Assembly (NCBI GenBank): GCA_963790475.1
Contig: CAWBOS010000010.1
Coordinates: 1,954,945-2,018,944 of the forward strand
Direction: 5' to 3'
From: an uncultured delta proteobacterium
Lineage (GTDB): Bacteria > Desulfobacterota > RBG-13-43-22
DNA length: 64,000 bases
Positions 1 to 64,000 of the stretch are shown here, piece after piece (within the stretch, counting starts at the first letter, position 1; the number at the start of each line of letters is the position of its first letter). The notes beneath the pieces are model-generated. The model was not told the DNA's origin. It worked only from the letters and a program-made list of their open reading frames with translations, and did no database searches. Made by a program: the position numbers and the translations under genes.

Positions 1-189
1 TTCCTTGTTGCTCTTGGCGTGATCGGGATCGTTGGAATTGATAAGCCATCTTATGGTGCCACATTTACGGTCGTGCTGGCTGGCTGGCTACTGCTCGTTC
101 TTGGTCCGTATATGAGCGTGTTTTTCACTCCCGACCGACTCACGGTTTTCGATATGATATGTAAGACGCGAGTCGTTTCCAAACCCTAA
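1..189 (+). CDS. RDD family membrane protein, C-terminal part (truncated by window edge)
   Basis: Frame 1 is open to TAA at 187-189. Hydrophobic segments are followed by DRLTVFDMICKTRVV, resembling the RDD C-terminal motif. Confidence 0.6.
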   Translation, partial: FLVALGVIGIVGIDKPSYGATFTVVLAGWLLLVLGPYMSVFFTPDRLTVFDMICKTRVVSKP

Positions 190-200
190 GAGGTATCACC

Positions 201-887
201 ATGTCCAATATTGATTTTGCTGGGAATCCGAATCAGCGCACTCTTTGCGTTTTGGTGCTTGATGCATCAGGATCTATGGATGTGCCATCATCATTCGGAA
301 AAACAAAGATTGCGGAACTGAATGATGGAATTGTCATGCTCGAAGCAGCGCTTAGGGCGGATGATACGGCGTTGGTTCGCGTTCAATTGGCAATCGTATG
401 CGTTGGCGGGCCGATCAACGACGCAGACGTCATGATGGACTGGACTGATGCAAAGCACTTCAGTGCATTGAAACTTAATTCCGGAGGTACCACCCCGCTC
501 GGGAAAGGGCTACTAATTGCCCTCCAAATGATCGAGCAAGGGAAACGAAACCTGAAGAAAGCGGGGATCTCCTATACCCGGCCATGGATGCTCGTCATGA
601 CAGACGGTGAGCCGACTGACTCTGCTTCCGAGTGGGCAACTGCGGTTACCGAGTGTAAAGCCGCTGAAGCCAGCAAGAAGATTGAAATCTTTGCGGTCGG
701 TGTTCAAGGGGCGAATCTTTCCAAGATGAGCGAAATCTGTGCTAAACCGCCATTAATGTTAGCTGGGATGAAATTCAAAGAGCTTTTTGTCTGGTTGAGT
801 GCGAGTTTGAGTGCAGCAAGCCGGAGTCGGCCAGGAGATATGATCCAGCTCCCATCAACTGATCCATGGCGAAATGTCGGAATATGA
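201..887 (+). CDS. vWA domain protein, TerY/YegL-like
   Basis: MIDAS motif DASGSM, GGTTPLG, YTRPWMLVMTDGEPTD and the C-terminal FKELFVWLSASLSAASRSRPG typical of YegL/TerY. Confidence 0.9.
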   Translation: MSNIDFAGNPNQRTLCVLVLDASGSMDVPSSFGKTKIAELNDGIVMLEAALRADDTALVRVQLAIVCVGGPINDADVMMDWTDAKHFSALKLNSGGTTPLGKGLLIALQMIEQGKRNLKKAGISYTRPWMLVMTDGEPTDSASEWATAVTECKAAEASKKIEIFAVGVQGANLSKMSEICAKPPLMLAGMKFKELFVWLSASLSAASRSRPGDMIQLPSTDPWRNVGI

Positions 888-2074
888 CCCAAAGTGAAGA
901 TTCATGGATTGCGGCAGGAGCAAGTGTTATAGGAACAAGCCATCTGGCCTTGGGGACACCATGTCAGGATTCACACCATATCTTCATCAGCAAAGACGGA
1001 TCGTGGGTTGCGGTCGCGGTAAGTGATGGCGCTGGAAGTGCAGCGAGGTCGCAAGAAAGTTCTGCACTCGTCGCAAGAAGTTTTGCAAGGAAGCTTAACG
1101 AGCTTTCGGATCAATTTGCTACTCGTGCACCCGGTGCATGGGTCAATGATTTTGTAATTCAGCAGGTTCTCACCGTGCGTGAGGAGCTACGAACAATTGC
1201 CCAGTCTGATGTCCTGAGCTCTTTCCACTGCACACTTGTTGCCTGTTTATTAGGGCCGTCGGGTGGATTTGCGATACATATTGGTGACGGAGTAATTTTC
1301 GGAGGGAGCTCTAAGAGAGATAGTAATGCGGAGAAGATTTCTCTTGATGTTGGACCCTTCTTATCACCTCCTGAAAATGCCGAATACGCAAATGAGACGT
1401 TCTTCATCACGGTAGGCGACTGGATCAAGCATTTGAGAATTACTCCACTACCACGGTGTGAGTGGGTGATGCTTGCTACAGATGGTGGCGCAGCTCTCTG
1501 TACAGTCGCAGAAAGCGTGCCAAAGGGTGGGTTTGTTGGACCTCTCCTCACTCTGTGCAAGAATGAATCGGATAGCAAGCGGTGGGGAGCGTTGCTGACA
1601 AGGACGATTACAGACGCGCAAGCTGACAAGCTGACAAATGACGATAAGACACTCGTGGTCTGCATGCGCCGCAACATTGCCAGTGTTCCCCGTGGTGTTC
1701 TGTTGGAGTATGGAGTGCCTGTTCCGCTGACAAGTGAGACTATCTCATCGGTTCGTCGGCAAACAAATACCCGTCCAATCCACGGAGTCACCGCTCGTAG
1801 TCGAATTAAGCGAGTAATGTCTTCTTCCGTGGTTAGTCGCCCTCGCCGCATTCATACAATAAAAGTGATCCTATTTGCCGTATTCATGCTGGTAGTGGGG
1901 GCGAGTGTGGTCCTCTGCCTCGATGGCGTGTTGAGACGGCGGTTAATTAATTTTTTACCATGGTCATCAATTAATCGAGACGCAAACCAAGGCAAAAGAG
2001 ACATGACTCCTTCAGGGGCAGCAAAGTCGGAGAAAGAAGGAGGGGGCGCCCTAAAAGGAAGGACGTCAGAATGA
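884..2074 (+). CDS. PP2C-like phosphatase (YegK-like) with C-terminal transmembrane segment
   Basis: ASVIGTSH..PCQD, AVSDGAGSA, HIGDG, EYANETFF, LATDG and DDKTL motifs. ATG at 884 overlaps the vWA stop (ATGA). Confidence 0.88.
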   Translation: MTQSEDSWIAAGASVIGTSHLALGTPCQDSHHIFISKDGSWVAVAVSDGAGSAARSQESSALVARSFARKLNELSDQFATRAPGAWVNDFVIQQVLTVREELRTIAQSDVLSSFHCTLVACLLGPSGGFAIHIGDGVIFGGSSKRDSNAEKISLDVGPFLSPPENAEYANETFFITVGDWIKHLRITPLPRCEWVMLATDGGAALCTVAESVPKGGFVGPLLTLCKNESDSKRWGALLTRTITDAQADKLTNDDKTLVVCMRRNIASVPRGVLLEYGVPVPLTSETISSVRRQTNTRPIHGVTARSRIKRVMSSSVVSRPRRIHTIKVILFAVFMLVVGASVVLCLDGVLRRRLINFLPWSSINRDANQGKRDMTPSGAAKSEKEGGGALKGRTSE

Positions 2075-2253
2075 CACATAGGGAGTTCAATCCAGGATCT
2101 ATCTACAACATCGGATTCAATGTCCGCGAACGGCATCAATCGAAAACAAATCAGGACAATGGTCTAAACCGAATGCGATTTGAAGCGAGTACGGAGTCGG
2201 GCAAAGTTGGGTTTGCGGAGGTAGACACCTCTGTAGCCTTAGGCCGTGGATGA
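2071..2253 (+). pseudogene. Short ORF carrying a duplicated copy of the kinase N-terminus
   Basis: NQDNGLNRMRFEASTESG..GFAEVDTSVALGRG also occurs inside the 2250-4451 protein. Confidence 0.55.
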
Positions 2254-2728
2254 GCACTCAAGAAGAAATCGTTCATTACAGAAACTTAGCCGAGACAGGT
2301 GATGCGGCCGCCCAATGCCGATTGGGCTGGATGTATCAAAATGGTAAAGGTGTTCCAATGAACTATGTCGAGGCTTTGAAATGGTTTCGCAAGGCGGCTA
2401 TTCAGGGGAATACGGATGCCCAGAACAACCTTGGAAGGATGTATCAACATGGTAAGGGAGTTCCACAGAGCGATACTGAAGCCATGAAGTGGTATCATAA
2501 GGCGGCTGTTCAGGGGAATACGGATGCCCAGAACAACTGGAAGAAGATGAAAGCCGAAAGTATTAAAGTAGACAAACCTGAAAGTGAGCCACTTGTTACC
2601 AAAGAACTACCTACCCAAAATTTTCCAAATCAGGACAATGGTCTAAACCGAATGCGATTTGAAGCGAGTACGGAGTCGGGCAGCCTTGGGTTTGCGGAGG
2701 TAGACACCTCTGTAGCCTTAGGCCGTGG
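2147..2728. repeat. 103-bp direct repeat pair (2147-2249 and 2626-2728) flanking the Sel1 module
   Basis: The copies are identical except aag vs gcc (3 nt) and are offset by 479 bp. Confidence 0.92.
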
Positions 2729-4451
2729 TGGCGTTGCCGTGATTCACCCGGCGATGTTTGATGGTAACTCGTGCGCGGCGAAGATCTTTAACTCCAATCG
2801 AGTGGTAAATGCGGACAAGATTATGGCAATGATTGCCAATCCGCCAGATTCCTTATGGATCACTGTTGGGACCAGGACGTATCCGAAGTACGGGTGGCCG
2901 ACATCACTTCTAAGAAGTCCGCAGGGTCCGCCGGTAGGGTTTTTGATGCCAGTCGTGGACCAGACCGAGTCCTTTACGTTTGACTGTTACTACGACAAGA
3001 CCCTGATTAAGAAGCTGGAGTCGCCAGAGGAGGTTGCGCTTTCGTTCAAGCTGGAGATCGCAAGTAATCTCAGCAGGTCGGTATCAGAGCTGCATAAGCA
3101 TGGCCACTACTTCATCGATCTGAAGCCGCAGAACATACGTGTCTTCAGGCGAACCCATATCGTTACGCTGATCGATTGCGATGGCTTTTCAATTCAAGGG
3201 ATAGAGAAACGGTTTCCTGCCGAAATGCTCTCAGCGGATTACATTGCGCCCGAGGCATATCGAGGCAACATCTATCCGCAGAACCTATCGGAGCCTCAGG
3301 ATCGCTATGCCCTTGCGGTCATCCTGTTCCAATTGCTAAATGGGGGGACGCATCCGTTCCAAGGCATCGTAACTGACGCAAACATATCGGCCAACACCAA
3401 CGATGAGAAGGCGGCCGCTGGTCTCTATCCCCATGGCTTGACGCCGAACCCACGGATCCTACCGCGCCCGCAAAGCATTCACTCATGCTTTGATGACGAG
3501 ACGCGGAGTCTTTTCGACCTATCATTTACCGGAACCCAGTCAGAACGACCGTCGGCGGAGAAATGGGCTCAGCATTTCAAAAGACTGCTTGATGACAAAG
3601 CGCTTGTAAGGTGCGATGGTCACCCTTTCGACATACGTCACATGCGTTTTCAGGGGAAGACGTGTCCCACCTGCCATTTAGAGATCATCTCTCGGCAAAG
3701 AACGCGTGTTTTACCAGGCACGGCCACCATCAAGCCGACACCGACAACAAAACCAGTAAGACTATCGGCTACGGATTCAACTGGGGGCTTTAAGCTTATA
3801 GGAGGGGTTATGGGATTTATCCTAATAATGCTCTTCATAATTGGGCTCAATATGAACTCCCCGAAATCAATACCACCGCGACCACCAGCCCAGGAACAAA
3901 TGGCTCCGGAGCCAGCACCAGCCCCAGCTCCAGCCCGAGAAGAAATGGCCACAATGCCAGCACCAGCACCAAGTGAAACTGGATTTAATAACACCAACCA
4001 ATACTATTCTTGGGAAAACCCGTGGACGAAACTTCATGCCTTAATGAACACCAAATGGAAACATTCAATTCAAACTGATAAAATAGGCGGGGAGCTTCAC
4101 ATCTTCAGCGGACAGGATACCCGTACTTTCGTCACTATTTCTGTTGAGCAAAGAAGTGGTTTGTCTCTGAGCGATTATGTAAGAGGGTTCCAGAAGAGCG
4201 ACTCTGGTTCAAAAATAAGTTTCACGGACGGAGGGAGACTTTTTAATAATAAGGGGGGGGGACAAACCTGGCAAGGCTCAGGAGTCTGGGTTGAAAAATA
4301 CACGGGCTATGGCATAAATATCCAAATTACTCAAGTTGGTTCTGCGTTTTGGCGGGTCGTATCCGGTAAAGAAATACCGTATGACGAGACTGGAGCCGAT
4401 GATAAACAGAATCAAATGATTCAAAATGCCTTATGGGACACTATTAGATGA
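2250..4451 (+). CDS. Sel1-repeat + YegI-like Ser/Thr kinase with transmembrane segment, Pro/Ala linker and extracytoplasmic domain
   Basis: Sel1 repeats (AQCRLGWMYQNGKGV, AQNNLGRMYQHGKGV). Kinase motifs LGRGG, AAKIF, DLKPQN, LIDCDGF, YIAPE, GTHPF. Hydrophobic segment LIGGVMGFILIMLFIIGL. Confidence 0.88.
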   Translation: MSTQEEIVHYRNLAETGDAAAQCRLGWMYQNGKGVPMNYVEALKWFRKAAIQGNTDAQNNLGRMYQHGKGVPQSDTEAMKWYHKAAVQGNTDAQNNWKKMKAESIKVDKPESEPLVTKELPTQNFPNQDNGLNRMRFEASTESGSLGFAEVDTSVALGRGGVAVIHPAMFDGNSCAAKIFNSNRVVNADKIMAMIANPPDSLWITVGTRTYPKYGWPTSLLRSPQGPPVGFLMPVVDQTESFTFDCYYDKTLIKKLESPEEVALSFKLEIASNLSRSVSELHKHGHYFIDLKPQNIRVFRRTHIVTLIDCDGFSIQGIEKRFPAEMLSADYIAPEAYRGNIYPQNLSEPQDRYALAVILFQLLNGGTHPFQGIVTDANISANTNDEKAAAGLYPHGLTPNPRILPRPQSIHSCFDDETRSLFDLSFTGTQSERPSAEKWAQHFKRLLDDKALVRCDGHPFDIRHMRFQGKTCPTCHLEIISRQRTRVLPGTATIKPTPTTKPVRLSATDSTGGFKLIGGVMGFILIMLFIIGLNMNSPKSIPPRPPAQEQMAPEPAPAPAPAREEMATMPAPAPSETGFNNTNQYYSWENPWTKLHALMNTKWKHSIQTDKIGGELHIFSGQDTRTFVTISVEQRSGLSLSDYVRGFQKSDSGSKISFTDGGRLFNNKGGGQTWQGSGVWVEKYTGYGINIQITQVGSAFWRVVSGKEIPYDETGADDKQNQMIQNALWDTIR

Positions 4452-4570
4452 CAGGAAACCTTGGGGGATGGGGTTCCATGAACGGTGAATGAATATCAGG
4501 CTTTTGTTAGCAAATGGAATCGGCACATTCGTCCTCTGAGATAGAAAAAGGGTGGTTTCTAAGAATTATC

Positions 4571-4599
4571 TTGACAATTTTTAACCCATAGGTTATATT
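4571..4599 (+). promoter_or_regulatory. sigma70 promoter
   Basis: TTGACA-17 bp-TATATT immediately upstream of the riboswitch. Confidence 0.75.
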
Positions 4600-4604
4600 A
4601 CCAC

Positions 4605-4712
4605 CCAACATGACGAGTGGCGGAGGGTAAAATCCCTACTGCCCGGCAACCTGATCCGTAAAGGTGCTTAGTCACTTAAAAGAGTGGCCATGAGGTCGAA
4701 AGACAAACGGTT
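4605..4712 (+). ncRNA. SAM-I/IV-type riboswitch aptamer
   Basis: P1 CAUG/CAUG, J1/2 ACGAG, SAM core GGCAACC...AAGGUGCU, P4 GUCAC/GUGGC, P5 GUC-GAAA-GAC. The 3' ACGG can pair with L3 CCGU (PK2). Confidence 0.8.
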
Positions 4713-4715
4713 TTT

Positions 4716-4742
4716 GAGACCTCACCTTTGCGTGAGGTTTTT
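4716..4742 (+). terminator. Riboswitch expression-platform terminator
   Basis: AGACCTCAC-CTTTGC-GTGAGGTTT followed by a U tract. Its 5' arm GACCTCA can alternatively pair with TGAGGTC (4691-4697) as an antiterminator. Confidence 0.7.
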
Positions 4743-4904
4743 GCGTTTTAAGGGCGGAAAAATTCACTTCTTGTCATTACCAAAAGGAGGTGAGATCGAC
4801 AAAAAAATGATAATTAGCTCGACATAGATAATATAGGTTTGTGGGGGGATTTGTTGCTATTGCAGCCCCACGTTAAAAAACAATTTGCTAAAATGCTGGC
4901 GGAG

Positions 4905-4943
4905 AAGACCTGGGGCTGACATTTAGCTTCCAGGTTTTTTTTT
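4905..4943 (+). terminator. Probable intrinsic terminator
   Basis: AAGACCTGG...CCAGGTTTT stem running into a T9 tract. Confidence 0.55.
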
Positions 4944-4968
4944 GCCCCGAGATTGGAGGTTAACAAAG

Positions 4969-5559
4969 ATGGAAAAGAAGAAAAGAAATAAACTCACTCA
5001 GTTTAAAGAGTTCGACCCGATGATCTGGAAGAAACTTGGAGTTAATCCGACGGTCATGAAGTCGGCCACAATCACTGTATATTCCAAAAATCCACCCCTA
5101 TATGTAATTGAAAGCATCAAACGTCAAAAGGCCGTCAGTGCTTTCAGGGAGGCCCAGGAGAACTGGCAGAAGATGAATCGTGATTACCCGGCCACCCTTG
5201 AAGACCATTTGGCCCTGGAAGACCTGATCGCTGAATCGAATGGGATCGTATGTGCCTTCTTCATTGAGGGGGCCTTGATTATAGGGATAGACCCTTCCTG
5301 CTATCATGATGTGGAGTTTGGAAACTTTCTATCTTATTTCGATAGGGACTTTCATTACCGGTTCAGGATCATTTGCACCCCTGCCCCGGCTCCTTTAACC
5401 ATTGAGGACGGTGAACGGCTCCTGGAGTCTTTGGAAGAGTGTGATCGAAACTTTGAAGAAATGATGAATAAAAGGTCCGCTTCAATAAACCAAGGAATTT
5501 CGGAAATGGGGTTGGACCGAAATGATATTCCTGACCTCTTAAATGAGGAGGAGGAATAG
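4969..5559 (+). CDS. Hypothetical protein
   Basis: ORF with GGAGG RBS, 2 nt from the next gene. No recognised motif. Confidence 0.65.
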   Translation: MEKKKRNKLTQFKEFDPMIWKKLGVNPTVMKSATITVYSKNPPLYVIESIKRQKAVSAFREAQENWQKMNRDYPATLEDHLALEDLIAESNGIVCAFFIEGALIIGIDPSCYHDVEFGNFLSYFDRDFHYRFRIICTPAPAPLTIEDGERLLESLEECDRNFEEMMNKRSASINQGISEMGLDRNDIPDLLNEEEE

Positions 5560-5561
5560 TC

Positions 5562-6488
5562 ATGGGAAACGATAAGATCCAGGGGTGCCTACTTGGCGTA
5601 GCCATAGGGGACGCACTCGGAGCCCCCTTTGAAGGAAAGGATCCCGGTGCTGTAAGTCGCAAGGTCAAATCTGACAATGGTCGCATAAAGGATTTCTACC
5701 CTTTCTTCGGCGGACTCGGGACCTGGACTGACGATACGGGCATGACCCTGGCCGTCTGTAGAGCCTTCATAAAACATGAAAGAACCAGAAAATCTATGGA
5801 ATCTTGTTTCCGGGGGGCTTTTTACAACTGGATCAATTCCGATGAAAGCCGGGGTTCGGGAAGAACAGTAACCTACGCCGCTAAACATGGAGTCGCCGAC
5901 CTAAATTCTTGGAGTTCGGGGGCACTCATGAGAACTTCGCCTGTTTCGATCTATGCCTATCAGAAAGGCTACACTACTCACCAGGCGGCCGATCTCGCTT
6001 ACTGGGTAGCCTCCCTTAGCCATGGGCATCCCCAAGCTACTTTCCCCCCCGTGGAATTTACCCTGGCCCTATTGTCGATTTTTCGTAAGGAAAGGAGTGT
6101 ACCCGTTTACCTTGACGATCCCGAGGCCCTGGTGACCCAACAGGACCCCGATCAGGAAGATCGGCGGAAGGACTATAAACGATTACGGCACTGGCAGGCC
6201 GACGACCTGGACCCGACAACAGGACTCTCCATTTGGAAGAAGGTTTTTGAAGACTGCTTGGGGTTAAAGCCTGGAGTTCCCTGGAGCAGACTACCGGACT
6301 TTGAAGAAGGTATTCTAAAGGCCGTTAATGAATGCCTTGACCGCGATACTGCCGGGGCTGTTGCCGGTGCCATCCTTGGGGCTAAGTGGGGTATTCGGGG
6401 GATTCCTCAGAAATGGAAGACCCGAGTGGAAAAAAGTGAAACCATAATAGGGCTGGCGAATGACTTGATACAAGCCGCTCAGGAATAA
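5562..6488 (+). CDS. ADP-ribosylglycohydrolase family protein (DraG/Tri1-like)
   Basis: GCLLGVAIGDALGAPFE, WTDDT, GALMR and DRDTAGAVAGAILGA motifs. Confidence 0.92.
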   Translation: MGNDKIQGCLLGVAIGDALGAPFEGKDPGAVSRKVKSDNGRIKDFYPFFGGLGTWTDDTGMTLAVCRAFIKHERTRKSMESCFRGAFYNWINSDESRGSGRTVTYAAKHGVADLNSWSSGALMRTSPVSIYAYQKGYTTHQAADLAYWVASLSHGHPQATFPPVEFTLALLSIFRKERSVPVYLDDPEALVTQQDPDQEDRRKDYKRLRHWQADDLDPTTGLSIWKKVFEDCLGLKPGVPWSRLPDFEEGILKAVNECLDRDTAGAVAGAILGAKWGIRGIPQKWKTRVEKSETIIGLANDLIQAAQE

Positions 6489-6499
6489 AGGAGGCTGCA

Positions 6500-7018
6500 A
6501 TGTCCGATGTAAATTTGGTTGTCACCCGGATCCGGGAAACACTTTCCGGAGAAACGAAGATAGCTTTTCTTAAAGCCCTGAATGAGGCCAAACAGGGATC
6601 TACAATGTTGTCATCGGGTGACTGGGAGGGATGCCTGACCCATTTGATGCGGGCTCATGATCTATTAACTAACATCCCTGAGGCGGCACCTATCCTGGGT
6701 ATGGTTAGCCAAGACCTGGCCGCTGCATTCGGCAATCTCGATAGACTCACCGAAGCATCGAAGTTTGCTCAGGACGCCATTCGGTTGGTAAAGGGAATTA
6801 AGGAACTGGCTTTCACCGAAGCGATGGCTCAAATGACCATCGGGAACGTCTGCTACAGTAGAGGAAATGGACTGGAAGGATCACAGTATTTTGCTTCGGC
6901 AAGAAACCTGCTCAAGGATCGACCGGGCTCGGAACAGATCTTGCGGGATCTCGACCAGAATGAAGCGAGGCTAAGGGCTAATCTGTCAATGCCCAGACAT
7001 GGCCCTCACTTCTGCTAA
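6500..7018 (+). CDS. TPR-like helical-repeat hypothetical protein
   Basis: AGGAGG RBS and a TPR-like Ala/Leu/Gly periodicity. Confidence 0.6.
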   Translation: MSDVNLVVTRIRETLSGETKIAFLKALNEAKQGSTMLSSGDWEGCLTHLMRAHDLLTNIPEAAPILGMVSQDLAAAFGNLDRLTEASKFAQDAIRLVKGIKELAFTEAMAQMTIGNVCYSRGNGLEGSQYFASARNLLKDRPGSEQILRDLDQNEARLRANLSMPRHGPHFC

Positions 7019-7392
7019 GAAAGGCAACCGCAGAGGCTCCTGACAATTTGAGAGTTAGGGACCGGTGTAGGACTCGTATCCGGGTAAACCAGAATTCAGA
7101 TTTTGAAACACTGTATACTCTCCAAATCGATAAACAATCTTCAGTGGAGGGGGTTTAGCTTAGTGCTGCGATTCGTGAGTTAACCGGCCGTCCTCTTTCG
7201 GATACCGCATTCATCGTTCGAGAGGCTTTACGACTGGCGGTGAAGATCAGGAAAGATAAGTTTGACAATATCTGTGTGGCTCAGAGTTTGAAGGCTTTGA
7301 CGGGTAAAGGTGATGGGGGATGTCAGGGGGGCCAGACGATATTGATTCTCTCATCGTTATTTATTAAAAAAACTTGTTAGAAGGAGGCTGAG

Positions 7393-8187
7393 ATGTCTTA
7401 TGTATTCGACCTGTCAAAAACGTCCAAGAAAGAGGGAGCAGTGGATATAGCTTCCCCGACTTCTAAGACCCAGGCTGCACCGGTTCCCTATACCGAACCG
7501 ACGACCGGCATCGAAATGGTTTTGGTCAAAGGCGGATGTTATCCGATGGGTGATACCTTTGGGGATGGAATTCCTGCTATTGAGAAGCCGGTCCATGAGG
7601 TCTGTGTGGATGATTTCTATCTCGGGAAATATCCAGTAACCCAGGGTCAGTGGAAGGCCGTCATGGGGAATAATCCTTCAGCTTTTCAGAACGGGGACAA
7701 TTACCCGGTGGAGCAAATAAACTGGGATGATGCTCAGAATTTTATCGGTAAGCTGAATGACATAACCGGGAAAAGGTATCGCCTGCCCACGGAAGCCGAG
7801 TGGGAGTACGCCGCCCGGAGCCGGGGGAAGAAAGAAAAATGGGCCGGGACCAGCAACGAATCAGGGCTAATGAAGTTTGCCTGGTACAGGAGAAACGCGA
7901 GAGGGAAGACCCACCCGGTAGGAAGGAAGCGGCCGAACGGCCTGGGTTTGTATGACATGAGCGGCAATGTCTGTGAATGGGTTCAGGACACGTTTAGTGA
8001 GGACGCTTATAGCTCACATTCAGGGATGAATCCCGTCATAGAGGGTGGTGTCTACTGCGTGTTGCGTGGCGGTTCCTGGAACTTTGATGCCGATGGTATA
8101 CGCCTTGCCAGTCGAGCCTGGCTCCCGCCCGGAAGCCGCAATGAAATCCTTAACCAAATCGGCTTTCGTGTTGCCAGGGATCTTTAG
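7393..8187 (+). CDS. Formylglycine-generating-enzyme (FGE-sulfatase/SUMF1) domain protein
   Basis: PVHEV, YPVTQGQW, RLPTEAEWEYAAR, NGLGLYDMSGNVCEW, VLRGGSW and IGFRVA motifs. Confidence 0.92.
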   Translation: MSYVFDLSKTSKKEGAVDIASPTSKTQAAPVPYTEPTTGIEMVLVKGGCYPMGDTFGDGIPAIEKPVHEVCVDDFYLGKYPVTQGQWKAVMGNNPSAFQNGDNYPVEQINWDDAQNFIGKLNDITGKRYRLPTEAEWEYAARSRGKKEKWAGTSNESGLMKFAWYRRNARGKTHPVGRKRPNGLGLYDMSGNVCEWVQDTFSEDAYSSHSGMNPVIEGGVYCVLRGGSWNFDADGIRLASRAWLPPGSRNEILNQIGFRVARDL

Positions 8188-8752
8188 TCTCACACCCGCA
8201 TGGTTGTTGATTCCTGACCGCAGTGCACCTCTCCTGAGGCCGTGGTCACCTAAATGGACCCTAATCAGGAGGATCATGAGAGTGTCCCTGAACGCTGAAA
8301 GGGCCAGAACGAAAAGCCTTGTAGTATCATTACCTTGTACAATCAAACGATCATCGACACTATAAAGAATCGATGAAGATAAGATAATAGAAAGATTGAA
8401 AAGTTGATCAAAAGGCTACCCGAGAAGGGATATGGTTAGGATGAGTGGAATCTATTCGTATTTTTTACGTAAAATGTATGCTTATTCTTCACTCCTGAGT
8501 TCCATATAAGCAGAGTTTGGATGCGAATAAATATGGACACAAGTGTATATACTTTTTGTCAATTCGTAAGAAGTCGGTATTAACCTATGGGAGGGGAGAT
8601 AGAGGAGAATCCGTAAAAAGCGGATATAGCAATTGTACCTGTCGTAACCGAAAATAACCTAATGTAACCCAACATAATCCAACTTGCCTTTTACAACTGG
8701 TTGATATTTAACTACTTAATTTTTGATGGGAAATCGCCTAAGTAGTTTTTTC

Positions 8753-8810
8753 GACTTAAAATCCCTCGGTCCTCGCGGCTGTACCGGTTCGATTCCGGTC
8801 CCAGGCACCA
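8753..8810 (+). tRNA. 3' half of tRNA-Leu(TAA); duplicated att site ending an integrated element
   Basis: GACTTAAAATC anticodon loop, long variable arm, GGTTCGATTCC T-arm and CCA end. The D-arm and 5' acceptor strand are absent, replaced by AT-rich sequence. Confidence 0.85.
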
Positions 8811-8828
8811 GTTATTATTAGGTAATTT

Positions 8829-8860
8829 GGGAATAGGGGCTTCGGCCCCTTTTCTATTTT
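8829..8860 (+). terminator. Intrinsic terminator after the tRNA 3' end
   Basis: AGGGGC-TTCG-GCCCCT followed by a T tract. Confidence 0.75.
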
Positions 8861-8970
8861 GACAGTCCCTCGGACCATTGTCCACACTCTGCCCGCATTT
8901 TCAATACCATCTGCTTCTTTAAAAACTGGGTGCCAAACCCGTCCAGTATAACACCATAAAGGCCCTGGCC

Positions 8971-9687
8971 TTGGTCTGTCTCGGGCAATTTGGTGGGGCT
9001 TGGGAAGCCCTTCAAGGAGAGGTTACGGAAGAGGCCTTTGGCTTCGCTATGCAGCGGTACGGAATGACCTATTATTTGACGGACCTGCTTGCTTTTGGAC
9101 CGGCGGCCGAGCGGGCCCGAAGAACCTCCGAGCTGGCTAAAAAGCTCAACCGGGCCTGGATGAGAAGGGGGGTACAGGATTTGCGAGTCGTTTCGCTGGC
9201 CCGTCTTGGAACCCTGGATGAATCAACGCTGACGGAAATTCAGCAGGATCTGGAATCTTTCGGTGCTGCCCTCGGTCGGCAGGCCATGGCTGAGGTCATG
9301 TTGATGAGAGGATCACTGGAAGAGGCCTTAAGTCTGTCGGAAGAGGAAAAGGTTGAATCAGGAATGGTCCTCAACCTGATACCGGGCCTTGAATTGTATA
9401 TCCGCATCCTCCTTGGTCTGGACAGACTGCCTGAGGCATTAGCCGTTGCCGAAGAGGCCTTAAAACAAGCAAAACAAGTCCATTATCGATCGCTCCTCTG
9501 GCGTATCCTGACCGGTCGAGCGGAGGCTCGAAGAAGGCTGGGGGATGAACATGGCGGTATTGAAGATTATCGCGCAGCAGCGGAGATTCTGACCGAGCTT
9601 AAGGAGACTATCCCCGACGAGAAACAGCGGCGGGATTTTGAAACAAACCCTCTCGTGGCCCTGATTTTGGCGAGAAGGCAAACATGA
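8971..9687 (+). pseudogene. C-terminal TPR fragment of a larger protein (5' truncated)
   Basis: TPR-like helices with no clear RBS or ATG start. It begins just after the att site. Confidence 0.55.
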
Positions 9688-9725
9688 CAACTTAAATCCG
9701 TGTCGAGAAAGCCCAAACCTATTGC

Positions 9726-9820
9726 CGTCATGCCGGACCCCGGATCAGGTCCGGGGCAGGCCCAATCCGGCATCCAGTTCTTTTAAGTGGTTCTGGATAC
9801 CGGCTTTCGCCGGTATGACG
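9726..9820. repeat. REP/RPE-like palindromic element
   Basis: CGTCATGCCGG...ATCCAG/CTGGAT...CCGGTATGACG terminal inverted repeat with inner hairpins (CCCCGGA-TCAGG-TCCGGGG, CCGGC-TTTC-GCCGG). Confidence 0.75.
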
Positions 9821-9863
9821 TAATGGGTGCATTTTCCAAAGGTCTTATAGAGAGGAGAAGAAT

Positions 9864-10729
9864 ATGAATAATTCACCAAAACTTCATTATGGAACACCGG
9901 AGGAGGCTGGGATGTTAGCCGCGCGTATCGAAAGAGTCAAACAGCTCGCCGAAGGTTGGGTGGCGGAAGGTCAGACCCCTTCTCTGGTCATACTGGCGGC
10001 CAGAAAAGGAATTATTTTCTTGCATGAAGCTTATGGCCGGCTAACACCCGAAGGTCATTCACCGCCGCTTCTGATCGACTCTGTTTTCCCCATGGGTCCC
10101 CTGACCAAACCGGTTACAGCCACAGCGGCCATGATTCTGGTGGAGGACGGCCTGTTGGGGCTGAACCGTCCCGTGGTCGATTATATTCCTGAGATCTGTG
10201 GCAAGGGAGCAAAATCCGTTCAGGTCCACCACCTGCTTTCCCATACCTCCGGTTATCAAGAAAAGAGCTTGCTTAGTTTGGCGATAGAAAATGAAGGGGA
10301 AAAGTATGAGTTGGGTTCGGCGGTATGTTCTCCACAGCTATGGATATGGCTATTTTCGGCCAGATGTTCCTAAACGGTGGCCGGTATGGTGATCAACGCA
10401 TCTTAAGCAGGCTCGCTGTCTTGGAGATGACCCGAAACCAGATCCCGGGGATTGGAACTAATTGGTGGGGAATCTTTGTACCTGAGGCCTCCTGGGGTTA
10501 TGGCTGGTCAGTGGCTGGCGATATTAAATGGAGGTATTTTTTGGGAAGTCTACGTTCGCCAAAAACGTTCGTGCACACCGGCGCCGGTGGAACCCGTCTA
10601 TTTGCAGATCCCGTGAATGAGATCCTGCTGGTTTACTTTTCTGTGGTGCTTGAAGTCACACCGTTAGAAGAAAAGAAAAACAACGCCGATCTCTTTGAAA
10701 ATGCGATCTACGCCTCTATTAAGGAATAA
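9864..10729 (+). pseudogene. Serine hydrolase (beta-lactamase class C-like), split by deletion/frameshift
   Basis: N-terminal part has PLTKPVTA (SxxK Ser missing) and HLLSHTSG. C-terminal part in another frame has GGMFSTAMD and FVHTGAGG. The junction is near 10310 and the central part is missing. Confidence 0.75.
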
Positions 10730-11016
10730 CTTATGCCGCATGCCGCTACCTTCTTTTCATGAGAGGATGGACAAAAATGTCGGCATGTAAAGGAAAAGCC
10801 TTCACGGGGAAGAAAATATCAAGAAACTGCTCCAGGCCGATATAATAATTTGAAATCTTGCTGCCATTATGCTACCGTAATAAACTAGAGGAAAACATAT
10901 TGGCAGCAAACACCAGGGCACAACCTTTAGAATTACTGCTTGTTGTTGTCCCCCGGTGTTTGCTGGTAGGGTGGGCAGGGCTCACCGGTTATTATTAATC
11001 AAAGGGATATCGACTC

Positions 11017-11934
11017 GTGCAGGCACATTTAAAAGAACTGGCCAGTAAAATCAATCAACTGAAAATCCAAAGAAAGGCGGTCATCGTCGCTCATAACTAT
11101 CAGATCGATGAAGTCCAGGAAATCGCCGATGAGATCGGCGATTCGTTCGCCCTAAGCCGCTATTGCGCCGACACCAACGCCGAATTGATCGTATTTTGCG
11201 GTGTTCATTTCATGGCCGAAAGCGCCAAGATCCTTTCCAAAGATAAAACGGTGCTTATCCCGGCCCTGGATGCCGGATGCCCCATGGCCGACATGGTCAC
11301 CGTTGAAGAACTCAAAACCCTGAAAGAGCAGCACCCTGATGCGGCCGTCGTCTGTTACGTAAATTCAACCGCGGCCGTAAAGGCCGAAAGCGACATCTGT
11401 TGCACCTCGGCCAATGCCGTCAAAGTAGTAAACTCCCTGGCTCAGAAAAAAATTATCTTCATTCCGGATAAAAACCTGGCCCATTATGTTTCCTTGCAGG
11501 TCCCAAACAAGGAGATCATTTTTTGGGATGGTTATTGCATAACGCATCACAGGATCACCCTTGAAGACGTTCAAAAGGCCAGACAACAGCACCCGGACGC
11601 GGTTTTACTGGTGCACCCCGAATGCCGGCCGGAAGTGGCCGCAGCCGCTGATGTGATCGGAAGCACCAAACAGATCATCGACTACGCTTTACAATCGAAG
11701 GCCGATAAATTTATCATCGGAACAGAAATGGGAGTGATTTTCAGGTTGAAAAGGGAGAACCCGGCCAAGACCTTTTACCTCCTGTCCCAGGGTCTTATCT
11801 GCCCGAACATGAAAAAGACGAACCTCGAAAAGGTTTTCGAATCTCTGGATAAAATGCAGTATAAAATAGAATTGGATGAAGGGATAAGGCAAAAAGCCTA
11901 CCGAGCTTTGAATCGCATGCTCGAGGTGGGTTGA
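11017..11934 (+). CDS. nadA: Quinolinate synthase
   Basis: [29 protein letters not shown] and CPNMKK motifs. Confidence 0.97.
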
Positions 11935-12080
11935 GGAACTATCCTGATTCCCTCCTTGCCCAAAGGATATCGCCCTATCCCTGGATAACGGAGCTTCCCC
12001 GGAATTGTACCTTAAGATAGGCCGTGGGCTCACTCAGTCCAGGCTCTCGATATCACTCTGGACTACCGGTAGAGGAAACG

Positions 12081-13730
12081 ATGGAAATAAAATCCATCCG
12101 CAACCTGAGTCGTTTTAAGCATATCATCTGGGTCTTGTTAAAATACGGATTCGATGACATCATTCATCGCCTGGACCTTCCCGGTTCTTTTATTCTGAGA
12201 AGGATCAACCGCATCAAGACCCCCATGACCGTCAATGAACGGATCCGCATGGTCTTCCAGGAACTGGGGCCGACCTTTATCAAATTCGGACAGATCCTGA
12301 GTATGCGTCCCGATCTGGTTCCCGGGCTTTTGGTCCTGGAACTCAAAAAATTGCAGGATCAGGTCCCGCCCGCCCCGCAACAGGCCGTCCAAGCCCTGAT
12401 CGAAAAAGCCCTGGATCAGCCTTTAGATTCTATCTTCTCGAAATTTGACTGGACCCCTATCGGATCTGCTTCGTTGGCCCAGGTTCATCGCGCCCGGTTG
12501 GCCAAAGAAGATAAGATTGTGGCCGTCAAGGTCCAGCGTCCCGATATCCGTCCCTTGATCCGGGCCGATCTGGATATCCTGGCCACCATTGCCGCCCGGT
12601 TGAATGAACTGCGGACCTATCAAATATACGACCTTCCTGGTCTGGTGGAAGAACTGCGATTCAGTCTGACCCGGGAATTGGACTTTACCCGGGAAGCCCG
12701 GAATATGATGATCTTTCGAAAAACCCTTTCTTTTCCGGATCTGATGTACATTCCCGAGGTCTTTGAAGCCTATTGCACCCCTTTTGTCCTGACCATGGAG
12801 CTGGTGGAAGGGACTCGTTTGGATCGGCTGGATGATTCCATTTATAACCGGGAACAGCTAGCTCGAAACGGGGCCAGAATTATGCTGGATCAGATGCTCC
12901 GCCAGGGATTTTTTCATGCCGATCCCCATCAAGGCAACTTGCTGGTCATGGAGGACGGACGCTTATGCTTTTTGGACTGGGGCATGACCGGCAGAATTAA
13001 CCGTGATTTACGTCATCGCCTGATCGATTTGATTCAGGCCTTGATCCAAAAAGACAGCGAGTCTATTCTTCGCCTCATTCCCCATCTCACGGCGGATGTC
13101 CCCTCCGACCTTAACTACCATCGATTGGAAAGAGATCTTCTGGACCTGATCGATTCCTATTATGATTTTTCATTAAAAGAAATCCAAATCGGGGAATTGG
13201 TCTTGTCTTTGATGAACCTGCTTAAGGAACACCGCCTGCGCATCCGTTCGGATTTTGCCCTGATGAGCAGGGCCTTGCTGACCCTGGAGGGCTTAGGCAA
13301 AGAGTTGGCCCCGAATTTCAACCTGATTGAAGAAGCCCGCCAGTTGACTGCCGAACTGGTCAAGGAACGTTGGTCCCTAAAAAGCCTTTCGGAGGATCTA
13401 CGCACCCAGGGGCTGAATTTGTTGGACCTGGTTCAGGATTTTCCAGCCAAACTTCAAGCCCTCTTTCGTAAAATGGACCGGGGGGACTTGACCTTTACTT
13501 TCAAACATACCGGGCTCTCATCTTTAAATACCACTCTGGAAAGGATCAGCAACCGGGTCACCTTCGGAATCATCATTGCCGCCCTGATCGTCGGTTCTTC
13601 CATGATAATCACCACCGGCGTAAAACCTCTGCTATTCGGCTTTCCGGCCCTTGGGGTGGTAGGATATCTGGTTTCGGGGATATTGGGTCTTTGGTTAATT
13701 GTCAATATTTTACGCAAGCGGAAGTATTAA
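12081..13730 (+). CDS. UbiB/ABC1 family kinase
   Basis: LGPTFIKFGQILS, SASLAQVH, VAVKVQRP, FFHADPHQGN and LDWG motifs, with C-terminal transmembrane segments. Confidence 0.93.
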   Translation: MEIKSIRNLSRFKHIIWVLLKYGFDDIIHRLDLPGSFILRRINRIKTPMTVNERIRMVFQELGPTFIKFGQILSMRPDLVPGLLVLELKKLQDQVPPAPQQAVQALIEKALDQPLDSIFSKFDWTPIGSASLAQVHRARLAKEDKIVAVKVQRPDIRPLIRADLDILATIAARLNELRTYQIYDLPGLVEELRFSLTRELDFTREARNMMIFRKTLSFPDLMYIPEVFEAYCTPFVLTMELVEGTRLDRLDDSIYNREQLARNGARIMLDQMLRQGFFHADPHQGNLLVMEDGRLCFLDWGMTGRINRDLRHRLIDLIQALIQKDSESILRLIPHLTADVPSDLNYHRLERDLLDLIDSYYDFSLKEIQIGELVLSLMNLLKEHRLRIRSDFALMSRALLTLEGLGKELAPNFNLIEEARQLTAELVKERWSLKSLSEDLRTQGLNLLDLVQDFPAKLQALFRKMDRGDLTFTFKHTGLSSLNTTLERISNRVTFGIIIAALIVGSSMIITTGVKPLLFGFPALGVVGYLVSGILGLWLIVNILRKRKY

Positions 13731-13800
13731 GGACTTCTCTTTGCTGGTTTAGGTTTCATTAACTTTTGGGTACTACGAGGCTTGAAAATTATAGGTAATC

Positions 13801-14703
13801 ATGGATTTCAGACGACTGGAAGTTTTCACCAAAGTCTTTGAGCAAAAAAGTTTTTCCAAGGCCGGACAGGCCCTTTATCTCTCCCAACCCACGGTCAGTG
13901 AACACATCCGGCTTTTGGAAGAAGACCTGGGACTGACCCTCTTTGATCGCCAGGGGAAGGAAATAGTCCCGACCAAGGCCGGCCAGTTCCTTTTTCAATA
14001 TGCCAATCAGTTGATGTCCTTGCGCCAGGATTCTTTGCGGGCCATGGAGCAATTTCGGGACAAAGGGACCGGTGACCTGTTGATCGGCGGCAGCAACATA
14101 CCCGGACAATACATATTGCCCGGCCTTTTAGGACTCTTTAAAAAAAACTTTCCGGGAATACAAATCCGGTTGTGGATTGGAGATACCCAGCACATTCAAG
14201 AAAAAGTACTGGACGGGACCATTGAGTTGGGCCTGGTCGGGGCCTTGATCGAACATCGACGGATTTCCTCCCAGCCGTTAACCACAGACGAACTGGTTTG
14301 CATTGCTCTTCCCGGTCAATCCCGGGAAAGACCCAAAGCCATAATCCCCGATAAACTTTTAAGCCTCCCTTTCATTCTGCGGGAGAAAGGATCAGGAACC
14401 CGAAAGTCTCTAGAGCAGGCCTTTAAAAAAATCCATCTGGACCTCAAGGATCTCCAGGTCGTGGCTGAAATGGGGAGTAATGAAGCCATCCGCCAAGCCG
14501 TCAAAGCCGGCCTGGGGATTTCGGTTATCTCGCGCCGGGCGGTCTGGGAAGATCTGGAACAGGGCCGGCTTCAGGAAATTAAAGTCAGAAATTTCCCTTT
14601 GCTCAGAAATTTTTATCTCATCACCCTGAAACAGAGAACCCTTTCTCCCCTGGCCCAGGAATTTAAGGAATTTATTTTAAAAAAGGAAATGAAAAATGCT
14701 TAA
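13801..14703 (+). CDS. LysR family regulator (selenium-metabolism-associated/CysL-like)
   Basis: LysR HTH SFSKAGQALYLSQPTVS and REKGSGTR. It overlaps the selD start. Confidence 0.92.
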   Translation: MDFRRLEVFTKVFEQKSFSKAGQALYLSQPTVSEHIRLLEEDLGLTLFDRQGKEIVPTKAGQFLFQYANQLMSLRQDSLRAMEQFRDKGTGDLLIGGSNIPGQYILPGLLGLFKKNFPGIQIRLWIGDTQHIQEKVLDGTIELGLVGALIEHRRISSQPLTTDELVCIALPGQSRERPKAIIPDKLLSLPFILREKGSGTRKSLEQAFKKIHLDLKDLQVVAEMGSNEAIRQAVKAGLGISVISRRAVWEDLEQGRLQEIKVRNFPLLRNFYLITLKQRTLSPLAQEFKEFILKKEMKNA

Positions 14704-15748
14704 AGATCATCCCGTAAATCTGGTCAATGGCGCCCGGGCCGCCGGCTGAGCCTCCAAATTGGGTCCGGGAGACCTGCAGGAAATTCTGGCCGACTTGCCC
14801 CTGGAAACCGATCCCAATTTATTGGTGGGACGGGAAAACTCGGATGATGCCGGAGTCTATAGACTACGGGACGATCTGGCCTTGATTCAGACCTTGGATT
14901 TTTTCACCCCCATCGTCAATGATCCATACCTCTTCGGACAGATCGCCGCTGTTAATGCCTTGAGCGACGTCTATGCCATGGGTGGAAAACCTTTAACGGC
15001 CATGAATATTGTTTGTTTTCCCAAAAATACCCTCGACAAATCGGTCCTGAAGGAAATCCTAAAGGGCGGCCTGGAAAAAATTCATGAGGCCGGGGCCTTG
15101 CTGGTCGGCGGCCACAGTGTTGACGATGTGGAATTGAAATACGGCCTTTCGGTGACCGGGATTATCCACCCGGATAAAGTCATGACCAACGCCGGGGCCC
15201 GTCCCGGGGATCAACTGATCCTGACCAAACCCATCGGCACCGGTATCATTGCCACGGCCCTGAAGGGAAAAGCGGCCTCACCGGAAGCCGAAGAAGCGAT
15301 GATCCGGGTCATGGTGGAATCGAATCGTATCGGGGCCGAAGTGATGCAGGAAGTCGGGGCCCACAGTTGTACGGATATCACCGGTTTCGGTTTGCTGGGT
15401 CATGCCCTGGAAATGGCCAACGCTTCCCATTGCTCGATGACTCTTAGGGCCTCCCAGGTCCCCATCATCCCTTACGCCCGGGAATATTCTCAAATGGGTA
15501 TGGTCCCCGGCGGCACCCATGCCAATCGAAATTTTTGCCATCACTCTCTGCAGGTCGATCCGGCCCTACCCGGTTATCTGCTCGACATCCTGTCCGATGC
15601 GCAGACTTCCGGGGGTTTGCTGATAGCCGTCTCCTCGAATCGGGCCGCCGATCTGTTGGCAAAATTGAAACAAAAGGGGGTAAGGGAAGCCTCCCTGATC
15701 GGGGAAATCACCGACCGTTCTCCGGGAACGATTTCTGTTTTGCCATAG
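14696..15748 (+). CDS. selD: Selenide, water dikinase (selenocysteine-containing; UGA at 14747-14749)
   Basis: The upstream ATG reads MLKDHPVNLVNGARAAG-U-ASKLGP, putting an in-frame TGA at the catalytic Cys/Sec-x-x-K position. Also DDAGVY, DFFTP, NALSDVYAMGG, TDITGFGLLGH and DAQTSGGLL. Confidence 0.95.
14750..14791 (+). promoter_or_regulatory. Putative bacterial SECIS hairpin
   Basis: GGTC-CGGGA-GACC stem-loop 12 nt after the in-frame UGA. Confidence 0.55.
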
Positions 15749-15757
15749 CAAGGCGCT

Positions 15758-17020
15758 TTGATGCATCCTTTTCGATCTACTGTATTGAGAGCCGCCCTCT
15801 TTCTATTCCTGCTTCTTTCTTCTTCCGCCATACTCTATACTACCTTCCAAAATACCAGGTCGGCCCGGAATCTGGCTGATCAGGCCATGGAAGGCACGGC
15901 CATGGCGCTGGCCTCCACGGTAGAAGCGGAACTTCGCTCCGGAGATAATCTGACAACCCGGCATGTAAACCGCATTTTTTCAGACCGGGTGGTTGCCTAC
16001 GCCTTAGTTTCCGATACAAAGGGACTGATCCTATTTCATACCAATGCCGGTCTGATCGGGACTCCACTTAGGGAGACAGGACTGTATCAATGGCTGCAAA
16101 CCGGGAAAGCCTACGGACAACGGATCACCCTGCGGACCGGCCTGCCGGCCTTTGAATTTAACTACCCCCTCCATCTCCAGGAAGGACGGACGGAACTGCT
16201 CCGATTGGTCATCCACACCTATCCGGCCGATCAAATCATTTCGCGTTCTCAGGGGATGTGGTGGACCGTCGGACTGGTCCTTCTGATCCTTTGGGCCATG
16301 GGAATCCTCTTTGACCGGGCGTTTGTTCATCAACTTCGTCTTCAGAAAAAACTGCAGAGAAGTGAACAATTGTCATTAATTGGGCAGATGACGGCCGTGT
16401 TGACCCATGAAATTCGCAATGCCCTGGGCAGCGTAAAAGGATACACCCAATGGATAGACGAAAAAATGGAAAATTCAGATCCCAAAAAAACAGGACTGAC
16501 CTTTGTTTTAAAGGGGATTGAACGGATTGAATCCCTGGTCCGGGATCTGCTTATCTTTTCCCGTGAGGAAAACTACCACCTTGAGTTCTGTGCGGTTGAC
16601 CGGATAATCCGAGAGGTCATCGATTCAGAAATTTTCTCAACAGCCATAGCAATCGAGACCCAAATCGAAGCGGGGGTACAGGTTTTTGCCGACAAAGAAA
16701 AGGTGCATCGGATTTTACTCAACGGCATCCAGAATGCCCTGCAAGTGATCGAAGACGGCCAGAGTCTCCAGATCAAGGCCGCGTCTAAAGGCAAATGGGT
16801 GGATATCCGGATTGAAGATTCCGGACCGGGAATCCCGGAAGAAGACCAAGCCCGTCTTTTTACCCCTTTTTATACCACCAAAACAACCGGAACCGGATTG
16901 GGTTTGGCTTATTCTAAAAAGGTGGTTGAAGGGATGGGAGGAGAAATCAGCCTGTTCAATAATCCGGAGCATACCGGAGCTGTTTTGAATATCAAATTAC
17001 CTAAGACAGCGAGGTCTTGA
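15758..17020 (+). CDS. Membrane sensor histidine kinase
   Basis: Two transmembrane segments, H-box THEIRN, N box, DSGPGI, FTPFYTTK and GTGLGL. Confidence 0.93.
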   Translation: MMHPFRSTVLRAALFLFLLLSSSAILYTTFQNTRSARNLADQAMEGTAMALASTVEAELRSGDNLTTRHVNRIFSDRVVAYALVSDTKGLILFHTNAGLIGTPLRETGLYQWLQTGKAYGQRITLRTGLPAFEFNYPLHLQEGRTELLRLVIHTYPADQIISRSQGMWWTVGLVLLILWAMGILFDRAFVHQLRLQKKLQRSEQLSLIGQMTAVLTHEIRNALGSVKGYTQWIDEKMENSDPKKTGLTFVLKGIERIESLVRDLLIFSREENYHLEFCAVDRIIREVIDSEIFSTAIAIETQIEAGVQVFADKEKVHRILLNGIQNALQVIEDGQSLQIKAASKGKWVDIRIEDSGPGIPEEDQARLFTPFYTTKTTGTGLGLAYSKKVVEGMGGEISLFNNPEHTGAVLNIKLPKTARS

Positions 17021-17021
17021 A

Positions 17022-18350
17022 ATGAGCCGTTCAATCTTGGTTGTAGAAGACGATGAATTAATGCGTTCTTTCCTCACCCAAATTCTGACCGAAGATGGCT
17101 ATCAGGTTCAATCGGCTGAAGACGGGAAGGAGGGTTTGAAAAAAATACAAGACGCCGACTTCGATCTGGTCATTACCGATCTTAAAATGCCTAAGCTTTC
17201 CGGGCTGGACCTGATGCGGAGAGTTCAAAAAGAAAAACCGGATATCCGGTGGATCATTATAACCGCCTTCGGTTCCATCAGTAATGCCGTAGAGGCCATC
17301 AAAGCCGGGGCCTCCGATTATTTAACCAAGCCTTTTCGAGATCCGGAAGAATTGCGTCATGTCATCCGGCGTGTCTTGAAAGAGGCCGAGGCCGAAAAAA
17401 CCATCTCCCTTCTGTCTGAGGAATTAGGGAAACAATTCCCTCCCCTGGACATGATCTTTTCAGGCAAAAAAATGAAAAAGGTCCGGCAGTTGGTGCAGGA
17501 TGGCGCCCCCACTTCAGCCAGCGTCCTGATTACCGGGCCAAGCGGGACGGGGAAAGAATTAGTGGCCCGGGTCATACATCAACTGAGCCTTCGGAAAGAA
17601 AAGCCGTTCATCCCTGTCCATTGCGCCGCCTTAACTGAAACCCTTTTGGAAAGCGAGCTTTTTGGACATGAACGCGGGGCCTTTACCGGGGCCTCCAGTA
17701 CCCGAAAGGGTCGATTTGAACTGGCCGACGGCGGAACTGTTTTTCTGGACGAGGTAGGAGAGATACCCCTCGCGGTGCAGGTAAAACTTCTCCGGGTCCT
17801 CCAGGAACGGGAGTTTGAACGGGTAGGCGGAACAAAGGCCATTTCCGTTGATATCCGGCTTATATCCGCCAGTAACAAGGACCTCAAGGAGGAAATTTCG
17901 AGTGGTCGATTTCGAGAGGATCTATTCTACAGGCTCCATGTTTTTCCCATCAGCCTGCCCCCCCTGAATGAGCGCCGGGAGGCGATTATCCCGCTGGCCG
18001 AATATTTTGTTGGAAAATTCAGCTCCTCTTTGGGGAAAAAAATTGCCGGCTTCAGTCCGGAAGCAGAAGAATTGCTGCTAAGTTATCCCTGGCCGGGAAA
18101 TATACGGGAATTGCAGAATGTGATCGAGCGGGCGGTCATTCTTGCCAGCGGTCCGATTGATGCGGTTCATCTGAATATAGATCCTCAAGAGGAATCTTCT
18201 TCAATTGGGAAAGGGTTACTCCAAACCAATGAACGGGAATTAATACAAAAGGTCTTGGGTGAGGCCGGAGGGAATAGAAAACAGACAGCGCGGATTTTGG
18301 GCATTTCTCTTCGCACCCTTCAGTATCGGATTAAGGAATATGGACTTTAA
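17022..18350 (+). CDS. sigma54-dependent response regulator (NtrC/ZraR family)
   Basis: REC domain, GPSGTGKE, ESELFGHERGAFTGA, WPGNIRELQN and a Fis-type HTH. Confidence 0.95.
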   Translation: MSRSILVVEDDELMRSFLTQILTEDGYQVQSAEDGKEGLKKIQDADFDLVITDLKMPKLSGLDLMRRVQKEKPDIRWIIITAFGSISNAVEAIKAGASDYLTKPFRDPEELRHVIRRVLKEAEAEKTISLLSEELGKQFPPLDMIFSGKKMKKVRQLVQDGAPTSASVLITGPSGTGKELVARVIHQLSLRKEKPFIPVHCAALTETLLESELFGHERGAFTGASSTRKGRFELADGGTVFLDEVGEIPLAVQVKLLRVLQEREFERVGGTKAISVDIRLISASNKDLKEEISSGRFREDLFYRLHVFPISLPPLNERREAIIPLAEYFVGKFSSSLGKKIAGFSPEAEELLLSYPWPGNIRELQNVIERAVILASGPIDAVHLNIDPQEESSSIGKGLLQTNERELIQKVLGEAGGNRKQTARILGISLRTLQYRIKEYGL

Positions 18351-18520
18351 AGGATGAAGAAAAAAGCCCATCATCCCCGCCTTGGCAGGATTGCCTCGTC
18401 CCTCTTCAGGTCAACCTTAGAACAATTTCCTCTCATTCCTCTGAATTTCATGTATCTACCCTCGGGACTTTTTTGACCTTCCTTTTTTATTTTTTTTCTT
18501 CCTTATACTTTTGAATAATG

Positions 18521-18657
18521 ATGCACGGTTTGCATTCTGATCTGCAAATTTTGCAGCATTAAAGAGGGATTCCAAGATCGCCACGGGATCTTTAGATGAT
18601 TTTCATGTGAGATTTTAGGGAATTGCCCGGACCAGTCTCATTGGCACGGCCTTTGCT
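18521..18657 (+). promoter_or_regulatory. sigma54 promoter with tandem TGCA-N5-TGCA enhancer sites
   Basis: TGGCACGGCCTTTGCT (GG-N10-GC) at 18642-18657. TGCACGGTTTGCA and TGCAAATTTTGCA lie about 100 bp upstream. Confidence 0.8.
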
Positions 18658-18692
18658 TCTTAATTCAGTAAAAACGATTAAGGAGGAAGACC

Positions 18693-18995
18693 ATGATGAA
18701 AAAATTTTTTGTACCCCTAATTGCAGGAGCATTACTGATTACCACTGCTTTTCCCTTTGCTGTGGAAGCCCGGAGAGGAGGCGGTGGCGGATCGATGGGC
18801 GGACCCTGTCTGCAAACCGGTGTCCAGAATCGGGACCGATTGCGGCTTCGGGACGGATCTTGTCTCAACGGGAAAACAACCCGGGCCGGTTTTGGACTTA
18901 GAAGAGGAAATGCCTACGGTCCTGGGGACTGTCCAGGCAATGCAGGCTTCGGGCCAAAAGACGGGACCGGATACGGGGCCCGCTTTCAAAGGTAA
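18693..18995 (+). CDS. Small secreted Gly/Arg-rich protein
   Basis: AGGAGG RBS, signal peptide ending VEA, RDRLRLRDGSC and GPGD/GPKDG repeats. It is the first gene after the sigma54 promoter. Confidence 0.75.
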   Translation: MMKKFFVPLIAGALLITTAFPFAVEARRGGGGGSMGGPCLQTGVQNRDRLRLRDGSCLNGKTTRAGFGLRRGNAYGPGDCPGNAGFGPKDGTGYGARFQR

Positions 18996-19145
18996 TCTTA
19001 AAATTGCCGGAATTGGCGGGAGAGAAACAGCCCTATTCAATTTTTTTTTTGACGGGAGGGTGGAATCCTTTCGGTTTCCACCCCCCCACCTTCCACGTAG
19101 GGAGAATCTGTCGGAATAAAATATTTATCAGAGGTCATTAGGAAA

Positions 19146-19712
19146 ATGATTAAAAGACATTATTGGACTCCCATCTCCTTGCTGGTTATATTCTTCATCA
19201 GTGTCGGTGTATTAGTCCATCTGATTGCCAAACCGGATTTTCACAGGGATGGATGGGCAGGCCCGCAATTTGGAAAAAATTCCATTCAAAAAATTGCATT
19301 CCAACGTGCCTCCAACACGGCCTATAAAACCACCTGTGAAGGATGCCATTTCGCTTATCCGCCTGAGTTGCTTCCCGGATCTTCATGGAGAACAATCCTC
19401 AACCGGTTGCCCAACCATTTTGGAGAGCAGCTTTCCATTAATCCCAACGCCAGAAAAGCTATCCAAAAATACCTTATAGAAAACGGGGCGGACCGGTCTT
19501 CATCCAAAAAGTCCGTTAAAATCATGAAATGCCTCAATGGTCAAAACCCTTTGCGCATCACCGAAATTCCATATATTCAGAAAAAGCACCGGCGGATTAA
19601 ACCGGAAGTCCTTAATCGGAAATCCATAGGGTCTTTGTCGAACTGCATAGCCTGCCATACAACGGCAGAACAGGGAAATTTCAATGAAGATTATGTGACT
19701 ATTCCCAAGTAA
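19146..19712 (+). CDS. Diheme cytochrome c (DHC family)
   Basis: CEGCH and CIACH heme motifs, YPPELLP..SW, HFGE and PLRITE. Confidence 0.9.
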   Translation: MIKRHYWTPISLLVIFFISVGVLVHLIAKPDFHRDGWAGPQFGKNSIQKIAFQRASNTAYKTTCEGCHFAYPPELLPGSSWRTILNRLPNHFGEQLSINPNARKAIQKYLIENGADRSSSKKSVKIMKCLNGQNPLRITEIPYIQKKHRRIKPEVLNRKSIGSLSNCIACHTTAEQGNFNEDYVTIPK

Positions 19713-19765
19713 AATATTGTACCCGATAACCGTTGAATCATTAGGACGACAGGCTTGACCCTTTT

Positions 19766-20428
19766 ATGCAAATAAAGACCTCATATCGTTTAAGATCATA
19801 TCGAATTATCGAATATGAAACCGGTGTATTGTGGTGGGAAACCCATTTCGATTTTGGAAGGCAGAGGAGCGGAGAATGCTTTATTCATGGAAACATCTTA
19901 ATCATAAAGCCCTGGAGTGATGAGAAGGACGGATCATTAATAGGAGAATTCCTTGATCAATTGAAAAAATTGCCTTTTTGGGACAAGACTCTTTATTATT
20001 GTTTTTTTTCCGAACTCTTGGAAGTCAAGACCGGCCGAAGGCTGACGGCCGACCTGGTAAAACAAATGTCCTTCAGGATGAACCCCCAGCACGGTGGAGT
20101 GGAAAGGTTAAATGGACTACTGACGGGTCTATATCGGATTGATCGCTATCGTATTACGGTCAACGATGACCGGACCATTTCATGGCACACACCCGGAGGA
20201 ATGGACAGAATCATAGGCGGACAGGGAATAATCGAATCCGGGATTCTTTTTCTTGGACCTATGATTGGGGGTGAATTAAAGCAGAACAAGCAGGAATTCC
20301 TTTACCATTTATCCCGTTTGCCGCAATGGACCGTTACTTCCGCCTGGTGTCGTCATTCCGCTTTACGGTCTTGTCAGGAGAAACAGAAAATCAAATCTCA
20401 CCGGGAAATTTCCGCTCCGCAACAATAA
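19766..20428 (+). CDS. Hypothetical protein with a twofold internal repeat (possibly cut short by an in-frame TAA)
   Basis: YRLRSYRI/YRIDRYRI and EFLDQLKKLPFW/EFLYHLSRLPQW. The frame stays open after the TAA and runs into the 20651 ORF. Confidence 0.6.
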   Translation: MQIKTSYRLRSYRIIEYETGVLWWETHFDFGRQRSGECFIHGNILIIKPWSDEKDGSLIGEFLDQLKKLPFWDKTLYYCFFSELLEVKTGRRLTADLVKQMSFRMNPQHGGVERLNGLLTGLYRIDRYRITVNDDRTISWHTPGGMDRIIGGQGIIESGILFLGPMIGGELKQNKQEFLYHLSRLPQWTVTSAWCRHSALRSCQEKQKIKSHREISAPQQ

Positions 20429-20650
20429 GGCAATCGATCCGGACCTGGAACGGATTCGCTTTCAAAATCCGCCCCAAGCCCAAGAGGAGAGCCTCCCCCA
20501 AAAGAACCATTCCCCGACTTTACTTTTTTTAAATCATTACCGTCTTTCTCTTCTTCGTTTAATATACCTAATTGGCCAAAATTTTCATGGCCATGGTCTT
20601 TCAAGAAAAATTCTTGGGTAACCGGCCTTATCCTATTTGTCCTGGCCGGA

Positions 20651-21295
20651 TTGATCATTACGGGTATCGTTGTCTTTCATGCCCTCGAAGAAAAGTTCGA
20701 TCGACCTCAATGGTATAAAAAACACCACCATGAACATCGCGGTGAACATCATTCCAAATGGAGACCCACGATTAATACCTTCCTGATTTTCTTCACTCTC
20801 TTTTTTATTCTTCCCTTTCTTCTACCCGTATGGGCCTCTGAAAAGGAAATCATCCTGGAAGAAAGCGGGATCCATTATCCAGGCGGGTTTGATCCGAATA
20901 CGGTAGGAGAGGTACAGGGAAAGGCTTTCAATTTTTCACGGCAGGAAAAAGGTCCGGTTCGCTTTCAACTAATATCAGATCGGAAAACCTATACGATCTT
21001 AACTTCTCCCCCTTGGTACTGGAATGAAATCCAAGTCAAGATTTCTGAAGGGACAGAGGTAATTGTCCGGGGCTCGAAATCCTTTGGAAAAGACGGCAAT
21101 CTGTATATTGTTGCCCAGGAAATCCGTATTCCCTTCTCCGGGCAGAATATTGTATTCCGTGGAAAAGACGGAACTCCCCTATGGAAGAATTCCGATAGGC
21201 CCGGGAGAGGGTCCCCAAGTGGGGCCGGTCCTTCTTCCGCTGGAAGAGGTAGATTTGAGACGGGGAGTGGTTCCAGGGGCCACGGCAGGCGATAA
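20651..21295 (+). CDS. Exported OB-fold-like protein (MamS/MamX-domain-like); start uncertain
   Basis: His-rich segment, hydrophobic segment, then FDPNTVGEVQGK..PPWYW..GTEVIVRGS..FRGKDGTPLW. Confidence 0.55.
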   Translation: MIITGIVVFHALEEKFDRPQWYKKHHHEHRGEHHSKWRPTINTFLIFFTLFFILPFLLPVWASEKEIILEESGIHYPGGFDPNTVGEVQGKAFNFSRQEKGPVRFQLISDRKTYTILTSPPWYWNEIQVKISEGTEVIVRGSKSFGKDGNLYIVAQEIRIPFSGQNIVFRGKDGTPLWKNSDRPGRGSPSGAGPSSAGRGRFETGSGSRGHGRR

Positions 21296-21433
21296 ATGAA
21301 TCTTTCGACAGCCGGTCGCCGGGAGTTTGAATAAAACATTTAAGTAACAGGGTTGGTCTGAGGAGGGTAAACAAAAATTTAGATTCCTGGTCGACCCGGG
21401 TTCCGAGAACTAATGTTATACGGCGGCAATTAA

Positions 21434-21736
21434 TTGGAAACCCTGATTATCATTCTGGTCATTATTTTTCTTGTTTATGAATTCATAGAGCATGTGGCCT
21501 TTCCTCTCGTCTGGTCCCTGTTCCGTCGGAGGAAGAAATCATTCACCGGTCCTGAGCGCATTTTAGCAGAGGTGGGAGAAGTCAAAAGATGGGATCGAAG
21601 GGAAGGATATGTTTTTGTTGGTGGGGAGCTTTGGAAAGCCGTCAGCGAATTCCCACTAAAGGCCGGAAATAAAGTAGTGATTCAAAAAATAGAAGGCCTG
21701 ACTTTGACGGTCAACCTACTGAATCCGAAAGAATGA
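21434..21736 (+). CDS. NfeD-like C-terminal OB-fold membrane protein
   Basis: N-terminal transmembrane segment, GYVFVGGELWKA and IEGLTLTV. Confidence 0.8.
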   Translation: METLIIILVIIFLVYEFIEHVAFPLVWSLFRRRKKSFTGPERILAEVGEVKRWDRREGYVFVGGELWKAVSEFPLKAGNKVVIQKIEGLTLTVNLLNPKE

Positions 21737-22010
21737 AGTTATCCGATTCATTGTTCATCTCTTTTAATTTAGACGGAAGGAATTTTACCTCGTTCTTGAC
21801 ACCTCTTTTCTATAAGTTTAAGGAGAAAAATTACCTAATAACGAATTCGCAAATACCCAGAGGTAATGAGAACCTGCCATGGTTATTTCTTTAATTTTTC
21901 AGCATTAATTTATTAAAATTTATGCTATATTATTCTAATTTAGCTCGGGCCGGGCTGGCATATCAAAAGGCAGGCGGAGAAACCGGCTAGAACGGATTCA
22001 ATTAAAGTTA

Positions 22011-22985
22011 ATGAACATCAAACAAAAAGCATCCCTATTTGCAATTGTTTCAGCCTTTATTCTGGCCAGTAGTAAATTTTCAGTAGGTCTCATCTCGGGT
22101 TCCATGGCCGTCCTCTCTTCGGGCCTGGACAGCCTTTTGGATGTCAGTATGTCGGCCATGAATTTCCTGGCCATAGGAAAAGCCGCCCAACCCCCCGATG
22201 ATACGCACCACTACGGTCACGGTAAGGCGGAAAACCTGGCGGCTATTTTTCAAATTATTGCCATCGTCTTCTCCGGCACCTATATCATCGTGACCTCGGT
22301 ACACCGATGGATCGAACATCAAAAAATAAAATATTCCCTCTTGGATTTGGGGGTCATGCTCCTTTCCCTTGGTTTTAGTTTTTTTATATCCAGGCGTCTG
22401 AAAAAAACAGGGGAAATCACCGGTTCCCAGGCCCTCAAAGCCGACGCCCTTCATTATACCAGCGACATTTACTCCAATTCGGCCGCCCTCTTGGCTATTT
22501 TATTGACCTATTTTACCGGTCAGATCTTTTTTGATCTCCTTTTCGCCGTCATCGTCGGTGGTATTATTATTTACTCAGCCGGGATGATCGGAAAGAATGC
22601 CCTGTTCGGTTTGATGGATGCCAGCATTCCGAAGGCCACTGAGGAAAAATTGACCGGTATTTTGGAAGCAATGCCTTATCCCTTTGCCGGTTTTCATAAG
22701 CTCAGAACCCGCTTTTCCGGGAGCAGGATCTATGGGGATTTGCATGTCCTGTTTTGCCGGTTGCTGAAGATAGATGAGGCCCATGAACGAACCCGCGACC
22801 TGGAATTAGAAATAAACCGGAAGATCCCTTCCATGGACCTCGTCATCCACATCGAGCCCTGCGAAGAACCTTGTGAGAACACCATGGAAAGCTGTACAAT
22901 TTTAAAAAAGATCAACCCAGGGAATACCCCTTCTCAGGAGCCTTATTACGGTATTGGGAAAGACCGGACCAACGAATTAAAATAA
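22011..22985 (+). CDS. Cation diffusion facilitator (FieF-like)
   Basis: DSLLD, PPDDTHHYGHGKAE, ADALHYTSD and VIHIEP motifs. Confidence 0.93.
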   Translation: MNIKQKASLFAIVSAFILASSKFSVGLISGSMAVLSSGLDSLLDVSMSAMNFLAIGKAAQPPDDTHHYGHGKAENLAAIFQIIAIVFSGTYIIVTSVHRWIEHQKIKYSLLDLGVMLLSLGFSFFISRRLKKTGEITGSQALKADALHYTSDIYSNSAALLAILLTYFTGQIFFDLLFAVIVGGIIIYSAGMIGKNALFGLMDASIPKATEEKLTGILEAMPYPFAGFHKLRTRFSGSRIYGDLHVLFCRLLKIDEAHERTRDLELEINRKIPSMDLVIHIEPCEEPCENTMESCTILKKINPGNTPSQEPYYGIGKDRTNELK

Positions 22986-23017
22986 ATTCTGTTTCTCAAA
23001 ACTCAGGGAACTGACGT

Positions 23018-23539
23018 ATGAAAATATTGGACATCGGTTGTGGAAACCGGAAGATCAGCGGGGCCATTGGTCTGGATCGAAATCCAAAATCCCAGGCTGA
23101 TGTCCTCCATGATCTGGATGTTCTCCCCTATCCCTTTGAGGACGACCAGTTCGACCAAATCTACGGAATTGATGTGCTGGAACATGTGGCCGATGTCATC
23201 CGGACTTTGGAAGAGATCCACCGGATCGGCCGGCCCGGGGCCCAGGTCTTCATCAAGGTTCCCCACTTCACCAGCACCCAGGCCTACGGAGATCCTACCC
23301 ATCGCCACTTTTTCAACAGACAATCCCTGGATTATTTTTGCGGCGGTTTCCCGGAATATGAATTCTATACCCAGGTTCGATTTAAAAAGATAAAGTCCCG
23401 GATCAATTTCTGGAAGATTCATCGGTTGGATGGGGTGTCCTTCCTGGCCAATCGGTTTCCAGGATATTACGAAAAGCTCTTTGCCTTTATCTTCCCGGCC
23501 ATGAACATCGAGTTTCAGTTGGAAATCATCAAATTGTAG
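23018..23539 (+). CDS. Class I SAM-dependent methyltransferase
   Basis: ILDIGCG motif I, PYPFEDDQFD, VLEH and DPTH. Confidence 0.88.
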   Translation: MKILDIGCGNRKISGAIGLDRNPKSQADVLHDLDVLPYPFEDDQFDQIYGIDVLEHVADVIRTLEEIHRIGRPGAQVFIKVPHFTSTQAYGDPTHRHFFNRQSLDYFCGGFPEYEFYTQVRFKKIKSRINFWKIHRLDGVSFLANRFPGYYEKLFAFIFPAMNIEFQLEIIKL

Positions 23540-23545
23540 CCCTTG

Positions 23546-23880
23546 TTAACCCTTTTTAATTCCATGGAGCAGTTCGCTGCCGGCCCTGGGAAAGACCTGG
23601 CGTTTGTCCAACGGGGTGGGGGCTGAGACCTCCGGCCAGATCTTGGCCATGGGCTCCGGACCTTCCTGAGAGACCTTGGATGGGGCCGAGTCAGCCATAG
23701 AGGGGTTCCGGCGTATATCGAGACCCTCGACATTATGGCTGAATTCGATAGAAATGCCGTTGGGATCAAAGGCGTAAATGGAACGGATAAAGCCGTGATC
23801 GATGACCCCGGAAACCTCGAAGCCGGCGAAGGTAAGTTTGTCTTTGATTTCCCATGGGTCGTCTTCGGTCTCCACTCGAA
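23546..23880 (-). pseudogene. VOC/glyoxalase family C-terminal fragment
   Basis: IDHGFIRSIYAFDPNGISIEF. The N-terminal half is absent next to the att site. Confidence 0.65.
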
Positions 23881-23968
23881 TCATAGCTCCCCTCCTTGAA
23901 AAAGATGAGTGGTTGGTTTCCCAAAAAATCAGGATCAATCTTTTTGGATCACGTCTAATAAATTATTC

Positions 23969-23989
23969 TGGTGCCGAAGGCGGGAATCG
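23969..23989 (-). mobile_element. tRNA 3'-end duplication (att site, tRNA-Leu-like) marking the left boundary of an integrated region
   Basis: The minus strand reads CGATTCCCGCCTTCGGCACCA. An AT-rich TAACTAATTGATATT tract lies next to it. Confidence 0.75.
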
Positions 23990-24322
23990 CTGAATAAGCG
24001 TAACTAATTGATATTAATAATAGTAATATTATAAGATTTTTTGCATTTTACTTCAATTTATAACCTAGGCACAACTTTTTTCTTTAGTTTGCAGAGTGGA
24101 AGGCAGAGGAGCGGTTAAGGTTCCCCTACTAAACTGGAACGACCCTAGACTTTTGGGAAGTCTTTTACAGGGACGAGAATTACTACTTTTTTTATCGAAG
24201 ATTTTTTAATTGCAAGGTAATGATTTTTTTGATACTTTAATAGAATTTGATTAAGTAACCATAAGAGTATCTTACCCTTATGAGCATTACTCAGATTATT
24301 AAAGGTGTGTTGGGAGATGATG

Positions 24323-26065
24323 ATGACCAAGATAAAACATGATGTCGATGTTCTTGAAAAATGCCCGACGGGCATCAAAGGGCTCGATGAGATCACCAAG
24401 GGAGGGCTTCCAAAAGGCCGGCCAACGCTGATTTGCGGCAGTGCGGGTTGCGGCAAAACACTTTTCGCCATGGAGTTTCTCATGCGGGGCGCCTTGGATT
24501 ACGGAGAACCCGGGGTCTTCATGACCTTCGAGGAGACGCCGGAGGATCTCGCCAAGAACTTCGTCTCTCTTGGTTTTGATCTCCATGACCTGACGTCGCG
24601 TGGTCTCATCGCAACGGACTACGTCCACATCGAGCGAAGCGAGATTGAGGAGACGGGTGAATACGACCTGGAAGGATTGTTCATCCGCCTGGGAAACGCC
24701 ATTGATTCCATCGGAGCGAAGCGGGTTGTCTTAGATACCATAGAAGCACTTTTCTCCGAACTGCCTAATGCCACTATCCTTCGGGCAGAGCTTCGTCGGC
24801 TTTTTCACTGGTTGAAAGATCGCGGTGTGACGGCCGTCGTTACGGGGGAAAGCGGCGACAAGACCCTGACCCGCTACGGGCTCGAAGAATACGTCGCCGA
24901 TTGCGTTGTCCTCCTCGACTTTCGCATCGAGAAGCAAATTTCCACCCGCCGCCTGCGTATTGTCAAGTACCGTGGCTCATCTCACGGCTCCGATGAGTAT
25001 CCCTTCCTGATAGACGACAGCGGCCTCTCTATCCTGCCCATCACTTCCCTGGGGCTCGACTACCCCGTTTCCGCGGAGCGCATCTCCACGGGCATCCCCA
25101 AGTTGGATACCATGCTTGATCAGAAGGGGTTCTACCGGGGCAGCACCATCCTTGTCTCCGGTACAGCGGGTACAGGCAAAACAAGTTTGTCGACTACCTT
25201 TGCCGACGCCGCCTGCCGGCGAGGTGAGCGCTGCCTGTATTTTGCCTTCGAGGAATCGCCCAACCAGATCATCCGCAACATGGGCTCCATCGGCATAGAT
25301 CTCGCCCGATGGGTGAAGAAGGGGCTTCTCAAGTTTCACTCAGCCCGGCCTTCGCTTTACGGCCTTGAGATGCATCTGGTCACCTTCCACAAGGTGATCG
25401 ATGCCTTCAATCCCCAGGTCTTCATTGTAGACCCGATCAGCAACCTGAGCGCCGCGGGAACAGCATCAGAGGTCAAATCCATATTAACGCGCCTGATCGA
25501 CCATTTGAAGATGAAAAAGATCTCTACTTTCCTTACGGACCTCACCCATTTTGGAGGGAGTCTTGAACACACGAGCGAAGAGATATCTTCTCTGATCGAT
25601 ACCTGGCTTCTTCTCCGGGATATCGAACTCAATGGGGAACGCAACCGGGGCCTCTACATTTTGAAGTCCCGCGGCATGGCCCACTCCAACCAGATTCAAG
25701 AGTTCCTGCTCACCAACCAGGGCATTGACCTTATCGATATCTATACCGGGTCCGGCGAGGTATTAACGGGGAGTGCCCGGGCCGCCCAGGAAGCCGAGGA
25801 AAAGTCCTCTGAACTGGCACATCAGCGTGACGTGGATCACAGGCTCCGCGAGCAGGAGCGCAAGAGGAAGGCCCTGGAAGAAAAGATCGCAGCCCTCCGG
25901 GCCGAGTTCGATGCGGAATCTGAAGAGCTGCACTTGATGGTGGAAGAAGAGCGGAAAAGACAAGCTGTCCTGGCGGAAGACCGTTTAGATATGGCGCATC
26001 TTCGCCAGCGGGAACCTTCAGGAATCCGGCGAAGCACTCGAAAAAGAAAAGGGAAAGGAGAGTAA
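24323..26065 (+). CDS. kaiC: Circadian-clock-family ATPase/kinase KaiC (KaiC2-type, with C-terminal coiled coil)
   Basis: Two RecA-like domains ([16 protein letters not shown]), FEE motifs, KYRGS and KSRG, phosphosite region EISSLID, charged coiled-coil tail. Confidence 0.95.
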
Positions 26066-26066
26066 G

Positions 26067-26399
26067 GTGAAAGCTGTCATACCAACAAAGGGGAAGAAAG
26101 CAAAGACCGATTCGACAGAAGAAATCTGGAATCTCCGGTTATATGTAGCCGGTCAGACCCAGAAATCAATTACGGCCTTTGCTAATTTAAAGAAGATCTG
26201 CGAAGAGCACCTCACGGGGAAATACCGCATTGAAGTGATAGACCTTTTAAAGAATCCCCACCTTGCTAAAGGGGACCAGATTATTGCCATACCGACACTG
26301 GTAAGGAAGCTTCCTGAACCGCTTAAAAAGATTATAGGAGATTTGGCTAACACAGAGCGCGTGCTGGTGGGACTCGACATTCGTTCTATATCCGGATGA
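26067..26399 (+). CDS. kaiB: KaiB
   Basis: [39 protein letters not shown]. Confidence 0.95.
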
Positions 26400-26424
26400 T
26401 AAAACCAACTTTGGAGTAACAGCC

Positions 26425-26769
26425 ATGGAAAGGAAAAGAGGGGAAACGAGCACTGAGGAATTCGAAGAAGTGGCGGCGAAGCAAGACCGGGCAAAGTATG
26501 TTCTTCGGCTGTATGTTACCGGGATGACCCCAAAGTCAACCCAGGCAATCGCCAATGTCCAGAAAATCTGTGAAAAACACCTGGCAGGCCGCTACGAACT
26601 CAAGGTGATAGACATCTACCAGCAGCCCAAGCTGGCCAAGGGAGAGCAGATTATTGCCACCCCAACGCTCATCAAAAAACTCCCTTTACCACTCCGGAAG
26701 CTCATCGGTGACATGTCGGATACGGAAAGGTTTCTTGTCGGCATCGATCTGAAACCCAAGGATTCATGA
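26425..26769 (+). CDS. kaiB: Second KaiB
   Basis: YVLRLYVTGMTPKS, VIDIYQQP, ATPTLIKKLPLPLRKLIGDMS. Confidence 0.93.
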   Translation: MERKRGETSTEEFEEVAAKQDRAKYVLRLYVTGMTPKSTQAIANVQKICEKHLAGRYELKVIDIYQQPKLAKGEQIIATPTLIKKLPLPLRKLIGDMSDTERFLVGIDLKPKDS

Positions 26770-26778
26770 GTACGATCA

Positions 26779-28758
26779 ATGAACAAATCATATAGAACAC
26801 ACCAGCAACTTTTGGATGAATTACAGGAACTCTCATCGCGGATGATGGAGGCTGAGGAAACCCTGCGTGCTATCCGAAGCGGTGAGGTGGATGGTCTGGT
26901 TGTCTCAACGGCGGAAGGAGATCGGGTCTTTACACTGATGGGTGCCGAGCATCCTTACCGGGTCATGGTCGAAACCATGAACGAAGGGGCCGTCACTCTG
27001 GCGTCCGACGGCACGATCCTTTACTGTAACCAAAGTTTTGCAGATATCGTCAGAGGGTCTCTGGAAAAAGTAATAGGATCTTCAATCTACCAATATATTT
27101 CATCAACAGACCTTCAATTATTTAAGGCATTGATTGAGCAGGGTTTAAAGGGGAACAGTAAGGGAGAACTGGCCTTACAGGCCGGAAGTGAAAATTCGGC
27201 ACCTGTCTTACTTTCCGTAAGTGCCCTTCAGCGCACGGACATGCCAGGTACGGTGTGCGCCGTAATGGTGGACATCACCGAGCGCAAGAAGATGGAGGAG
27301 ACGCTAAAGACTTCTGAAACTCGCTACCGCCGTCTCTTTGAAGCAGCCCAAGATGGAATATTAATCCTCAATGCCGAGACAGGACAAATAGTGGATGTTA
27401 ACCCATTCTTGTTAGAAATGCTGGGTTATACACATGAGGAGCTTTTTGGGAAAAAACTCTGGGAAATAGGCACGTTTAGAGATATTGAAGCATCGAAAGC
27501 CACCTCTGCGGAATTGAAGAGCAAAGGATATGTTCGCTACCATGATTTGCCGCTTAAGACGAAAGAAGGGCGGGAAATTTCCGTAGAATTTGTCAGCAAT
27601 GTCTATCTGGTTAATCATCATGAAGTGATTCAGTGTAACATCCGCGACACCACTGAAAGGAAACTTACAGCAGAGGCTTTAAAAAAATCTCACAACGAAC
27701 TGGAACGACAAGCTGTCGAACTTCGCACAGCTCTTTCTGAAATCCAAACCATGAAAGACCAACTGGAAGCCGAGAATATTTATTTCCGTCAAGAGAACAA
27801 AAGGAGACATCGATTCGACCATATTATCGGGCAAAGCGATGGTCTCAAGTATGTTCTCTATCGAGCGGAACAGGTCGCCCCTCAGGACACCACGGTCCTT
27901 ATTCTCGGTGAGACCGGTACGGGAAAAGAACTGGTCGCCGCTGCCATTCATAACCTAAGCCCTCGCCGGGAACGACCCTTGATCACCGTCAACTGTGCCG
28001 CCCTGCCGGCCAATTTAATCGAGAGCGAATTGTTCGGCCGGGAGAAGGGGGCCTTTACCGGGGCCGATACCCGGCAAGTCGGCCGGTTTGAGATCGCCCA
28101 TGGTTCCACCCTTTGCTTAGACGAGATCGGGGAACTGCCTTTGGATTTACAGGCCAAGCTGCTCCGGGTGATCCAGCATAATGAATTTGAGCGCCTGGGC
28201 TCGTCCAGGACCATCAAAGTCAATGTGCGGATCCTGGCGACAACCAATCGAAACCTTGAGGAAGAGGTGCGCCACAGTCGGTTTCGCCAGGACCTTTACT
28301 ATCGTCTCAACGTCTTCCCCATCACTGTCCCTCCTCTAAGGCAGCGGAAAGAAGACATCCCGCTGATGGTCCAGGCCTTCATAGAACGGTATTCTAAGAA
28401 ATTGGGCAAACAGATCACGTCCATTCAGAAGGAAACGATGAAGGCCCTCCAGGATTATCCCTGGCCCGGGAATGTCCGGGAGCTGGAAAGCATCATTGAA
28501 CGGGCCGTGATACTGTGCCCCGGGCCGGTCTTGCATCTGGCAGATAAACTGGAAATTTCATCCCCCCCACTCTCATCCCCCGTGAGAACCCTGGAAGGGA
28601 CGGAGCGAAACCAAATTATTAAGACCCTTTCAGAAACCCGATGGCGAATCGAGGGAAAGGACGGGGCCGCAGCTATCCTGGGCCTCCACCCAAGCACCCT
28701 GAGAGCCAGAATGCATAAGCTCGGGATAGTCCGGCCGGAAACTAAACCCTCGGATTAG
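26779..28758 (+). CDS. PAS-PAS sigma54 enhancer-binding protein
   Basis: N-terminal AEETLRAIRSGEVDGLVV, two PAS/PAC domains, GETGTGKE, ESELFGREKGAFTGA, WPGNVREL and HTH GAAAILGLHPSTLRARM. Confidence 0.93.
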   Translation: MNKSYRTHQQLLDELQELSSRMMEAEETLRAIRSGEVDGLVVSTAEGDRVFTLMGAEHPYRVMVETMNEGAVTLASDGTILYCNQSFADIVRGSLEKVIGSSIYQYISSTDLQLFKALIEQGLKGNSKGELALQAGSENSAPVLLSVSALQRTDMPGTVCAVMVDITERKKMEETLKTSETRYRRLFEAAQDGILILNAETGQIVDVNPFLLEMLGYTHEELFGKKLWEIGTFRDIEASKATSAELKSKGYVRYHDLPLKTKEGREISVEFVSNVYLVNHHEVIQCNIRDTTERKLTAEALKKSHNELERQAVELRTALSEIQTMKDQLEAENIYFRQENKRRHRFDHIIGQSDGLKYVLYRAEQVAPQDTTVLILGETGTGKELVAAAIHNLSPRRERPLITVNCAALPANLIESELFGREKGAFTGADTRQVGRFEIAHGSTLCLDEIGELPLDLQAKLLRVIQHNEFERLGSSRTIKVNVRILATTNRNLEEEVRHSRFRQDLYYRLNVFPITVPPLRQRKEDIPLMVQAFIERYSKKLGKQITSIQKETMKALQDYPWPGNVRELESIIERAVILCPGPVLHLADKLEISSPPLSSPVRTLEGTERNQIIKTLSETRWRIEGKDGAAAILGLHPSTLRARMHKLGIVRPETKPSD

Positions 28759-28762
28759 GAAG

Positions 28763-28930
28763 TCCGGCACCCCTCAAAATTTCCCTCAATATATGGAGGT
28801 TCCACTAAATATGGAGGTCCAACACATCCATTCGACCTTCTTTGCTATTCCCCCCTTACAATAAAACCCTGCGATATCAGGCCTGATTCCAAGCTTTTTC
28901 TTTTTTCTGATTTTTGGCAACCTCTTTGCA
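28763..28930 (+). promoter_or_regulatory. Conserved enhancer/sigma54 promoter module, copy 1
   Basis: CCCTCAAAATTTCCCTCAATATATGGAGGTTCCACTAAATATGGAGG...GATATCAGGCCTGATTCCA...TGGCAACCTCTTTGCA. Confidence 0.85.
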
Positions 28931-28943
28931 TTAACTATTCTCT

Positions 28944-29276
28944 ATGATCCTGGTCGTCATACGCATGAAGGTGCTTCCCGAGAAGCACCTGGAGTTGTCG
29001 CAGACGATTGCTTCCCTGATCAGCTCCATAAGGGCGGAGAAAGGTTGCCGGCGTTGCGACTTTTACCAGAGTGTTGAGGATGAAAATCAACTCAATCTTC
29101 TTGAGGAATGGGATACCCAGGAAAACTTTAATGGCTACCTGAAGTCGAGGAGTTTTGGGGTACTCCGGGGGGCGATGAATCTTCTCCAGGAGCCCTCTGA
29201 AATGACGTTCCACACCGTTTTCCACCCGGCAGGGATAAAGGAGATTTTAATAGATAAATTTCCTAAAAAGAGATAA
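28944..29276 (+). CDS. Antibiotic biosynthesis monooxygenase (ABM) family protein
   Basis: IRAEKGC..CDFYQ, LLEEW and the ~100-aa ferredoxin-like pattern. Confidence 0.82.
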   Translation: MILVVIRMKVLPEKHLELSQTIASLISSIRAEKGCRRCDFYQSVEDENQLNLLEEWDTQENFNGYLKSRSFGVLRGAMNLLQEPSEMTFHTVFHPAGIKEILIDKFPKKR

Positions 29277-29313
29277 AGGCTGAAATAATAAAAGAAGAAA
29301 GGAGATAAATGTC

Positions 29314-29466
29314 ATGGGACTCATCCTGATCGTCATCTTAGTCCTGGTGCTCATCGGCGCCTTGCCCACCTGGAATCACAGTAAGTCCTGGGGACCTTAT
29401 CCCAGCGGCGGAATCGGATTGATCCTTCTGATTGTGATCATCCTCTTAGTATTAGGGCGGATTTGA
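29314..29466 (+). CDS. DUF3309-type small membrane protein
   Basis: MGLILIVILVLVLIGALPTWNHSKSWGPYPSGGIGLILL..GRI with an AAGGAG RBS. It is below the ORF-track length cutoff. Confidence 0.88.
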   Translation: MGLILIVILVLVLIGALPTWNHSKSWGPYPSGGIGLILLIVIILLVLGRI

Positions 29467-29652
29467 GGATGTTTTAAGGCACATCAATTAGTTTTCAACA
29501 CCAACGACACAGAAAAAAGCGGAGATTTCCAGCCGCGCTGCTTCACTTGAAAAAGATACAAACAGGGTATGTAAAACGCATAGCCCCTAACCGTAGTCCA
29601 TGAATTGGGGGAATCTTGGCTCGTACAGAGCTTGGAAAGGAGGACGGACGCC

Positions 29653-29787
29653 ATGCAAATAGGACTAACGCCACAGCCGGTGGTTGCTCTAATCGCGGGA
29701 ATCCTGATTCTTGTCGCCCCGAGACTTTTGAATTATATCGTTGCCATCTATCTCATTATTTTTGGTATTCTCGGGTTGATCCGCTGA
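29653..29787 (+). CDS. DUF3096-type small membrane protein
   Basis: PVVALIAGILILVAPRLLNYIVAIYLIIFG with an AGGAGG RBS. Confidence 0.88.
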   Translation: MQIGLTPQPVVALIAGILILVAPRLLNYIVAIYLIIFGILGLIR

Positions 29788-30099
29788 TTGGCAGGATAAT
29801 TTTCTATTGTTAGAAAATTATCCTTTGAAATAAAATGACCCGGCAGTCAAGCCGAATTCCGACGTTAGGCGCCTCCATCGGTGTTGATGCTTTTGAAAGG
29901 ACCGGTGGGGAAAGAGTTAGAGGGACGGGCGGCGGCCCTCTTGAAAAGTTTTTTGAGGTAGGTAAAAAATTTTCCATAAGGACAAAGTTCCCTAACATAG
30001 GGGCAGTGTCCCGCCCTAACCGGGAGAGTCTATCTTAGGAGTCAAAGGAATATGGGAAAGGTCATTGGACTATAAGGTCTCACACAAAGGGGAAAGACC

Positions 30100-32508
30100 G
30101 TGAGGAAGATAAAGAGGGTGAAGAGCTGGATGGGTTTGGGGGTGTGTTTGTTTCTGGCAGCGGTGATGATGGTTCCGGTATCCTCGTCCGCAGACGCTCC
30201 GGCCATAGTGGTAGGCCGCATATTTCTAATTGAAGGGGATCTCCTTCGTTATGTTCCTGCGGAGAAGGACTGGGTGGCCGTGGTCAAGGACGCACCCTTC
30301 GGTGCCGAGGATACCCTCTTTTCCGGAACCCAGGGGATGGCGGAGCTGATCGTTCCCAACGACACCTGGATCAGGATCGGGAACAGCACCCAGATCCAGT
30401 TCATCACCCTGGATACCGACCTGTCCGAAATGGACATGGCTTCGGGTGTGGCTCGGTTCTACAACAAAAGCTCCGACACGGTCATCAAAGCCACAAGTCC
30501 CTTCGGATACGTCCTGGCCAATCCCGGAACGGTCTTCGATTTCTACGTGGGAGAAAACTCCATCGAAGTGGTCACGGTGAAAGGGAAAGTAAGTTTCGTC
30601 CACTCGGCCACTGAGACCAAATACAATGTGGCGGCCGGATCCCCCTCTATCCTCGCTGACCAGCGGCAAGTGTCCTCAGGCGATGGAACCGTCGATCCTG
30701 ACTGGAACCGCTGGAACACGGTCCGGGAAAACTTTTGGGCGGCGAAGGCCAGGGTGAGGGGACGCTCGGTCGAATATCTTCCGCCCAGTCTCCGAAACGA
30801 GTCGTATGCCCTGGATGAGACCGGAAGATGGGAGAGGGTCTCCTATGAAGGTACGGAGTGCTGGTTCTGGCGGCCTACCACAATAGTCGTAGGCTGGTCG
30901 CCTTTTTCCGTGGGCCGCTGGACCGACTGGTACGGGGACCAGACCTGGATCCCGGCGGAACCCTTCGGCTACGTCACCCACCATTACGGTAACTGGGTCT
31001 ATGTAGGAAAGTACTGGTACTGGGCCCCGCCTGTGGTGAGAAGGCGCGTCGGGCTTCCCCTCCTCGACGTGGGCTTCTTTTGGTATCCCGGAAGGGTTTC
31101 ATGGATTCACAGTGGAGCTTATGTGGGCTGGGTGCCTCTGGCGCCACTCGAGAATTACTACAGCTACCGCAACTGGGGAGGCCCTCACGATGTGGCCGTA
31201 ACCAACGTCAGTTTAGCGCGGATCAATATCAACCTCCGGAATTATGCCTACGCCAACCGTGCCGTTGTGGTCGACCGGAATAATTTCTATAAGGTGAACA
31301 ATTACGCGAAAGTCCGGGTGACCAACATAAACCCGGCCACCCTCATCAATAACTACCGTGCGGCACCGGTCGTCAATAACACGGTGATCGACAATTACAC
31401 GACGAACAAACAGCGTTATAATTATGGAAACATAACCGTAAAGGAGAAACCTCACAATACCGTGATCAACCGAATCCAGCAGAATCAGGCCATCATCCGT
31501 GAGGGCAGGAAAGAAAAGGCCTCCGTGGTCCAGGAACGAGTGAAGAGCATCCCGGAGGGGAAGGTTAACCGCGAAGTCCGGATCGAAACGCCCAAGGTCA
31601 CCAACCATATCGTACCCGCCGCCGAGGTGAACCGGCCGAAAGCGGAAATAAAGTTTCAGCAGAGGGAGATCAAAACCGGCGGAAAACCGGGTCTGCCGGA
31701 GAAGCCTGCCGTACGGCCGGAGCGTGTGGCCCCGGCCAGACCGAGTCCTCAGGAGAAACCCGGTCAACCCGCAGGACCGGAAAGAGTGAGTCCGGCAAGA
31801 CCTGCTCAACCTGTGCCGCCTTCAGCACGACCGGAGCGCGTGGCACCGGTCAGACCAAGCCCGCAGGAGCAACCTGGTCAACCCGCAAGACCGGAGCGAG
31901 CGGCTCCCCCAAAACCGGCTCCGCCTGAACCACCAGCAGCAAGACCTGAACGCGCAGCACCGGCCAGGCCAAGTCAGCAGGTGCAACGACCCGGTCAACC
32001 CGCAGGACCGGAACGAGTGAGTCCGGCAAGACCGGCTCAACCTGAACCACCAGCAGCAAGACCTGAACGTGCAGCACCAGCCAGGCCAAGTCAGCAGGTG
32101 CAACAACCCAGTCAACCCGCAAGACCGGAAAGAGTGGCTCCCCCAAAACCGGCTCCGCCTGAACCACCAGCAGCAAGACCTGAACGCGCAGCACCGGCCA
32201 GGCCGAGTCAGCAGGTGCAACAACCCAGTCAACCCGCAAGACCGGAAAGAGTGGCTCCCCCAAAACCGGCTCAGCCTCAACCACCAGCAGCAAGACCTGA
32301 ACGCGCAGCACCAGCCAGGCCGAGTCAGCAGGTGCAACAACCCGGTCAACCCGCAGGACCGGAGCGCGTGGTCCCGGCAAAACCGGCAGAGAAAGGTCCT
32401 GTACAAAAACAAATCGAAAAACCAAAGGACCAGAGGCCCCCTGAAAAAGATGAGGAAAACCCAAGAGAGCAGAAACGTCCCGAGGAAGAAAAGGGAAGAT
32501 CGAGGTAG
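30100..32508 (+). CDS. Secreted FecR-like/DUF6600-like protein with long Pro-rich repeat tail
   Basis: Signal peptide, FecR-like beta domain, Trp-rich GWSPFSVGRW..EPFGYVTHHYGNW..GWVPLAP and PARP repeats. Confidence 0.85.
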   Translation: MRKIKRVKSWMGLGVCLFLAAVMMVPVSSSADAPAIVVGRIFLIEGDLLRYVPAEKDWVAVVKDAPFGAEDTLFSGTQGMAELIVPNDTWIRIGNSTQIQFITLDTDLSEMDMASGVARFYNKSSDTVIKATSPFGYVLANPGTVFDFYVGENSIEVVTVKGKVSFVHSATETKYNVAAGSPSILADQRQVSSGDGTVDPDWNRWNTVRENFWAAKARVRGRSVEYLPPSLRNESYALDETGRWERVSYEGTECWFWRPTTIVVGWSPFSVGRWTDWYGDQTWIPAEPFGYVTHHYGNWVYVGKYWYWAPPVVRRRVGLPLLDVGFFWYPGRVSWIHSGAYVGWVPLAPLENYYSYRNWGGPHDVAVTNVSLARININLRNYAYANRAVVVDRNNFYKVNNYAKVRVTNINPATLINNYRAAPVVNNTVIDNYTTNKQRYNYGNITVKEKPHNTVINRIQQNQAIIREGRKEKASVVQERVKSIPEGKVNREVRIETPKVTNHIVPAAEVNRPKAEIKFQQREIKTGGKPGLPEKPAVRPERVAPARPSPQEKPGQPAGPERVSPARPAQPVPPSARPERVAPVRPSPQEQPGQPARPERAAPPKPAPPEPPAARPERAAPARPSQQVQRPGQPAGPERVSPARPAQPEPPAARPERAAPARPSQQVQQPSQPARPERVAPPKPAPPEPPAARPERAAPARPSQQVQQPSQPARPERVAPPKPAQPQPPAARPERAAPARPSQQVQQPGQPAGPERVVPAKPAEKGPVQKQIEKPKDQRPPEKDEENPREQKRPEEEKGRSR
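31700..32390 (+). repeat. Coding tandem repeat, 117-bp (39-aa) unit, about 5-6 copies
   Basis: CCT(G/C)AACCACCAGCAGCAAGACC recurs at 31924, 32041, 32158 and 32275. Confidence 0.85.
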
Positions 32509-32523
32509 GCAAAAGGATATTTA

Positions 32524-33591
32524 ATGACCGATAATGTTAAACGGACAGCCAAAACGCCCGCAATACTGATCCTGGCGAGTTTTATCATTGTGGTGGCGGG
32601 GATGAGGGCGGCCAGTTCCATCTTGGTTCCTTTTTTTGTGGCGGTGTTCATTGCCGTCATTTGCGCCCCGCCAATGTTCTGGCTGCAACGTAAGGGCGTG
32701 CCAAAGGTCATTGCGCTTGTGCTCATTCTGGTGACCATCCTCCTGGTAGGATTACTCTTGGGAGCATTGATCGGCCCTTCACTGAGTAATTTCTTGACCT
32801 CCCTTCCCAATTATCAAGAGCGATTATCGGCCTATATTGCCGCGTTAATAAACTGGCTGAGCGAGAAGGGCCTTAACATCCCGGCAGAGGAGGTGCCCCA
32901 TATCTTGAATCCGGGGTGGGTGATGAGCCTGGCAGGGGGTATATTCTCGGCCCTGAGCAGTGTCCTCACCGATACCTTTCTGATCCTGCTTACGGTGGTA
33001 TTCATCCTTCTGGAGGCAGCAGATTTTCCAAAGAAATTGCAGACCGTGTTAAAAATCCCGGAGAGGTCACTGTCTACCATTGAAAAATTCAGCCAGAGCG
33101 CCAAGCGCTATCTGGTCATTAAAACCCTGATCAGCGCTGCCGTTGGCCTGGTGATCTGGCTTTGGCTCCTGATCCTCGGGGTCGAATATCCGCTGCTCTG
33201 GGGAACGCTCTCGTTTCTGCTGAACTATGTGCCTAATATTGGGGCAATCATTGCTGTCCTGCCTGTTGCCCTTCTCGCGCTGGTCCAGTTGGGGGTGGGG
33301 TCTGCCCTTCTAACCGTCCTTGGCTTTGTGGTCGTGCATATTGTTCTGGGCAATATCATAGAACCCAAACTTACCGGCAAAGGCCTGAGTTTATCGACGC
33401 TGGTGGTCTTCCTTTCGATGGTCTTCTGGGGATGGGTTCTGGGACCGATTGGTATGATCCTCTCGGTGCCTATGACCAGCCTGGCCAAAATCGCGCTGGA
33501 AAGTTATGAAGAAACACAAGGGCTGGCCATCATGCTGGGATCCGGAAGCGAGATTGACCTGATCAAGAGGTTGAAGCGACGCAAGAAATAA
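32524..33591 (+). CDS. AI-2E family transporter
   Basis: Multiple transmembrane segments, FLLNYVPNIG, GNIIEPK and FWGWVLGPIGMILSVP. Confidence 0.92.
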   Translation: MTDNVKRTAKTPAILILASFIIVVAGMRAASSILVPFFVAVFIAVICAPPMFWLQRKGVPKVIALVLILVTILLVGLLLGALIGPSLSNFLTSLPNYQERLSAYIAALINWLSEKGLNIPAEEVPHILNPGWVMSLAGGIFSALSSVLTDTFLILLTVVFILLEAADFPKKLQTVLKIPERSLSTIEKFSQSAKRYLVIKTLISAAVGLVIWLWLLILGVEYPLLWGTLSFLLNYVPNIGAIIAVLPVALLALVQLGVGSALLTVLGFVVVHIVLGNIIEPKLTGKGLSLSTLVVFLSMVFWGWVLGPIGMILSVPMTSLAKIALESYEETQGLAIMLGSGSEIDLIKRLKRRKK

Positions 33592-33687
33592 GGCACGAAG
33601 GAAAGAAAGGATCTTTGAGCATCAGACCCTCGGGGCTCCATTCTTTAGGAATAAATCAGGGATTATCTCTTGGGTGTCCTTGACGCA

Positions 33688-34551
33688 ATGAAACAAACTT
33701 ATTTGATGAGATTCAAGCAGCACAGAGAAATTCTCAAAAACCTCGGCCTTCTTTGGGAAGTTCTTAAGAAATTCAATGATGACAATGGCTTTTTCTTATC
33801 TTCGGGGATTGCCTTCAATATCCTCCTCAACTTGATTCCTTTTATCCTGCTGCTATCAGCCTTGGTTGGAACTTATCTCTACAACGACCAGGAAGTGCTC
33901 AATCATATTCGCACCTATTTCCGGGATGTGGCTCCGGCATTGGATCCAAAGATAATGGGAAGCCTCGTGGATCTAATCGAGAACCGTCAGATTGTAGGAA
34001 TCCTTGGATTTGTAGGTTTGCTCTGGTTCTCCACCTGGGTTTTCAACTCCCTGCGGATTGCTCTCAATATCGTCTTCCGCACGAAGAAAAGCCGAGGAAT
34101 AATGCGGGGATTAGGCATTGATCTTTTGATGATTATCCTGGTAGGAATCCTCCTCCTGGTGAGCATGATTCTTAGCTCCGTGGTCCCCTTCCTTCAAAGT
34201 TACCAGGGACTGATTCCTGTGGCGATAGGGCCGACGATTCAATGGATCCTGAAATACCTGCTCCCTTTTTTCCTCACCTTTTGCATGTTTTTTTTGATTT
34301 ACAAAATCACCCCGAATAAGAGGGTCCACTTCAAATCCGCCCTTCAGGCGGCCCTTTTTGCCGGTTTGCTCTGGGAAGCAGCCAAACATCTTTTTGCCTG
34401 GTATGTCGTCCATCTCGCCAAGTACTCTTTTTTTTATGGCTCATTAAGTACCCTGGTCGTTTTCGTTTTGTGGGTCTATTATTCTGCGATCGTTCTCATT
34501 CTGGGCGGGGAATTTGCTTATTTCTTGGAAGAAAGCGAGAATCCAGTTTAA
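33688..34551 (+). CDS. YihY/BrkB family membrane protein (start uncertain)
   Basis: DNGFFLSSGIAF, ALNIVF, LWEAAK and YGSL..LWVYY. Confidence 0.9.
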   Translation: MKQTYLMRFKQHREILKNLGLLWEVLKKFNDDNGFFLSSGIAFNILLNLIPFILLLSALVGTYLYNDQEVLNHIRTYFRDVAPALDPKIMGSLVDLIENRQIVGILGFVGLLWFSTWVFNSLRIALNIVFRTKKSRGIMRGLGIDLLMIILVGILLLVSMILSSVVPFLQSYQGLIPVAIGPTIQWILKYLLPFFLTFCMFFLIYKITPNKRVHFKSALQAALFAGLLWEAAKHLFAWYVVHLAKYSFFYGSLSTLVVFVLWVYYSAIVLILGGEFAYFLEESENPV

Positions 34552-34597
34552 GAGGACGGAATTCAAGCCTAATTCCGGAATGACACCGCCCGCCTAT

Positions 34598-34757
34598 CCC
34601 TCAAAATTCCCCTCAATATATGGGGGTTCCACCACATATTGAGGCCTAATAATGGTTTCAATCTTCTTTACTAATCTTCCCTGTTCATCAAACCCTACGA
34701 TATCAGGCATGATTCCAGACTTCTTCTTTTTTCCTAGCTGTTGGTAAGCTACTTGCA
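34598..34757 (+). promoter_or_regulatory. Conserved enhancer/sigma54 promoter module, copy 2
   Basis: CCCTCAAAATTCCCCTCAATATATGGGGGTTCCACCACATATTGAGG...GATATCAGGCATGATTCCA...TGGTAAGCTACTTGCA. Confidence 0.85.
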
Positions 34758-34777
34758 TTTGTAATTTTGGTAGGCAA

Positions 34778-34849
34778 CCTTATCCCGTCAGCGAAATCGG
34801 ATTGATCCTCTTGGTCTTGATCATTCTGTTGCTGCCAGGTCGAATCTGA
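34778..34849 (+). pseudogene. DUF3309 C-terminal remnant
   Basis: PYPVSEIGLILLVLIILLLPGRI* resembles the end of 29314-29466. Confidence 0.65.
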
Positions 34850-35014
34850 CGTGGCTTTAAGGAGAAAGGAGGAAGTAAAAAGATAAGTATTGTAGATAAA
34901 GTAATAGGGTGTCGGCAGATCCGGAAAGGCTCAGGCGAATCTTACGATTCCTTACTAGAAAAAATTGCGCAATTAACCAGTTAACCAGTAAATTACAGAT
35001 TAGGAGTAACCGTC

Positions 35015-35329
35015 ATGAAAAAGAGAAATATCGTTATTCACTGTTTAGTGCTTCTTATGCTGATCACCACCTTTGCCGGCTGTGCCGCTACACGTACCCA
35101 TGAAAGCACAGGGGGATACGTTGACGATTCGGTCATCACCACTAAAATAAAATCTCTACTGGCAGCAGATGATTTTCTCAAGTCATTCCAGATCAGTGTC
35201 GAATCTTTCAAGGGCGTTGTTCAGCTAAGCGGTTTTGTTAATAATCAAAAGGCAGTCGATAAAGCGGCTGAAATCGCAATGAGCGTCAAAGGGGTCAAAT
35301 CCGTAAAGAATAATCTGATCGTGAAATAG
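35015..35329 (+). CDS. BON domain lipoprotein (OsmY-like)
   Basis: Lipobox FAGC, DDSVITTKIK, GVVQLSGFV and GVKSVKNNL. Confidence 0.92.
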   Translation: MKKRNIVIHCLVLLMLITTFAGCAATRTHESTGGYVDDSVITTKIKSLLAADDFLKSFQISVESFKGVVQLSGFVNNQKAVDKAAEIAMSVKGVKSVKNNLIVK

Positions 35330-35390
35330 GAAACGGTTATTCTATAGTGAGATTTATAAATAAGACACTTTTTGAAAGGAGGAGAATCCC

Positions 35391-35537
35391 ATGTTGTGGA
35401 CGATTGCCGTAATACTGATAATTCTGTGGCTGCTGGGATTGGTGACCAGTTATACGATGGGTGGGTTCATTCACATCGCGCTGGTGATTGCCGTTATCGT
35501 TATTATAGTCGGCCTTATTCAGGGACGGCGAGGGTAG
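35391..35537 (+). CDS. lmo0937 family small membrane protein
   Basis: MLWTIAVILIILWLLGLVTSYTMGGFIHIALVIAV..IQGRR with an AGGAGG RBS. Confidence 0.88.
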   Translation: MLWTIAVILIILWLLGLVTSYTMGGFIHIALVIAVIVIIVGLIQGRRG

Positions 35538-35616
35538 TAAGGCACGGTCCTCTCGTTCCATCATAGCTGAGGAATCGAGAGGTTTCCAGAAACCGAAGAT
35601 TATAAAGGAGATCATA

Positions 35617-35808
35617 TTGATTGCTCTGGGAATTGCGGCCTTTGCCTACCGGGGCATCGCCCACACGATCAGAGAGAAAATCCCTGATCTCGGCCCTATC
35701 CAGGGGGCGGCAGAGAAAACTAAAATTCTTCCGATGCCGCCCATGGTAGGGGTAATCGCGCTCGTGGGCGGCATCCTGCTGCTGGTTATGGGAAGCACAA
35801 AAGGGTAA
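35617..35808 (+). CDS. DUF3185-like small membrane protein, probably 5'-truncated
   Basis: AFAYRGI..REKIPDLGPIQ..EKTKILPMPPMVG. Confidence 0.6.
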   Translation: MIALGIAAFAYRGIAHTIREKIPDLGPIQGAAEKTKILPMPPMVGVIALVGGILLLVMGSTKG

Positions 35809-35846
35809 TGAGGATTAAAACAGAGATGTGTATAGGAGGTGGCAAA

Positions 35847-36659
35847 ATGAAAAAGTTATTTTTTGGAACATTGCTGTTAGCGTTGGTAATCGTAGTTCCT
35901 TGGCCGGCGATGGCCAGGGTAGATGTAAATATTAGTATTTCTCTGCCGCCGCCTATCTTTTTTGCCGCCCCACCGGCGCTGATAGTGCTGCCTGATACCT
36001 ATGTCTACGTCGTCCCTGACATAGACGCGGACATTTTCTTCTACAATGGTTGGTGGTGGCGTCTGTGGGAAGGACGTTGGTATCGCTCACATTATTATAA
36101 CCAGGGCTGGGATTATTATAACAATGTTCCCAGTTTTTATTTTGATATAGACCCGGGTTGGAGAGGATACTACAGAGACCGCAATTGGTATGGGCACCGC
36201 TGGAACTATGAACGGATTCCTTACCAGCAACTTCAACAGAACTGGAAGAGCTGGCATGACGATCGACATTGGGAAAGGCAAGGAACTTGGGGTGTCCAGA
36301 GCTATCAACCTCGACCACAACAACAGATACGGGAACTAAGACAACAAAGGCAACAGCAATATCAACAGAGGCCTGAGGTTCAGAAACCTCGAGTTCAGCA
36401 ACCGCAGAGACAAACTCAGGTTCAGCAGCCAAGACAAAAACCTCAAGAGAGAGTTCGGCAGCCTCAAAGGCAAGAGCAAAGACCTCGAGTTCAGCAACCG
36501 CAGAGACAAACTCAGGTTCAGCAGCCAAGACAAAAACCTCAAGAGAGAGTTCAGCAGCCCCAAAGGCAAGAGCAAAGACCTCAGGTTCAGCAACCGCAGC
36601 ACTCTCAACCTCAAGGAAAACCGGAAGGAGGGAAAGGAGAAAAGGAGGATAGAAAGTAG
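35847..36659 (+). CDS. Secreted Trp/Tyr-rich protein with Gln-rich repeat tail
   Basis: Signal peptide, VDVNISI, FFYNGWWWRLWEGRWY. A 96-bp direct repeat occurs at 36386 and 36482. Confidence 0.75.
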   Translation: MKKLFFGTLLLALVIVVPWPAMARVDVNISISLPPPIFFAAPPALIVLPDTYVYVVPDIDADIFFYNGWWWRLWEGRWYRSHYYNQGWDYYNNVPSFYFDIDPGWRGYYRDRNWYGHRWNYERIPYQQLQQNWKSWHDDRHWERQGTWGVQSYQPRPQQQIRELRQQRQQQYQQRPEVQKPRVQQPQRQTQVQQPRQKPQERVRQPQRQEQRPRVQQPQRQTQVQQPRQKPQERVQQPQRQEQRPQVQQPQHSQPQGKPEGGKGEKEDRK

Positions 36660-36924
36660 GATGATAAAAGGTTCACCTTTCAAAAAGAAGAGGCTCGCGT
36701 CGTCCCCTCCAGTACCAAAGTGATCTGGTTACATTGGCCTGCAAGGCCAAAAACTTTTGATAAGATTTCGTTTTTGAATGGAAAGAAAAAAGATAAGGAG
36801 GGTTGAGGAGAAAAGCAGAGTGGAAGGCAAAGGGGTAAAGTCCCTATGCCTCCTGATTTTCCTTTTGATGAGGCTCCGGCAGACGTTACTGAATTATGGG
36901 GAAGACTACCCTTTAAAATCAGCT

Positions 36925-38793
36925 CTATCCCAGTCGATAACCTTTTTCTCGAAATAATCTCAGACAGGCCACTGCGACAGCGTTGTCGTAAAGGGTCCCT
37001 CTATTCTTCTCAATTTCCTCCAGGGCAGCGTCAAGGCCCAAGGCCGGGCGGTATGGCCGGTTAGAGGCCATGGCTTCCACCACATCAGCCACAGCCAAAA
37101 TGCGGGCTTCCATAAGAATGTTATCCCCTTTCAGATTTCTTGGATAGCCCGAACCATTCATCCGCTCATGGTGTTGATAAACAATTTGGGCCAGCGGCCA
37201 GGGGGATTCGACGTCCTTCAGGATATCGTACCCTCTTTGAGAGTGTTCTTTAATCAGTGAAAATTCGATTACAGTCAATTTTGTTGGCTTGGACAATATC
37301 TCGGCAGGTATGGATAGTTTTCCAATGTCATGGACGGCACCGGCCATGCGCAGGCCATCGATTTTATCCTGAGAAAGTCCCATCTCGGTGGCAATGGCCC
37401 GGGCAAGGTCCGCGGACCGGGCCTGGTGACCGGCGGTATAAGGATCTCTTGCCTCCACGGTGGACACCATGACCTGGATGATCGTGCTAAACGCCTTCCT
37501 GAGACTCTCCAGGGTATGTTGAAGTTGTTCCTTGGCCCGCTTGTCCTCGGTGATATCCTCGGAGATGCCCAGCAGGTATTCCGGTTCTCCCTCTGCGTTC
37601 AGGATCGGCACCTTCTTGGTGTGCAGTGTGCGCTCTCCCTTATTACGGGTCTGAATAGGTTCTTCCGGGATATCCACAAGCTCCTTCCCATGCAGAACCT
37701 CCCGATCCTTCTCCGTAAAGGAGTCGGCCTGCTTCTTTGGGAAGAAATCGTAATCGTTCTTCCCCAGCAGGTCATCCCTGGAAAGACCTAGCAGATTCTC
37801 TCCCGCCCGGTTGAACCGGATGAACCGGAGTTCCCTGGCATCCTTGAGGAAGATCATATCAGGAATATTCTCGACAATCGAGTCCAGAAACACATTCATC
37901 CGGCGCAGTTTCTCCTCCGCCTGCTTGTGCTCCGTAATATCAATGATAGCTCCTCTGAGTCCCACAGGCTTGTCATTTATGCAAATGACACTCGAGATTA
38001 CTATGGCCGGAAAGACAGACCCATCCAACCTCATGAAAGTATATTCAGTACCTTCTATTTTCTCCCCCCTTAACAGTCTTTCAATGTTTTTACCGGATTT
38101 TTCAATCTCTTCTGGTGAAAGTAGCTGCCATACTTTAAAACCCTTTTTTAAATCCTCTTCAGTACCTCTAAAAGTCTCATAAATAGCCCGGTTAGCCGAT
38201 GTAATATTGGTTTCCAAATCCATCTCATAAACTGGGATTGGCAAAAAATCATACAGGTCACGATACCTTTTCTCGCTCTCCCTCAGTTTTTCCTCGGCCT
38301 GCTTGCGCGCGGTGATGTCCTGCTGCAGGTTCTCCAATGCTTGCCTTAATTCTTCGGTCCTCCTGGTCACCTCGGACTCCAGCTCTTTCTGGTAATTACT
38401 CATCAAATCGTTGTAGGCCTTGATCTTGAGTAGGGACCGGACCCGGGCCAAAAGCTCCATCTTATCCACAGGATATGAAATAAAATCATCACACCCGGCT
38501 TCAATTCCCTTTACCCGATCTTCCGTTTCCCGCAATACGGAAACCAAGATTATCGGAAGCAGTCGATGTGTATTATCCTGCCTGACCCTACGGGTAACTT
38601 CAAGACCATCCATGCCGGGCATCAAGACGTCCAGCAAAATCAGATCAATTTGATTCTCAGAAAGTTTCTCCAGCGCTTCCTCACCGTTTGACGCCTTGAC
38701 AATTTCATAACCCTGCGGAACAAGATAGGCCTCGAGAAGTTCAATGTTTTCGGGCTGGTCGTCCGCAACCAAGATTACCGGTTTGTCTTTCAT
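36925..38793 (-). CDS. REC-PAS-PAS-HD-GYP cyclic dinucleotide phosphodiesterase
   Basis: REC domain, two PAS domains, RDPYTAGHQ, HDIGK, HHERMNGSGYP and RPYR. Confidence 0.93.
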   Translation of the reverse strand: MKDKPVILVADDQPENIELLEAYLVPQGYEIVKASNGEEALEKLSENQIDLILLDVLMPGMDGLEVTRRVRQDNTHRLLPIILVSVLRETEDRVKGIEAGCDDFISYPVDKMELLARVRSLLKIKAYNDLMSNYQKELESEVTRRTEELRQALENLQQDITARKQAEEKLRESEKRYRDLYDFLPIPVYEMDLETNITSANRAIYETFRGTEEDLKKGFKVWQLLSPEEIEKSGKNIERLLRGEKIEGTEYTFMRLDGSVFPAIVISSVICINDKPVGLRGAIIDITEHKQAEEKLRRMNVFLDSIVENIPDMIFLKDARELRFIRFNRAGENLLGLSRDDLLGKNDYDFFPKKQADSFTEKDREVLHGKELVDIPEEPIQTRNKGERTLHTKKVPILNAEGEPEYLLGISEDITEDKRAKEQLQHTLESLRKAFSTIIQVMVSTVEARDPYTAGHQARSADLARAIATEMGLSQDKIDGLRMAGAVHDIGKLSIPAEILSKPTKLTVIEFSLIKEHSQRGYDILKDVESPWPLAQIVYQHHERMNGSGYPRNLKGDNILMEARILAVADVVEAMASNRPYRPALGLDAALEEIEKNRGTLYDNAVAVACLRLFREKGYRLG

Positions 38794-38880
38794 CCTCTAT
38801 CTCTTTTAAATTTTATTTTTCAATATATTACAAAACTCACTTAGTAAATTGACTGATTTCTTTGGCCAAGGTGCGCGTAT

Positions 38881-39930
38881 CTATCGGCTTACTTCATAAA
38901 TTTCAACGGGCAACAACTTGCCTTTCAGATGAAGCGGCTCCAGTGTGCGAAATTTTATTTTTCCTTCTACCCGCATTAGGGCACTTTTTGTAATGAGAAC
39001 TTGGCCGGAGCCTGCTGTTGACTCTACTCTCTGGGCAGTGTTCACGACGTCGCCAATGACCGTGTAATCCATTGTTTCATCAGTCCCCGTGTTTCCGACA
39101 ACCACCTCTCCGTAGTTTATCCCTATGCCGATCCCTAGCTTTTTCAACTCCGGCGGCCATCCCTGTTTTAAATCTTCAAAAGCGCCTTGCATTTCCAAGG
39201 CAGCCCGAACTGCCCATACTGTTTCATCTTCGATATCCGTCGGGGCACCCCAGAAAGCCATGATGCAGTCGCCGATATACTTGTCAAAGGTACCTTTGTT
39301 TTTGAAAACGATTCCGGTAAGCGCCTGGTATATGGTGTTGAGCAAATGGATAAGTTCATCTGCATTCATGCCCTCAGAAAGAGAGGTGAATCCGCGTACG
39401 TCACAGAAAAACACCGCAACCTCTTTTCTATCACCGCCCAACTCCGAATACTTGTCCGGGTTGGCGAGTATCTGTTCAATAACGCTGCGGTCTACATAAC
39501 GATGCAACATACTGGATATCAACTGATTCCTTAACTCCACTTCATCGTGGAGAAATTTCATCTTCAGCAAATTATTGACACGGGCAATAAGTTCGATCTT
39601 TTGAAAAGGTTTGTTCAGGAAATCGTCCGCTCCGGCTTTAAGTCCCTCGATTTTTGCCTCCAGGTTATCAAGAGCGGTCAGCATGACTATCGGTAGGAAA
39701 GCGTTTCCCGAATCACTTTTGACTTTTCTGCAAACCTCATATCCGTTCATTCCGGGCATCATCACATCCAGCAGAATCAGATCGATTTGATTATCAGAGA
39801 TTTTCCCCAGTGCTTCTTCACCGTTTGCCGCCTCGACAATTTCATAACCCTGCGGAACAAGATGGGCTTCGAGAAGTTCAATGTTTTGGGGCTGGTCATC
39901 CACAACTAAGATTACCGGTTTGTCTTTCAT
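38881..39930 (-). CDS. REC-adenylate/guanylate cyclase (class III)
   Basis: FFCDVRGFT, DKYIGDCIMAFWG, GIGINYG, YTVIGDVVNTAQR and LKGK. Confidence 0.93.
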   Translation of the reverse strand: MKDKPVILVVDDQPQNIELLEAHLVPQGYEIVEAANGEEALGKISDNQIDLILLDVMMPGMNGYEVCRKVKSDSGNAFLPIVMLTALDNLEAKIEGLKAGADDFLNKPFQKIELIARVNNLLKMKFLHDEVELRNQLISSMLHRYVDRSVIEQILANPDKYSELGGDRKEVAVFFCDVRGFTSLSEGMNADELIHLLNTIYQALTGIVFKNKGTFDKYIGDCIMAFWGAPTDIEDETVWAVRAALEMQGAFEDLKQGWPPELKKLGIGIGINYGEVVVGNTGTDETMDYTVIGDVVNTAQRVESTAGSGQVLITKSALMRVEGKIKFRTLEPLHLKGKLLPVEIYEVSR

Positions 39931-39973
39931 CCTCTATCTCTTCTGAATTTTACTTTTCAACCTATTGGAAAAC

Positions 39974-40339
39974 TCACTTGATAAATTGACTGATTTCTTT
40001 GGCAAAGGTGCGCGTATTTATCGGCTTACCTATAAATCCGCTGTTGGCTATGGCGTTGACCTCTTCTCGGCCTTCTGCCATTACCGAAGCAGTCACAAAA
40101 ACAATGGGAATATAGCCGGTCTCTTTATCTTGACGTAATATATTGGCGGCTTCGGTACCACGCATATCTGGAAGCCGCACATCCATTATTATAATATCCG
40201 GTTTTTCTTTCCGGGCAATGGCGATTCCATCGGCAGCATTTTCCGCTTCAAATACTTCAAAGCCGGCGACCTCCAAGAGGTCTTTTTCCAGCATCAGATT
40301 GTTTCCATTATCATCGACGACTAATGCTTTCTTCCTCAT
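39974..40339 (-). CDS. Single-domain response regulator (DivK/CheY-like)
   Basis: LVVDD, IIMDVRLP, FVTAS and KP. Confidence 0.9.
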   Translation of the reverse strand: MRKKALVVDDNGNNLMLEKDLLEVAGFEVFEAENAADGIAIARKEKPDIIIMDVRLPDMRGTEAANILRQDKETGYIPIVFVTASVMAEGREEVNAIANSGFIGKPINTRTFAKEISQFIK

Positions 40340-40340
40340 C

Positions 40341-41579
40341 TCACACCACCCCCCCGGATACAATAGGCAGAGTAAACCGGACCGAGGTGCCTTTATTTAG
40401 CCCTTCTGATTCTACAGAAAGCTTCCCGCCGTGCAGCTCAACCAGCTTCCGGGAGAGCGGCAAACCGAGTCCGGTCCCCTCGGTTACCCGAGAATATGGG
40501 GTATCGACACGGAAAAACCCTTCAAATATCTTCCCCATGTTTTCAGGTGCGATACCGACCCCCGTATCCCAGACCGTTATTTCTATCTCGGGATCGGCTT
40601 TCTCCGCCCGCATGCCAATTTTACCACCCTCGGCGGTAAATTTAACCGCATTGGAAAGCAGGTTGTAAATTATCTCTTTCACCTTGAGTTCATCGGCCTC
40701 AATATTCGGCAGGTCTTCGTCTATTTCAATCAACATTTCAATCTTTTTTTTGCTGACCATATCCTCTACCAGTCGTGAAATCTCATTTAATAGGCTTTTC
40801 ATAGGTAAGTTCGATAATGTCAGCTTCATCTTTCCGGCTTCAACTTTGGCCATATCGAGTATCTGATTTATCAGTAAGAGAAGGTGCTTCCCGCTGGTTA
40901 GGACGTTATTAACGTATTTCTTCTGCTTCTCATTGAGCGGTCCGAAGGTCTCGTCGTATAAAACCTCAGAGAAACCGTTAATGGAGTTAAGCGGGGTCCT
41001 AAGCTCATGCGACATATTGGCCAAAAATTCAGATTTTACCTTGGCGGTGCGTTTCAACTCGGCGGCCAACTCCTGTAACTCTTCATGGGCTTTTTCCAGA
41101 CCGTTTTCTATCTCCCTGCGTTCGGTGATATCCTCGATGGCCAGGAGGATGATCCGCTCTTTCCCAAACCCCCTCTTAATCTGCCGGGCGTTCAAAAGCA
41201 TTATGCGCCTGCCAATGGTGGCAAAATCGTGTTCCACTTCATAGTTATCAAAGGTTGTCTTTTGGGGAAGGATGGTTTCCAGGAGTTCCCGCAGTTTGGG
41301 GATATCCCACTGTTTATTTCCCAGGTCATAGACAAGCTGACCCACGGTCTCTTTGGGGTTTACCTTAAAAACTTCATAGAAGGAGCGACTGACGGAGACC
41401 ACCCTTAAATCTTGATCCAGAGCGATTAGGGGTTCACGTATGGTGTTGATGATGCTCTCGGCGTATTCGCTGGCTGCATCTTCGGATATTTTAGTCGCGG
41501 CCGGTTCTTTGGCGGCTTTTTCCAGACCATTTTCTATCTCCTGGCGATCGGTGATGTTGCCGGCCATACTCAAGGCCAC
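40341..41579 (-). CDS. PAS histidine kinase (probably N-terminally truncated)
   Basis: PAS domain, FLANMSHELRTPL, NLLSNAVKFT, DTGVGI and GTGLGL. The N-terminus repeats the ITxRxEIENGLEKA PAC linker. Confidence 0.88.
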   Translation of the reverse strand: MALSMAGNITDRQEIENGLEKAAKEPAATKISEDAASEYAESIINTIREPLIALDQDLRVVSVSRSFYEVFKVNPKETVGQLVYDLGNKQWDIPKLRELLETILPQKTTFDNYEVEHDFATIGRRIMLLNARQIKRGFGKERIILLAIEDITERREIENGLEKAHEELQELAAELKRTAKVKSEFLANMSHELRTPLNSINGFSEVLYDETFGPLNEKQKKYVNNVLTSGKHLLLLINQILDMAKVEAGKMKLTLSNLPMKSLLNEISRLVEDMVSKKKIEMLIEIDEDLPNIEADELKVKEIIYNLLSNAVKFTAEGGKIGMRAEKADPEIEITVWDTGVGIAPENMGKIFEGFFRVDTPYSRVTEGTGLGLPLSRKLVELHGGKLSVESEGLNKGTSVRFTLPIVSGGVV

Positions 41580-41781
41580 CTCCTTGTCTCCCCCTCCAAT
41601 TCCTATCCTTGCTTGAACCGAAAGAGGTAAGATTGATCCATCTTTCCGAAAATGGAAGATAAAACTTAATGTATATAGTGCCGTTTATCTATGGAAATGT
41701 CAAATGAAACCGACGGGGTGGAGGGTATCGGTTCACCACCTCTTCGGGGGAGTACCCCGGTTTTAGGTGTCCTTTAGGATA

Positions 41782-41949
41782 TCCGGCACCCCTCAAAATT
41801 TCCCTCCATATTTGGAGGTTCCACCAGATATGGAGGCTGGAAAAATCTTTCAACCTTCTTGGCCAATCTCTCTTATTCATTAAACTTCTGGATATCAGGC
41901 TTGATTCCAACCTTCTTCCTTTCCCCCGGTTGTTGGTAAGCTACTTGCA
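41782..41949 (+). promoter_or_regulatory. Conserved enhancer/sigma54 promoter module, copy 3
   Basis: TCCGGCACCCCTCAAAATTTCCCTCCATATTTGGAGGTTCCACCAGATATGGAGG...GATATCAGGCTTGATTCCA...TGGTAAGCTACTTGCA. Confidence 0.85.
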
Positions 41950-42010
41950 AAGGTATTTGGTATACCTAAAAAAAATTTGAAGAAATAGAATTAATACAAG
42001 GAGGGATACC

Positions 42011-42193
42011 ATGAAATCAAGCAGTAGGGACAAGGCGGAAGGAAAGTTTCACGAAGTGAAGGGAAAGGTCAAGGAGGTCGCCGGGAAAGTCAGCGATAAT
42101 CCTGAGTTGGAAGCTGAAGGTATTGGCGAAAAGATAGCCGGGAAGGTTCAAAAGAAAATCGGCCAGGTGAAGAAAGCCGTCGAGAAACTGTGA
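42011..42193 (+). CDS. CsbD family general stress protein
   Basis: DKAEGKFHEVKGKVKEVAG..LEAEG..EKIAGKVQ. Confidence 0.9.
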   Translation: MKSSSRDKAEGKFHEVKGKVKEVAGKVSDNPELEAEGIGEKIAGKVQKKIGQVKKAVEKL

Positions 42194-42275
42194 AGCCGGT
42201 ACTGCGTCGCACAACCAAGACCGCGACGGCTCTTAGATTTGGGTCAAGGAATCAACAAAAAAAAGGAGGAAGGTT

Positions 42276-42845
42276 ATGGACTTATCGGCCGTAAGCACGA
42301 CACAAATAGCTATAGTCATCGCTGTCGCCGTGGTGGTGGTCGCAGGCATCGCCATCTACTTTTTTTTCCGTAAACGCCGAACGAAAAGGCTAAGGAACCA
42401 ATTTGGTGGCGCTGAATATACCCGCACCGTGAAAGAAGGCGGAGGCCGGCGGAAAGCAGAAGGGGTGCTCGACGAGCGCGCAGAACGAGTGGAGGGCTTG
42501 CACATCCGGCCGCTCGCTCCGGGCGACCGAGCGCGGTTTGTCGAGTCCTGGGGCAAAGTCCAGGCGCGGTTCGTTGACAGCCCCGGAGGTGCCGTATCAG
42601 AAGCCGACCAACTGCTGGGCGATGTGATGTCCAAACGTGGCTATCCGGTAAGCGACTTTGAACAGCGGGTGGCGGATATCTCTGTGGATCATCCACTGGT
42701 TCTCGAAAATTATCGTGCCGCTCACCAAATTGCGCTTCGTCAAACGCAGGGGCAGGCCAGCACCGAAGACTTGCGCCAGGCCATGATTCATTACCGGACG
42801 CTTTTTGAGGAGCTGGTCGGCAAGCCGGAGGCGGAGCGTCCATAG
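42276..42845 (+). CDS. Conserved hypothetical protein with N-terminal membrane anchor
   Basis: AGGAGG RBS, transmembrane segment then RKRRT, VQARFVDSP, RGYP and EDLRQAMIHYR. Confidence 0.8.
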   Translation: MDLSAVSTTQIAIVIAVAVVVVAGIAIYFFFRKRRTKRLRNQFGGAEYTRTVKEGGGRRKAEGVLDERAERVEGLHIRPLAPGDRARFVESWGKVQARFVDSPGGAVSEADQLLGDVMSKRGYPVSDFEQRVADISVDHPLVLENYRAAHQIALRQTQGQASTEDLRQAMIHYRTLFEELVGKPEAERP

Positions 42846-43158
42846 GACGGACAACGACGGGCAAATACTGCAGGACTGAGTGCGAGGCAACGGAAAAGAC
42901 GCCAGAAATCGATTGTCTTTGAAAACACGCCGGACGGAGAAAAGCGTAACAGGCAAACAACAGGCGAGATCATCAATAAGCACAAAGTCGAGATCAAGCA
43001 AGCTGAAGGCGGCCTGAGCGGCAAAAAAGGGGTCAGGCAAGACGAGATGGACGAAGGCAAGGCAAGTCGAATGAGTGCCGAAGAATGCCAATCGCGCGGT
43101 CAAGGGAATAATTCAAAACTGACACAGATGTTCAATAAAGTAAAGGGAGGAAATCACC

Positions 43159-43248
43159 ATGAGTACTACAACGCTCATCGTTATCATCGTCGTGTTGGTC
43201 ATAGTGTTTGGCGGGGGCGGCGGTTACTATTGGAATAGACGACGGTAG
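43159..43248 (+). CDS. 29-aa membrane microprotein
   Basis: GGGAGG RBS; MSTTTLIVIIVVLVIVFGGGGGYYWNRRR. Confidence 0.7.
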   Translation: MSTTTLIVIIVVLVIVFGGGGGYYWNRRR

Positions 43249-43315
43249 CTGTCACTTTTCAAATTTTTTATAGCAAAAAACAAAGTCTTACCAAAAAGAA
43301 GGGAGGTGAAAAGAT

Positions 43316-43603
43316 ATGAAGAAATTAGTAGTATTATTTGTAGCTTTAACGTTTCTCGCGATTTTTACCTTGATTGGCTGCAATCAATCATCGCCACCAC
43401 CTCCAGCAGCGGAGAAGGGAGAACCCGGAGCACCGGGAGCAACCGGAGCGACTGGAGCTTCTGGAGCGCCTGCGCCGGCAGCGGAGAAGGGAGAGCCTGG
43501 AGCACCCGGGGCGTCTGGAGCATCTGGAGCATCCGGAGCAACCGGAGCAACCGGAGCGACTGGAGCCACTGGTGCACCCGCGCCAGCACCAGAAAACAAG
43601 TAG
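43316..43603 (+). CDS. Collagen-like (Gly-X-Y) lipoprotein
   Basis: Lipobox LIGC and two runs of GEP/GAP/GAT/GAS triplets. Confidence 0.8.
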   Translation: MKKLVVLFVALTFLAIFTLIGCNQSSPPPPAAEKGEPGAPGATGATGASGAPAPAAEKGEPGAPGASGASGASGATGATGATGATGAPAPAPENK

Positions 43604-43976
43604 ACTCGGGATATCGGGGTATATCCTCGCCGAAAGGATATACCCTGAGTCTATGAGGACCAGATAGGTGGCATCGTGGACATCGTAGGTATTGAGGATA
43701 TAGGGGGTTCTTGCACGGATTGATTATCAGCCACGACTGGGCTGTTGGTCAGACAGGCATTGATCCGGCAAAGCCGCTCGAGGGAGCACCCGATGCTCAG
43801 ACCGTCCATAAGAGCACGGACTATCTAAGAGCGATCAGGATATAACTGGATTAGGTAGGATGAGGCTGAAATGATTAAGGGAAAAAGAAATAAGAAAGAT
43901 TTTATCAGAAATCACGTGCAACTTTGAAATGGCCAAAATCGGCCAATTCGTTGTAAATAATTACAAATAACCTTTC

Positions 43977-44342
43977 TTAGTCGGGGCTATTAGTCCAGTA
44001 CATATCGCATTGAATCTTCCATGACCCAGAGGGAAAAATCACAATTTTTTTTAATTCATAACCGTTATAAAAGGGGCCACGGTCCCTAATTTCTGTTCTT
44101 TCAAGTAACTTCCCAAATTGATCATAAGAGTTAATCCCTGCCACGACTCCAAAAGCAGTTATTCCTGTTTCATTCTTTATATGAATAGTCATATTATCAG
44201 TAATACCAGATTCATTCTCGTACCAAATTTTCCACCCAGCACAATTTCCTTTTACACAAGGTATGTCTTTCGATTCGCCATACGCCATCCCAGTAATTAA
44301 TAAAAAAAACACAACAAAAAAAATACTATTGATTTTTTTCAT
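43977..44342 (-). CDS. Hypothetical secreted protein (AT-rich)
   Basis: GGGAGG RBS and a signal peptide. Confidence 0.6.
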   Translation of the reverse strand: MKKINSIFFVVFFLLITGMAYGESKDIPCVKGNCAGWKIWYENESGITDNMTIHIKNETGITAFGVVAGINSYDQFGKLLERTEIRDRGPFYNGYELKKIVIFPSGSWKIQCDMYWTNSPD

Positions 44343-44559
44343 ATTAACCTCCCGATAATAGGTTACCAAGAGAAGAACTGAGCCAATATTATATAAAGTC
44401 TATCTCCATTATTACCATAAAGTCAAATTTTTTGAGTCCATTGCATTGATTATGGTTTGAACTCCTTTCTTTTTTCAGAAATGGAAGTTTGAGGAAGAAA
44501 GTCGCACGGTCAAGGATTCCCGCCTCCTTCTTTTCCCTTGATCCTGAACCGGTACATTC

Positions 44560-45000
44560 TGGGCAATCAATCTATCTTGCCGATAATCTCTGCCGCAACA
44601 GGGTATATCTTTTCTCGGTCTTGTTTTTTCTGATGGCAATGACCAAGGCCTTTTTCGTTCCGACCGGCACTACCAAGTTTTTTTCCGCTGGTTACACCGG
44701 TATAAATCAGATTTCTCTGAAGCAGGATCTAATGTTGAATGAGAATGGGAATAACCACAGCCGGGTATTCCGATCCCAGGGACTTATCGATGGATACGTC
44801 GTAGGTGTGGACCAATTCATCCAGGTCGCTGTAGTCATATGTTGTTTTTCGATCATCGATGATCACCGTGACTTCCTGGGCTTCTTCATCGATTTGGATG
44901 ATCCTCCCGATGTCTTCATTGTGGACCTCTTTGTCATAATTATTGGTAATCTGTATGACCCGGTCGTTGACTTTAAAGGTTCTCCGCCCCACAGGATTCC
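44560..45000 (-). pseudogene. RecD2-like helicase C-terminal remnant
   Basis: FKVNDRVIQITNNYDKEV.NEDIG and degenerate YDVSIDKSLGSEYPAV (consensus YAxSIHKSQGSEY), with stops. Confidence 0.8.
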
Positions 45001-45223
45001 CCCCTTCTCCAGGATCGAAGGAAAAGGAAAAACTTCGCTATTTTGAGAAAAAGATCGAAAGGCTGGAAATTCATTTACGAAGGATTAAAGATTTAATGAA
45101 GCATTCCAGAAATTGGAAGTTTTGATGGAGTTTTGGGCCTTAAATTGTACATTTTGGAAAATAGACCCACCGGAGGAGACTTACTATAAATTAACTGATT
45201 GAAATAAAAAAATAAATAAATTT

Positions 45224-45239
45224 TGGCACAATAAATGCT
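45224..45239 (+). promoter_or_regulatory. sigma54 promoter
   Basis: TGGCACAATAAATGCT (GG-N10-GC). Confidence 0.7.
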
Positions 45240-45317
45240 TTCTATACAGATAAATTGAGCTACAAAAAGGTTTAAAATCCTTTTGTATAAATTTTATAGG
45301 GAGGGAGGTGAATTCAG

Positions 45318-45542
45318 ATGAAAAAAATAATTGTTTGGACCATAGCTTTGGTATTTTCCCTTTGTGTTTCTTTAGCTTTTGCCGCCGAAGAACAGAAGGC
45401 CCCAGCTGCACCTGCAACCCCGGTTGAAAAGGCGGAAAAGAAAGTAAAGAGAGCCAAGAAGAAGGTAAGGAGAGCCAAGAAGCAGCTGAAAAAAGAAGAG
45501 AAGAAAGAAGAAGCTCCTGCGGCTCCAGAGGAAAAGAAATAA
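45318..45542 (+). CDS. Small secreted Lys/Ala/Glu-rich protein
   Basis: GGAGG RBS, signal peptide ending AFA and a downstream terminator. It is a paralog of 46359-46658. Confidence 0.78.
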   Translation: MKKIIVWTIALVFSLCVSLAFAAEEQKAPAAPATPVEKAEKKVKRAKKKVRRAKKQLKKEEKKEEAPAAPEEKK

Positions 45543-46358
45543 TCTTTTTTCATAATATTACCATAAAGGGGGATATTGAACTAATCCCCCTTTTTTATTT
45601 CCTTTTCTTGCTGATCTCCCCCGATCTCTTCCTGAAATTAAAACCTATTATAATATCTGATATTAAGCGGTACTTGATTCGCGGATTATGGTTCTTCCCA
45701 GGGTGATGCTGTTCTCCATCAATATTATGAATTATTTATCCACCAGTTACTTTATTCCCGAAATATGCTCCCAGGATCCAAATCCAGCTCCTTTAAAAGA
45801 TCACCAAAATAAGAGCTCGGTCGAATCAAGTCATAAAAGATGCCACCTGTCATTTCGGTCATTAAAGTATAACAGCCATTGTTTTTTGTCATTATCAAAT
45901 CGAAATTGAGCTACAGGATTCTCCGCCCAGATGGAAGGGTCACTATAGTATGGTCTTGTTTCGATGAGGGTAACTTTAGCCCCATAAATTAGTTACCCTT
46001 TTGTAGGGGTTTTAATTTCAAATATTTGATCCTTGGCTCATTAAAACAAAAAACCCCACCTCTCTCTGTTGAGAAATCGGGTCTATTATTCTTCCATTGG
46101 AACTCCTAAATAAGAAGGTTGCCAACAAAAAACTTAATTAATAAATTTACTATTGATTTCCTACACTTCTATCTTCATAAAGTCAATTAAATTTGATACT
46201 TTTTACAAGTTCATCAATTAGAATAGGTTAATTTTTGAATTCAAGAATTTAGTTACCCTGGGGGAGAGGAATAATGAGAGGTATAAACAAAAAGAGTGAA
46301 ACCGGATAACCCGATTTCACCCTTTTTATTGGACGATTAGGTAAGAAGATTACTACTT

Positions 46359-46658
46359 TTATTCCGCCTTCTTTTCTTCCACCTTCTTTTCTGCTGCTTT
46401 CTTGACTTTCTTTACCTTCTTCTTGGCCTTTACTGCAGCCTTTTCAACCTTTTCGCCTGCCTTTACTTCAGCCTTTTCAACTTTTTCGCCTGCCTTTTCT
46501 CCGGCCTTTTCAACCTTTTCGCCTGCCTTTGTCCCAGCCTTTTCAACTTTTGTGGCAGCCTTTTTTTCGGCTGGAGTGGCCGTTTGATCAGCGGCAAAAG
46601 CCATAGAAACAGACAGGGCAAATACCAAAGCCATGGTCCAAACGATGATCTTTTTCAT
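46359..46658 (-). CDS. Small secreted Lys/Ala/Glu-rich repeat protein
   Basis: Same signal peptide (MKKIIVWT.ALVF) and KAGEKVEKA repeats. Confidence 0.8.
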   Translation of the reverse strand: MKKIIVWTMALVFALSVSMAFAADQTATPAEKKAATKVEKAGTKAGEKVEKAGEKAGEKVEKAEVKAGEKVEKAAVKAKKKVKKVKKAAEKKVEEKKAE

Positions 46659-46735
46659 TCAATTCACCTCCCTCCTTACAATTTCTATACAAAAGGTTTT
46701 TTAACCTTTCTGTAGCTAATTTTACTAATTGTATA

Positions 46736-46751
46736 AGCAATTATCATACCA
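46736..46751 (-). promoter_or_regulatory. sigma54 promoter
   Basis: The minus strand reads TGGTATGATAATTGCT (GG-N10-GC), homologous in position to 45224. Confidence 0.65.
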
Positions 46752-47413
46752 AATAATTTATAACCATAATTTCAACTAATTCTATATTTATTAATTTTTA
46801 TCAGACCCCTTATTTTCCAATATCTATAATTTTAGAAGTCTTATCCCTAAAAATCTTCCAATTTATGGAATCCGACATTAAGTATTTTATTCTGTGGAAA
46901 TGAATGTCCAACTTTTCAATCTTTTTTCCCAAGGCCCTGGTTTCTCTTTTTCCTTGGAGACTTCCTCTTGCGGGGCGTTACGCAACAAATCCTCATTGGC
47001 AATATTTTATTAATAAGGGTTTGAAATCCTGGAATTTTTAAAAAAGAGGAGTTTGAGGAAGAACACATTAGCCCATCCCTTCAGAAGAAGAGGCCTCCGG
47101 GAGAGTATCTCGATAGATGGAAAGTGAATCAGGGCTTCCAGATTTATTTTTAAGAAGCCCCCTGGAGGCGTTATTATTAATGCAGTAATAGCTCATCAGT
47201 TGTTCGCCCAGGCCAGGGATATGGGAGGTCATGCCGTCAGCCAATTTAAGGCAAGGAAGATTTTTTCTCGTCGGTTGTCCTTGGATTGGTATATGATACA
47301 AGATGCGGCAATCAGGCAAGACGCAACAATACTCAGCCAAAACGTTCCTATCATGATAACTGCTTAGAAGGGCATTCCCCTTTTATGGGAGGCACAACCA
47401 GGATCGACCGACC

Positions 47414-48469
47414 TCAATGAGCGATCAACATCAATCCCACAATGCCGATAACGAATGCCAGTATAGCGACCACCGAATCGAGCCCCAGTCGTAAATAACG
47501 TTTTGCGGGACGCATGACAACCGATGACGCATAAAGTGTCGTCAGCAGAATTCCAACTGCGGCCAGCCAGCCGTTCTCAACGCCCGATTGCGGCAAGGCG
47601 GGTGTGCCGGCGATAATATCAGCCAGTACGAATAGGCAGATCTGGAACGCATTACCACCGAAAACGTCGCTCATCACCAATTGATTATCTCCGAGACGCA
47701 CCGCAGCTATGCCAGTGCTGATTTCGGGCAGGGCACTGGCGGCGGCAAGGATGGTCGCACCGAACACAATGCCGTTTACATGAAACCGATCAGCGAGAGC
47801 AGCACCGCTTTGTGCGAGCGCCACACCGGCGGCCAGCGTCACAATTGATCCGGCAAGGAACAGCAGAAATATGCGGGTCGTGCTCCACTTCTCGTATGGA
47901 TGGTGGACCTTGGGATGTGGGATGCGACGGTGTGGCCGTCCTGATTTGCTTCCTTTCATTGTGATCTCCCAGGCCGGGGAGTTTCGCACTTTGTTCAGCA
48001 TGGCGATACCGAGCGCCCATACCACGACGATCAAAATCGAGGCGGGGCTCACTCCGAAGAGGGCAACCGACGGCGGCAGCATCGCGCCCATGAAAACGAT
48101 GGCCACAATGACCACGACGAGCGACGCCTCCAGCACCGGCATCAGGCTGCCAACAAGGTAGCTGAGCGGCTTCTTACCCTTCACAAACATGTCGCAGATG
48201 ACGAGCACCATCGTCTGCAACGCGATGCCGCCTATGAGATTGCCGGCGGCCAGCGGAAGGTTATGTTGAGCGGCGGCGGATATTGTAATAGCCACTTCGG
48301 GCAGGCTGCCGGCCGCCGATAGCAGGATCATCCCCCCGAGAGCCTCCCCGAACTTCCATCGGAAATCGAGGACGTCGGTCGTCCGCGAGAGGTAGACACC
48401 GGCAATCCACGTGGCGATAGCTCCGGCCGAAAAGATTCCGACCAGGACAAAGGTGCTGAGGTTCTCCAC
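47414..48469 (-). CDS. Sodium:calcium (CaCA) antiporter family protein
   Basis: Alpha repeats AGSLPEVA..GNLIGG and ASALPEIS..DVFGGN. GC content is visibly higher than the flanks. Confidence 0.88.
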   Translation of the reverse strand: MENLSTFVLVGIFSAGAIATWIAGVYLSRTTDVLDFRWKFGEALGGMILLSAAGSLPEVAITISAAAQHNLPLAAGNLIGGIALQTMVLVICDMFVKGKKPLSYLVGSLMPVLEASLVVVIVAIVFMGAMLPPSVALFGVSPASILIVVVWALGIAMLNKVRNSPAWEITMKGSKSGRPHRRIPHPKVHHPYEKWSTTRIFLLFLAGSIVTLAAGVALAQSGAALADRFHVNGIVFGATILAAASALPEISTGIAAVRLGDNQLVMSDVFGGNAFQICLFVLADIIAGTPALPQSGVENGWLAAVGILLTTLYASSVVMRPAKRYLRLGLDSVVAILAFVIGIVGLMLIAH

Positions 48470-48672
48470 GGCTTGAGTCTCCTTCGGTAAAACTGCCTTT
48501 CCTTATAGAACTCTCTCAAAGTCGATATAGCCACGCTCCACATCCCCGCGATCCAGTTGCACGCGGAGTTCGTGGCCGACGTTCATGCCTTCAAAACCGC
48601 TCTTCCAGTCTCTCTTCGTCCTTGGGATACCATGGCTCTTTATTATCAGAACAGGACATGACAGTACGGATT

Positions 48673-48780
48673 TCATCCTGCAGATCCGCAAATAGGACAA
48701 ACAAGCTCTAATTGGGTAGCGCACTCATTGCAGAACTTAGCACCCTCTGGATTCTCGTGCAGACATTTAGGACATTTCAT
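48673..48780 (-). pseudogene. Double zinc-ribbon N-terminal remnant
   Basis: GGAGG RBS; [32 protein letters not shown] followed by an early stop. Confidence 0.7.
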
Positions 48781-48831
48781 TTTTCACTATCCTCCAATGA
48801 TCGGGCTGACTGTTACCGAACGGCGCATTCG

Positions 48832-48954
48832 AAAAACAAAAACCCCATGTTTGGTTGAGAAATGAGGTTTGCAAAATTCCTCCATATACTTGCCTTTCTT
48901 TGGGTAAAGCGGCCTTGTGGAGGACGGGTCAAATTGCTCATCTGCCTATTGAAT
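48832..48954 (-). ncRNA. Candidate structured RNA/leader, copy A (unidentified family)
   Basis: GTGTATAAT -10 at 48962-48970, stem TCCTCCA..TGGAGGA, inner CTTT-ACCC-AAAG and a terminator with U tract. Homologous to 59070-59193. Confidence 0.5.
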
Positions 48955-49051
48955 AAAATGGATTATACACGATTTTAGGAATAGTAAATAGGTGGTTTTT
49001 CAAAATGCTGGAACCCTTGTCCATCGCAAAAAAATGATGATTCGCGAAAGA

Positions 49052-49138
49052 GATTAACCTCTTGGCTAAGTGGCGGTCATGTCAGTTCCGAAAAAAGCTA
49101 CCACATTCCAAGCCGTCCACTTCAGCCGATTGTTCAGC
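49052..49138 (-). mobile_element. Isolated integron attC-like site
   Basis: The minus strand reads GCTGAAC-AATCGGCTGAAGTGGACGG...CCGCCACTTAGCC-AAGAG-GTTAATC, an imperfect palindrome with extrahelical bases lying downstream of a small ORF. Confidence 0.65.
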
Positions 49139-49185
49139 CTTATAAAGCACGATTTGACTCCCGAACCTTTTGATTTTCCCAACCC

Positions 49186-49404
49186 TCAATGAGCTACGTT
49201 CCCCGACTGCCTCGATTTAGGCGGAGGGTAAACAGCCCTTGCAATCATGGCCGAGAGCCACCCGATCACCCATCCAAGGAAGACTATGCACAAGGTGTGG
49301 GCAGTGTCTTTGCTGGCTTCAGATGAAACAACAGCCAAAATGACAGCCCATACAACAGCACAGCCGATGCTGTATGAAGTATAGGTTTTGAGCGACAGTT
49401 TCAT
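49186..49404 (-). CDS. Small two-TM hypothetical protein (possible gene cassette)
   Basis: GGAGG RBS and two hydrophobic helices, followed by the attC-like site. Confidence 0.65.
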   Translation of the reverse strand: MKLSLKTYTSYSIGCAVVWAVILAVVSSEASKDTAHTLCIVFLGWVIGWLSAMIARAVYPPPKSRQSGNVAH

Positions 49405-49739
49405 TCCGTCATCTTCCTCCGTCTCCCTGCCTAAAAAATTATTCAACAGTTTTCCGGATAATATCAGAAAGATTCGCCATCTTCAATAAAGACGATTTCG
49501 GTTTGAACTATTCTGTTTTTTTAAAAATGAGGGTCTGCGGACTACAGGAACGAATTCTCCCACCAAAAGCTTATCAAGGAGAAAGTGTTCATTAAGAAAA
49601 AACTAAACTTGACAGCCTGTAAAATGTTAAGCCATGACTCTTACAATCTGCCTATACAAATGTTGATTTGAAGGACAGTGTCAAAATATGCGGGATAAAG
49701 TGTATTGATTTAGGATCGTTTATCATGAATCTGACAAAA

Positions 49740-50351
49740 TTAAAAATTCAACAGCATTTTTCCTATATCTTCACTAACACCCATTGCATCCCCGGTTAAT
49801 ACTCTTTCATAGAAGACTAATCTTCTTGCAGATACACGGGCATGTTTGAATTTCAAAAGAGTCTTTTTGGTGTTTGGGTCCGATACTTCTCCTTCCATTT
49901 CGACCCTTGTTTTACCGGCACCAAATCTTATCCAGAAACGAAGAGCAAAGGAACCAGGATTCATTTCTGTTACTTTTGCCTTGATCATTAATACTCCTGC
50001 TTTTGATATGTCAGGATTGGTTTCATCCTCTTTTTTAACCAAGTCGACATTTAATTTATCTTCAATTCCTTTCTTCAAACCCCTGATAAAAATTTGATTA
50101 ATCCGGGATAGAACTATTTCCACTGGCTCACGAGTATTATCGGTAGGAATCAAGACTGCCAAGGTATCTAAAGGCAAAATAATAATTTTTGAATAATCAG
50201 AAATTTTAAAAGATTGGAGAATTTCCAAGTTGTCAACTGTCAAATTCCAGTTCTTATATAATCCTGGGGCATTAGAATCATTTTTACCATAAGCAGGAAT
50301 GGACAGAGCAATAAAAAATACCATAAATAATAAATTGTAAATCTTTTTCAT
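49740..50351 (-). CDS. DUF4410-like secreted protein
   Basis: Signal peptide and NPGSFALRFWIRFGAGK motif. Confidence 0.7.
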   Translation of the reverse strand: MKKIYNLLFMVFFIALSIPAYGKNDSNAPGLYKNWNLTVDNLEILQSFKISDYSKIIILPLDTLAVLIPTDNTREPVEIVLSRINQIFIRGLKKGIEDKLNVDLVKKEDETNPDISKAGVLMIKAKVTEMNPGSFALRFWIRFGAGKTRVEMEGEVSDPNTKKTLLKFKHARVSARRLVFYERVLTGDAMGVSEDIGKMLLNF

Positions 50352-50933
50352 GGTAATAATCCTTTTTTCAATTTTACTTAGCTGATAAGAAGGTGTTTTT
50401 TGATTGGAAAAGTATAAGGCAAGATAAGGACTGGAGCAATAAGAAAGGCAGGGTGGATGGTGAGGGAATAGAATGTGAAAGTCCGAGTAGGTTATCAGAC
50501 GTTCAAGGGATTTGAGCTTGGGTGGGGTTCTGGTTGGCTCTGGTTATCTCCTGGTTTATCCTTTCACCTAATTATTCTCTGCTCGATCTCCCTTACTATT
50601 GACAACCGTGATTTGAAAGGTCGTATTTTAACAGATAATATTCTGGTATTTTGATAATCAGATGAGGCAATGTTTTGTTCCTGGTACTTTTTATGATTGG
50701 ATTCTTTTCGACAGGGATTAAGGTGGCTATTCAAGGTGACCAGAACACCCATTTTTGTCAATATTTAATCATATAGTCATAGTTCTTGAATCGTTCCAGA
50801 GCAAAAGAATGTCAGAGTAAGAGGAGGGGCAAATTTTTATTGGGGAAACTGCTCTATATTATCATTCTATTGTCAAAACCAATAGCTGATTTGATGGCCG
50901 GTTTTAAATATATGATTGGAAGTGTACAGTAGA

Positions 50934-52475
50934 CCCGGATGTTGCATAAAAAAAGTGCAAATTTTGTAAAGACCGATCAGGCGGCCTTTTTAAAAGCATC
51001 CAGATACACAAAAAAGTCTCTTTGGACTGATTCATTTCCATTAAGCGTCAGGGTTAGTTGCTTTTGGGGTAACGTTAATCTCCCTGCTCTTTGAATAATC
51101 AGATGGCGTAAAGTTTTTAATTCTTCAAAACACCATAGAGGGGCTCTTTTCTCGGTCGTCCCTCTTTCCCTTGGACGAGCCGCCATTTGTAATTCGCGGG
51201 TTAAATTGTGGGCCATGATTGCAGCCATCGTATAAAGCTGGTTTCCGCCCCAGCGACGAACAGGGATATAATCCATTTGAGCTTGAGATTTCAATTCTCC
51301 AAAGAGTCCTTCCTGGTCGGCGCGCCCATTATGGAACATCAATACCTTCTTAGCCTTGACCCGCTTGTTGGTTACGATGACTTTAAATTCGTAGCCTTCC
51401 TCCCGAGGAACGAATAAGTCCAGTTGAATCGGACCTCGGAAAGCCAGGGAGACTCGTTGACGGATGCACAGGAAACGAAATCGGTTATCCCATTTCTTGG
51501 GTTTCCAAAACGTTTCAAACCAAGACCATCGGTCATCCAGCCGCTTCCAACGTTTTCGCTCCTGGATCATTTGTTTCCATTCGGCAAAACGTTCGAAAGG
51601 CACTGACAGAGTAAACTCAACCCCTTGTTCTTCTAAAAACGGTACGAGGTTATCGTTAAAAAAGGCGCTGTCCAGTCGGGCTTCTATGATTACGCCGGGA
51701 AGGGCTTCCTTCAAGAGGCGTAGGCATTGTTCGATAAATTCCCGTGCTCCATTAGAGTCGTGGACATTTCCGGAACGAAACAGGGTATCGAAAACCTGCC
51801 CGGTTTGGGCAATGGTGCAGAACAAAGGATAATAACTGCGGGCTCCTTTTTTCTTTTTGTTATACCCCACAGCGGTTCCCTCGGCTCGACGCTGACAGGT
51901 CCAAAGAACGGATCCGTCAAAATCCAGTGTCAGACGAAAAGGAGCCAACTTTTGCAGTCTGGCAATAACCTGGTTCCGGCATAGTTCCCGAACTTTTTCG
52001 ATGGCCGAAATATCAATCGTTCGCAAAGCGCGAGAAACCGTTGAGATATCTGGCAGCCTTTTTAACCCCAATAAACGCTTGATCAAGGGATCATCTTGGT
52101 AATAATCCAGATCCCTCAGCTTACGGAAACCCAGTAAAAGGTGAAAGATCAAAAGAAGCATAATGAGGTGATGACCAAATATCTCGGAAACTTTTAAATG
52201 GTCAAAACATTTCTTGAGTTGTGCTTTGAGATTCAGGTTCTGGAGCAGTGGCTGATAAATAACTAGCCCGGCAAATGAGGTCAATTGTTGATTTTCAAAC
52301 TTGATGGCTGGAATTTTAAACATTCGACTAAAAATATTCCTTTTGCTATACTTCACCTTAGGTGGCCTCCTGTATCGGTTCTTTTGAGATGTGCTAATTT
52401 CACTTTAGCCAATACTGGAGCCACCTTCAAGCATTTTCATGGTGTTTTATGCACTTTTATTATGCAACTATGAGG
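50934..52475 (-). mobile_element. IS1380 family insertion sequence (1542 bp) with 4-bp TAGA target duplication
   Basis: Imperfect terminal inverted repeats CC..GTTGCATAA.AAAAGTGCA. TAGA occurs at 50930-50933 and 52476-52479. Confidence 0.9.
50977..52356 (-). CDS. IS1380 family DDE transposase
   Basis: LTSFAGL, LTLDFDGS, SYYPL, RSGN, RLDSAF, HNGRADQE and AHNL. Confidence 0.92.
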   Translation of the reverse strand: MKYSKRNIFSRMFKIPAIKFENQQLTSFAGLVIYQPLLQNLNLKAQLKKCFDHLKVSEIFGHHLIMLLLIFHLLLGFRKLRDLDYYQDDPLIKRLLGLKRLPDISTVSRALRTIDISAIEKVRELCRNQVIARLQKLAPFRLTLDFDGSVLWTCQRRAEGTAVGYNKKKKGARSYYPLFCTIAQTGQVFDTLFRSGNVHDSNGAREFIEQCLRLLKEALPGVIIEARLDSAFFNDNLVPFLEEQGVEFTLSVPFERFAEWKQMIQERKRWKRLDDRWSWFETFWKPKKWDNRFRFLCIRQRVSLAFRGPIQLDLFVPREEGYEFKVIVTNKRVKAKKVLMFHNGRADQEGLFGELKSQAQMDYIPVRRWGGNQLYTMAAIMAHNLTRELQMAARPRERGTTEKRAPLWCFEELKTLRHLIIQRAGRLTLPQKQLTLTLNGNESVQRDFFVYLDAFKKAA

Positions 52476-53775
52476 TAGAGTAGAGAGCTGGCGCCGAGCT
52501 GGAGCCGCTTTTGAACTTTTCGATGCACGCATCTACTTAGAACTATGGCGGTCAGAGGTTTCCAGCTCCCCCTCATCAAATCCCGCAGGGCGGGATTTTC
52601 CCGAATACGGCTTTCCGATTATCTTCCTCCAGAAGCTTTCGCCAATTGAGTCCAGGGTCATTCCCTTTGTACTCCTTCTTGCCGTCCCAACACTCCTCCA
52701 CAATCGGCGCCTTCAACCACATCTTGATCAGTTTCAGTATCTGCTTATCTACGATACGTTTGGCCACCAATTGCATCAGCTTGTCGTGATGATTCTTTAC
52801 ATCGTCCACCGCCTGATGAGCACTCCGCTTCGGCCTGAATCCGTAGGAGTTGTCCTGAAAGTCGGCTTCGAAAATAGGCTCGATTACTATTTTCACGGCC
52901 ATCTGCACGACCCTGTCCTTGATCAGCGGTATGCCCAGCGGTCTTTTGCCTCCGCTTGCCTTAGGAATGTAAACCCTGCGGACCGCCTGAGGCTTATAGC
53001 CTTTCGCTGTAGTTCCCCGGCTATCTCTTCCAGATACTTCTCAGCTCCCCCTTCTCTCTCCTCAATACGTTCAAAGGTTTCGCCGTCTATTCCCGGTGAC
53101 CCTTTGTTCGCTTTGACCAGTCGATAGGCATGGGTCAGGATGTCCCTCTTATATATCTTGTCATAGAGAAGATAGCATCGGTACTCCTTCTCCTGCTTGG
53201 CTTTCCGGTATAGTTTAATCTGAAGTTCCCGGATCTTCTCTGGGGTTTTCAGCACCTTCGTGCAATCCCCTTTCCTTCACTTCTTCTGAAACGTGATAAA
53301 AGTATTGCCCCTTCCCTCTCCTAAGGTTATGTTGTCCTTGGGATACAAGCGGTACTATAGGCAACTGCGACTCCCTGGCCGACCCGGTAAAACTTCGTTT
53401 CCTTATATCTACCGGTTGCCCCCCAGTTGGGTATCGCCCAGGGTCTCCCGTGTTCATTGTCGTATGGCTTCCCCTGCGTGTCACCCCTGTTGCCCCGGAA
53501 GTCCATCTATCGGTTCTGGCAGTTAGGGTTAGGATAGATGCAGCGGTCTTCCCCAGTGTAGGAGGGGGTCGACAACTCCATTGTAAATATCGAGGCTACC
53601 TATAGGTTCGCTTGCGCTGCAACCCGCAGGTTTGCTCAGCTCCCTTAAAGGAGCCTTTGTCAGAAAACTTAGTGCTTCAGGTTACCCCTTACACCTCCCT
53701 CAAGCTACGTGGGTGAACTACCGAACTCCCACCGTCGGACTTTAACCGACCAGTCATACGTTTTACACGGCATAC
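52476..53775 (-). mobile_element. Group II intron, internally deleted/degenerate
   Basis: 5' end GTATGCC, domain V AAGCCGTATTCGGGAAAA...TTTGATGAGGG, domain VI ending CTACTCTAC, and RT fragments inside. Confidence 0.85.
52576..53255 (-). pseudogene. Group II intron reverse transcriptase/maturase remnant
   Basis: [37 protein letters not shown] and LIKMWLKAP. It is frameshifted, and the PQG/YADD and X domains are missing. Confidence 0.88.
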
Positions 53776-54162
53776 CCTACTAATGTTTTAAGATGCCAGT
53801 AATAATAATTCACAATTACGATTGGTACTCTTCCGATATTTCAAAAATGGAAGTCTGAGAATTACAAGGAAAAAATTATTACCTCTTTAGATATATGTGG
53901 GTATATCTATGATTATCAGGCTAATATCCTGTGCCCGTTAAGTGAACCCCTTTAGGAACAAGCATCTACAGGGTGTATTATCGCAATTCCTTTATAAATC
54001 AAGCACGTTCTGTGTTTCATTCAGTGGCGCCTGTTGTTTCCGAAGAATTGGCTTCAGGTTAACCCTTGTCATTCCCCCTTGTATCCGTTATATTCAAATT
54101 TATGGCATTATATACAGCCAATTGATGAGCCCCCATACCAAGAAGCACTTCCGGGTTATCCC

Positions 54163-55428
54163 ATGACGACATTCCAGGCCAATAAAAAGATAGATGAGGC
54201 AAAACGCAGGGCGGCCTTAAGAAATATGAAAAGGCTGGCCACACTTCTGTTCGTGGGCATGGCGATCCTCTTTATCATTTCCTTTCGGCTCGAAAAAATA
54301 TATCCTATCTTAGGCGTAGTAAGAGCATTTTCGGAAGCGGCCATGGTAGGAGCCCTTGCTGACTGGTTTGCCGTTGTGGCGCTCTTCAGGCACCCTTTAA
54401 ATCTACCGATCCCTCATACGGCGATCATTCAGCAACACAAAGACAGGTTCGGGGAAAATCTCGCTGTTTTCATCAAGAATAATTTTCTGGCCCGCGAGAC
54501 ACTTGAGGAAAAGCTGAGGACGACAGATATGCTGGCCTGGCTCGGCGAAGTATTCACAAACCGGCAGAGAGTGCAAAAGATTACGGAGAAATCCTTGGAA
54601 CACCTGCTGCTTTTCGTCAAACAGTTCGATGACCGGGAGTTCAAGAGTTTTTCCACTGGTCTCGTGCTGAACAATTTACAAAAGATCAGGGTCCTTCCCT
54701 TGATAGGAGATGTGCTTACCGTTATGACGAAAGAGAATAAGCACCAGGTCCTCCTCAATGAGGCTTTGGTCATTACGGGAAACATTCTTGAGGAGAACAA
54801 GGATGTGATACGGGAGAAGGCCAGGGAAACCCATCTTTGGTACATTCCAGGTTTTATCAATGAAATGATATTTGATAGAATGCTAAACAAACTAAAAGAG
54901 ACGCTCTCGGACATTCAGAGTGACACGGAACACGAAATCAGAAAAAGGTTCAACGAGGTTACCACACATTTCATAGACAGCCTGAAGCATTCAGAGGTCT
55001 TTGCTGAGAAGGTCAATGCCATGGGAAAGGAGTTCCTCACTAATCCCGCAATCAAGGAATATTTTGAAAACCTTTGGTCGGATATCAAGACCAAGCTGAT
55101 AGCGGATCTTACGGATTCCGGCTCGGGGGCCAGGAGTCATTTAGAAAAAGGGATTCTTGCCGTCGGAAAGAGTCTCATGGAAAACGAAGCCCTAAGAGAG
55201 GGGATGAATCGGTGGATATATACCTCTCTGCTGGATTTTGCAGAGGAGTATGTTGATTCCATAATATCGATAATCTCTGACACGGTAAAGAGGTGGGACA
55301 CCGTGAAAACGAGCCAGACGATTGAACTGTATGTGGGCAAAGACCTCCAGTGGATCAGGATAAACGGAACAATCGTAGGGGGCCTGGTGGGCCTACTGAT
55401 TTATACCTTTTCTCTGCTGTTCAAATAA
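54163..55428 (+). CDS. DUF445 (YjiN-like) membrane protein
   Basis: EAAMVGALADWFAVVALFRHP, IPHTAII and GKDLQWIRINGTIVGG. Confidence 0.92.
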   Translation: MTTFQANKKIDEAKRRAALRNMKRLATLLFVGMAILFIISFRLEKIYPILGVVRAFSEAAMVGALADWFAVVALFRHPLNLPIPHTAIIQQHKDRFGENLAVFIKNNFLARETLEEKLRTTDMLAWLGEVFTNRQRVQKITEKSLEHLLLFVKQFDDREFKSFSTGLVLNNLQKIRVLPLIGDVLTVMTKENKHQVLLNEALVITGNILEENKDVIREKARETHLWYIPGFINEMIFDRMLNKLKETLSDIQSDTEHEIRKRFNEVTTHFIDSLKHSEVFAEKVNAMGKEFLTNPAIKEYFENLWSDIKTKLIADLTDSGSGARSHLEKGILAVGKSLMENEALREGMNRWIYTSLLDFAEEYVDSIISIISDTVKRWDTVKTSQTIELYVGKDLQWIRINGTIVGGLVGLLIYTFSLLFK

Positions 55429-55482
55429 AGCTTGTGCAAATGGGCTACGTAAGCGTTGAGCCCGCTTTTTCTGCATAAACCG

Positions 55483-56378
55483 TCAGTTTCCGCTTAAAAG
55501 GTTCGCCTTATCTGTAACCTCCCAGGGAAGGCCGATGTCCATCCGCCCCATATGGCCATAGGCGGCCAGCTTTCTATAAAATCCGCCTTTAAGGATTAAA
55601 GGCAGATATCTTAAGTTGAATTGCTTCAAGATTCCGGCCAATCGAAAATCAAAGTGATCTTCCAGAAGTTCAACGATCTTATCGTCGGAAACCTTACCGG
55701 TACCGAAAGTTTCTACCTGAATACTCACTGGGCGGGGAAAGCCGATGGAATAGCTGAGTTGCACCTCACATTCCTCGGCCAACCCTGCGGCCACGATATT
55801 CTTGGCCGCATATCTGGCGGCATAGGCCCCGATCCGGTCTATGCGTAAAGGGTCTTTTCCGCTTAGAGCGGCCCCGCTGTGACGGGAAAATTCTCCGTAG
55901 GTATCAATGGCGTTCTTTTTCCCGGTCAGTCCGGAATGAATCGAAGGTCCTCCCATAATAAAGGGACCGTCGGGGTTGACAAAGATCCTGGTTCGTTTAT
56001 CAGGAACGATCTCCTCCTCGTTAAAGACCGGCGTGATGATCAGTTCCCGGAGATCGTCTTCTAAACGGTCGAGAGTAGGTCCCCCTGAATGGGGCGGGCT
56101 GGTTTGACTGGCAATAAGCTGGAATTAAAGCCAGGTTGATCATAACCGATCTGGTGAATGACGCTTCGGGCCAGGGCAGGAAAGTCCACTGTGGCCTTCC
56201 CATTGAAACGGGCGGCAATAAAAACAATGGCCGTGGCCACCGCGCACTCGTCAATGATCCGGGCATAAGGATCCTGTTGCAGGAAATGATCGACAATGGC
56301 GTCGCTGATCTGATCACATAGTTTGTCTGGATGCCCTTCGGTGACCGATTCAGAGATAAAGATGAAGTCTTTTTTCAT
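55483..56378 (-). pseudogene. metK: S-adenosylmethionine synthetase pseudogene (internal deletion and frameshift)
   Basis: SESVTEGHPDKLCDQISDA and GLTGKK..DTYG..HSGAALSGKD..IDR. The central domain is missing. Confidence 0.85.
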
Positions 56379-56855
56379 GGCTTTTTTCCAGTGGATTTGG
56401 TGGATTCGTTGATCATAAAGGGTAAAACACTGGCTCCGCCTACGAGTAGGCTGTCAAAGAGGGTTAGTGTGCTGAGTCCCAGGAGGCCTCGCATCCCAGG
56501 GATGATCAAGGTGCCGGCTTGAACAACCAACGACCCGGCGATAGCCAGGTTCAACAACCGATTGGGAGGGAGCTTTTCCGAGCTGAAAAGAGAATGGGTT
56601 TCAGACCGGCAGCTATAGGCATGCAGAAGTTGGCTGCAACTCAAGGTCATAAAGGCCAGGGTATCGGCCTGGGGGCCCTGTCCATAACGAGCCAGTCCAT
56701 ACCCATAGACGCCCAAGGTCCCTGCGGTTAAAACCGATGATTCCAGAAAGATCCTTTTGAAGTCCTCTTTGCGGATAATCGGTTCTTCGGGGTTTCTGGG
56801 AGGGTAGGTCAGGACATCCGGTTCCGGGGCAGTGAATGCCAACCCAGTCTGCCTA
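56375..56855 (-). pseudogene. Cation-transporting P-type ATPase C-terminal remnant
   Basis: GLAFTAPEPDVLTYPPRNPEEPI, TLAF..QLLHAYSCRS. Confidence 0.75.
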
Positions 56856-57323
56856 TAGGAATGCATGGTTCTTTCTCTGGAAAGAAGTGTTTTGTTCCTC
56901 AAGGAGAAGAAGTTTAATTTCCTCATTTTTATTCAAATTGAATAACTCCTTTAGAGAATATATTGCTAACCTCTATCAATGCCATCTCCAAGGCATCCTT
57001 GTCAACCTCAAATACCTTCTCCTTCATCGGATATGACCTTCCTTAATATTTTTTTGAAAAATTGCGCCGCCAAGTCATGGATCCCCGGAACCTTCCGAAT
57101 CCTGATCAGGGCATCCTCATAGAAAGGAAGCTGGGAGGCTGAGAAGTCTATCTGAATTTCAAGGGCTTAGGGTTTCGGTGGAGGTCTCTGCTCGTGGCTT
57201 TATTGTCGATCTGCTCGCAGCATTAAAAAATGACGGAGCCAACTTAGAGTAAGATAGTGTGTTGTTAGATGGCTGTTTAGAAAACAGCTGAGTTGCCAGC
57301 CGTCGAGAGCTTGTCGTGTCCTA

Positions 57324-57584
57324 TCAGTGGGGAAAACGAATTTTCAGCTTGTAGCAGAGAAACAAGACGAGAATGGAACCAAGGGCCGAAAAGATGAGGC
57401 CCGCCGGGTGAAATTTGACACCTTCTCTCGGCCGGGAAAACATGTGCGTCACCATGCCGCCGATGATCGAACCGATGATGCCGAGCACTATCGTCCAAAT
57501 TAACGTCAGATGGACGTGCATAATTGACTTAGCAATCACTCCCGCGATTAGACCGATAAGTAGGTACCAAATTAGGTGAAGCAT
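57324..57584 (-). CDS. GlsB/YeaQ/YmgE family stress membrane protein
   Basis: AGGAGG RBS; LIGLIAGVIAK..TIVLGIIGSIIGG. Confidence 0.85.
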   Translation of the reverse strand: MLHLIWYLLIGLIAGVIAKSIMHVHLTLIWTIVLGIIGSIIGGMVTHMFSRPREGVKFHPAGLIFSALGSILVLFLCYKLKIRFPH

Positions 57585-58051
57585 AATTCTCCTCCTTCTA
57601 AATTGATAAAAACTTGCTTTGGGATGGAGTAAATATAAAAAAAATGGGAGTAGTTTGTCAAGAAAAATGGACCACAAGATATGGGCAGAATAGTATAGTC
57701 CTTGGTTATAATTCCGAGTAGTACGCTTCCGCCTTCCTTGATGGAAAGCAGCCCCTGGTATGATCGCCAAAAGTGCCTCAAGAGGATGCCTTTTCTGAAG
57801 TGTCATTTTTCCCCCTTGCATTGAAGACACTTTCACTGAGGCGCCATGGTCGCAAAAAATGATGAGAATCATTGATAGAATTTGTTTTTTAATAGGAAGA
57901 GTATAAAACAAGGAAAACCAGGATCAAGGAGAAAAATAGAGGGTCATTGAGGAACCCTACCTCTCTTCATTCTTATCCTCTGGTTTTTCCTTGACCCAAT
58001 CTTTCTTTTGTTACATATTGTTGCCAAAAATAATTCAAGGAGATAAAAATC

Positions 58052-58375
58052 ATGAAAAAAATCTATATTCCGGCCGTAGCCCTCTTACTATTGGGGCTGG
58101 CCCTTTTTCTGATGCGTTGTGTCGGTTCCAGCTCTTCCGGCGGAGGGTTCGCCGATGTGGATGTTCAATACGAGGTTAACGGCGGTTCGATCTCCAATAA
58201 CGCCAACGAAGCGCAGGATATAAGAAACCCCTTTGGGGATGATCTCCGGGTGCTGACCTGGTTCTGCGGAAATTATAAGGGAGGACATGGACAGCGCGTT
58301 CAGCTTACTTTTAAAAAAGTAAATAACATCTGGCAATTAGATAGCGAAGATATCAGCGGCGGCAGTTGCAGTTAA
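58052..58375 (+). CDS. Hypothetical secreted protein or lipoprotein
   Basis: AAGGAG RBS and a hydrophobic N-terminus followed by Cys. Confidence 0.65.
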   Translation: MKKIYIPAVALLLLGLALFLMRCVGSSSSGGGFADVDVQYEVNGGSISNNANEAQDIRNPFGDDLRVLTWFCGNYKGGHGQRVQLTFKKVNNIWQLDSEDISGGSCS

Positions 58376-58448
58376 AGTTTTTTAGTGACCGGTAAAAAGC
58401 GGCGGCGGGCCTGTCCCCCTGATGTTGAAAGGATAAGGGCAAAGAGTG

Positions 58449-58925
58449 TTATTTTTTCCGAATCGTCAGTTCCTTGCTCAAAAGGCGGATGTGACCCATT
58501 TCCTCTTTAATCACATCATCCAGACGGCTGCGTCCTTGTCTTTCTGGGACCACCTCCCGCATCCCTAGATAAAAAACGATGGAATCCTTTTCGGCAGTTA
58601 TGGCATCCTTTAAAATTGCCTCCATGGAAGAGGTGTCTATTTTCTTTTCGAAAAAAACGCGGGTATCGGCTAGGGCCTTCAAATAGCCCGTTGCCTCCCC
58701 CTCGGGATCAAAGACCGTAGCGGTTATTTCCGATGCAGTTAACTGGGAATGCATTTGGGTGAAGATTTTTCGATGGTCATCTTCCATGGCCGCCAAACTG
58801 AGTAATAACTCGCGGGCGTTGTCGTCTTTCGCCGTTTTAGCGGCGATGCGGTAGAATTCGGCGCCATTACGTTCCAACTGTTCCGCTATTTCAAAGATGT
58901 TATCGGCATTAAAATCGTACATCAT
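58449..58925 (-). CDS. Rubrerythrin/ferritin-like diiron protein
   Basis: AEQLE..G..FY, EDDH, AEKDSIVFY and EEMGH. Confidence 0.88.
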   Translation of the reverse strand: MMYDFNADNIFEIAEQLERNGAEFYRIAAKTAKDDNARELLLSLAAMEDDHRKIFTQMHSQLTASEITATVFDPEGEATGYLKALADTRVFFEKKIDTSSMEAILKDAITAEKDSIVFYLGMREVVPERQGRSRLDDVIKEEMGHIRLLSKELTIRKK

Positions 58926-59069
58926 GACTGTCGATTTCCTTTCTTGCGTTCCTAGATTTCTTTTGACGTAAGGAATTATAAAATAAGAAAAAGATAGGGG
59001 TCAAGAAAAAAAACAGTACCTTAATAGAAGGGGGCTACTTCTGATTACCCTGCCTTTATCATACACCAC

Positions 59070-59193
59070 AAAACAAAAACCCCCCGCTCTCGATTCAGAA
59101 ACGTGGTTCTTAAATTCCTCTATTTGCTTGCCCTTCTTTTAGGGTAAAGTGGCGTTGCTGGAAGACGGGTCATAACTGATCTGGCCTTTGAAT
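59070..59193 (-). ncRNA. Candidate structured RNA/leader, copy B
   Basis: GTGTATAAT -10 at 59201-59209, TGACCCGTC, CTTT-ACCCTA-AAAG and a terminator ending GGGGTTTTTGTTTT. Homologous to copy A. Confidence 0.5.
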
Positions 59194-59365
59194 GGACCCC
59201 ATTATACACTTTTTTGGGAATAGTATATAGGAGGATTTTTCTTTGGAATGGGACCAGGAAACAGGAGCCCTCATCGATTAATTTGCTTGATATTTCAATT
59301 AGTGTTGTAATAATACCGCCAACGGGTCTCATGGAAAGGGCTAAATCATAAAGAAGGGTAAGCGG

Positions 59366-59491
59366 ATGAATAAAGGTGATCTGATCAACGAATTGGCAAA
59401 AGTAGCTGGCACGAAAAAGGAGATAAAGATCGCCGCCAGAAAGGTCCCCAAGTTTACCCCCGGCAAGAACCTCAAGGTTGCCGTAAAATAG
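59366..59491 (+). pseudogene. HU DNA-binding protein with in-frame internal deletion (41 aa)
   Basis: MNKGDLINELAKVAGTKKE is fused directly to IKIAARKVPKFTPGKNLK. Confidence 0.78.
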
Positions 59492-59570
59492 TTGTCAACG
59501 GTTTAAGGCTCGGCCACTTGGGGGAAACCCTTAGGCCTGCACCTTTTGACATCAGCAAAGGAGGGAAGAA

Positions 59571-60014
59571 ATGGAAATCCGTCGTGCCAGAGTTGAAGAT
59601 GAAAATCAGGTTATCAAACTGCTGAGTCAGTTGCTGGGAGTTCAAGCGAGTGGTATTAATTGGAAGACGACCACTGCGACAACCTTTCGGCAAATGGTTC
59701 GCCATCCGGAGCTGGGCACCATTTTTCTGGCCGATGAAAAGAGAGAAGCAATAGGTTTGATCACCCTGTCTTTTCCTACGGCCATCCGTTTTGGAGGAAT
59801 CTACGCCAGCATTGAGGAGTTTATCGTCACTGAAAAAGGGAGGGGAAAAGGGATCGGTGGTAAACTGCTCAAGGCCGCTTTGGAGGAAGGATCCTCAAGG
59901 GGGTGTTACGAGCTTGTCGTCAACAATCCAAGCGAATCAGGCTATCCGGTTTATAAGAAATATGGGTTGGTCGATGTCGGAAGGCATCTCAAAATCAAGT
60001 TATCCCCGGAATAG
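59571..60014 (+). CDS. GNAT family N-acetyltransferase
   Basis: IEEFIV..GRGKGIGGKLL acetyl-CoA motif and YKKYG. Confidence 0.88.
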   Translation: MEIRRARVEDENQVIKLLSQLLGVQASGINWKTTTATTFRQMVRHPELGTIFLADEKREAIGLITLSFPTAIRFGGIYASIEEFIVTEKGRGKGIGGKLLKAALEEGSSRGCYELVVNNPSESGYPVYKKYGLVDVGRHLKIKLSPE

Positions 60015-60091
60015 AGATGGTCCCCTGATCAAAACCCAAAAGAGTCTTAATGAGAACAGATAATAGGAATAGGCTGATGAAAACAGTCCAG

Positions 60092-60184
60092 GTGCCTTTA
60101 TCGCGGGTAGAAAGAAAAAAAATTTCGCACGCTAGAGCCGCTTCAACTGAAAGGCAAGTCGTTGCCCGTTGAAATTTATGAGGT
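60092..60184 (+). pseudogene. Remnant copy of the adenylate cyclase 3' end
   Basis: Near-identical to the reverse complement of about 38893-38985 (GCGGGTAGAA..AATTTCGCAC..GAGCCGCTTCA..GAAAGGCAAG..TTGCCCGTTGAAATTTATGA). Confidence 0.75.
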
Positions 60185-60448
60185 TTTAAAGGTGGAGAAA
60201 GAGAAAAATAGGGCTAAAGGCAAGGAGACGGGGGGCGTCTTCTGACGAAAAGGGGTCATTTCATGTTAGATGAGGCGGATTAAAAAATTTATTCATAACT
60301 AATTCCGATTAGGCTTGAGGTCTCAGGATCACCTTATTGTGTGGTTCTGAAAAAAGAATCAAATTGAATTCCTCGGTTTTCAGGAGTTGAATGGCCTGTT
60401 GGAGTGGAACAGAGGAATGGATTATGCTTCCTGGATAGGCAGAAAGAG

Positions 60449-62632
60449 TTATCGCATTTCAGGCTTAAGGATCAAACAGGAGAGCGGAGGCAGGGTTAAG
60501 GACAGGGAGTGAGAGTAATATTGGAAAGGGGTCGATTCGGTCCGGATCAGGCCGGCGTTCCCCAGGTTACTACCTCCGTACCACGCTGAGTCACTGTTGA
60601 TGATTTCCCGATAGAAGGGGGCTTCAGGGACCCCAATCCGATACCCCAGACGAGGGACCGGCGTCAGATTGAATACTACTACCAGCCAGCCTTCCTTGGA
60701 TCGGCGTACATATGAGACAACCGACTGCTGCCAGTCCTGGCAGTCAATCCAGCTAAAGCCTTCAGGATGGTAATCCCATTGCCAGAGTGCCGGGTCATTC
60801 AAGTAAAGTCTTCCCAGATCGGCCAAATAGGTTTGAAAGCCCTTTCGTAAGGGATCGGCCTGCAAGTGCCAGTCCAGACTCTGGTCATGGTCCCATTCCC
60901 GGTCCATGGCCAGTTCGGTGCCCATAAAAAGGAGTTTTTTACCGGGGTGGGTATACATATAACCCAGGAGTGTCCTGAGATTGGCAAATTTTTTCCAGGT
61001 ATCCCCCGGCATCTTGGACAATAGAGATCCCTTGCCGTGCACCACCTCATCATGGGAAAGGGGCATGATAAAATTTTCCGTGTATTCATAAAGCATGGAG
61101 AAGGTCAAATCATTGTGATGGGAACTCCGATGTATCGGATCCTTGGAAAAATAGAGCAGGGTGTCGTTCATCCAGCCCATATTCCATTTGAAACTAAACC
61201 CCAGACCTCCCAGGTGGACAGGCAAGGTGACCCCGCCCCAGTCGGTTGATTCCTCGGCCACTGTGAAACAGCCGGGGAAAAGTCCGTAAACCTTCTCATT
61301 GACGGTCCTCAGAAAAGAAAGAGCTTCCAGATTTTCCCTACCTCCGTATTGATTGGGGATCCATTCGCCTTCCTTGCGGCTGTAATCGAGATAAAGCATG
61401 GAGGCCACGGCATCTACACGCAACCCGTCAATGTGATACTGGTCCAGCCAGAAAAGAGCGTTGGCCAGGAGGAAGTTTCGGACCTCATTTCTTCCGAGAT
61501 TAAAGATCAGGGTGCCCCAGTCCTGATGTTCTCCTTTTCTCGGATCGGCGTGCTCATAAAGGGCAGTCCCATCAAACCAGCGTAGGCTGTAATCATCCTT
61601 GGGAAAATGCGCCGGGACCCAGTCCAGGATGATCCCGATCCCGGCCTGATGACAGGCATCCACCAGAAAGCGAAAGTCATCCGGGGTCCCGTAGCGGCTG
61701 GTGGGGGCGTAATAACCGGTTACCTGGTATCCCCATGAACCTTCAAAGGGGTATTCAGCTATCGGCAACAGTTCCAGGTAGTTGAACCCAAATCGTTTCA
61801 TCTCCTCAATCAGATAAGGGGTAATCTCCCGATAGGTCAAAGAGCGATAGCCCTCTTCCGGCACCCGGCGAAACGAGCCCAGATGACATTCATAAATGGC
61901 CATGGGGGCCGTTCGCGGGTTGACTCGGGAACGGTTTTCCATCCAAGCTTTATCATTCCATTGATAGGTTGAGAGATCCCAGATCCGGGCACAGGCTCCG
62001 GGTGGATGTTCCATGGAAAAGGCCAAGGGATCGGTTTTGATGCGCAGATCGTTGTCCTGGGTCTTGATCTCGAACTTATAAAGGATTCCCGGACCAAGCC
62101 CGGGAACAAAAAGTTCCCAGATCCCGGAACTGCCCATGGCCCGCATGGGAAAGAGCCGGCCATCCCAGCGGTTAAATTCTCCCAGGAGGCTGACCCGTTT
62201 GGCATTGGGAGCCCAGATGGAAAAGGAAACCCCGGAGACCCCATCTATGGTCTTAAGGTGAGCCCCAAGGTGTTCATATAGTTTCAGATGATTGCCTTCA
62301 TTAAACAGGTAGAGGTCCATATCTCCCAGGGTGGGAAGAAATCGATAAGGATCTTCAGTCTCCCAAAGGTTTCCATCCGGAAAGGAGAAACGGAAACGAT
62401 AAGGAAAAGGCCAGGTCTCCCCTTTGAGCCGGATTTCAAATATCCCGCCGGGATGAATGCGGGGCATATCCAGGGATTGCCCCTCTATTAAAAGCGTAGC
62501 AATGGAGGCATCCGGATGAAAGGCCCGGATAACCACCCCCTTTTTGTCCCCCTGGTGATAGGGATGGCCCCCAAGGAGGTGATGGGGATCGGAGTACTCT
62601 CCTTTAGCTAAGGCATCCAGTTCGGCTTTCAT
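60449..62632 (-). CDS. glgB: 1,4-alpha-glucan branching enzyme
   Basis: WAPNA, SWGYQ, LDWVPAHF, RVDAVASMLY, AEES and LSHDEVVHGK. Confidence 0.96.
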   Translation of the reverse strand: MKAELDALAKGEYSDPHHLLGGHPYHQGDKKGVVIRAFHPDASIATLLIEGQSLDMPRIHPGGIFEIRLKGETWPFPYRFRFSFPDGNLWETEDPYRFLPTLGDMDLYLFNEGNHLKLYEHLGAHLKTIDGVSGVSFSIWAPNAKRVSLLGEFNRWDGRLFPMRAMGSSGIWELFVPGLGPGILYKFEIKTQDNDLRIKTDPLAFSMEHPPGACARIWDLSTYQWNDKAWMENRSRVNPRTAPMAIYECHLGSFRRVPEEGYRSLTYREITPYLIEEMKRFGFNYLELLPIAEYPFEGSWGYQVTGYYAPTSRYGTPDDFRFLVDACHQAGIGIILDWVPAHFPKDDYSLRWFDGTALYEHADPRKGEHQDWGTLIFNLGRNEVRNFLLANALFWLDQYHIDGLRVDAVASMLYLDYSRKEGEWIPNQYGGRENLEALSFLRTVNEKVYGLFPGCFTVAEESTDWGGVTLPVHLGGLGFSFKWNMGWMNDTLLYFSKDPIHRSSHHNDLTFSMLYEYTENFIMPLSHDEVVHGKGSLLSKMPGDTWKKFANLRTLLGYMYTHPGKKLLFMGTELAMDREWDHDQSLDWHLQADPLRKGFQTYLADLGRLYLNDPALWQWDYHPEGFSWIDCQDWQQSVVSYVRRSKEGWLVVVFNLTPVPRLGYRIGVPEAPFYREIINSDSAWYGGSNLGNAGLIRTESTPFQYYSHSLSLTLPPLSCLILKPEMR

Positions 62633-62795
62633 CAGACCTCCCAGGCAATGACCTCAGACGGAATCTCAATCTGTCCGGCGAGGTCTTTATAGAGATTTTC
62701 CATCTTTGCTTTTTTCTTGTGAGGGTCCCGGCAAGCATCCAAAAAGGCACCGCACCAACGCCAAAAACTCATTGCTCAACTCATGGTGACGGAGC

Positions 62796-64000
62796 CTATT
62801 CATCCTGCGAATAAATCACCACTGTGTATGGCCCGATACCGATTTCGCCGGAGCAGGGTAGTCCATCGGCTCCTTCCTATGTGAGTTTCGACGTCAGGGG
62901 TAGGATGATTGTAAAAGTTTGGGCCGTAGTTGTAGGAGTCACTGTTAAAGCGCGTTTTCCACAATCCGGCCCTCGGAAAACCGATGACATAATCATCGCG
63001 ATTTTGATTCGTCATATTCACCACCACCACGACGCTATCGGTTGGGCCCTGTTTGTCCCAGCGATGGAAAGCGAGGAGCTTGGCCTCATCGTTAAAATGA
63101 TAGATATGGATGTTTTGACCGCACAACCCCCGCGTCACGCCCGACAGGTTGCGCCGCAGGGCGATCAGATCCCGGTACATGCCGAGAATACCGTGTTCGT
63201 CCTCAGCCCGGGACCAGTCGATCGGGTCTTTATCCTGGAACCAGCGATCTTCCAGCAACTCCTGCCCTTGAAAAAGCATCGGGATACCCGGCGAAGTAAG
63301 AACAAGAGCACCGCCCAAGGTGGAGCGTTTCTTGGAAAACCAGCTATCCACCTTGCCGGGCCAGATCTCCTCGGGCACGCGGGACCGACCATTGGCGACC
63401 TCGTCGTGCGACTCGGTATAAATGATCCGCCGAAAGACGTCTAAATCGTAGCGATGCTCGATCGCTCCACTGACTGCCCCCAAATCACGTGATGCATCAT
63501 CACGGACGATGACGGCCTGGCGAACGGGGTGAACAAATTCGGCATCCCATTGGGCATTGAAACCGGCGCCGCCCGCTCCTACCTCTTTAATGACCCAGGG
63601 GTTATTCTTCATGCTTTCGCCGATGCTGATTTTGCCGGGAAACCGTTGTTTGATTTCCACATTGATCCACTGCATCAAGCTCCAGCCTTCGGGGATGTCA
63701 TTAGCCGGATTGTCGTCATTGCCGTCAATGCTTTTGATATAGGCTATCATGTCCCATCGTAGGCCGTCGGCGTGGTACTCCTCGAACCACATCAGGGCGT
63801 TATCGCGCAGATAGTGGCGCACTTCGTCCCGACCATAATCGGGGCGCGTTTCCCCCCAGGGTGTATTCGAGCGGCGATCCTCGTAAAAGTAGATTCCCCC
63901 TTTCTCGTTTTCACTCCAACCGTCAAACTGCCACAAATCAAGATCGGAGGGACCAAGGTGGTTGTAGACGACATCCATGATAACAGCAATACCATGCTCA
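62796..64000 (-). CDS. GH13 alpha-amylase/branching-enzyme-like protein (5' end outside window; apparent frameshift near 62875)
   Basis: DVVYNH, GLRWD, ESHDEV and PMLFQGQE. A more plausible C-terminus (DGLPCSGEIGIGPYTVVIYSQDE*) lies in another frame. Confidence 0.85.

Follow-up and report, generated by a model that had tools for sequence, protein, structure and literature searches.

Two serial riboswitches of unrelated SAM classes probably control a mobile ADP-ribosylglycohydrolase cassette

Positions 4571-4968 of the window, i.e. the whole 64,000-nt stretch of DNA from an uncultured delta proteobacterium that was analysed here, probably form the 5' leader of an operon and hold two serial transcriptional OFF riboswitches for SAM, with unrelated aptamer classes and expression at low SAM. 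The two SAM-class aptamers lie ~110 nt apart and the same tandem is present in a congener (G003) and on a metagenome contig (L023). The terminator and antiterminator helices remain paired despite sequence changes between these two loci and the locus of the window (G000). SAM binding and transcription termination would be expected at both switches. The genes behind the leader are the same in the three loci: they code for the orphan protein P0001, for an ADP-ribosylglycohydrolase (ARH), for either a TPR protein or an AAA+ domain, and for an FGE-like protein. The features of the locus are as follows.

4571..4599, + strand: sigma-70-type promoter, TTGACA-17-TATATT
4603..4720, + strand: candidate aptamer of riboswitch 1, SAM-I clan, best model SAM-I/IV (RF01725, 37.2 bits, E 2.5e-4)
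4691..4724, + strand: predicted antiterminator 1, UGAGGUC (4691-4697) with GACCUCA (4718-4724)
4716..4749, + strand: predicted intrinsic terminator 1, 10-bp stem (4716-4741) and U-rich tail
4784-4793, + strand: SD-like purine-rich block AAGGAGGTGA
4807-4827, + strand: 6-codon mini-ORF, 16 nt behind GGAGG
4831..4912, + strand: candidate aptamer of riboswitch 2, SAM-II-type H-type pseudoknot (RF00521, 21.8 bits, E 0.015)
4887..4927, + strand: predicted antiterminator 2, aptamer tail with the 3' side of the upper stem and loop of terminator 2
4908..4943, + strand: predicted intrinsic terminator 2, lower stem ACCUGG/CCAGGU, upper stem GCUGA/UUAGC, nine U
4955..5559, + strand: RBS GGAGG (4955-4959) and P0001 gene (ATG 4969, 196 aa, orphan family)
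5562..6488, + strand: ARH gene, 308 aa (PF03747, E 7.4e-41)
6500..7018, + strand: TPR protein gene, 172 aa (TPR_12, 29.6 bits, just under the cut-off of 30.1)
7393..8187, + strand: FGE-sulfatase-superfamily protein gene, 264 aa (PF03781, E 4e-46)
4570..8481, + strand: cassette extent common to G003, ~3.9 kb (blastn segments, right end 8481; left end ~4559-4570)
8753..8820, + strand: direct repeat of the 3' part of tRNA-Leu(UAA), distal island end (68 nt, 97% identical to C10:1942840-1942907)

The promoter matches the consensus at 11 of 12 positions and is kept in both homologous leaders, including the -35 box and the spacing. Similarity between the loci begins at the -35 box, and no further promoter-like site was found on the + strand between 4599 and 8400. 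The fold of the leader has a z-score of -3.53 and is better than those of 100/100 shuffles. No SAM family appears in an Rfam scan of the window at gathering level, the gathering scores being 41.1 bits for RF01725, 44.4 for RF00162 and 36 for RF00521. The comparisons reported here at lower scores use three full sequences (G000, G003 and L023), two of them close in riboswitch 2, and covariation counts are accordingly small. Helix pairs were checked by script across the three loci; the MAFFT alignments were not structure-consistent. Paired changes were found in the outer pair of P3, in P4, in both antiterminators and in both terminators. P1 of both aptamers and the inner part of P3 are invariant, which is uninformative either way. 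The promoter, the aptamer with its terminator/antiterminator, the SD-like block with the 6-codon ORF and the second hairpin had been described in the first-pass annotation. All of these elements are present, but the SAM-II aptamer had been overlooked.

The assignment of riboswitch 1 to the SAM-I clan draws on covariance models and on its junction. A match to the SAM-I/IV model, the check proposed at first, was found in the window but lies below the gathering score (37.2 against 41.1 bits), and the SAM-I model RF00162 also scores under its threshold there (22.8 bits). Each of these matches is the sole one at E<=1 across the 6.34-Mb genome. The aptamer of L023 reaches 47.6 bits with RF01725, above the gathering score, and that of G003 reaches 43.3 bits with RF00162, just under it. 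P1 consists of CAUG/CAUG (4609-4612 / 4689-4692), in agreement with the AUG/CAU pairing first read there. An internal P4-like hairpin of 7 bp occupies 4671-4688 and a 3-bp hairpin lies 3' of P1 at 4695-4704. All listed pairs of P1, the P2 core, P3 and P4 are canonical in the three loci, all of which display the four-way P1-P4 junction expected of SAM-I. In P4 a C-G pair of G000 becomes A-U in L023, and the outer pair of P3 varies between G-U, G-C and A-U with pairing retained.

The core expected of SAM-I/IV is likewise found, i.e. P1-P2-P3, the conserved junction and P3 blocks and the hairpin 3' of P1 (GUC/GAC, canonical), the last being confirmed in G003. The upper-case blocks of the Rfam consensus (GAG after P1, GCAACC, AGGUGC and the A-U/U-A of P1) are kept in 3/3 loci. 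G000 departs from SAM-I/IV in its P2, which is extended and has the inner stem AGGG/CCCU, and in the 4671-4688 hairpin, an insertion in the RF01725 model. SAM-I/IV aptamers have a P2 without internal loop, according to the accessible text of Weinberg 2010 (PMC2864571), and the RF01725 Rfam consensus passes from P3 to the 3' strand of P1 without a stem. P2 is a simple hairpin in L023; that of G000 is longer and has an internal loop, and that of G003 aligns to a full SAM-I P2. A hairpin that follows P3 and precedes the 3' strand of P1, an insertion relative to the SAM-I/IV model, is found in all three loci. Because of this variety of P2 and of the inserted hairpin, the homologs are intermediate between the SAM-I and SAM-I/IV families. 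These two families (SAM-I, or S box, RF00162 and SAM-I/IV, RF01725) share the P1-P2-P3 core blocks and the OFF logic of terminator and antiterminator with riboswitch 1.

Antiterminator 1 overlaps both the P1 3' strand and the 5' strand of terminator 1. Its second G-flanked pair is A-U in G000, U-G in G003 and G-U in L023, and the upper pairs of terminator 1 change yet stay paired (UCAC/GUGA, GCCC/GGGC, UCCC/GGGG). The SAM aptamer with an OFF-type terminator/antiterminator of the first-pass annotation is recovered.

Between the two switches, a purine-rich block of the GGAAGGAG type is common to 3/3 leaders. In G000 this SD-like block pairs with 4764-4772 in the MFE fold. The mini-ORF behind it is not conserved, having 3 codons in L023 and no comparable counterpart in G003. 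A strongly conserved block, GACAAACGGUUU, and a conserved spacer were also observed, neither of which is required by the listed helices.

The second hairpin, with its stem at 4908-4935 and nine U at 4935-4943, appears from its sequence to serve as expression platform for another SAM aptamer, of the SAM-II type and structurally unrelated to the first. As described in the available text of PMC6061858, the SAM-II fold combines P1 with a U-rich third strand, a P2 strand that descends in continuity with P1, an A-rich linker and a 3' tail that pairs back. One U of the tail pairs with the adenine of SAM, and most SAM-II riboswitches are transcriptional. The corresponding parts of riboswitch 2 would be P1 (4841-4846/4866-4871), the third strand AUUUG (4849-4853) and the tail GCUAAAAUG (4887-4895), and the SAM-II pseudoknot architecture is found in the three loci. 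P1 has 6, 5 and 5 bp in them, and pseudoknot P2 has 6/7, 7/8 and 7/8 canonical pairs, the U of GCU being unpaired. All three loci retain the blocks AUUUG, UUGC and GCUAA together with an A-rich linker, and in each the pseudoknot is feasible. RF00521 scores are 21.8 bits in G000, 21.7 in G003 and 20.8 in L023, all ~15 short of the gathering score, and a genome-wide search at E<=10 gave 19 RF00521 matches, headed by riboswitch 2, with the runner-up at 16.2 bits. The tail reads GCUAAG in G003 and L023, with A in the last position in G000 and in the Rfam consensus (our own mapping, SAM-V numbering). The SAM-V position mapped to this site is a reported contact to the amino-acid end of SAM (PMC6061858, available text). 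SAM-V itself (RF01826) was without match both in the region (E<=10) and in the genome (E<=1, 150 candidates scored). RF00634 and RF02885 gave no match in the same genome with 150 candidates scored per family; RF01727 and RF01057 gave none either (150 candidates scored), blanks that say little since the control genomes were also without match.

Antiterminator 2 has 8/8 pairs in G000, 12/12 in G003 and 11/12 in L023, formed by different sequences, and the lower stem of terminator 2 becomes ACCCGC/GCGGGU in G003 and L023. This antiterminator is the MFE structure of the nascent transcript in G003 and L023; in G000 the MFE structure holds another antiterminator, CAGCCCCA with UGGGGCUG. The second hairpin had been thought to weaken the link between the switch and the downstream genes. 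It reads instead as the terminator of a SAM-II-type switch whose tail serves as antiterminator, and the link to the genes would therefore be doubly gated rather than broken.

The order of the two classes has a precedent. Tandems in which SAM-I/IV precedes SAM-II are known from nature, with two examples against seven in reverse order, and same-ligand tandems are predicted to respond more steeply, in a 'pseudo-cooperative' manner (Sherlock et al. 2022, PMC9481103, in the text available). Those tandems consist of the same classes in the same order as here, each aptamer apparently with its own expression platform, and the same function would be expected of them, a 'pseudo-cooperative' or bi-mechanism OFF system. 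They differ from the present tandem in that aptamer 1 here has an internal P4-like hairpin and in that the genes controlled here are not sulfur or SAM genes; the present loci may or may not be among the two examples, for which the accessible portion of that article names no genes. In 'Candidatus Pelagibacter ubique' and marine bacteria, a SAM-II/SAM-V tandem likewise places two different SAM aptamers in one leader, the first with an intrinsic terminator. Its second switch, however, controls the RBS and its genes belong to sulfur/SAM metabolism, whereas both platforms here read as terminators (PMC9481103 and PMC6061858, both from partial text). The spermidine-sensing SAM-I variants likewise join a SAM-I-like aptamer to an atypical gene association; in the portion of that report available they have changed regions of conserved ligand contact and precede polyamine genes, while the consensus blocks are intact here and a second SAM-class aptamer stands alongside (Salvail et al. 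2023, PMC10853860). In the literature searched, no match was found for the association of a SAM riboswitch with an ADP-ribosylglycohydrolase, nor, among the papers listed, for a 'SAM riboswitch' in an island, prophage or defence context, and none of those listed describes one on defence genes (titles and abstract starts). Searches for ADP-ribosylglycohydrolase together with FGE-sulfatase returned only unrelated work, judged by title. The SAM-I/IV-then-SAM-II order is already published, and its combination with a mobile ARH cassette has no match in the literature searched.

The RBS and ATG of P0001 lie 12-26 nt behind terminator 2. Gaps between genes are short (stop 5559 / ATG 5562; stop 6488 / ATG 6500), and the four genes would be co-transcribed from the leader, the FGE-like gene probably included. 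As had been noted, no sulfur-metabolism gene lies downstream, a hypothetical protein (4969-5559) being followed by the ARH and TPR genes. P0001 belongs to no Pfam, NCBIfam or PADLOC family. Its AlphaFold model is poor (mean pLDDT 59.8), its best structural match (Z 6.3) is a generic small alpha/beta arrangement, and the ESM Atlas yielded no usable match for it. A natural fusion of the P0001 domain to ARH exists (P0020). The ARH aligns over its full length to solved proteins of the family and keeps the GDALG-P-E, WTDDT and DRDT blocks. It resembles the known members DraG, Tri1 and ARH3 in its full-length PF03747 match; orthology to DraG or Tri1 was rejected (60.2 bits with a cut-off of 337 for DraG, 72.7 with a cut-off of 490 for Tri1). 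The cassette ARH falls in a distinct subfamily known from metagenomes, with at least 76 clusters (P0016-P0091), in which fusions to P0001-like, AAA+ or SNase domains occur. The C-terminal extensions of ~170 aa found in ARH forms of ~480 aa are not TPR-like (one comparison, P0057 with P0014).

The TPR gene has 86% DNA identity to the G003 locus, and the FGE-like protein and its G003 counterpart are 87% identical over 150 aligned residues. A 24-nt repeat spanning the RBS and the first four codons (MS-x-V) is common to the starts of the TPR and FGE-like genes. Catalytic FGE carries a cysteine pair behind an RGGS-type motif. The C-terminal part of the FGE-like protein reads RGGSWNFDADGIRLASRAW, with no cysteine after the RGGSW motif, and the protein appears to be non-catalytic. 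A catalytic formylglycine-generating enzyme was rejected on this missing cysteine and on best NCBIfam matches far below their cut-offs. A DGR-diversified FGS/C-type-lectin target was also discarded, no template repeat being found for 7951-8200 by blastn over the whole genome: the matches were the region itself, 40 nt in a 65%-identical paralog and 29 nt (86%, E 0.35) on contig C6. In PADLOC-DB 2.0, no family matched P0001, the ARH or the FGE-like protein, the TPR protein had one weak match (E 0.0034), and resemblance to IetA (E 3.4e-18) was confined to the AAA+ part of the G003 fusion. In the same database, the upstream kinase resembles PD-T4-6 (E 1.2e-10).

The cassette sits inside tRNA-Leu genomic islands, in accord with the island setting proposed for the locus from the start. 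The 68-nt repeat of the tRNA-Leu(UAA) 3' part has its counterpart on contig C10, where it overlaps the tRNA-Leu gene at C10:1942810-1942897, and the distance between repeat and tRNA gives the G000 island a size of ~20.9 kb. A tRNA gene, a repeat of its 3' part and an integrase, as expected of a tRNA-integrated genomic island, are all found, the G000 integrase being only a 152-aa fragment (23.1 bits against the Pfam cut-off of 27.1). The G003 island comprises tRNA-Leu(CAG), an integrase, a MerR-type protein and a D5-type primase; no att direct repeat was found in it. The three loci have different flanks and opposite orientations relative to the tRNA. The gene calls of G003 are broken by frameshifts, and this copy may be decaying or poorly assembled. 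In two further metagenome runs (X2 and X4), relatives at ~90% identity cover the leader and P0001, with the start of ARH in X2, over separate contigs. The contigs of these runs diverge upstream of ~4559-4570 (loose ends).

The leader DNA was found in 2/21 genomes of the order/family, and ARH orthologs occur with the tandem leader in the same 2/21 genomes of the family. In a phylum sample of 401 genomes, the leader DNA search returned one genome (G000 alone, G003 being absent among the matches listed) and the ARH protein search also one. A pattern scan of metagenomes returned 11 stretches, of which one is a true homolog (L023) and ten are tRNAs or hold nothing relevant. No relative was found in viral contigs with three DNA patterns and two protein queries, and an ARH search of genome contigs gave only one remote match (26%). 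Weak RF00162 matches in three other genomes (G004, G015 and G010) have no SAM-II partner, and only that of G015 recurred in a focused scan (E 0.94). Short DNA matches in G004 and G053 contain no riboswitch.

The preferred reading has to be weighed against simpler and different ones. That the leader holds one riboswitch only, 4831-4912 being an ordinary terminator or attenuator that resembles SAM-II by chance or as a decayed remnant, is unlikely. The RF00521 scores (20.8-21.8 bits against 36) would suit such an element, riboswitch 2 P1 is invariant and so lends no covariation support, and the RF00521 matches of three homologous loci are not independent. Nevertheless, the best RF00521 match in 6.34 Mb adjoins the sole SAM-I-clan match, the conserved blocks, linker and feasible pseudoknot recur in three loci, the tail doubles as an antiterminator strand that stays paired through different sequences, and the order of the two classes is documented (PMC9481103, text available). 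A changed ligand, with one or both aptamers sensing a SAM derivative or another adenosine compound related to the ARH substrate, is distinctly improbable. It would demand a joint shift of specificity in two unrelated tandem classes whose common known ligand is SAM, while aptamer 1 keeps its consensus blocks in three loci and G000 retains the consensus GCUAAA tail. Both window scores below the gathering score, a gene association unlike any SAM regulon and the G in the tail of G003 and L023 nonetheless point in that direction, as do the rare variants of SAM-I that are known to bind spermidine and not SAM (PMC10853860, accessible text).

The two remaining alternatives concern what the leader controls. 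Terminated leaders of ~140 and ~335 nt could be the main product and act in trans as small RNAs, gene control being secondary. Two strong terminators and a conservation of the spacer and of the block GACAAACGGUUU beyond the needs of the listed helices agree with this, and terminated SAM-II leaders have been described as sRNAs (PMC9373788, in its available part), but an RBS and ATG stand directly behind terminator 2 and the leader is always accompanied by the same genes, which makes this reading very improbable. Finally, the leader could be a relic that regulates nothing after the loss of a methionine or methyltransferase gene, as implied by the early suggestion that the regulated gene had been deleted. 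The lack of a sulfur or SAM gene downstream and the sub-threshold score of the window aptamer are what such a relic would show. This idea is scarcely credible and is already contradicted by the present data: leader and cassette stay together in G000, G003 and L023 with different flanks and opposite orientation relative to the tRNA, the X2 and X4 relatives also cover the leader and P0001, compensatory changes affect the helices of the expression platforms, and no copy contains a met-type gene. The deletion proposed for the regulated gene is not borne out, since the same P0001/ARH genes follow the leader in three contexts, and no met gene was lost.

Under the preferred reading of two serial OFF switches, SAM bound to riboswitch 1 would let P1 hold UGAGGUC so that terminator 1 forms, and without SAM UGAGGUC would pair with GACCUCA and block it. 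In riboswitch 2, bound SAM would keep the tail GCUAAAA in the P2 triplex and terminator 2 would form; without SAM the tail would pair with the 3' side of the upper stem of terminator 2. Only with both aptamers empty would the polymerase reach the RBS at 4955 and transcribe P0001, ARH and TPR, and probably the FGE-like gene. Two OFF switches in series would give a steep ON response at low SAM, and induction of the island genes by SAM depletion, one of the possibilities raised initially, would fit this architecture. As to purpose, the cassette may tentatively be seen as a conflict or defence-type module freed when the SAM pool collapses, e.g. through a phage SAM-degrading enzyme. A response to methionine/sulfur starvation or to stationary phase is another possibility of that order. 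More doubtful is the specific proposal that the tandem is an RNA guard of the SAM pool, phage destruction of SAM derepressing mobile ARH/P0001/TPR-or-AAA+/FGE-like effectors. A phage SAM lyase that serves to escape methylation-dependent restriction would then empty both aptamers and an immune or abortive module would be triggered by metabolite depletion via riboswitches.

In textbooks, SAM riboswitches stand for feedback control of methionine, cysteine and SAM genes. In the present locus, a probable double SAM switch of two unrelated classes is built into a horizontally moving cassette, none of whose products has an evident place in SAM metabolism. SAM-I and SAM-I/IV features mix within one set of close homologs, and adjacent sub-threshold matches to two families with the same ligand can validate each other in genome scans. 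If the switches work as built, SAM would be a cell-state signal for an accessory, possibly conflict-related, function. The idea that the cassette is turned on by SAM depletion, through starvation or phage SAM-degrading enzymes, is testable and, if true, would widen the range of functions controlled by riboswitches.

The leader at 4571-4968 of the window probably carries two SAM-dependent transcription terminators in series, so that the cassette behind it would be on only when both aptamers are empty. All elements named in the first-pass annotation (promoter, terminator stem, Shine-Dalgarno-like block with 6-codon ORF, second hairpin) were found again on reading 4300-5300 and scanning 4300-8400.

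Features of the leader and of the genes behind it
4571-4599, + strand: promoter TTGACA-17-TATATT, 11/12 matches (consensus-site scan of 4300-8400)
4716-4749, + strand: terminator 1, 10-bp stem and U-rich tail (reading of 4300-5300 and site scan)
4784-4793, + strand: AAGGAGGTGA block (sequence reading)
4807-4827, + strand: 6-codon ORF, start 16 nt behind GGAGG
4908-4935, + strand: second stem-loop (terminator 2), then nine U at 4935-4943 (sequence reading and site scan)
4955-4959, + strand: GGAGG ribosome-binding site (sequence reading)
4969, + strand: start ATG of P0001 (sequence reading)
4969-5559, + strand: P0001, 196 aa, start supported by the conserved N-terminus of its relatives
5562-6488, + strand: ADP-ribosylglycohydrolase (ARH; PF03747, E 7.4e-41)
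6500-7018, + strand: TPR protein
7393-8187, + strand: FGE-sulfatase-superfamily (FGE-like) protein, after a 375-nt gap

The consensus-site scan found no further promoter-like site on the + strand up to 8400. The leader (4603-4946) has a folding energy of -111.6 kcal/mol; 100 dinucleotide shuffles average -91.5 (z -3.53), and none of them folds as well. At Rfam gathering thresholds no SAM family is matched in the 64-kb window, where the sole match is to group II intron domains D1-D4 (53612-53752, - strand; RF02003, 78.9 bits, E 1.3e-15). E-value reporting was used instead of gathering cut-offs for 4400-5100. The SAM-I/IV aptamer proposed in the first-pass annotation is matched there at E 2.5e-4 (RF01725, 4603-4720), but its 37.2 bits fall short of the gathering score of 41.1. 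A SAM-II-type match that this annotation had missed lies at 4831-4912 (RF00521, 21.8 bits, E 0.015; gathering score 36 not reached), overlapped by the SAM-II long loop model (RF01726, 17.2 bits, E 1.7).

For homologous leaders, a DNA search of 61 relatives gave one real match, in the congener G003 (E 6.1e-10, 72% identity over 4638-4755), whose leader scores 43.3 bits with the SAM-I model RF00162 (gathering score 44.4) and has an RF00521 match of 21.7 bits about 140 nt further on. Metagenome contigs were scanned for exact matches to a 19-nt conserved block; of the 11 stretches returned, one is a homolog (L023) that reaches 47.6 bits with RF01725, above the gathering score of 41.1, and 20.8 bits with RF00521. 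The leader is present in 2 of 21 genomes of the family or order, the source genome (G000) and G003, with no additional genome, and in 1/401 genomes of a phylum sample; viral contigs added nothing. Metagenome contigs from four runs aligned to 4500-5700 provided relatives roughly 90% identical to it. Run X2 has a 7,767-nt contig that terminates within the leader (covering 4570-4904 with 27 substitutions and 7 gaps), another of 708 nt that spans 4875 to 5584, and two that begin at 5555; shorter pieces from run X4 span 4559-5448. Upstream of about 4559-4570 the X2 and X4 contigs are unrelated to the window, and the similarity between G000, G003 and L023 begins at the same point, the -35 box.

The helices of the first element were checked pair by pair by script on these three sequences. 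P1 reads CAUG/CAUG in all of them, with the closing pair flipped as reported earlier and both pairs of the Rfam consensus (A-U and U-A) retained. P2 has the core GGCG(G)/(C)CGCC; in P3 the inner CCU/AGG is invariant and the outer pair is G-U, G-C or A-U. The upper-case consensus blocks of Rfam (GAG after P1, GCAACC, AGGUGC) are retained in all three. Between P3 and the 3' strand of P1 there is a further hairpin (window 4671-4688), of 7 bp in G000 and L023, which differ by a C-G to A-U change, and of 3 bp in G003; it is an insertion in the SAM-I/IV model, whereas the SAM-I model takes it as P4 in G003. The leaders differ in P2: that of L023 is a simple hairpin, that of G000 has an extended stem and an inner helix, and that of G003 aligns to the full SAM-I P2. 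According to PMC2864571, in the passage cited, SAM-I/IV is defined by the absence of the P2 internal loop. Because the form of P2 varies among the three leaders, these RNAs are, as far as their sequences indicate, intermediate between SAM-I and SAM-I/IV.

Downstream of this aptamer, UGAGGUC (4691-4697), overlapping the P1 3' strand, pairs with GACCUCA (4718-4724), the 5' half of terminator 1, and one pair of this antiterminator is A-U, U-G or G-U at the three loci. The terminator retains 10 pairs, the upper ones being UCAC/GUGA, GCCC/GGGC and UCCC/GGGG. The minimum free energy (MFE) structure of the transcript from the P1 3' strand to the terminator 5' half is the antiterminator in all three leaders; once the 3' half is included it is the terminator. 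Under the standard OFF logic, SAM would stabilise P1 and allow terminator 1 to form. The block GACAAACGGUUU-N-UGAGAC at 4700-4715, between P1 and the terminator, is identical in G000, G003 and L023, a conservation exceeding what these helices need; run X2 carries an A>G change within it, at 4707. It may pair with the P3 loop as a pseudoknot (CCGU/ACGG); alternatively, the loop could pair with GGUC just after P1.

For the second element, PMC6061858 describes SAM-II/V riboswitches, of which SAM-II is mostly transcriptional, as folding with P1, a third strand and a descending P2 strand, then a linker whose adenines dock on P1, and finally an ascending tail, one U of which pairs with SAM's adenine. 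All three leaders are compatible with this fold (script-checked pairs), G003 and L023 being almost identical in this element. P1 is GUGGG(G)/(C)CCCAC without variation, the third strand includes AUUUG, the descending strand ends in UUGC and the linker is A-rich. The tail starts GCUAA, and 6/7, 7/8 and 7/8 of its back-pairs are canonical with the U of GCU left out. It reads GCUAAG in G003 and L023, with A at that last position in G000 and in the Rfam consensus; by our own mapping onto the numbering in that paper, this position would contact the amino-acid end of SAM.

Terminator 2 combines a G+C-rich lower stem (ACCUGG/CCAGGU in G000, ACCCGC/GCGGGU in G003 and L023) with an upper stem GCUGA/UUAGC. 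The aptamer tail can displace GCUGA: it can pair with the loop and the 3' strand of the upper stem (8/8 pairs in G000, 12/12 in G003, 11/12 in L023), in sequences that differ beyond the GCUAA core, and the resulting helix is topologically incompatible with the lower stem. For the nascent transcripts of G003 and L023 this antiterminator is the MFE structure; that of G000 instead pairs the P1 3' strand CAGCCCCA with UGGGGCUG of the terminator. Under either pairing, the unliganded aptamer would oppose terminator 2 and the folded pseudoknot would permit it. With both aptamers empty, polymerase would pass both terminators and the cassette would be expressed. The second hairpin, earlier held to weaken the link to the downstream genes, is better explained as the terminator of this predicted SAM-II-type switch; it ends at 4943, ahead of the ribosome-binding site (4955-4959) and the ATG at 4969.

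Across the 6.34-Mb assembly, RF01725 (150 of 158 candidates scored) and RF00162 (22.8 bits; 150 of 519 scored) match at E<=1 only at the first site; among 19 RF00521 matches at E<=10 the second site ranks first, followed by one of 16.2 bits and E 1.07 (150 of 1031 scored). As both sites rank first genome-wide, the best matches of two unrelated families with the same ligand are separated by about 110 nt on one strand, a coincidence captured by neither E-value. That the second element is no aptamer at all appears unlikely. A change of ligand in one or both aptamers has a precedent in the spermidine-sensing SAM-I variants, but SAM is the common known ligand of the two co-occurring classes and the Rfam consensus blocks are retained, which makes it quite improbable. 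It is very unlikely that the terminated leader RNAs are the real product. The deletion of the regulated gene, entertained in the first-pass annotation, would leave the leader a relic; this is scarcely credible, being contradicted by the association of leader and genes conserved across copies.

No methionine, cysteine, SAM or methyltransferase gene follows the leader in G000, G003 or L023, in agreement with the earlier remark on missing sulfur-metabolism genes. For P0001, a word-index search gave four proteins among 5.8 billion and a profile search nine representatives among 1.84 billion; it has no family in Pfam, NCBIfam or PADLOC, and a poor structure model with no informative fold match, so that by sequence it is an orphan. 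Two fusions link it to its neighbours: residues 1-185 of P0020 form a P0001-like domain (hhalign probability 100%, E 9.4e-51) ahead of an ARH domain (224-497), and in P0009 such a P0001-like domain follows TPR repeats. ARH and solved members of its family align from end to end, the GDALG-P-E, WTDDT and DRDT blocks included; comparison with family models ruled out a DraG or Tri1 ortholog. The first 76 relatives listed (P0016-P0091) share 37-92% identity and those beyond at most 33%, which delineates a distinct subfamily at the sequence level, with fusions to AAA+ (G003) and to an SNase domain (P0087). Several forms of about 480 aa end in an unassigned extension of about 170 aa at the C-terminus. 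In the family, 2/21 genomes have ARH orthologs at E<=1e-20, the same two that carry the leader.

Catalytic formylglycine-generating enzymes have a cysteine pair behind an RGGS-type motif; since no cysteine follows RGGSW in the FGE-like protein, it is taken to be non-catalytic. A genome search found no template repeat of the kind that marks a DGR target. About 210 kb upstream there is a paralog of the FGE-like protein (C10:1751724-1752389; 65% identity across 226 aa); P0001, ARH and the TPR protein have none in the genome. The TPR and FGE-like genes share near-identical ribosome-binding sites and initial codons within a 24-nt repeat (6488-6511, 7381-7404), with a 77-nt counterpart (86%) in G003 (L015 6672-6748, 7275-7351), which points to the copying of an intergenic or translation-initiation segment inside the cassette.

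Window positions 4570-8481 make up the cassette that G003 shares. In G003 the leader runs directly into ARH, frameshift-split and fused at its C-terminal part to an IetA-like AAA+ domain, followed by homologs of the TPR gene (86% DNA identity) and the FGE-like gene (89.7% DNA; 87% protein over 150 residues). The ARH, TPR and FGE-like copies are each split into several ORFs (L015 5987-9030, on G003 contig C48, - strand), reflecting either assembly indel errors or a decaying cassette. In L023 the leader precedes a 64-aa ORF and a P0001 homolog, and the contig breaks off early in a further gene. With 86-90% identity in the TPR-FGE half, 72% over the best-conserved 118 nt of the leader and 55% between ARH proteins, the shared cassette is, judged by identity, a mosaic.

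The genomic-island setting proposed earlier is supported by a 68-nt direct repeat at 8753-8820, 97% identical to the 3' part of a tRNA-Leu(UAA) gene upstream (C10:1942810-1942897), which bounds an island of about 20.9 kb. A 152-aa integrase fragment, under the Pfam cut-off, adjoins the tRNA gene. The island also contains O-methyltransferase, FMN reductase, PEP-CTERM, DUF72, family-B DNA polymerase and RDD protein genes besides this decayed integrase. Downstream of the repeat, at 9864-10373 and 10325-10729 (+ strand), two overlapping ORFs matching the N- and C-terminal parts of Beta-lactamase (PF00144) look like a single gene split by a frameshift. In G003 the cassette is part of an element (about 8.6 kb) that adjoins tRNA-Leu(CAG) and has genes for an integrase, a MerR-type protein and a D5-type primase; with respect to the tRNA, the cassette is turned the other way round. 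Three island genes directly upstream of the leader lie outside the common cassette.

Island genes directly upstream of the leader
201-887, + strand: vWA protein
866-2074, + strand: PP2C phosphatase
2250-4451, + strand: Sel1-repeat protein kinase, resembling PD-T4-6 defence kinases (E 1.2e-10)

Kaur et al. (2020, PMC7159879) describe linked kinase, PP2C and vWA genes for one class of conflict system (actinobacterial GAP1-N2) and treat FGS domains in such systems as non-enzymatic binders. As PADLOC recognises none of P0001, ARH and the FGE-like protein, 'defence' is a reading of context rather than a family assignment. A conflict or defence role triggered by SAM collapse is tentatively proposed, and a starvation or stationary-phase role is put forward just as tentatively.

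Both aptamer classes and their tandem arrangement are already known: the relevant part of Sherlock et al. (2022, PMC9481103) counts two tandems of SAM-I/IV then SAM-II, with no genes named and with the present loci possibly among them, and seven in reverse order, and predicts a steeper response from same-ligand tandems. The literature search found nothing joining a SAM riboswitch with an ADP-ribosylglycohydrolase and, among the papers listed, judged by titles and opening lines of abstracts, nothing on one controlling defence or island genes. What is new is the association with these genes and the mobile-cassette setting.

Follow-up and report, generated by a model that had tools for sequence, protein, structure and literature searches.

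The kai operon

The window, a stretch of 64,000 nucleotides from an uncultured delta proteobacterium, contains kaiC, two kaiB genes and a sigma54 activator gene in that order, with intergenic gaps of 1, 25 and 9 nt in the open reading frame calls (Table 1). An earlier note on this DNA had reported the same order and spacing; it ended the activator region at 28930, beyond the activator's stop at 28758, and the remainder includes the first enhancer and promoter of Table 1, neither of which the note mentions. The kaiC frame opens at a GTG (24305), and the true start is likely one of the in-frame ATGs at 24320, 24323 and 24326. The two kaiB copies belong to distinct subfamilies. Contamination of the source assembly is 9.68%; the same layout recurs in other genomes and is therefore no artefact of this assembly.

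Table 1. Features of the kai operon and the adjoining sigma54 promoters (window positions).
Feature	Position	Strand	Remarks
kaiC, KaiC2 / R. sphaeroides type	24305..26065	+	double ATPase, SS phosphosite, coiled-coil tail
kaiB, first subfamily (KaiB-a)	26067..26399	+	PF07689, subfamily profiles
kaiB, second subfamily (KaiB-b)	26425..26769	+	PF07689, subfamily profiles; retained beside module when module moved
sigma54 activator, 659 aa	26779..28758	+	domain profiles; module-PAS1-PAS2-AAA+-HTH, no receiver
N-terminal module, residues 1-58	26779..26952	+	predicted helix 8-34, hairpin 39-52
Kai-linked module core, residues 24-58	26848-26952	+	within N-terminal module
PAS1	26953..27288	+	moves together with module
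PAS2	27322..27657	+	common to kai-less activator orthologues
AAA+ with lid, Fis-type HTH	27823..28719	+	GAFTGA, Walker A and B
Enhancer 1, 34-bp double dyad	28784..28817	+	putative activator site
sigma54 -24/-12 promoter 1	28915..28930	+	97 nt after enhancer 1
ABM-domain gene	28944..29276	+	first after promoter 1
DUF3309 gene	29314-29466	+	small membrane protein
DUF3096 gene	29653-29787	+	small membrane protein
DUF6600/FecR gene, AI-2E transporter, BrkB/YihY gene	30100..34551	+	same strand
Enhancer 2 (34611-34644) and sigma54 promoter (34742)	34611..34757	+	
BON-domain gene and DUF5670 gene	35015..35537	+	after promoter 2
Enhancer 3 (41803-41836) and sigma54 promoter (41934)	41803..41949	+	
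CsbD-like gene	42011..42193	+	after promoter 3

KaiC matched PF06745 in two ATPase stretches and carries a two-serine phosphosite (residues 428-429, numbered from the GTG), and its tail aligns with R. sphaeroides KaiC (8DBA) as far as residue 555 of 581, in line with the double ATPase, SS site and coiled-coil tail first read from the sequence. By the same alignment, the C-terminal extension of ~50 residues that marks KaiC2 is present; two serines at the phosphosite are likewise a KaiC2-type criterion in PMC5520375 and PMC10076222. 8DBA was also the best relative (644 bits, versus ~330 for cyanobacterial KaiC). The features of a cyanobacterial KaiABC system, namely kaiA and a KaiC1 with an ST site, were lacking, and TIGR02655 scored below cut-off. 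The KaiA profile PF07688 had no match in the source genome and detected the S. elongatus positive control; on this profile, the system is KaiA-less. Closest KaiC, phosphosite, tail and lack of KaiA identify, on sequence criteria, a KaiC2 or R. sphaeroides-type KaiBC system. The genome encodes a single kaiC and rpoN. Its nearest named relatives are delta-proteobacterial MAGs, which we take to be non-phototrophs.

In the gene after kaiB, the domain search found no kinase domain and instead a sigma54 activator with two PAS domains, Sigma54_activat, an AAA lid and HTH_8 (24.4 bits, cut-off 22). With Walker A and B, GAFTGA at residue 424, an HTH and rpoN in the genome, it has the features of a sigma54 enhancer-binding protein. 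No receiver domain was found by Pfam domain search, which sets it apart from NtrC-type response regulators and agrees with the claimed intact GAFTGA and receiver-less architecture. NCBIfam scores for FhlA, NifA, NorR and other named activators were below cut-off (best 25 of 45 families).

At 23969 lies a tRNA-like 3' fragment; a second copy was not found and ARAGORN gives no gene there, so an integration boundary is unsupported. A search for sequencing runs covering half of the 64-kb stretch found none. RNA-library contigs of relatives span the kaiB-activator junction in three of the four runs examined; because DNA carry-over or other organisms are possible sources, they are not counted as evidence.

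An N-terminal module linked to kai genes

The activator begins with a module for which Pfam, PDB sequence and Foldseek searches gave no known family; PAS1 alone was matched, and the NifL-NifA structure surfaced in Foldseek merely as a PAS match. The module family comprises 5,691 clusters, with core residues 92-100% conserved (256 sequences) and 83-96% module identity across more than 100 proteins among the matches listed, mostly sigma54 fusions. PAS1 accompanies the full-length module; short forms keep the helix-end motif alone, with hairpin and PAS1 gone. Since coiled coils similar to that of the module also begin unrelated proteins, the Kai-specific part is the core (~residues 24-58) plus PAS1. 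The proposal of a Kai-linked N-terminus stands as to linkage and is narrowed as to extent, the whole coiled coil no longer being included.

Linkage to kai genes held in both directions in the co-occurrence check that the note had suggested. A kaiB lies within 2.5 kb upstream of the module at 73 of 80 loci, KaiB is present in 15/15 module genomes compared with 31/251 genomes overall, and, of 30 bacterial kaiC2-kaiB clusters recovered by searching for KaiB, 29 have the module next downstream. A module common without kai genes was looked for across loci and did not occur. At one locus, L087, the module has no kai gene within 7 kb, and at another, L094, kaiC is immediately 5' of the module and KaiB was not found. 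Three copies with no kai gene within 10-11.5 kb have lost the core, probably in one event. Several fusions are broken or cut (e.g. L022, L024).

Fusion partners were mostly kinases (50/70), with six sigma54 activators, two LuxR proteins and one GGDEF-EAL protein; the module persists through swaps among these four output types. The resemblance to PAS kinases downstream of KaiC2B2, stated in the note, proved sound: kinases following kaiC2-kaiB share the module, and the R. sphaeroides KD131 kinase WP_012643402.1 starts with it (57 bits).

Modules distant from kaiC kept KaiB-b in four cases, with one ambiguous, and one open reading frame joins KaiB, a short module and a kinase in frame. Gene adjacency also explains why KaiB-b travels with the module. 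KaiB-b is dispensable, since in single-kaiB systems, including R. sphaeroides, the module is accompanied by a KaiB that is KaiB-a-like or intermediate. The module was absent from 12 single-kaiB archaeal clusters. Pairing of the module with the KaiC tail found no support, as archaeal tailed KaiC2 proteins occur without a module and two module loci are short-tailed.

We modelled KaiB-b with activator residues 6-176. The complex scored 0.38 against 0.10 for the best control, a value in a range in which, according to the tool, most calls are wrong except for pairings already likely beforehand; runs agreed in at least 94% of contacts, with partner pLDDT of at least 83. In calibration, 116 of 157 solved pairs attained the complex-score mark, as did 2 of 215 mismatched ones; among those with scores of 0.60 or below were just 18 of the solved pairs but both of the mismatched ones. 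The model weakly suggests that KaiB binds the module.

A probable sigma54 regulon beside the operon

Four copies of a 34-bp double-dyad enhancer were located in 6.3 Mb, all of them 96-97 nt 5' of a -24/-12 element. Across 15 genomes, 29/29 enhancer sites precede a -24/-12 promoter by 96-99 nt (reversed-sequence control, 0), and among 74 loci of other than sigma54 type, 73 lack the enhancer. Behind the enhancer-promoter pairs lie CsbD, BON, ABM and small membrane-protein genes. Very probably the activator's HTH binds this enhancer, judging from sequence, which makes the CsbD, BON and membrane-protein genes its likely targets; the DUF6600/FecR, AI-2E transporter and BrkB/YihY genes possibly belong to the regulon. 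Promoters matching the suggested phosphorelay-free sigma54 output stand ahead of stress-type genes. A sigma54 site at 18642 follows another activator, has no enhancer and was set aside. The genome enhancer scan found no site upstream of kaiC, and enhancer-driven autoregulation of the operon was rejected; a sigma70 scan for the operon was at chance (2 found, 1.4 expected).

The module is present in 3 of the 15 enhancer genomes, and KaiB was unmatched in 11 of the other 12. Ten readable orthologous activators have no module, which is carried by 3 of 14 copies in the activator family. The majority of its close orthologues have neither module nor kai genes and still retain the enhancer, so the regulon needs no Kai, and with activator and regulon mostly kai-free, Kai is one optional input. 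In an AAA+-HTH tree (quick method, 63 of 116 rows left after near-copy removal, no clade test), activators with and without the module are intermixed in one shallow clade. "Grafted", the word used in the earlier note, is apt for the join itself; the tree does not separate gain from loss.

A proposed Kai output and its alternatives

The module almost always lies by kaiB and the activator adjoins its likely sites; therefore Kai probably switches the stress response directly. On balance, we favor a model in which a KaiC2-KaiB-KaiB switch acts on the activator through direct contact and the activator then induces a general-stress gene set. In R. sphaeroides, the state of KaiC2 depends on the ATP/ADP ratio and KaiB is recruited to it (PMC10076222); the KaiC2 described here would behave likewise. 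KaiB, most likely KaiB-b, would dock on the module core, at the coiled-coil helix end and hairpin; the signal could pass from PAS1 through PAS2 to the AAA+ domain with either sign, and the HTH on the double-dyad enhancer would open sigma54 promoters ~97 nt downstream that serve the ABM, BON, CsbD and small membrane-protein genes. The module would be a plug-in input for an activator that elsewhere runs without Kai. We consider it probable that the module-PAS1 unit is bound by some Kai protein; KaiB-b as that partner is a tentative assignment.

Docking of KaiC rather than KaiB on the module or PAS1, with the remaining pathway unchanged, seems unlikely. It would fit the position of kaiC at L094, the joint movement of PAS1 and full module, and the co-precipitation of P. 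putida KaiC, of another KaiC group, with the N-terminal PAS of its neighboring kinase, described in 10.1101/2022.01.26.477890; against it, kaiB stays with modules displaced from kaiC, and the short forms have dispensed with PAS1 and hairpin.

Somewhat less probable still is that the activator responds to a PAS2 signal of its own and that the module, recombined in from a kai-kinase operon, leaves transcription largely or wholly unaffected or acts only as a tether. Kai-less orthologues sharing the enhancer outnumber the others, activators with and without the module are mixed in one clade, and some fusions are broken, all of which this reading would accommodate. It is harder to reconcile with the high module identity among sigma54 fusions, with core decay where kai genes are missing, and with L099, where a second kai operon is followed by a unit of kaiB, activator and enhancer.

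In this presumed non-phototroph, with delta-proteobacterial MAGs as nearest named relatives, an energy-starvation switch is more likely than a daily timer. An hourglass gating sigma54 transcription by time of day is improbable: KaiC is nearest to the R. sphaeroides hourglass protein and kaiC-dependent daily properties are reported for R. palustris (PMC4794148), but the targets are stress-type, the R. sphaeroides system requires an external ATP/ADP switch (PMC10076222), and Pseudomonas KaiC phosphorylation is reported to track culture age rather than circadian cues.

As in cyanobacterial KaiABC-SasA/CikA-RpaA, the N-terminal domain of a partner would here connect Kai with transcription; in contrast to that clock, KaiA and a phosphotransfer step are lacking, and whereas the SasA input is KaiB-like, the module is a helix plus hairpin. 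The sigma54 activators NifA and PspF are set by contact with the partner proteins NifL and PspA, not by phosphorylation; the present activator would instead be set by a Kai complex, through an input segment that kinases have as well. Unlike R. sphaeroides and R. palustris, the host here is presumably a non-phototroph. The kaiC-kaiB-PAS/HK systems of those two species (PMC4794148, PMC10076222) share the KaiC2 SS site and tail, the lack of KaiA and a PAS signaling gene right after kaiB, extending in KD131 to the same N-terminal module; the present locus differs in its two specialized KaiBs and in having, in place of an HWE kinase, a sigma54 activator that comes with an enhancer and regulon of its own. 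In the P. putida and P. protegens KaiC-histidine kinase pairs, similarly to the pathway proposed here, the KaiC-type protein binds a PAS signaling protein encoded next to it and serves stress resistance, but these pairs belong to another KaiC group and act through kinase and response regulator (10.1101/2022.01.26.477890).

The output of KaiA-less KaiBC systems is an open question, for which the literature searched names the neighboring PAS kinase as candidate and no binding element; a Kai-linked sigma54 activator was not described there. The module offers a 35-residue candidate surface that the R. sphaeroides KD131 kinase also has, in a species for which KaiB and KaiC have been purified and structures are available. 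As a short readout, the sigma54 fusion involves four proteins, one 34-bp site and one promoter, with natural Kai-less orthologues as controls. Apart from the Kai question, the enhancer marks out a sigma54 regulon of stress type for this lineage. More speculatively, the module may be a general output socket of KaiC2-type systems in bacteria and some archaea, with the specialized second KaiB as adaptor and with kinases, LuxR regulators, c-di-GMP enzymes or sigma54 activators as swappable outputs. If the proposed pathway is true, a KaiBC energy-charge switch would directly trigger an undescribed sigma54 general-stress regulon.

The kai operon and its sigma54 activator

The kaiC gene, two kaiB genes (KaiB-a and KaiB-b) and a sigma54 activator gene lie 1, 25 and 9 nt apart on one strand (Table), and this Kai–sigma54 operon, proposed in the earlier note, is a real feature. 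The details of that proposal were also confirmed: KaiA had no match in the host genome, the activator retains GAFTGA with no receiver domain among its Pfam matches, and KaiC carries the SS phosphosite, a KaiC2 mark according to the available parts of PMC5520375 and PMC10076222. Both Walker motifs of the activator are intact. The host genome encodes a single kaiC and also rpoN; among named genomes, its nearest relatives were delta-proteobacterial MAGs, so the host probably belongs to Desulfobacterota. The KaiC of Rhodobacter sphaeroides (8DBA) was nearest to the encoded KaiC (644 bits vs ~330 for cyanobacterial chains). A tRNA 3'-end-like fragment (23969–23989, minus strand), presumably tRNA-Leu-like, adjoins an AT-rich stretch before kaiC; it has no second copy in the genome, and ARAGORN found no gene there. 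A transposase-like ORF (50977–52356, by eye) lies amid low-GC stretches.

Table. Features of the kai operon and its putative regulon.
Feature	Position	Strand	Basis
kaiC	24305-26065	+	ORF; KaiC ATPase x2 (Pfam)
kaiB (first, KaiB-a)	26067-26399	+	ORF; KaiB (Pfam)
kaiB (second, KaiB-b)	26425-26769	+	ORF; KaiB (Pfam)
sigma54 activator	26779-28758	+	PAS, PAS, Sigma54_activat, AAA lid, HTH_8 (Pfam)
double dyad, 34 bp (putative enhancer)	28784	+	upstream of 28915 element; also behind orthologous activators
sigma54 -24/-12 element	28915	+	97 nt after the 34-bp double dyad
enhancer matrix sites	28784, 34611, 41803, C6:490580		a -24/-12 element starts 96-97 nt downstream of each

An N-terminal module linked to kaiB

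The N-terminal segment of the activator (residues 1–58, hereafter the module; core, residues 24–58) precedes PAS1 and PAS2. Residues 1–66 matched no Pfam family above cut-off and no PDB sequence. AlphaFold2 predicted a helix (8–34), a hairpin (39–52) and a PAS domain for residues 1–177 (pLDDT 91.4, 101 sequences in the alignment), and Foldseek matches to this model were PAS domains. Conservation peaked at the helix end and first strand, where several positions reached 92–100% among 256 sequences. Similar coiled coils also begin unrelated proteins of the host genome; the core scored 72 bits once and ≤14 elsewhere in that genome, with a profile that includes the activator's own sequence. The module profile matched 5,691 clusters at 50% identity (4,270 with E ≤ 1e-10); of the 150 matches listed, almost all lie close to the protein's N-terminus.

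Co-occurrence with kaiBC was borne out across many phyla: kaiB lay ≤2.5 kb upstream in 73 of the best 80 of 452 confirmed loci, chosen by an intact core pattern. Of the other seven, three carry kai genes at a different position in the locus, three have <450 nt of upstream DNA, and one (L087) has no kai gene within 7 kb of the module and a kaiB pair in its genome. A search of 251 host-phylum genomes placed the module at 17 sites in 15 genomes, with kaiB ≤1.5 kb upstream in 15/17 (of the remaining two, one adjoins the start of its contig and the other has no core); KaiB exceeded the cut-off in 15/15 module genomes vs 31/251 overall. All four plasmid matches follow kaiC–kaiB. Three degenerate modules, probably reflecting one event, have no kai gene within 10–11.5 kb; their core is gone, but PAS1 and the second strand are retained. 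Because these counts span kin loci and are not independent, we give no P value.

The converse was examined by KaiB searches (≤30 loci per search, one unpublished genome excluded), counting bacterial kaiC–kaiB clusters whose KaiC was ≥50% identical to that of the operon. The module followed 13/14 clusters in the host phylum (the missing one is cut by a contig end) and 8/8 and 8/8 in two other samples, these 30 clusters including two seed genomes. Seven loci with divergent KaiC (32–40%) carried a short form lacking the hairpin and PAS1, in which only the coiled coil and helix-end motif are kept. Six host-phylum genomes with strong KaiB matches in kaiB–kaiC order had no module match genome-wide. 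In the archaeal sample, the module occurred in 5/5 multi-kaiB and 0/12 single-kaiB clusters, the latter being followed by a receiver-domain protein in 9/12. In five host-phylum kaiB–kaiC clusters (L157, L159, L161, L166, L177), the C-terminus of the upstream protein appeared KaiA3-like by eye.

Output partners and the two KaiB subfamilies

According to the earlier note, PAS histidine kinases with a similar N-terminus usually follow KaiC2B2 clusters, and histidine kinases made up 50 of the 70 module proteins ≥200 aa from the best 80 loci. The others included six sigma54 activators (one truncated), two LuxR-type proteins and one GGDEF-EAL protein; no output domain was found in 11/70 at E ≤ 1e-12. 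In R. sphaeroides KD131 and 2.4.1, the kinase encoded after kaiBC starts with the module (57 bits). The activator's module has an 88% identical counterpart in a close relative, where the protein lacks the sigma54 portion. The module-LuxR fusions (L036:6613–8832, L045:1165–4988; module, PAS and LuxR-type HTH, with more kaiB genes downstream) are a second phosphorelay-free output. At locus L099 (3127–9592), one kai operon has two outputs: kaiC–kaiB–kaiB–module kinase precedes an incomplete kaiB and a sigma54 activator with the module, after which come the enhancer and the ABM gene. Three proteins (P0121, P0123, P0262) repeat the module-PAS unit two or three times in tandem.

KaiB-a and KaiB-b form separate subfamilies in a constant gene order (kaiC, KaiB-a, KaiB-b, module). 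Modules away from kaiC retain KaiB-b in four cases, with one ambiguous, and in single-kaiB systems the protein is KaiB-a-like or intermediate. In one ORF, KaiB is joined to the short form, PAS domains and a kinase, perhaps through loss of a stop codon; a same-family relative has kaiC and kaiB-a in a single open frame (L274:1744–3834), owing either to KaiC-KaiB fusion or to loss of a stop. The Kai-docking role suggested for the N-terminus became slightly more probable with a predicted complex of KaiB-b and activator residues 6–176 (weakly supported, score 0.38 vs 0.10 for the best control; contact agreement between runs ≥94%, partner pLDDT ≥83). The complex-model mark was reached by 116/157 solved and 2/215 mismatched pairs, and at scores ≤0.60 by just 18/157 solved pairs and both mismatches, counts that apply only roughly to the alignments built here.

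The enhancer and its putative regulon

A weight matrix of the enhancer, trained on other genomes, found four sites in 6.3 Mb (scores 40–49, none at 16–40). The pattern derived from enhancer copies matched in 15/251 genomes (reversed control 0), and a promoter lay 96–99 nt downstream of 29/29 sites (chance per site ~7 in 10,000). In ungapped comparison, the three copies near the operon were 85–88% identical, and their spacers 39–69%. The enhancer occurred in 7/8 distinct sigma54-type loci, six of these seven being training loci. Of 74 other loci, it was present in one, where the contig ends within the module gene. The enhancer was absent at another -24/-12 site (18642), which follows and belongs to a separate kinase and receiver-type sigma54 activator (15758–18995).

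Genes downstream of enhancer promoters include ABM, DUF3309, DUF3096, BON, DUF5670 and CsbD; from CsbD and OsmY, we take these targets to be general-stress genes. Transcription is predicted to start at ~28941 (window 28915–28946), ~3 nt before the ABM ATG, and the 29–30 nt promoter–ATG spacing recurs in most orthologues; the ABM transcript is possibly a leaderless sigma54 transcript. The putative regulon also contains a DUF6600/FecR protein with long Pro/Gln-rich repeats (30100–32508) and another Gln-rich repeat protein (35808–36659). Between the second and third enhancers, the minus strand (36925–41579) encodes a PAS kinase, a single receiver, a protein with a receiver and, judged by eye, a cyclase-like part, and a receiver-PAS-HD protein.

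A module match was lacking in 12 of the 15 genomes with the enhancer, and a KaiB match in 11 of these 12; the module-less genomes carry the same activator (HTH region 80–88% identical). In ten copies with a readable N-terminus, a coiled coil and PAS domains were present but the core was not, and the surrounding DNA examined contained no kai gene. In the host family, 13/21 genomes hold 14 activator copies, three with the module; three of the 11 module-less copies sit in short or cut frames. Activators with and without the module intermix in a single shallow, well-supported clade. Kai-less genomes keep both activator and enhancer, and therefore the regulon does not depend on Kai, which is one of several inputs to it.

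A possible Kai-to-stress switch

Operons of kaiC, kaiB and a PAS/kinase gene are already published (PMC4794148, PMC5520375, PMC10931921, each as available in part), and the available parts of PMC11372060, PMC12288465, PMC10359499 and 10.64898/2026.04.01.715469 mention no sigma54 output. The output proposed as undescribed accordingly stands as such within our literature search, which returned no Kai-linked sigma54 activator and covered a minority of subscription journals; that literature, main texts without the supplements that could hold gene-neighbourhood tables, contained no description of the module.

The genes, domains, linkage and sites are observations; Kai–module binding, the partner, the sign and the signal are inferred. 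In R. sphaeroides, fold-switched KaiB binds KaiC CI and the ATP/ADP ratio resets the system (PMC10076222, available part). We lean slightly towards a route in which the module core would read the KaiC–KaiB state, the signal would reach the AAA+ domain by way of PAS1 and PAS2, and the activator would switch stress promoters on or off. The targets fit an energy-starvation switch better than a daily clock. Such a switch would also fit the HWE kinase output of alphaproteobacteria, a family linked to the general stress response (10.1101/641647, in part), and Pseudomonas KaiC, with its stress role and PAS binding (10.1101/2022.01.26.477890, in part).

Follow-up and report, generated by a model that had tools for sequence, protein, structure and literature searches.

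The Kai operon and a repeated promoter module

The window, a stretch of 64,000 nucleotides from an uncultured member of the Desulfobacterota, contains a kaiC-kaiB-kaiB operon that runs into the gene of a sigma-54 activator, and three copies of a promoter module, the first of them placed directly behind that activator gene (Table 1). KaiC matches 8DBA (E 1.6e-192), with PRK09302 also above cut-off; its phosphorylation position is occupied by Ser-Ser (residues 428-429), and a coiled-coil extension forms its C-terminus; kaiA was not found in this genome. The activator, which we take from its C-terminal sequence to be FhlA-like, consists of a Kai-associated N-terminal domain (approximately residues 1-60, matched by no Pfam family), two PAS domains, an AAA+ domain that holds Walker A, GAFTGA, Walker B and the arginine finger, and an HTH (residues about 590-659) with HPSTLRARMHKL. 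It is the sole member of its clade among the 29 sigma-54 activators of this genome, in which genes for RpoN and IHF/HU are also present. A predicted complex of activator residues 1-80 with both KaiB proteins, KaiC being left out, scored 0.01, which speaks neither for nor against contact. Upstream of kaiC the window has neither box nor sigma-54 promoter, and thus offers no sign of autoregulation.

Table 1. The Kai operon, the module copies and the genes behind them (positions in the window unless prefixed C6 or C10)
Feature	Position	Strand	Remarks
kaiC, two-domain, Rhodobacter type	24305..26065	+	single copy in genome
kaiB, first copy	26067..26399	+	
kaiB, second copy	26425..26769	+	
sigma-54 activator	26779..28758	+	Kai operon runs into it
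module copy 1	28763..28930	+	directly 3' of activator stop codon
copy 1 boxes	28784-28799 and 28802-28817	+	16 bp each
copy 1 IHF-like zone	~28858-28884	+	degenerate; putative IHF role
copy 1 promoter, GG-N10-GC	28915-28929	+	predicted transcription start ~28941
ABM-domain gene	28944..29276	+	ATG at predicted +4, no ribosome-binding site
DUF3309 small membrane protein	29314..29466	+	
DUF3096 small membrane protein	29653..29787	+	
FecR/DUF6600 protein, AI-2E transporter, YihY/BrkB membrane protein	30100..34551	+	
module copy 2	34598..34757	+	boxes 34611-34626, 34629-34644; promoter 34742-34756; predicted start ~34768
DUF3309 3' remnant	34748..34849	+	start-less; first thing 3' of copy 2
BON-domain (OsmY-like) lipoprotein	35015..35329	+	
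lmo0937/DUF5670 membrane protein	35391..35537	+	
module copy 3	41782..41949	+	boxes 41803-41818, 41821-41836; promoter 41934-41948; predicted start ~41960
CsbD	42011..42193	+	
189-aa membrane-anchored protein, no known family	42276..42845	+	a relative has the same order: module, CsbD, this gene
extra module copy	C6:490430-490600	-	from genome-wide scan
two extra module copies	C10:212941 and C10:219240		both with 22-bp insertion, a third, weaker box

The initial annotation had described three repeats of about 165 bp, and on alignment these are real and lie where it placed them (mean column identity 76%). Each carries a tandem pair of 16-bp palindromes (consensus CCTCA-N6-TGAGG), with box 2 starting 18 bp after box 1 and a constant 132 bp between box 1 and promoter. 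When this genome's own copies are kept out of its training, a box matrix picks up four box pairs in the genome; in each of three shuffled genomes the same matrix finds no box pair and no box-plus-promoter match. The repeated box pair with its promoter is not a product of chance. An Rfam search gave no match at the module copies, and none of the 25 longest inverted repeats listed flanks them as a terminal repeat.

Three is the correct count for the window but not the total, since the genome carries six copies. The GG-N10-GC element is present in all six, and RpoN and a GAFTGA-bearing activator are at hand, all of which agrees with the promoter's assignment to sigma-54. Among four genome copies, identity is 88% in boxes and promoter and 67-70% in the spacers, against 32% upstream and 46% downstream of the block, which argues that the block was copied whole. 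The spacers, earlier described as diverged, are indeed less conserved than boxes and promoter, but they have not diverged freely; the uniform divergence that would mark neutral duplication is not seen. The start-less DUF3309 remnant is a trace of the duplication that gave copy 2, and a 94% identical paralog of the lmo0937/DUF5670 gene stands 3' of the C6 copy. No mobility gene lies within the cassette; to call it "mobile" rests on its patchy spread and on 90% identity across phyla in assembled bins.

Of the gene assignments made earlier behind the modules, ABM, DUF3309, DUF3096, BON, DUF5670/lmo0937 and CsbD stand; DUF3185 does not, the frame in question (35509-35805) having no Pfam match at E 0.01. 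The ABM-domain gene is probably leaderless, judging by the position of its ATG. The FecR/DUF6600–AI-2E–YihY/BrkB block is also found between modules in relatives. Scans of 23900-43700 returned 27 sigma-70 promoters (17.7 +/- 5.8 in shuffles) and 26 terminators (23.8 +/- 5.2 in shuffles), neither count being informative.

The boxes and their probable activator

The layout of the module is tightly held across genomes. The boxes are 18 bp apart in 42 of 44 modules; of 153 modules, 148 have the promoter at 131-136 bp from box 1 and five have it at 123-126 bp; GG-N10-GC is forward-oriented at 117 of 126 box pairs and backward at a single one. Larger indels come close to full turns of the helix (about -10 and +22 bp), and the palindromic sites keep a conserved distance that agrees with the about 80-150 bp upstream expected of sigma-54 activator sites. 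(A technical note: the 153 modules were selected by box and promoter, and information values derived from them are inflated for that reason.) The IHF consensus is matched with at most one mismatch in 104 of the 153 modules, as compared with approximately 24 in shuffles, and the matches peak at -52 to -54; the window copies match it poorly. Nor does IHF take any fixed position in 40 further sigma-54-like, AT-rich sites of the genome.

To which protein do the boxes belong? They had been attributed to the adjacent PAS activator, and three lines of evidence, co-occurrence, adjacency and the change of box with the DNA-binding helix, support this. In a phylum sample of 401 genomes the box pair occurs in 30, the clade activator in 26 and both in 24; pattern search finds no pair in the remaining 371. 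Two genomes have the activator only: one (G234) has a module that the pattern missed, and in the other (G132) both HTH and box differ from those of the clade. Conversely, the clade activator was not found in box-pair genomes G004, G008, G309 and G338, an absence for which assembly gaps are a possible explanation (the G004 assembly, with eight or more box sites, is 88% complete). A quick tree supports the clade (SH-aLRT 99). Where there is room, a box pair lies within 300 bp of the activator at 47 of 64 clade loci (Kai-linked 19/22, non-Kai 21/31, short upstream sequence 6/8, near Kai 1/3), as compared with none of seven activators outside the clade; 17 clade activators lack a pair within that distance, and seven have none downstream in the locus. 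An independent metagenome set has an activator-adjacent pair in 34 of 37 cases (34/38 with L153 included).

Relatives with an altered DNA-binding helix precede other boxes in an unchanged layout. As read by eye, HTH xRSTLRARMRKL goes with GGTCA-N4-TGACC (L074, L106, L107), RPTTLDSRMKKL with GGCGA-N4-TCGCC (L105) and NPSTLRFRIRRL with CCGCA-N6-TGCGG (L195); sister-HTH activators with no obvious box behind them are those of L097, L148 and the second copy in L107, which have less than 300 bp of room, and that of L177, which has 3.5 kb. Co-occurrence in the phylum together with this shift of box in changed-helix relatives supports the assignment well: the boxes are most likely the binding sites of the adjacent activator clade, which they track in the motif scan of this and other genomes.

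One could suppose instead that the boxes are bound by another factor that the carriers share, be it a repressor like NrdR or some other activator, and that the adjacent activator is a passenger; the box core does resemble the consensus of the NrdR box, four genomes have orphan modules with no activator found, and this genome has 28 other sigma-54 activators. The NrdR-like site 5' of nrdD, however, scores -4.6 bits on the box matrix, as against 19-27 for the window boxes, and identity with the NrdR box is rejected on that score; the failure to find the pattern in most genomes of the phylum and the shift of the box with the adjacent HTH make any such factor distinctly improbable. Nor is it at all probable that a single promoter was duplicated neutrally and that the extra copies are decaying relics. 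The spacers share ancestry, to be sure, and many copies precede broken ABM starts or a DUF3309 remnant, but conservation is higher in boxes and promoter than in the spacers, 153 modules keep their spacing and orientation with the larger indels falling near whole helical turns, and the copies precede recurring gene families in many genomes.

Inputs and targets

Does the module define a regulon that is controlled by Kai, with Kai as the upstream switch wherever it occurs? In favor of this generalization, which is how the control was initially described, the Kai operon of the window leads into the activator, 23 of 69 clade activators are Kai-linked, and boxes stand 5' of kaiC itself in L072 and, in sister form, in L107. 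Against it, 42 of the 69 have neither Kai genes in the fetched locus nor the N-terminal domain (nine of these loci have less than 3.5 kb of upstream sequence), and the non-Kai activators adjoin the module in 21 of 31 cases. The module is not restricted to Kai-bearing genomes: a close KaiC was found in only 6 of the 24 genomes holding both activator and boxes; among 20 family genomes three have one, and there is one fragment besides. The Kai-linked protein, moreover, served as query in part of the choice of the first genome sets, which biases them toward Kai. The general form of the claim thus fails and must be rated improbable. With most carriers of the module devoid of Kai genes, Kai would be at best one of several interchangeable inputs, and the activators do vary in this respect: PAS only (PAS domains are present in 36 of 40 non-Kai N-termini), behind CheB-CheR, a receiver, the Kai-associated domain, or none. 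The order of Kai gains and losses is not supported by the quick tree, in which only three of 15 changes are forced by strong branches.

The targets are a second matter. ABM genes are the commonest first ORFs behind modules (45 of 117), and across modules most targets are ABM, CsbD, BON, lmo0937 or DUF3309 genes; some are non-stress genes (DUF932, lactate dehydrogenase, MlaE, PAS-HD-GYP), and catalase, Dps and Ku are absent from the annotated first genes. OsmY/BON, lmo0937 and YtxH proteins are linked to general stress regulons. The earlier view of the downstream genes as stress-type is largely upheld, the hallmark targets CsbD and OsmY/BON recurring behind modules. RpoS and SigB were not found in this genome, where none of six sigma-70 region 2 matches is like them in size and sequence and nothing scores above the TIGR02394 (RpoS) cut-off; extra RpoD/RpoS-like sigma factors, under that cut-off, occur in 9 of 25 carrier genomes. 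It is conceivable, if rather doubtful, that activator and boxes are cognate while the regulon serves another purpose (redox, oxygen or envelope, for example) and the kai operon is merely a co-transcribed neighbor: the commonest first gene encodes an ABM protein of unassigned substrate, only six promoters make up the small regulon here, and the PAS domains of the non-Kai activators could be the real sensors. Two observations weigh on the other side. In Sphingopyxis CsbD is controlled directly by EcfG (PMC7083833), and in Salmonella it is under RpoS control (PMC5437024); and the Kai-associated N-terminal domain, also present on thousands of kinases, goes together with kaiB in kinases and activators alike, kaiB lying immediately upstream of it in 78 of 79 loci and 26 of 26 tree rows.

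The explanation that we consider quite probable is of a complete sigma-54 promoter unit, copied as such, that answers to one FhlA-like activator clade, has an exchangeable input, and drives a small stress and envelope regulon. The unit would comprise two tandem activator sites, a probable IHF bend site and the -24/-12 promoter; its responder would be the clade with HTH HPSTLRARMHKL, found in Desulfobacterota and a few other anaerobes, typically in the order activator gene, module, probably leaderless ABM gene. The regulon would have grown by copying of the 165-bp block to positions before CsbD, BON, lmo0937, DUF3309, OmpA and Spy-like genes, presumably to be induced by stress in cells in which RpoS and SigB were not found. 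In this genome the input may come from the kaiC-kaiB-kaiB operon, probably by way of the activator's Kai-associated N-terminal domain, with Kai acting not as a self-sustained clock but as a switch set by the energy state, or as an hourglass. Judged from gene order and domain content, Kai control of the module here is plausible, the balance being about even. A more specific version can be put forward only tentatively: in the Kai-linked subset, KaiC and two KaiBs may directly gate the activator through that domain, so that in dark, energy-limited anaerobes lacking RpoS and SigB a timer that senses ATP/ADP would turn on a general-stress regulon of small size.

Relation to known systems

With E. 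coli FhlA-type activators the putative unit shares a one-component AAA+ activator, palindromic upstream sites, a putative IHF zone and a -24/-12 promoter; PAS and Kai-associated input takes the place of GAF, the boxes differ, and the targets are of stress type rather than formate hydrogenlyase. The one-component sigma-54 regulons of Desulfovibrio vulgaris Hildenborough (PMC4641369) likewise place the activator gene next to a sigma-54 promoter of its own, with most upstream sites no farther than about 100 nt away, and comprise few operons each. Activator clade and targets are different, though a match of motifs is possible, and in the present case the input swaps (Kai, CheB-CheR-linked, PAS-only) and the whole promoter block is copied. 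From the RpoS, SigB and EcfG regulons, with which it has CsbD in common (PMC7083833, PMC5437024), the candidate regulon differs in being far smaller and in using sigma-54 with an ATP-dependent activator in place of a dedicated sigma-70-family factor.

The Kai operon has its nearest described likeness in Rhodopseudomonas palustris and Rhodobacter sphaeroides (PMC4794148): behind the gene of a KaiA-less, Rhodobacter-type KaiC with coiled-coil tail come kaiB and a gene for a PAS/histidine kinase. In Rhodobacter the ATP-to-ADP ratio resets the Kai system (bioRxiv 10.1101/2022.11.28.518275). Relative to what those accounts describe, there are two kaiB genes here, the host group is non-photosynthetic, and the output gene encodes no kinase but a transcription activator, whose probable target promoter comes immediately after it. 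Pseudomonas Kai proteins are also non-cyanobacterial and linked to stress, not to a clock; in the material consulted they lack KaiB and signal through kinases, with no sigma-54 output described. A literature search, with most subscription papers outside its reach, returned no report of a kaiC-kaiB-kaiB sigma-54 activator, of the box or of the regulon.

The output of non-cyanobacterial KaiBC is an open question because its usual neighbors are kinases with unknown targets. In the present operon that neighbor activates transcription, its site and promoter being legible in the DNA itself, and a four-gene cassette with one reporter would therefore suffice for testing Kai output in E. coli, nature having supplied the controls: the same activator where Kai is missing, and Kai paired with an activator of different box specificity. 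Kai aside, the module provides anaerobes in which RpoS and SigB were not found with a motif and with a candidate regulon for stress, and it is a clear case of regulon growth through the copying of an entire promoter block. If direct gating by Kai were true, it would give a Kai system outside the cyanobacteria a one-step transcriptional output whose binding site is known.

The sigma-54 module and its copies

The ~165-bp block is a real, conserved sigma-54 enhancer-promoter unit. Its three copies in the window were confirmed where the initial annotation had placed them, and align with a mean column identity of 76%; each has the same layout, 5' to 3': a CCCTCAAA lead-in, box 1, 2 bases, box 2, a spacer of ~95 bases and a TGG-N10-GC promoter. 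A profile of these copies retrieves three more from the genome, one on contig C6 (E 1e-37) and two on contig C10 (E 1e-23 and 8e-21), below which the hits are to noise or to the boxes themselves read on the opposite strand. The promoter is kept in all six; both C10 copies have a 22-bp insertion that brings a third, weaker box. A box matrix trained on 38-40 boxes, all from other genomes, finds four box pairs in this genome, each with a promoter 131-132 bp downstream, and none in three shuffled genomes.

Divergence is not uniform across the module: among four genome copies, identity is 88% in boxes and promoter, 67-70% in the spacers, and 32% and 46% in the flanks. The entire block was duplicated, and its functional elements were conserved afterwards. 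Duplication is clearly how the module multiplies inside a genome, often with a piece of ABM or DUF3309 attached. (A side observation: a conserved stretch of ~90 bp lies 5' of ~10 non-adjacent module copies, in relative loci L004, L005, L010, L013 and L020 and at 41700-41780 of the window; it does not correspond to the 3' end of the activator gene.)

BLAST detects the module in 13 of 20 genomes of the family and in 0 of 20 from other families. The geometry is rigid. Of 46 modules (relative loci and window), 44 had both boxes scored; box spacing is 18 bp in 42 of these and 40 bp in two three-box copies. When 80 genome loci were included and seven duplicate loci removed, 129 box pairs resulted; the sigma-54 consensus lies on one side in 117 of the 126 with room, and on the opposite side in one. 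With metagenome loci added (153 distinct modules), box 1 lies 131-136 bp from the GG in 148 and 123-126 bp in five, and a start codon follows the first G of the promoter by 26-28 bases in 89. An IHF-like word (at most one mismatch to the consensus) occurs in 104 of the 153, versus ~24 in shuffled sequence; most of these words lie on the lower strand at -52 to -54 and overlap the GATATCAGGC element of the initial annotation. The match is poor in the copies of the window itself, and no peak of this kind is seen at 40 further AT-rich, sigma-54-like sites of the genome. Behind copy 1, the ABM ATG falls at the predicted +4 with no ribosome site, so that the transcript may be leaderless.

Features of the window
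Feature	Position	Strand	Remarks
vWA, PP2C phosphatase and Sel1-kinase genes, consecutive, then ADP-ribosylglycohydrolase	201-6488		first three form a TerY-type triad
Beta-lactamase-fold (serine hydrolase family) gene	9864-10729		split, two overlapping frames
Two-component sigma-54 system	15758-19712		own promoter at 18642 before dihaem cytochrome c; block recurs upstream of the activator in relative locus L025
Sigma-54 activator	26779-28758	+	
Module copy 1	28763-28930		
Module copy 2	34598-34757		
Signalling operon divergent from copy 3	36925-41579	-	PAS kinase, receiver, receiver-adenylate cyclase, receiver-PAS-HD-GYP; 300-nt duplicated receiver region
Module copy 3	41782-41949		
Intergenic repeat, 45-60 bp	44440-44499, 47004-47063, 49486-49545, 53815-53859		four window copies; eight more matches elsewhere in genome
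Duplicated promoter + gene unit, inverted	45130-45542, 46359-46751	+, -	two secreted microproteins rich in Lys, Ala and Glu, weakly matching Asr; each gene behind a sigma-54-like GG-N10-GC; module boxes absent
DDE transposase; group II intron D1-D4 fragment	50977-52356; 53612-53752		several nearby genes appear truncated

The probable reader of the boxes

The candidate is the activator encoded directly after kaiC-kaiB-kaiB. It has intact AAA+ motifs and an HTH word, HPSTLRARMHKL, found in none of the other 28 activators of the genome. A quick tree of 78 activator cores groups 69 as its clade (SH-aLRT 99). A box pair lies within 300 bp of 47 of the 64 clade activators with downstream room, anywhere downstream in the locus for 57, and within 300 bp of none of the seven activators outside the clade. 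In an independent set (80 metagenome loci, fetched by N-terminal alignment and kept out of training), 34 of 37 clade activators are directly followed by a box pair, 33 with promoter; a further clade member outside the 37 counted, L153, has no adjacent pair.

An even sample of 401 genomes of the phylum contains the pair pattern in 30, the activator C-terminus in 26 and both in 24, in at least nine families; the reversed pattern, as control, gave 0. Among activator-only genomes, G234 has a module that the pattern missed, and G132 has a different HTH and a different box. Of the six pattern-only genomes, G012 and G002 carry activator fragments; no clade activator was found in G004, G008, G309 and G338, which counts against assigning activator to box. 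(Contig ends lie close to the G008 module and to the G004 cluster.) In related activators, other HTH words go with the same layout and another box, judged by eye: GGTCA-N4-TGACC in L074, L106 and L107, GGCGA-N4-TCGCC behind the L105 activator and CCGCA-N6-TGCGG behind that of L195; four sister-type activators have no obvious box. NrdR was considered as a reader and rejected.

The proposal that the boxes are binding sites of the adjacent activator is thus backed by adjacency, co-occurrence and a box that changes with the HTH: the adjacent clade of activators is very likely what reads the block. In D. vulgaris, 10 of 13 one-component activators are reported to adjoin sigma-54 promoters (Kazakov et al., PMC4641369), so a neighbourhood of this kind is the usual arrangement.

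Kai as one possible input

The window's kaiC-kaiB-kaiB is the sole set in the genome; its KaiC is closest to the Rhodobacter protein (8DBA), Ser-Ser sites and coiled-coil tail are present, and no KaiA was found. Residues ~1-60 of the activator match no Pfam family. Immediately upstream of this N-terminal domain lies kaiB in 78 of 79 loci from metagenomes and in all 26 tree rows that have the domain, which is widespread (4892 clusters at E 0.001). The 94 best matches of at least 400 aa, sorted by proxy domain matches, comprise 54 with kinase domains, 3 with a sigma-54 domain, 1 with an HD domain and 36 outside the proxies used. This makes the domain, which most often sits on kinases, a good candidate receiver of the Kai signal.

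Of the 69 clade members, 23 are Kai-linked, 42 are without Kai link and the other 4 have a kai operon nearby. A box pair adjoins the activator in 19 of 22 Kai-linked cases, versus 21 of 31 cases without Kai. Where a Kai-linked activator has the sister HTH, it is the sister box that adjoins it, and no box pair occurs in the loci of Kai-linked kinases. At their N-termini, the activators without Kai carry PAS arrays (36 of 40) or, in one case, a receiver; in some this part stands behind a CheB-CheR fusion, and in some it is missing. A close KaiC was found in three of the 20 genomes of the family, with a fragment in one more, and in three of 15 carriers outside it, one of these frameshifted. Together this makes 6 of the 24 genomes with both activator and box pair, though incomplete assemblies may conceal some. 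The module tracks the activator, not Kai, and Kai is at best a minority input to the clade; "Kai-controlled" accordingly fails as a general description and stays plausible for this genome. Some relatives have a module ahead of kaiC itself (L072:7108; L107:6996, with the sister box; L091:1975, divergent), which would permit feedback on the kai operon; none lies upstream of kaiC in this window.

Transfer of the cassette between lineages is likely: the pair pattern is patchy (30/401), and close copies occur in bins labelled Nitrospirota and Planctomycetia, where binning errors are possible. Mobility genes are absent from the cassette, and in GC content it does not differ from the genome.

Predicted targets of the module

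The first ORFs behind 117 modules (37 representatives were scanned with Pfam) fall into clusters. The largest, with 45 ORFs, starts with ABM; many of its members are truncated, and one is fused to CsbD. Then come DUF932 (6), DUF5670, OmpA and BON (5 each), and CsbD, Spy-like LTXXQ and DUF3309 (4 each). The remaining 39, in small or single clusters, include cardiolipin-synthase-like PLD, MlaE, lactate dehydrogenase, glycosyltransferase, MarR and a sigma-70 factor. In the window the gene labels of the initial annotation hold, except for DUF3185, which was not confirmed. The C6 copy precedes an lmo0937 paralog and a Rieske/FAD reductase; C10:212941, a PAS-HD-GYP gene whose PAS and HD-GYP parts resemble those of the operon divergent from copy 3; and the other C10 copy, a frame of 69 aa that belongs to no family.

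Six sigma-70 factors are encoded in the genome; from size and motifs we take them to be RpoD, RpoH, FliA and three ECF-sized factors. TIGR02394 scores above cut-off in 0 of 25 carrier genomes; nine of the 25 have extra RpoD/RpoS-like factors. Among the target families, OsmY/BON and lmo0937 are associated with general stress in other bacteria. CsbD is reported as a general-stress target in Sphingopyxis (PMC7083833) and in Salmonella (PMC5437024). In the literature searched, no description was found of this box, of this regulon or of a sigma-54 activator encoded with kaiC-kaiB-kaiB. In relative locus L092 (3776-5065) a module stands before a gene for a sigma-70-family factor of 282 aa, which may form a regulatory cascade. 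It is reasonable to read the module targets as working like a small general-stress regulon; the substitute for a general-stress sigma factor proposed in the initial annotation would be a stronger claim. On this reading the block heads a small regulon of the stress type.
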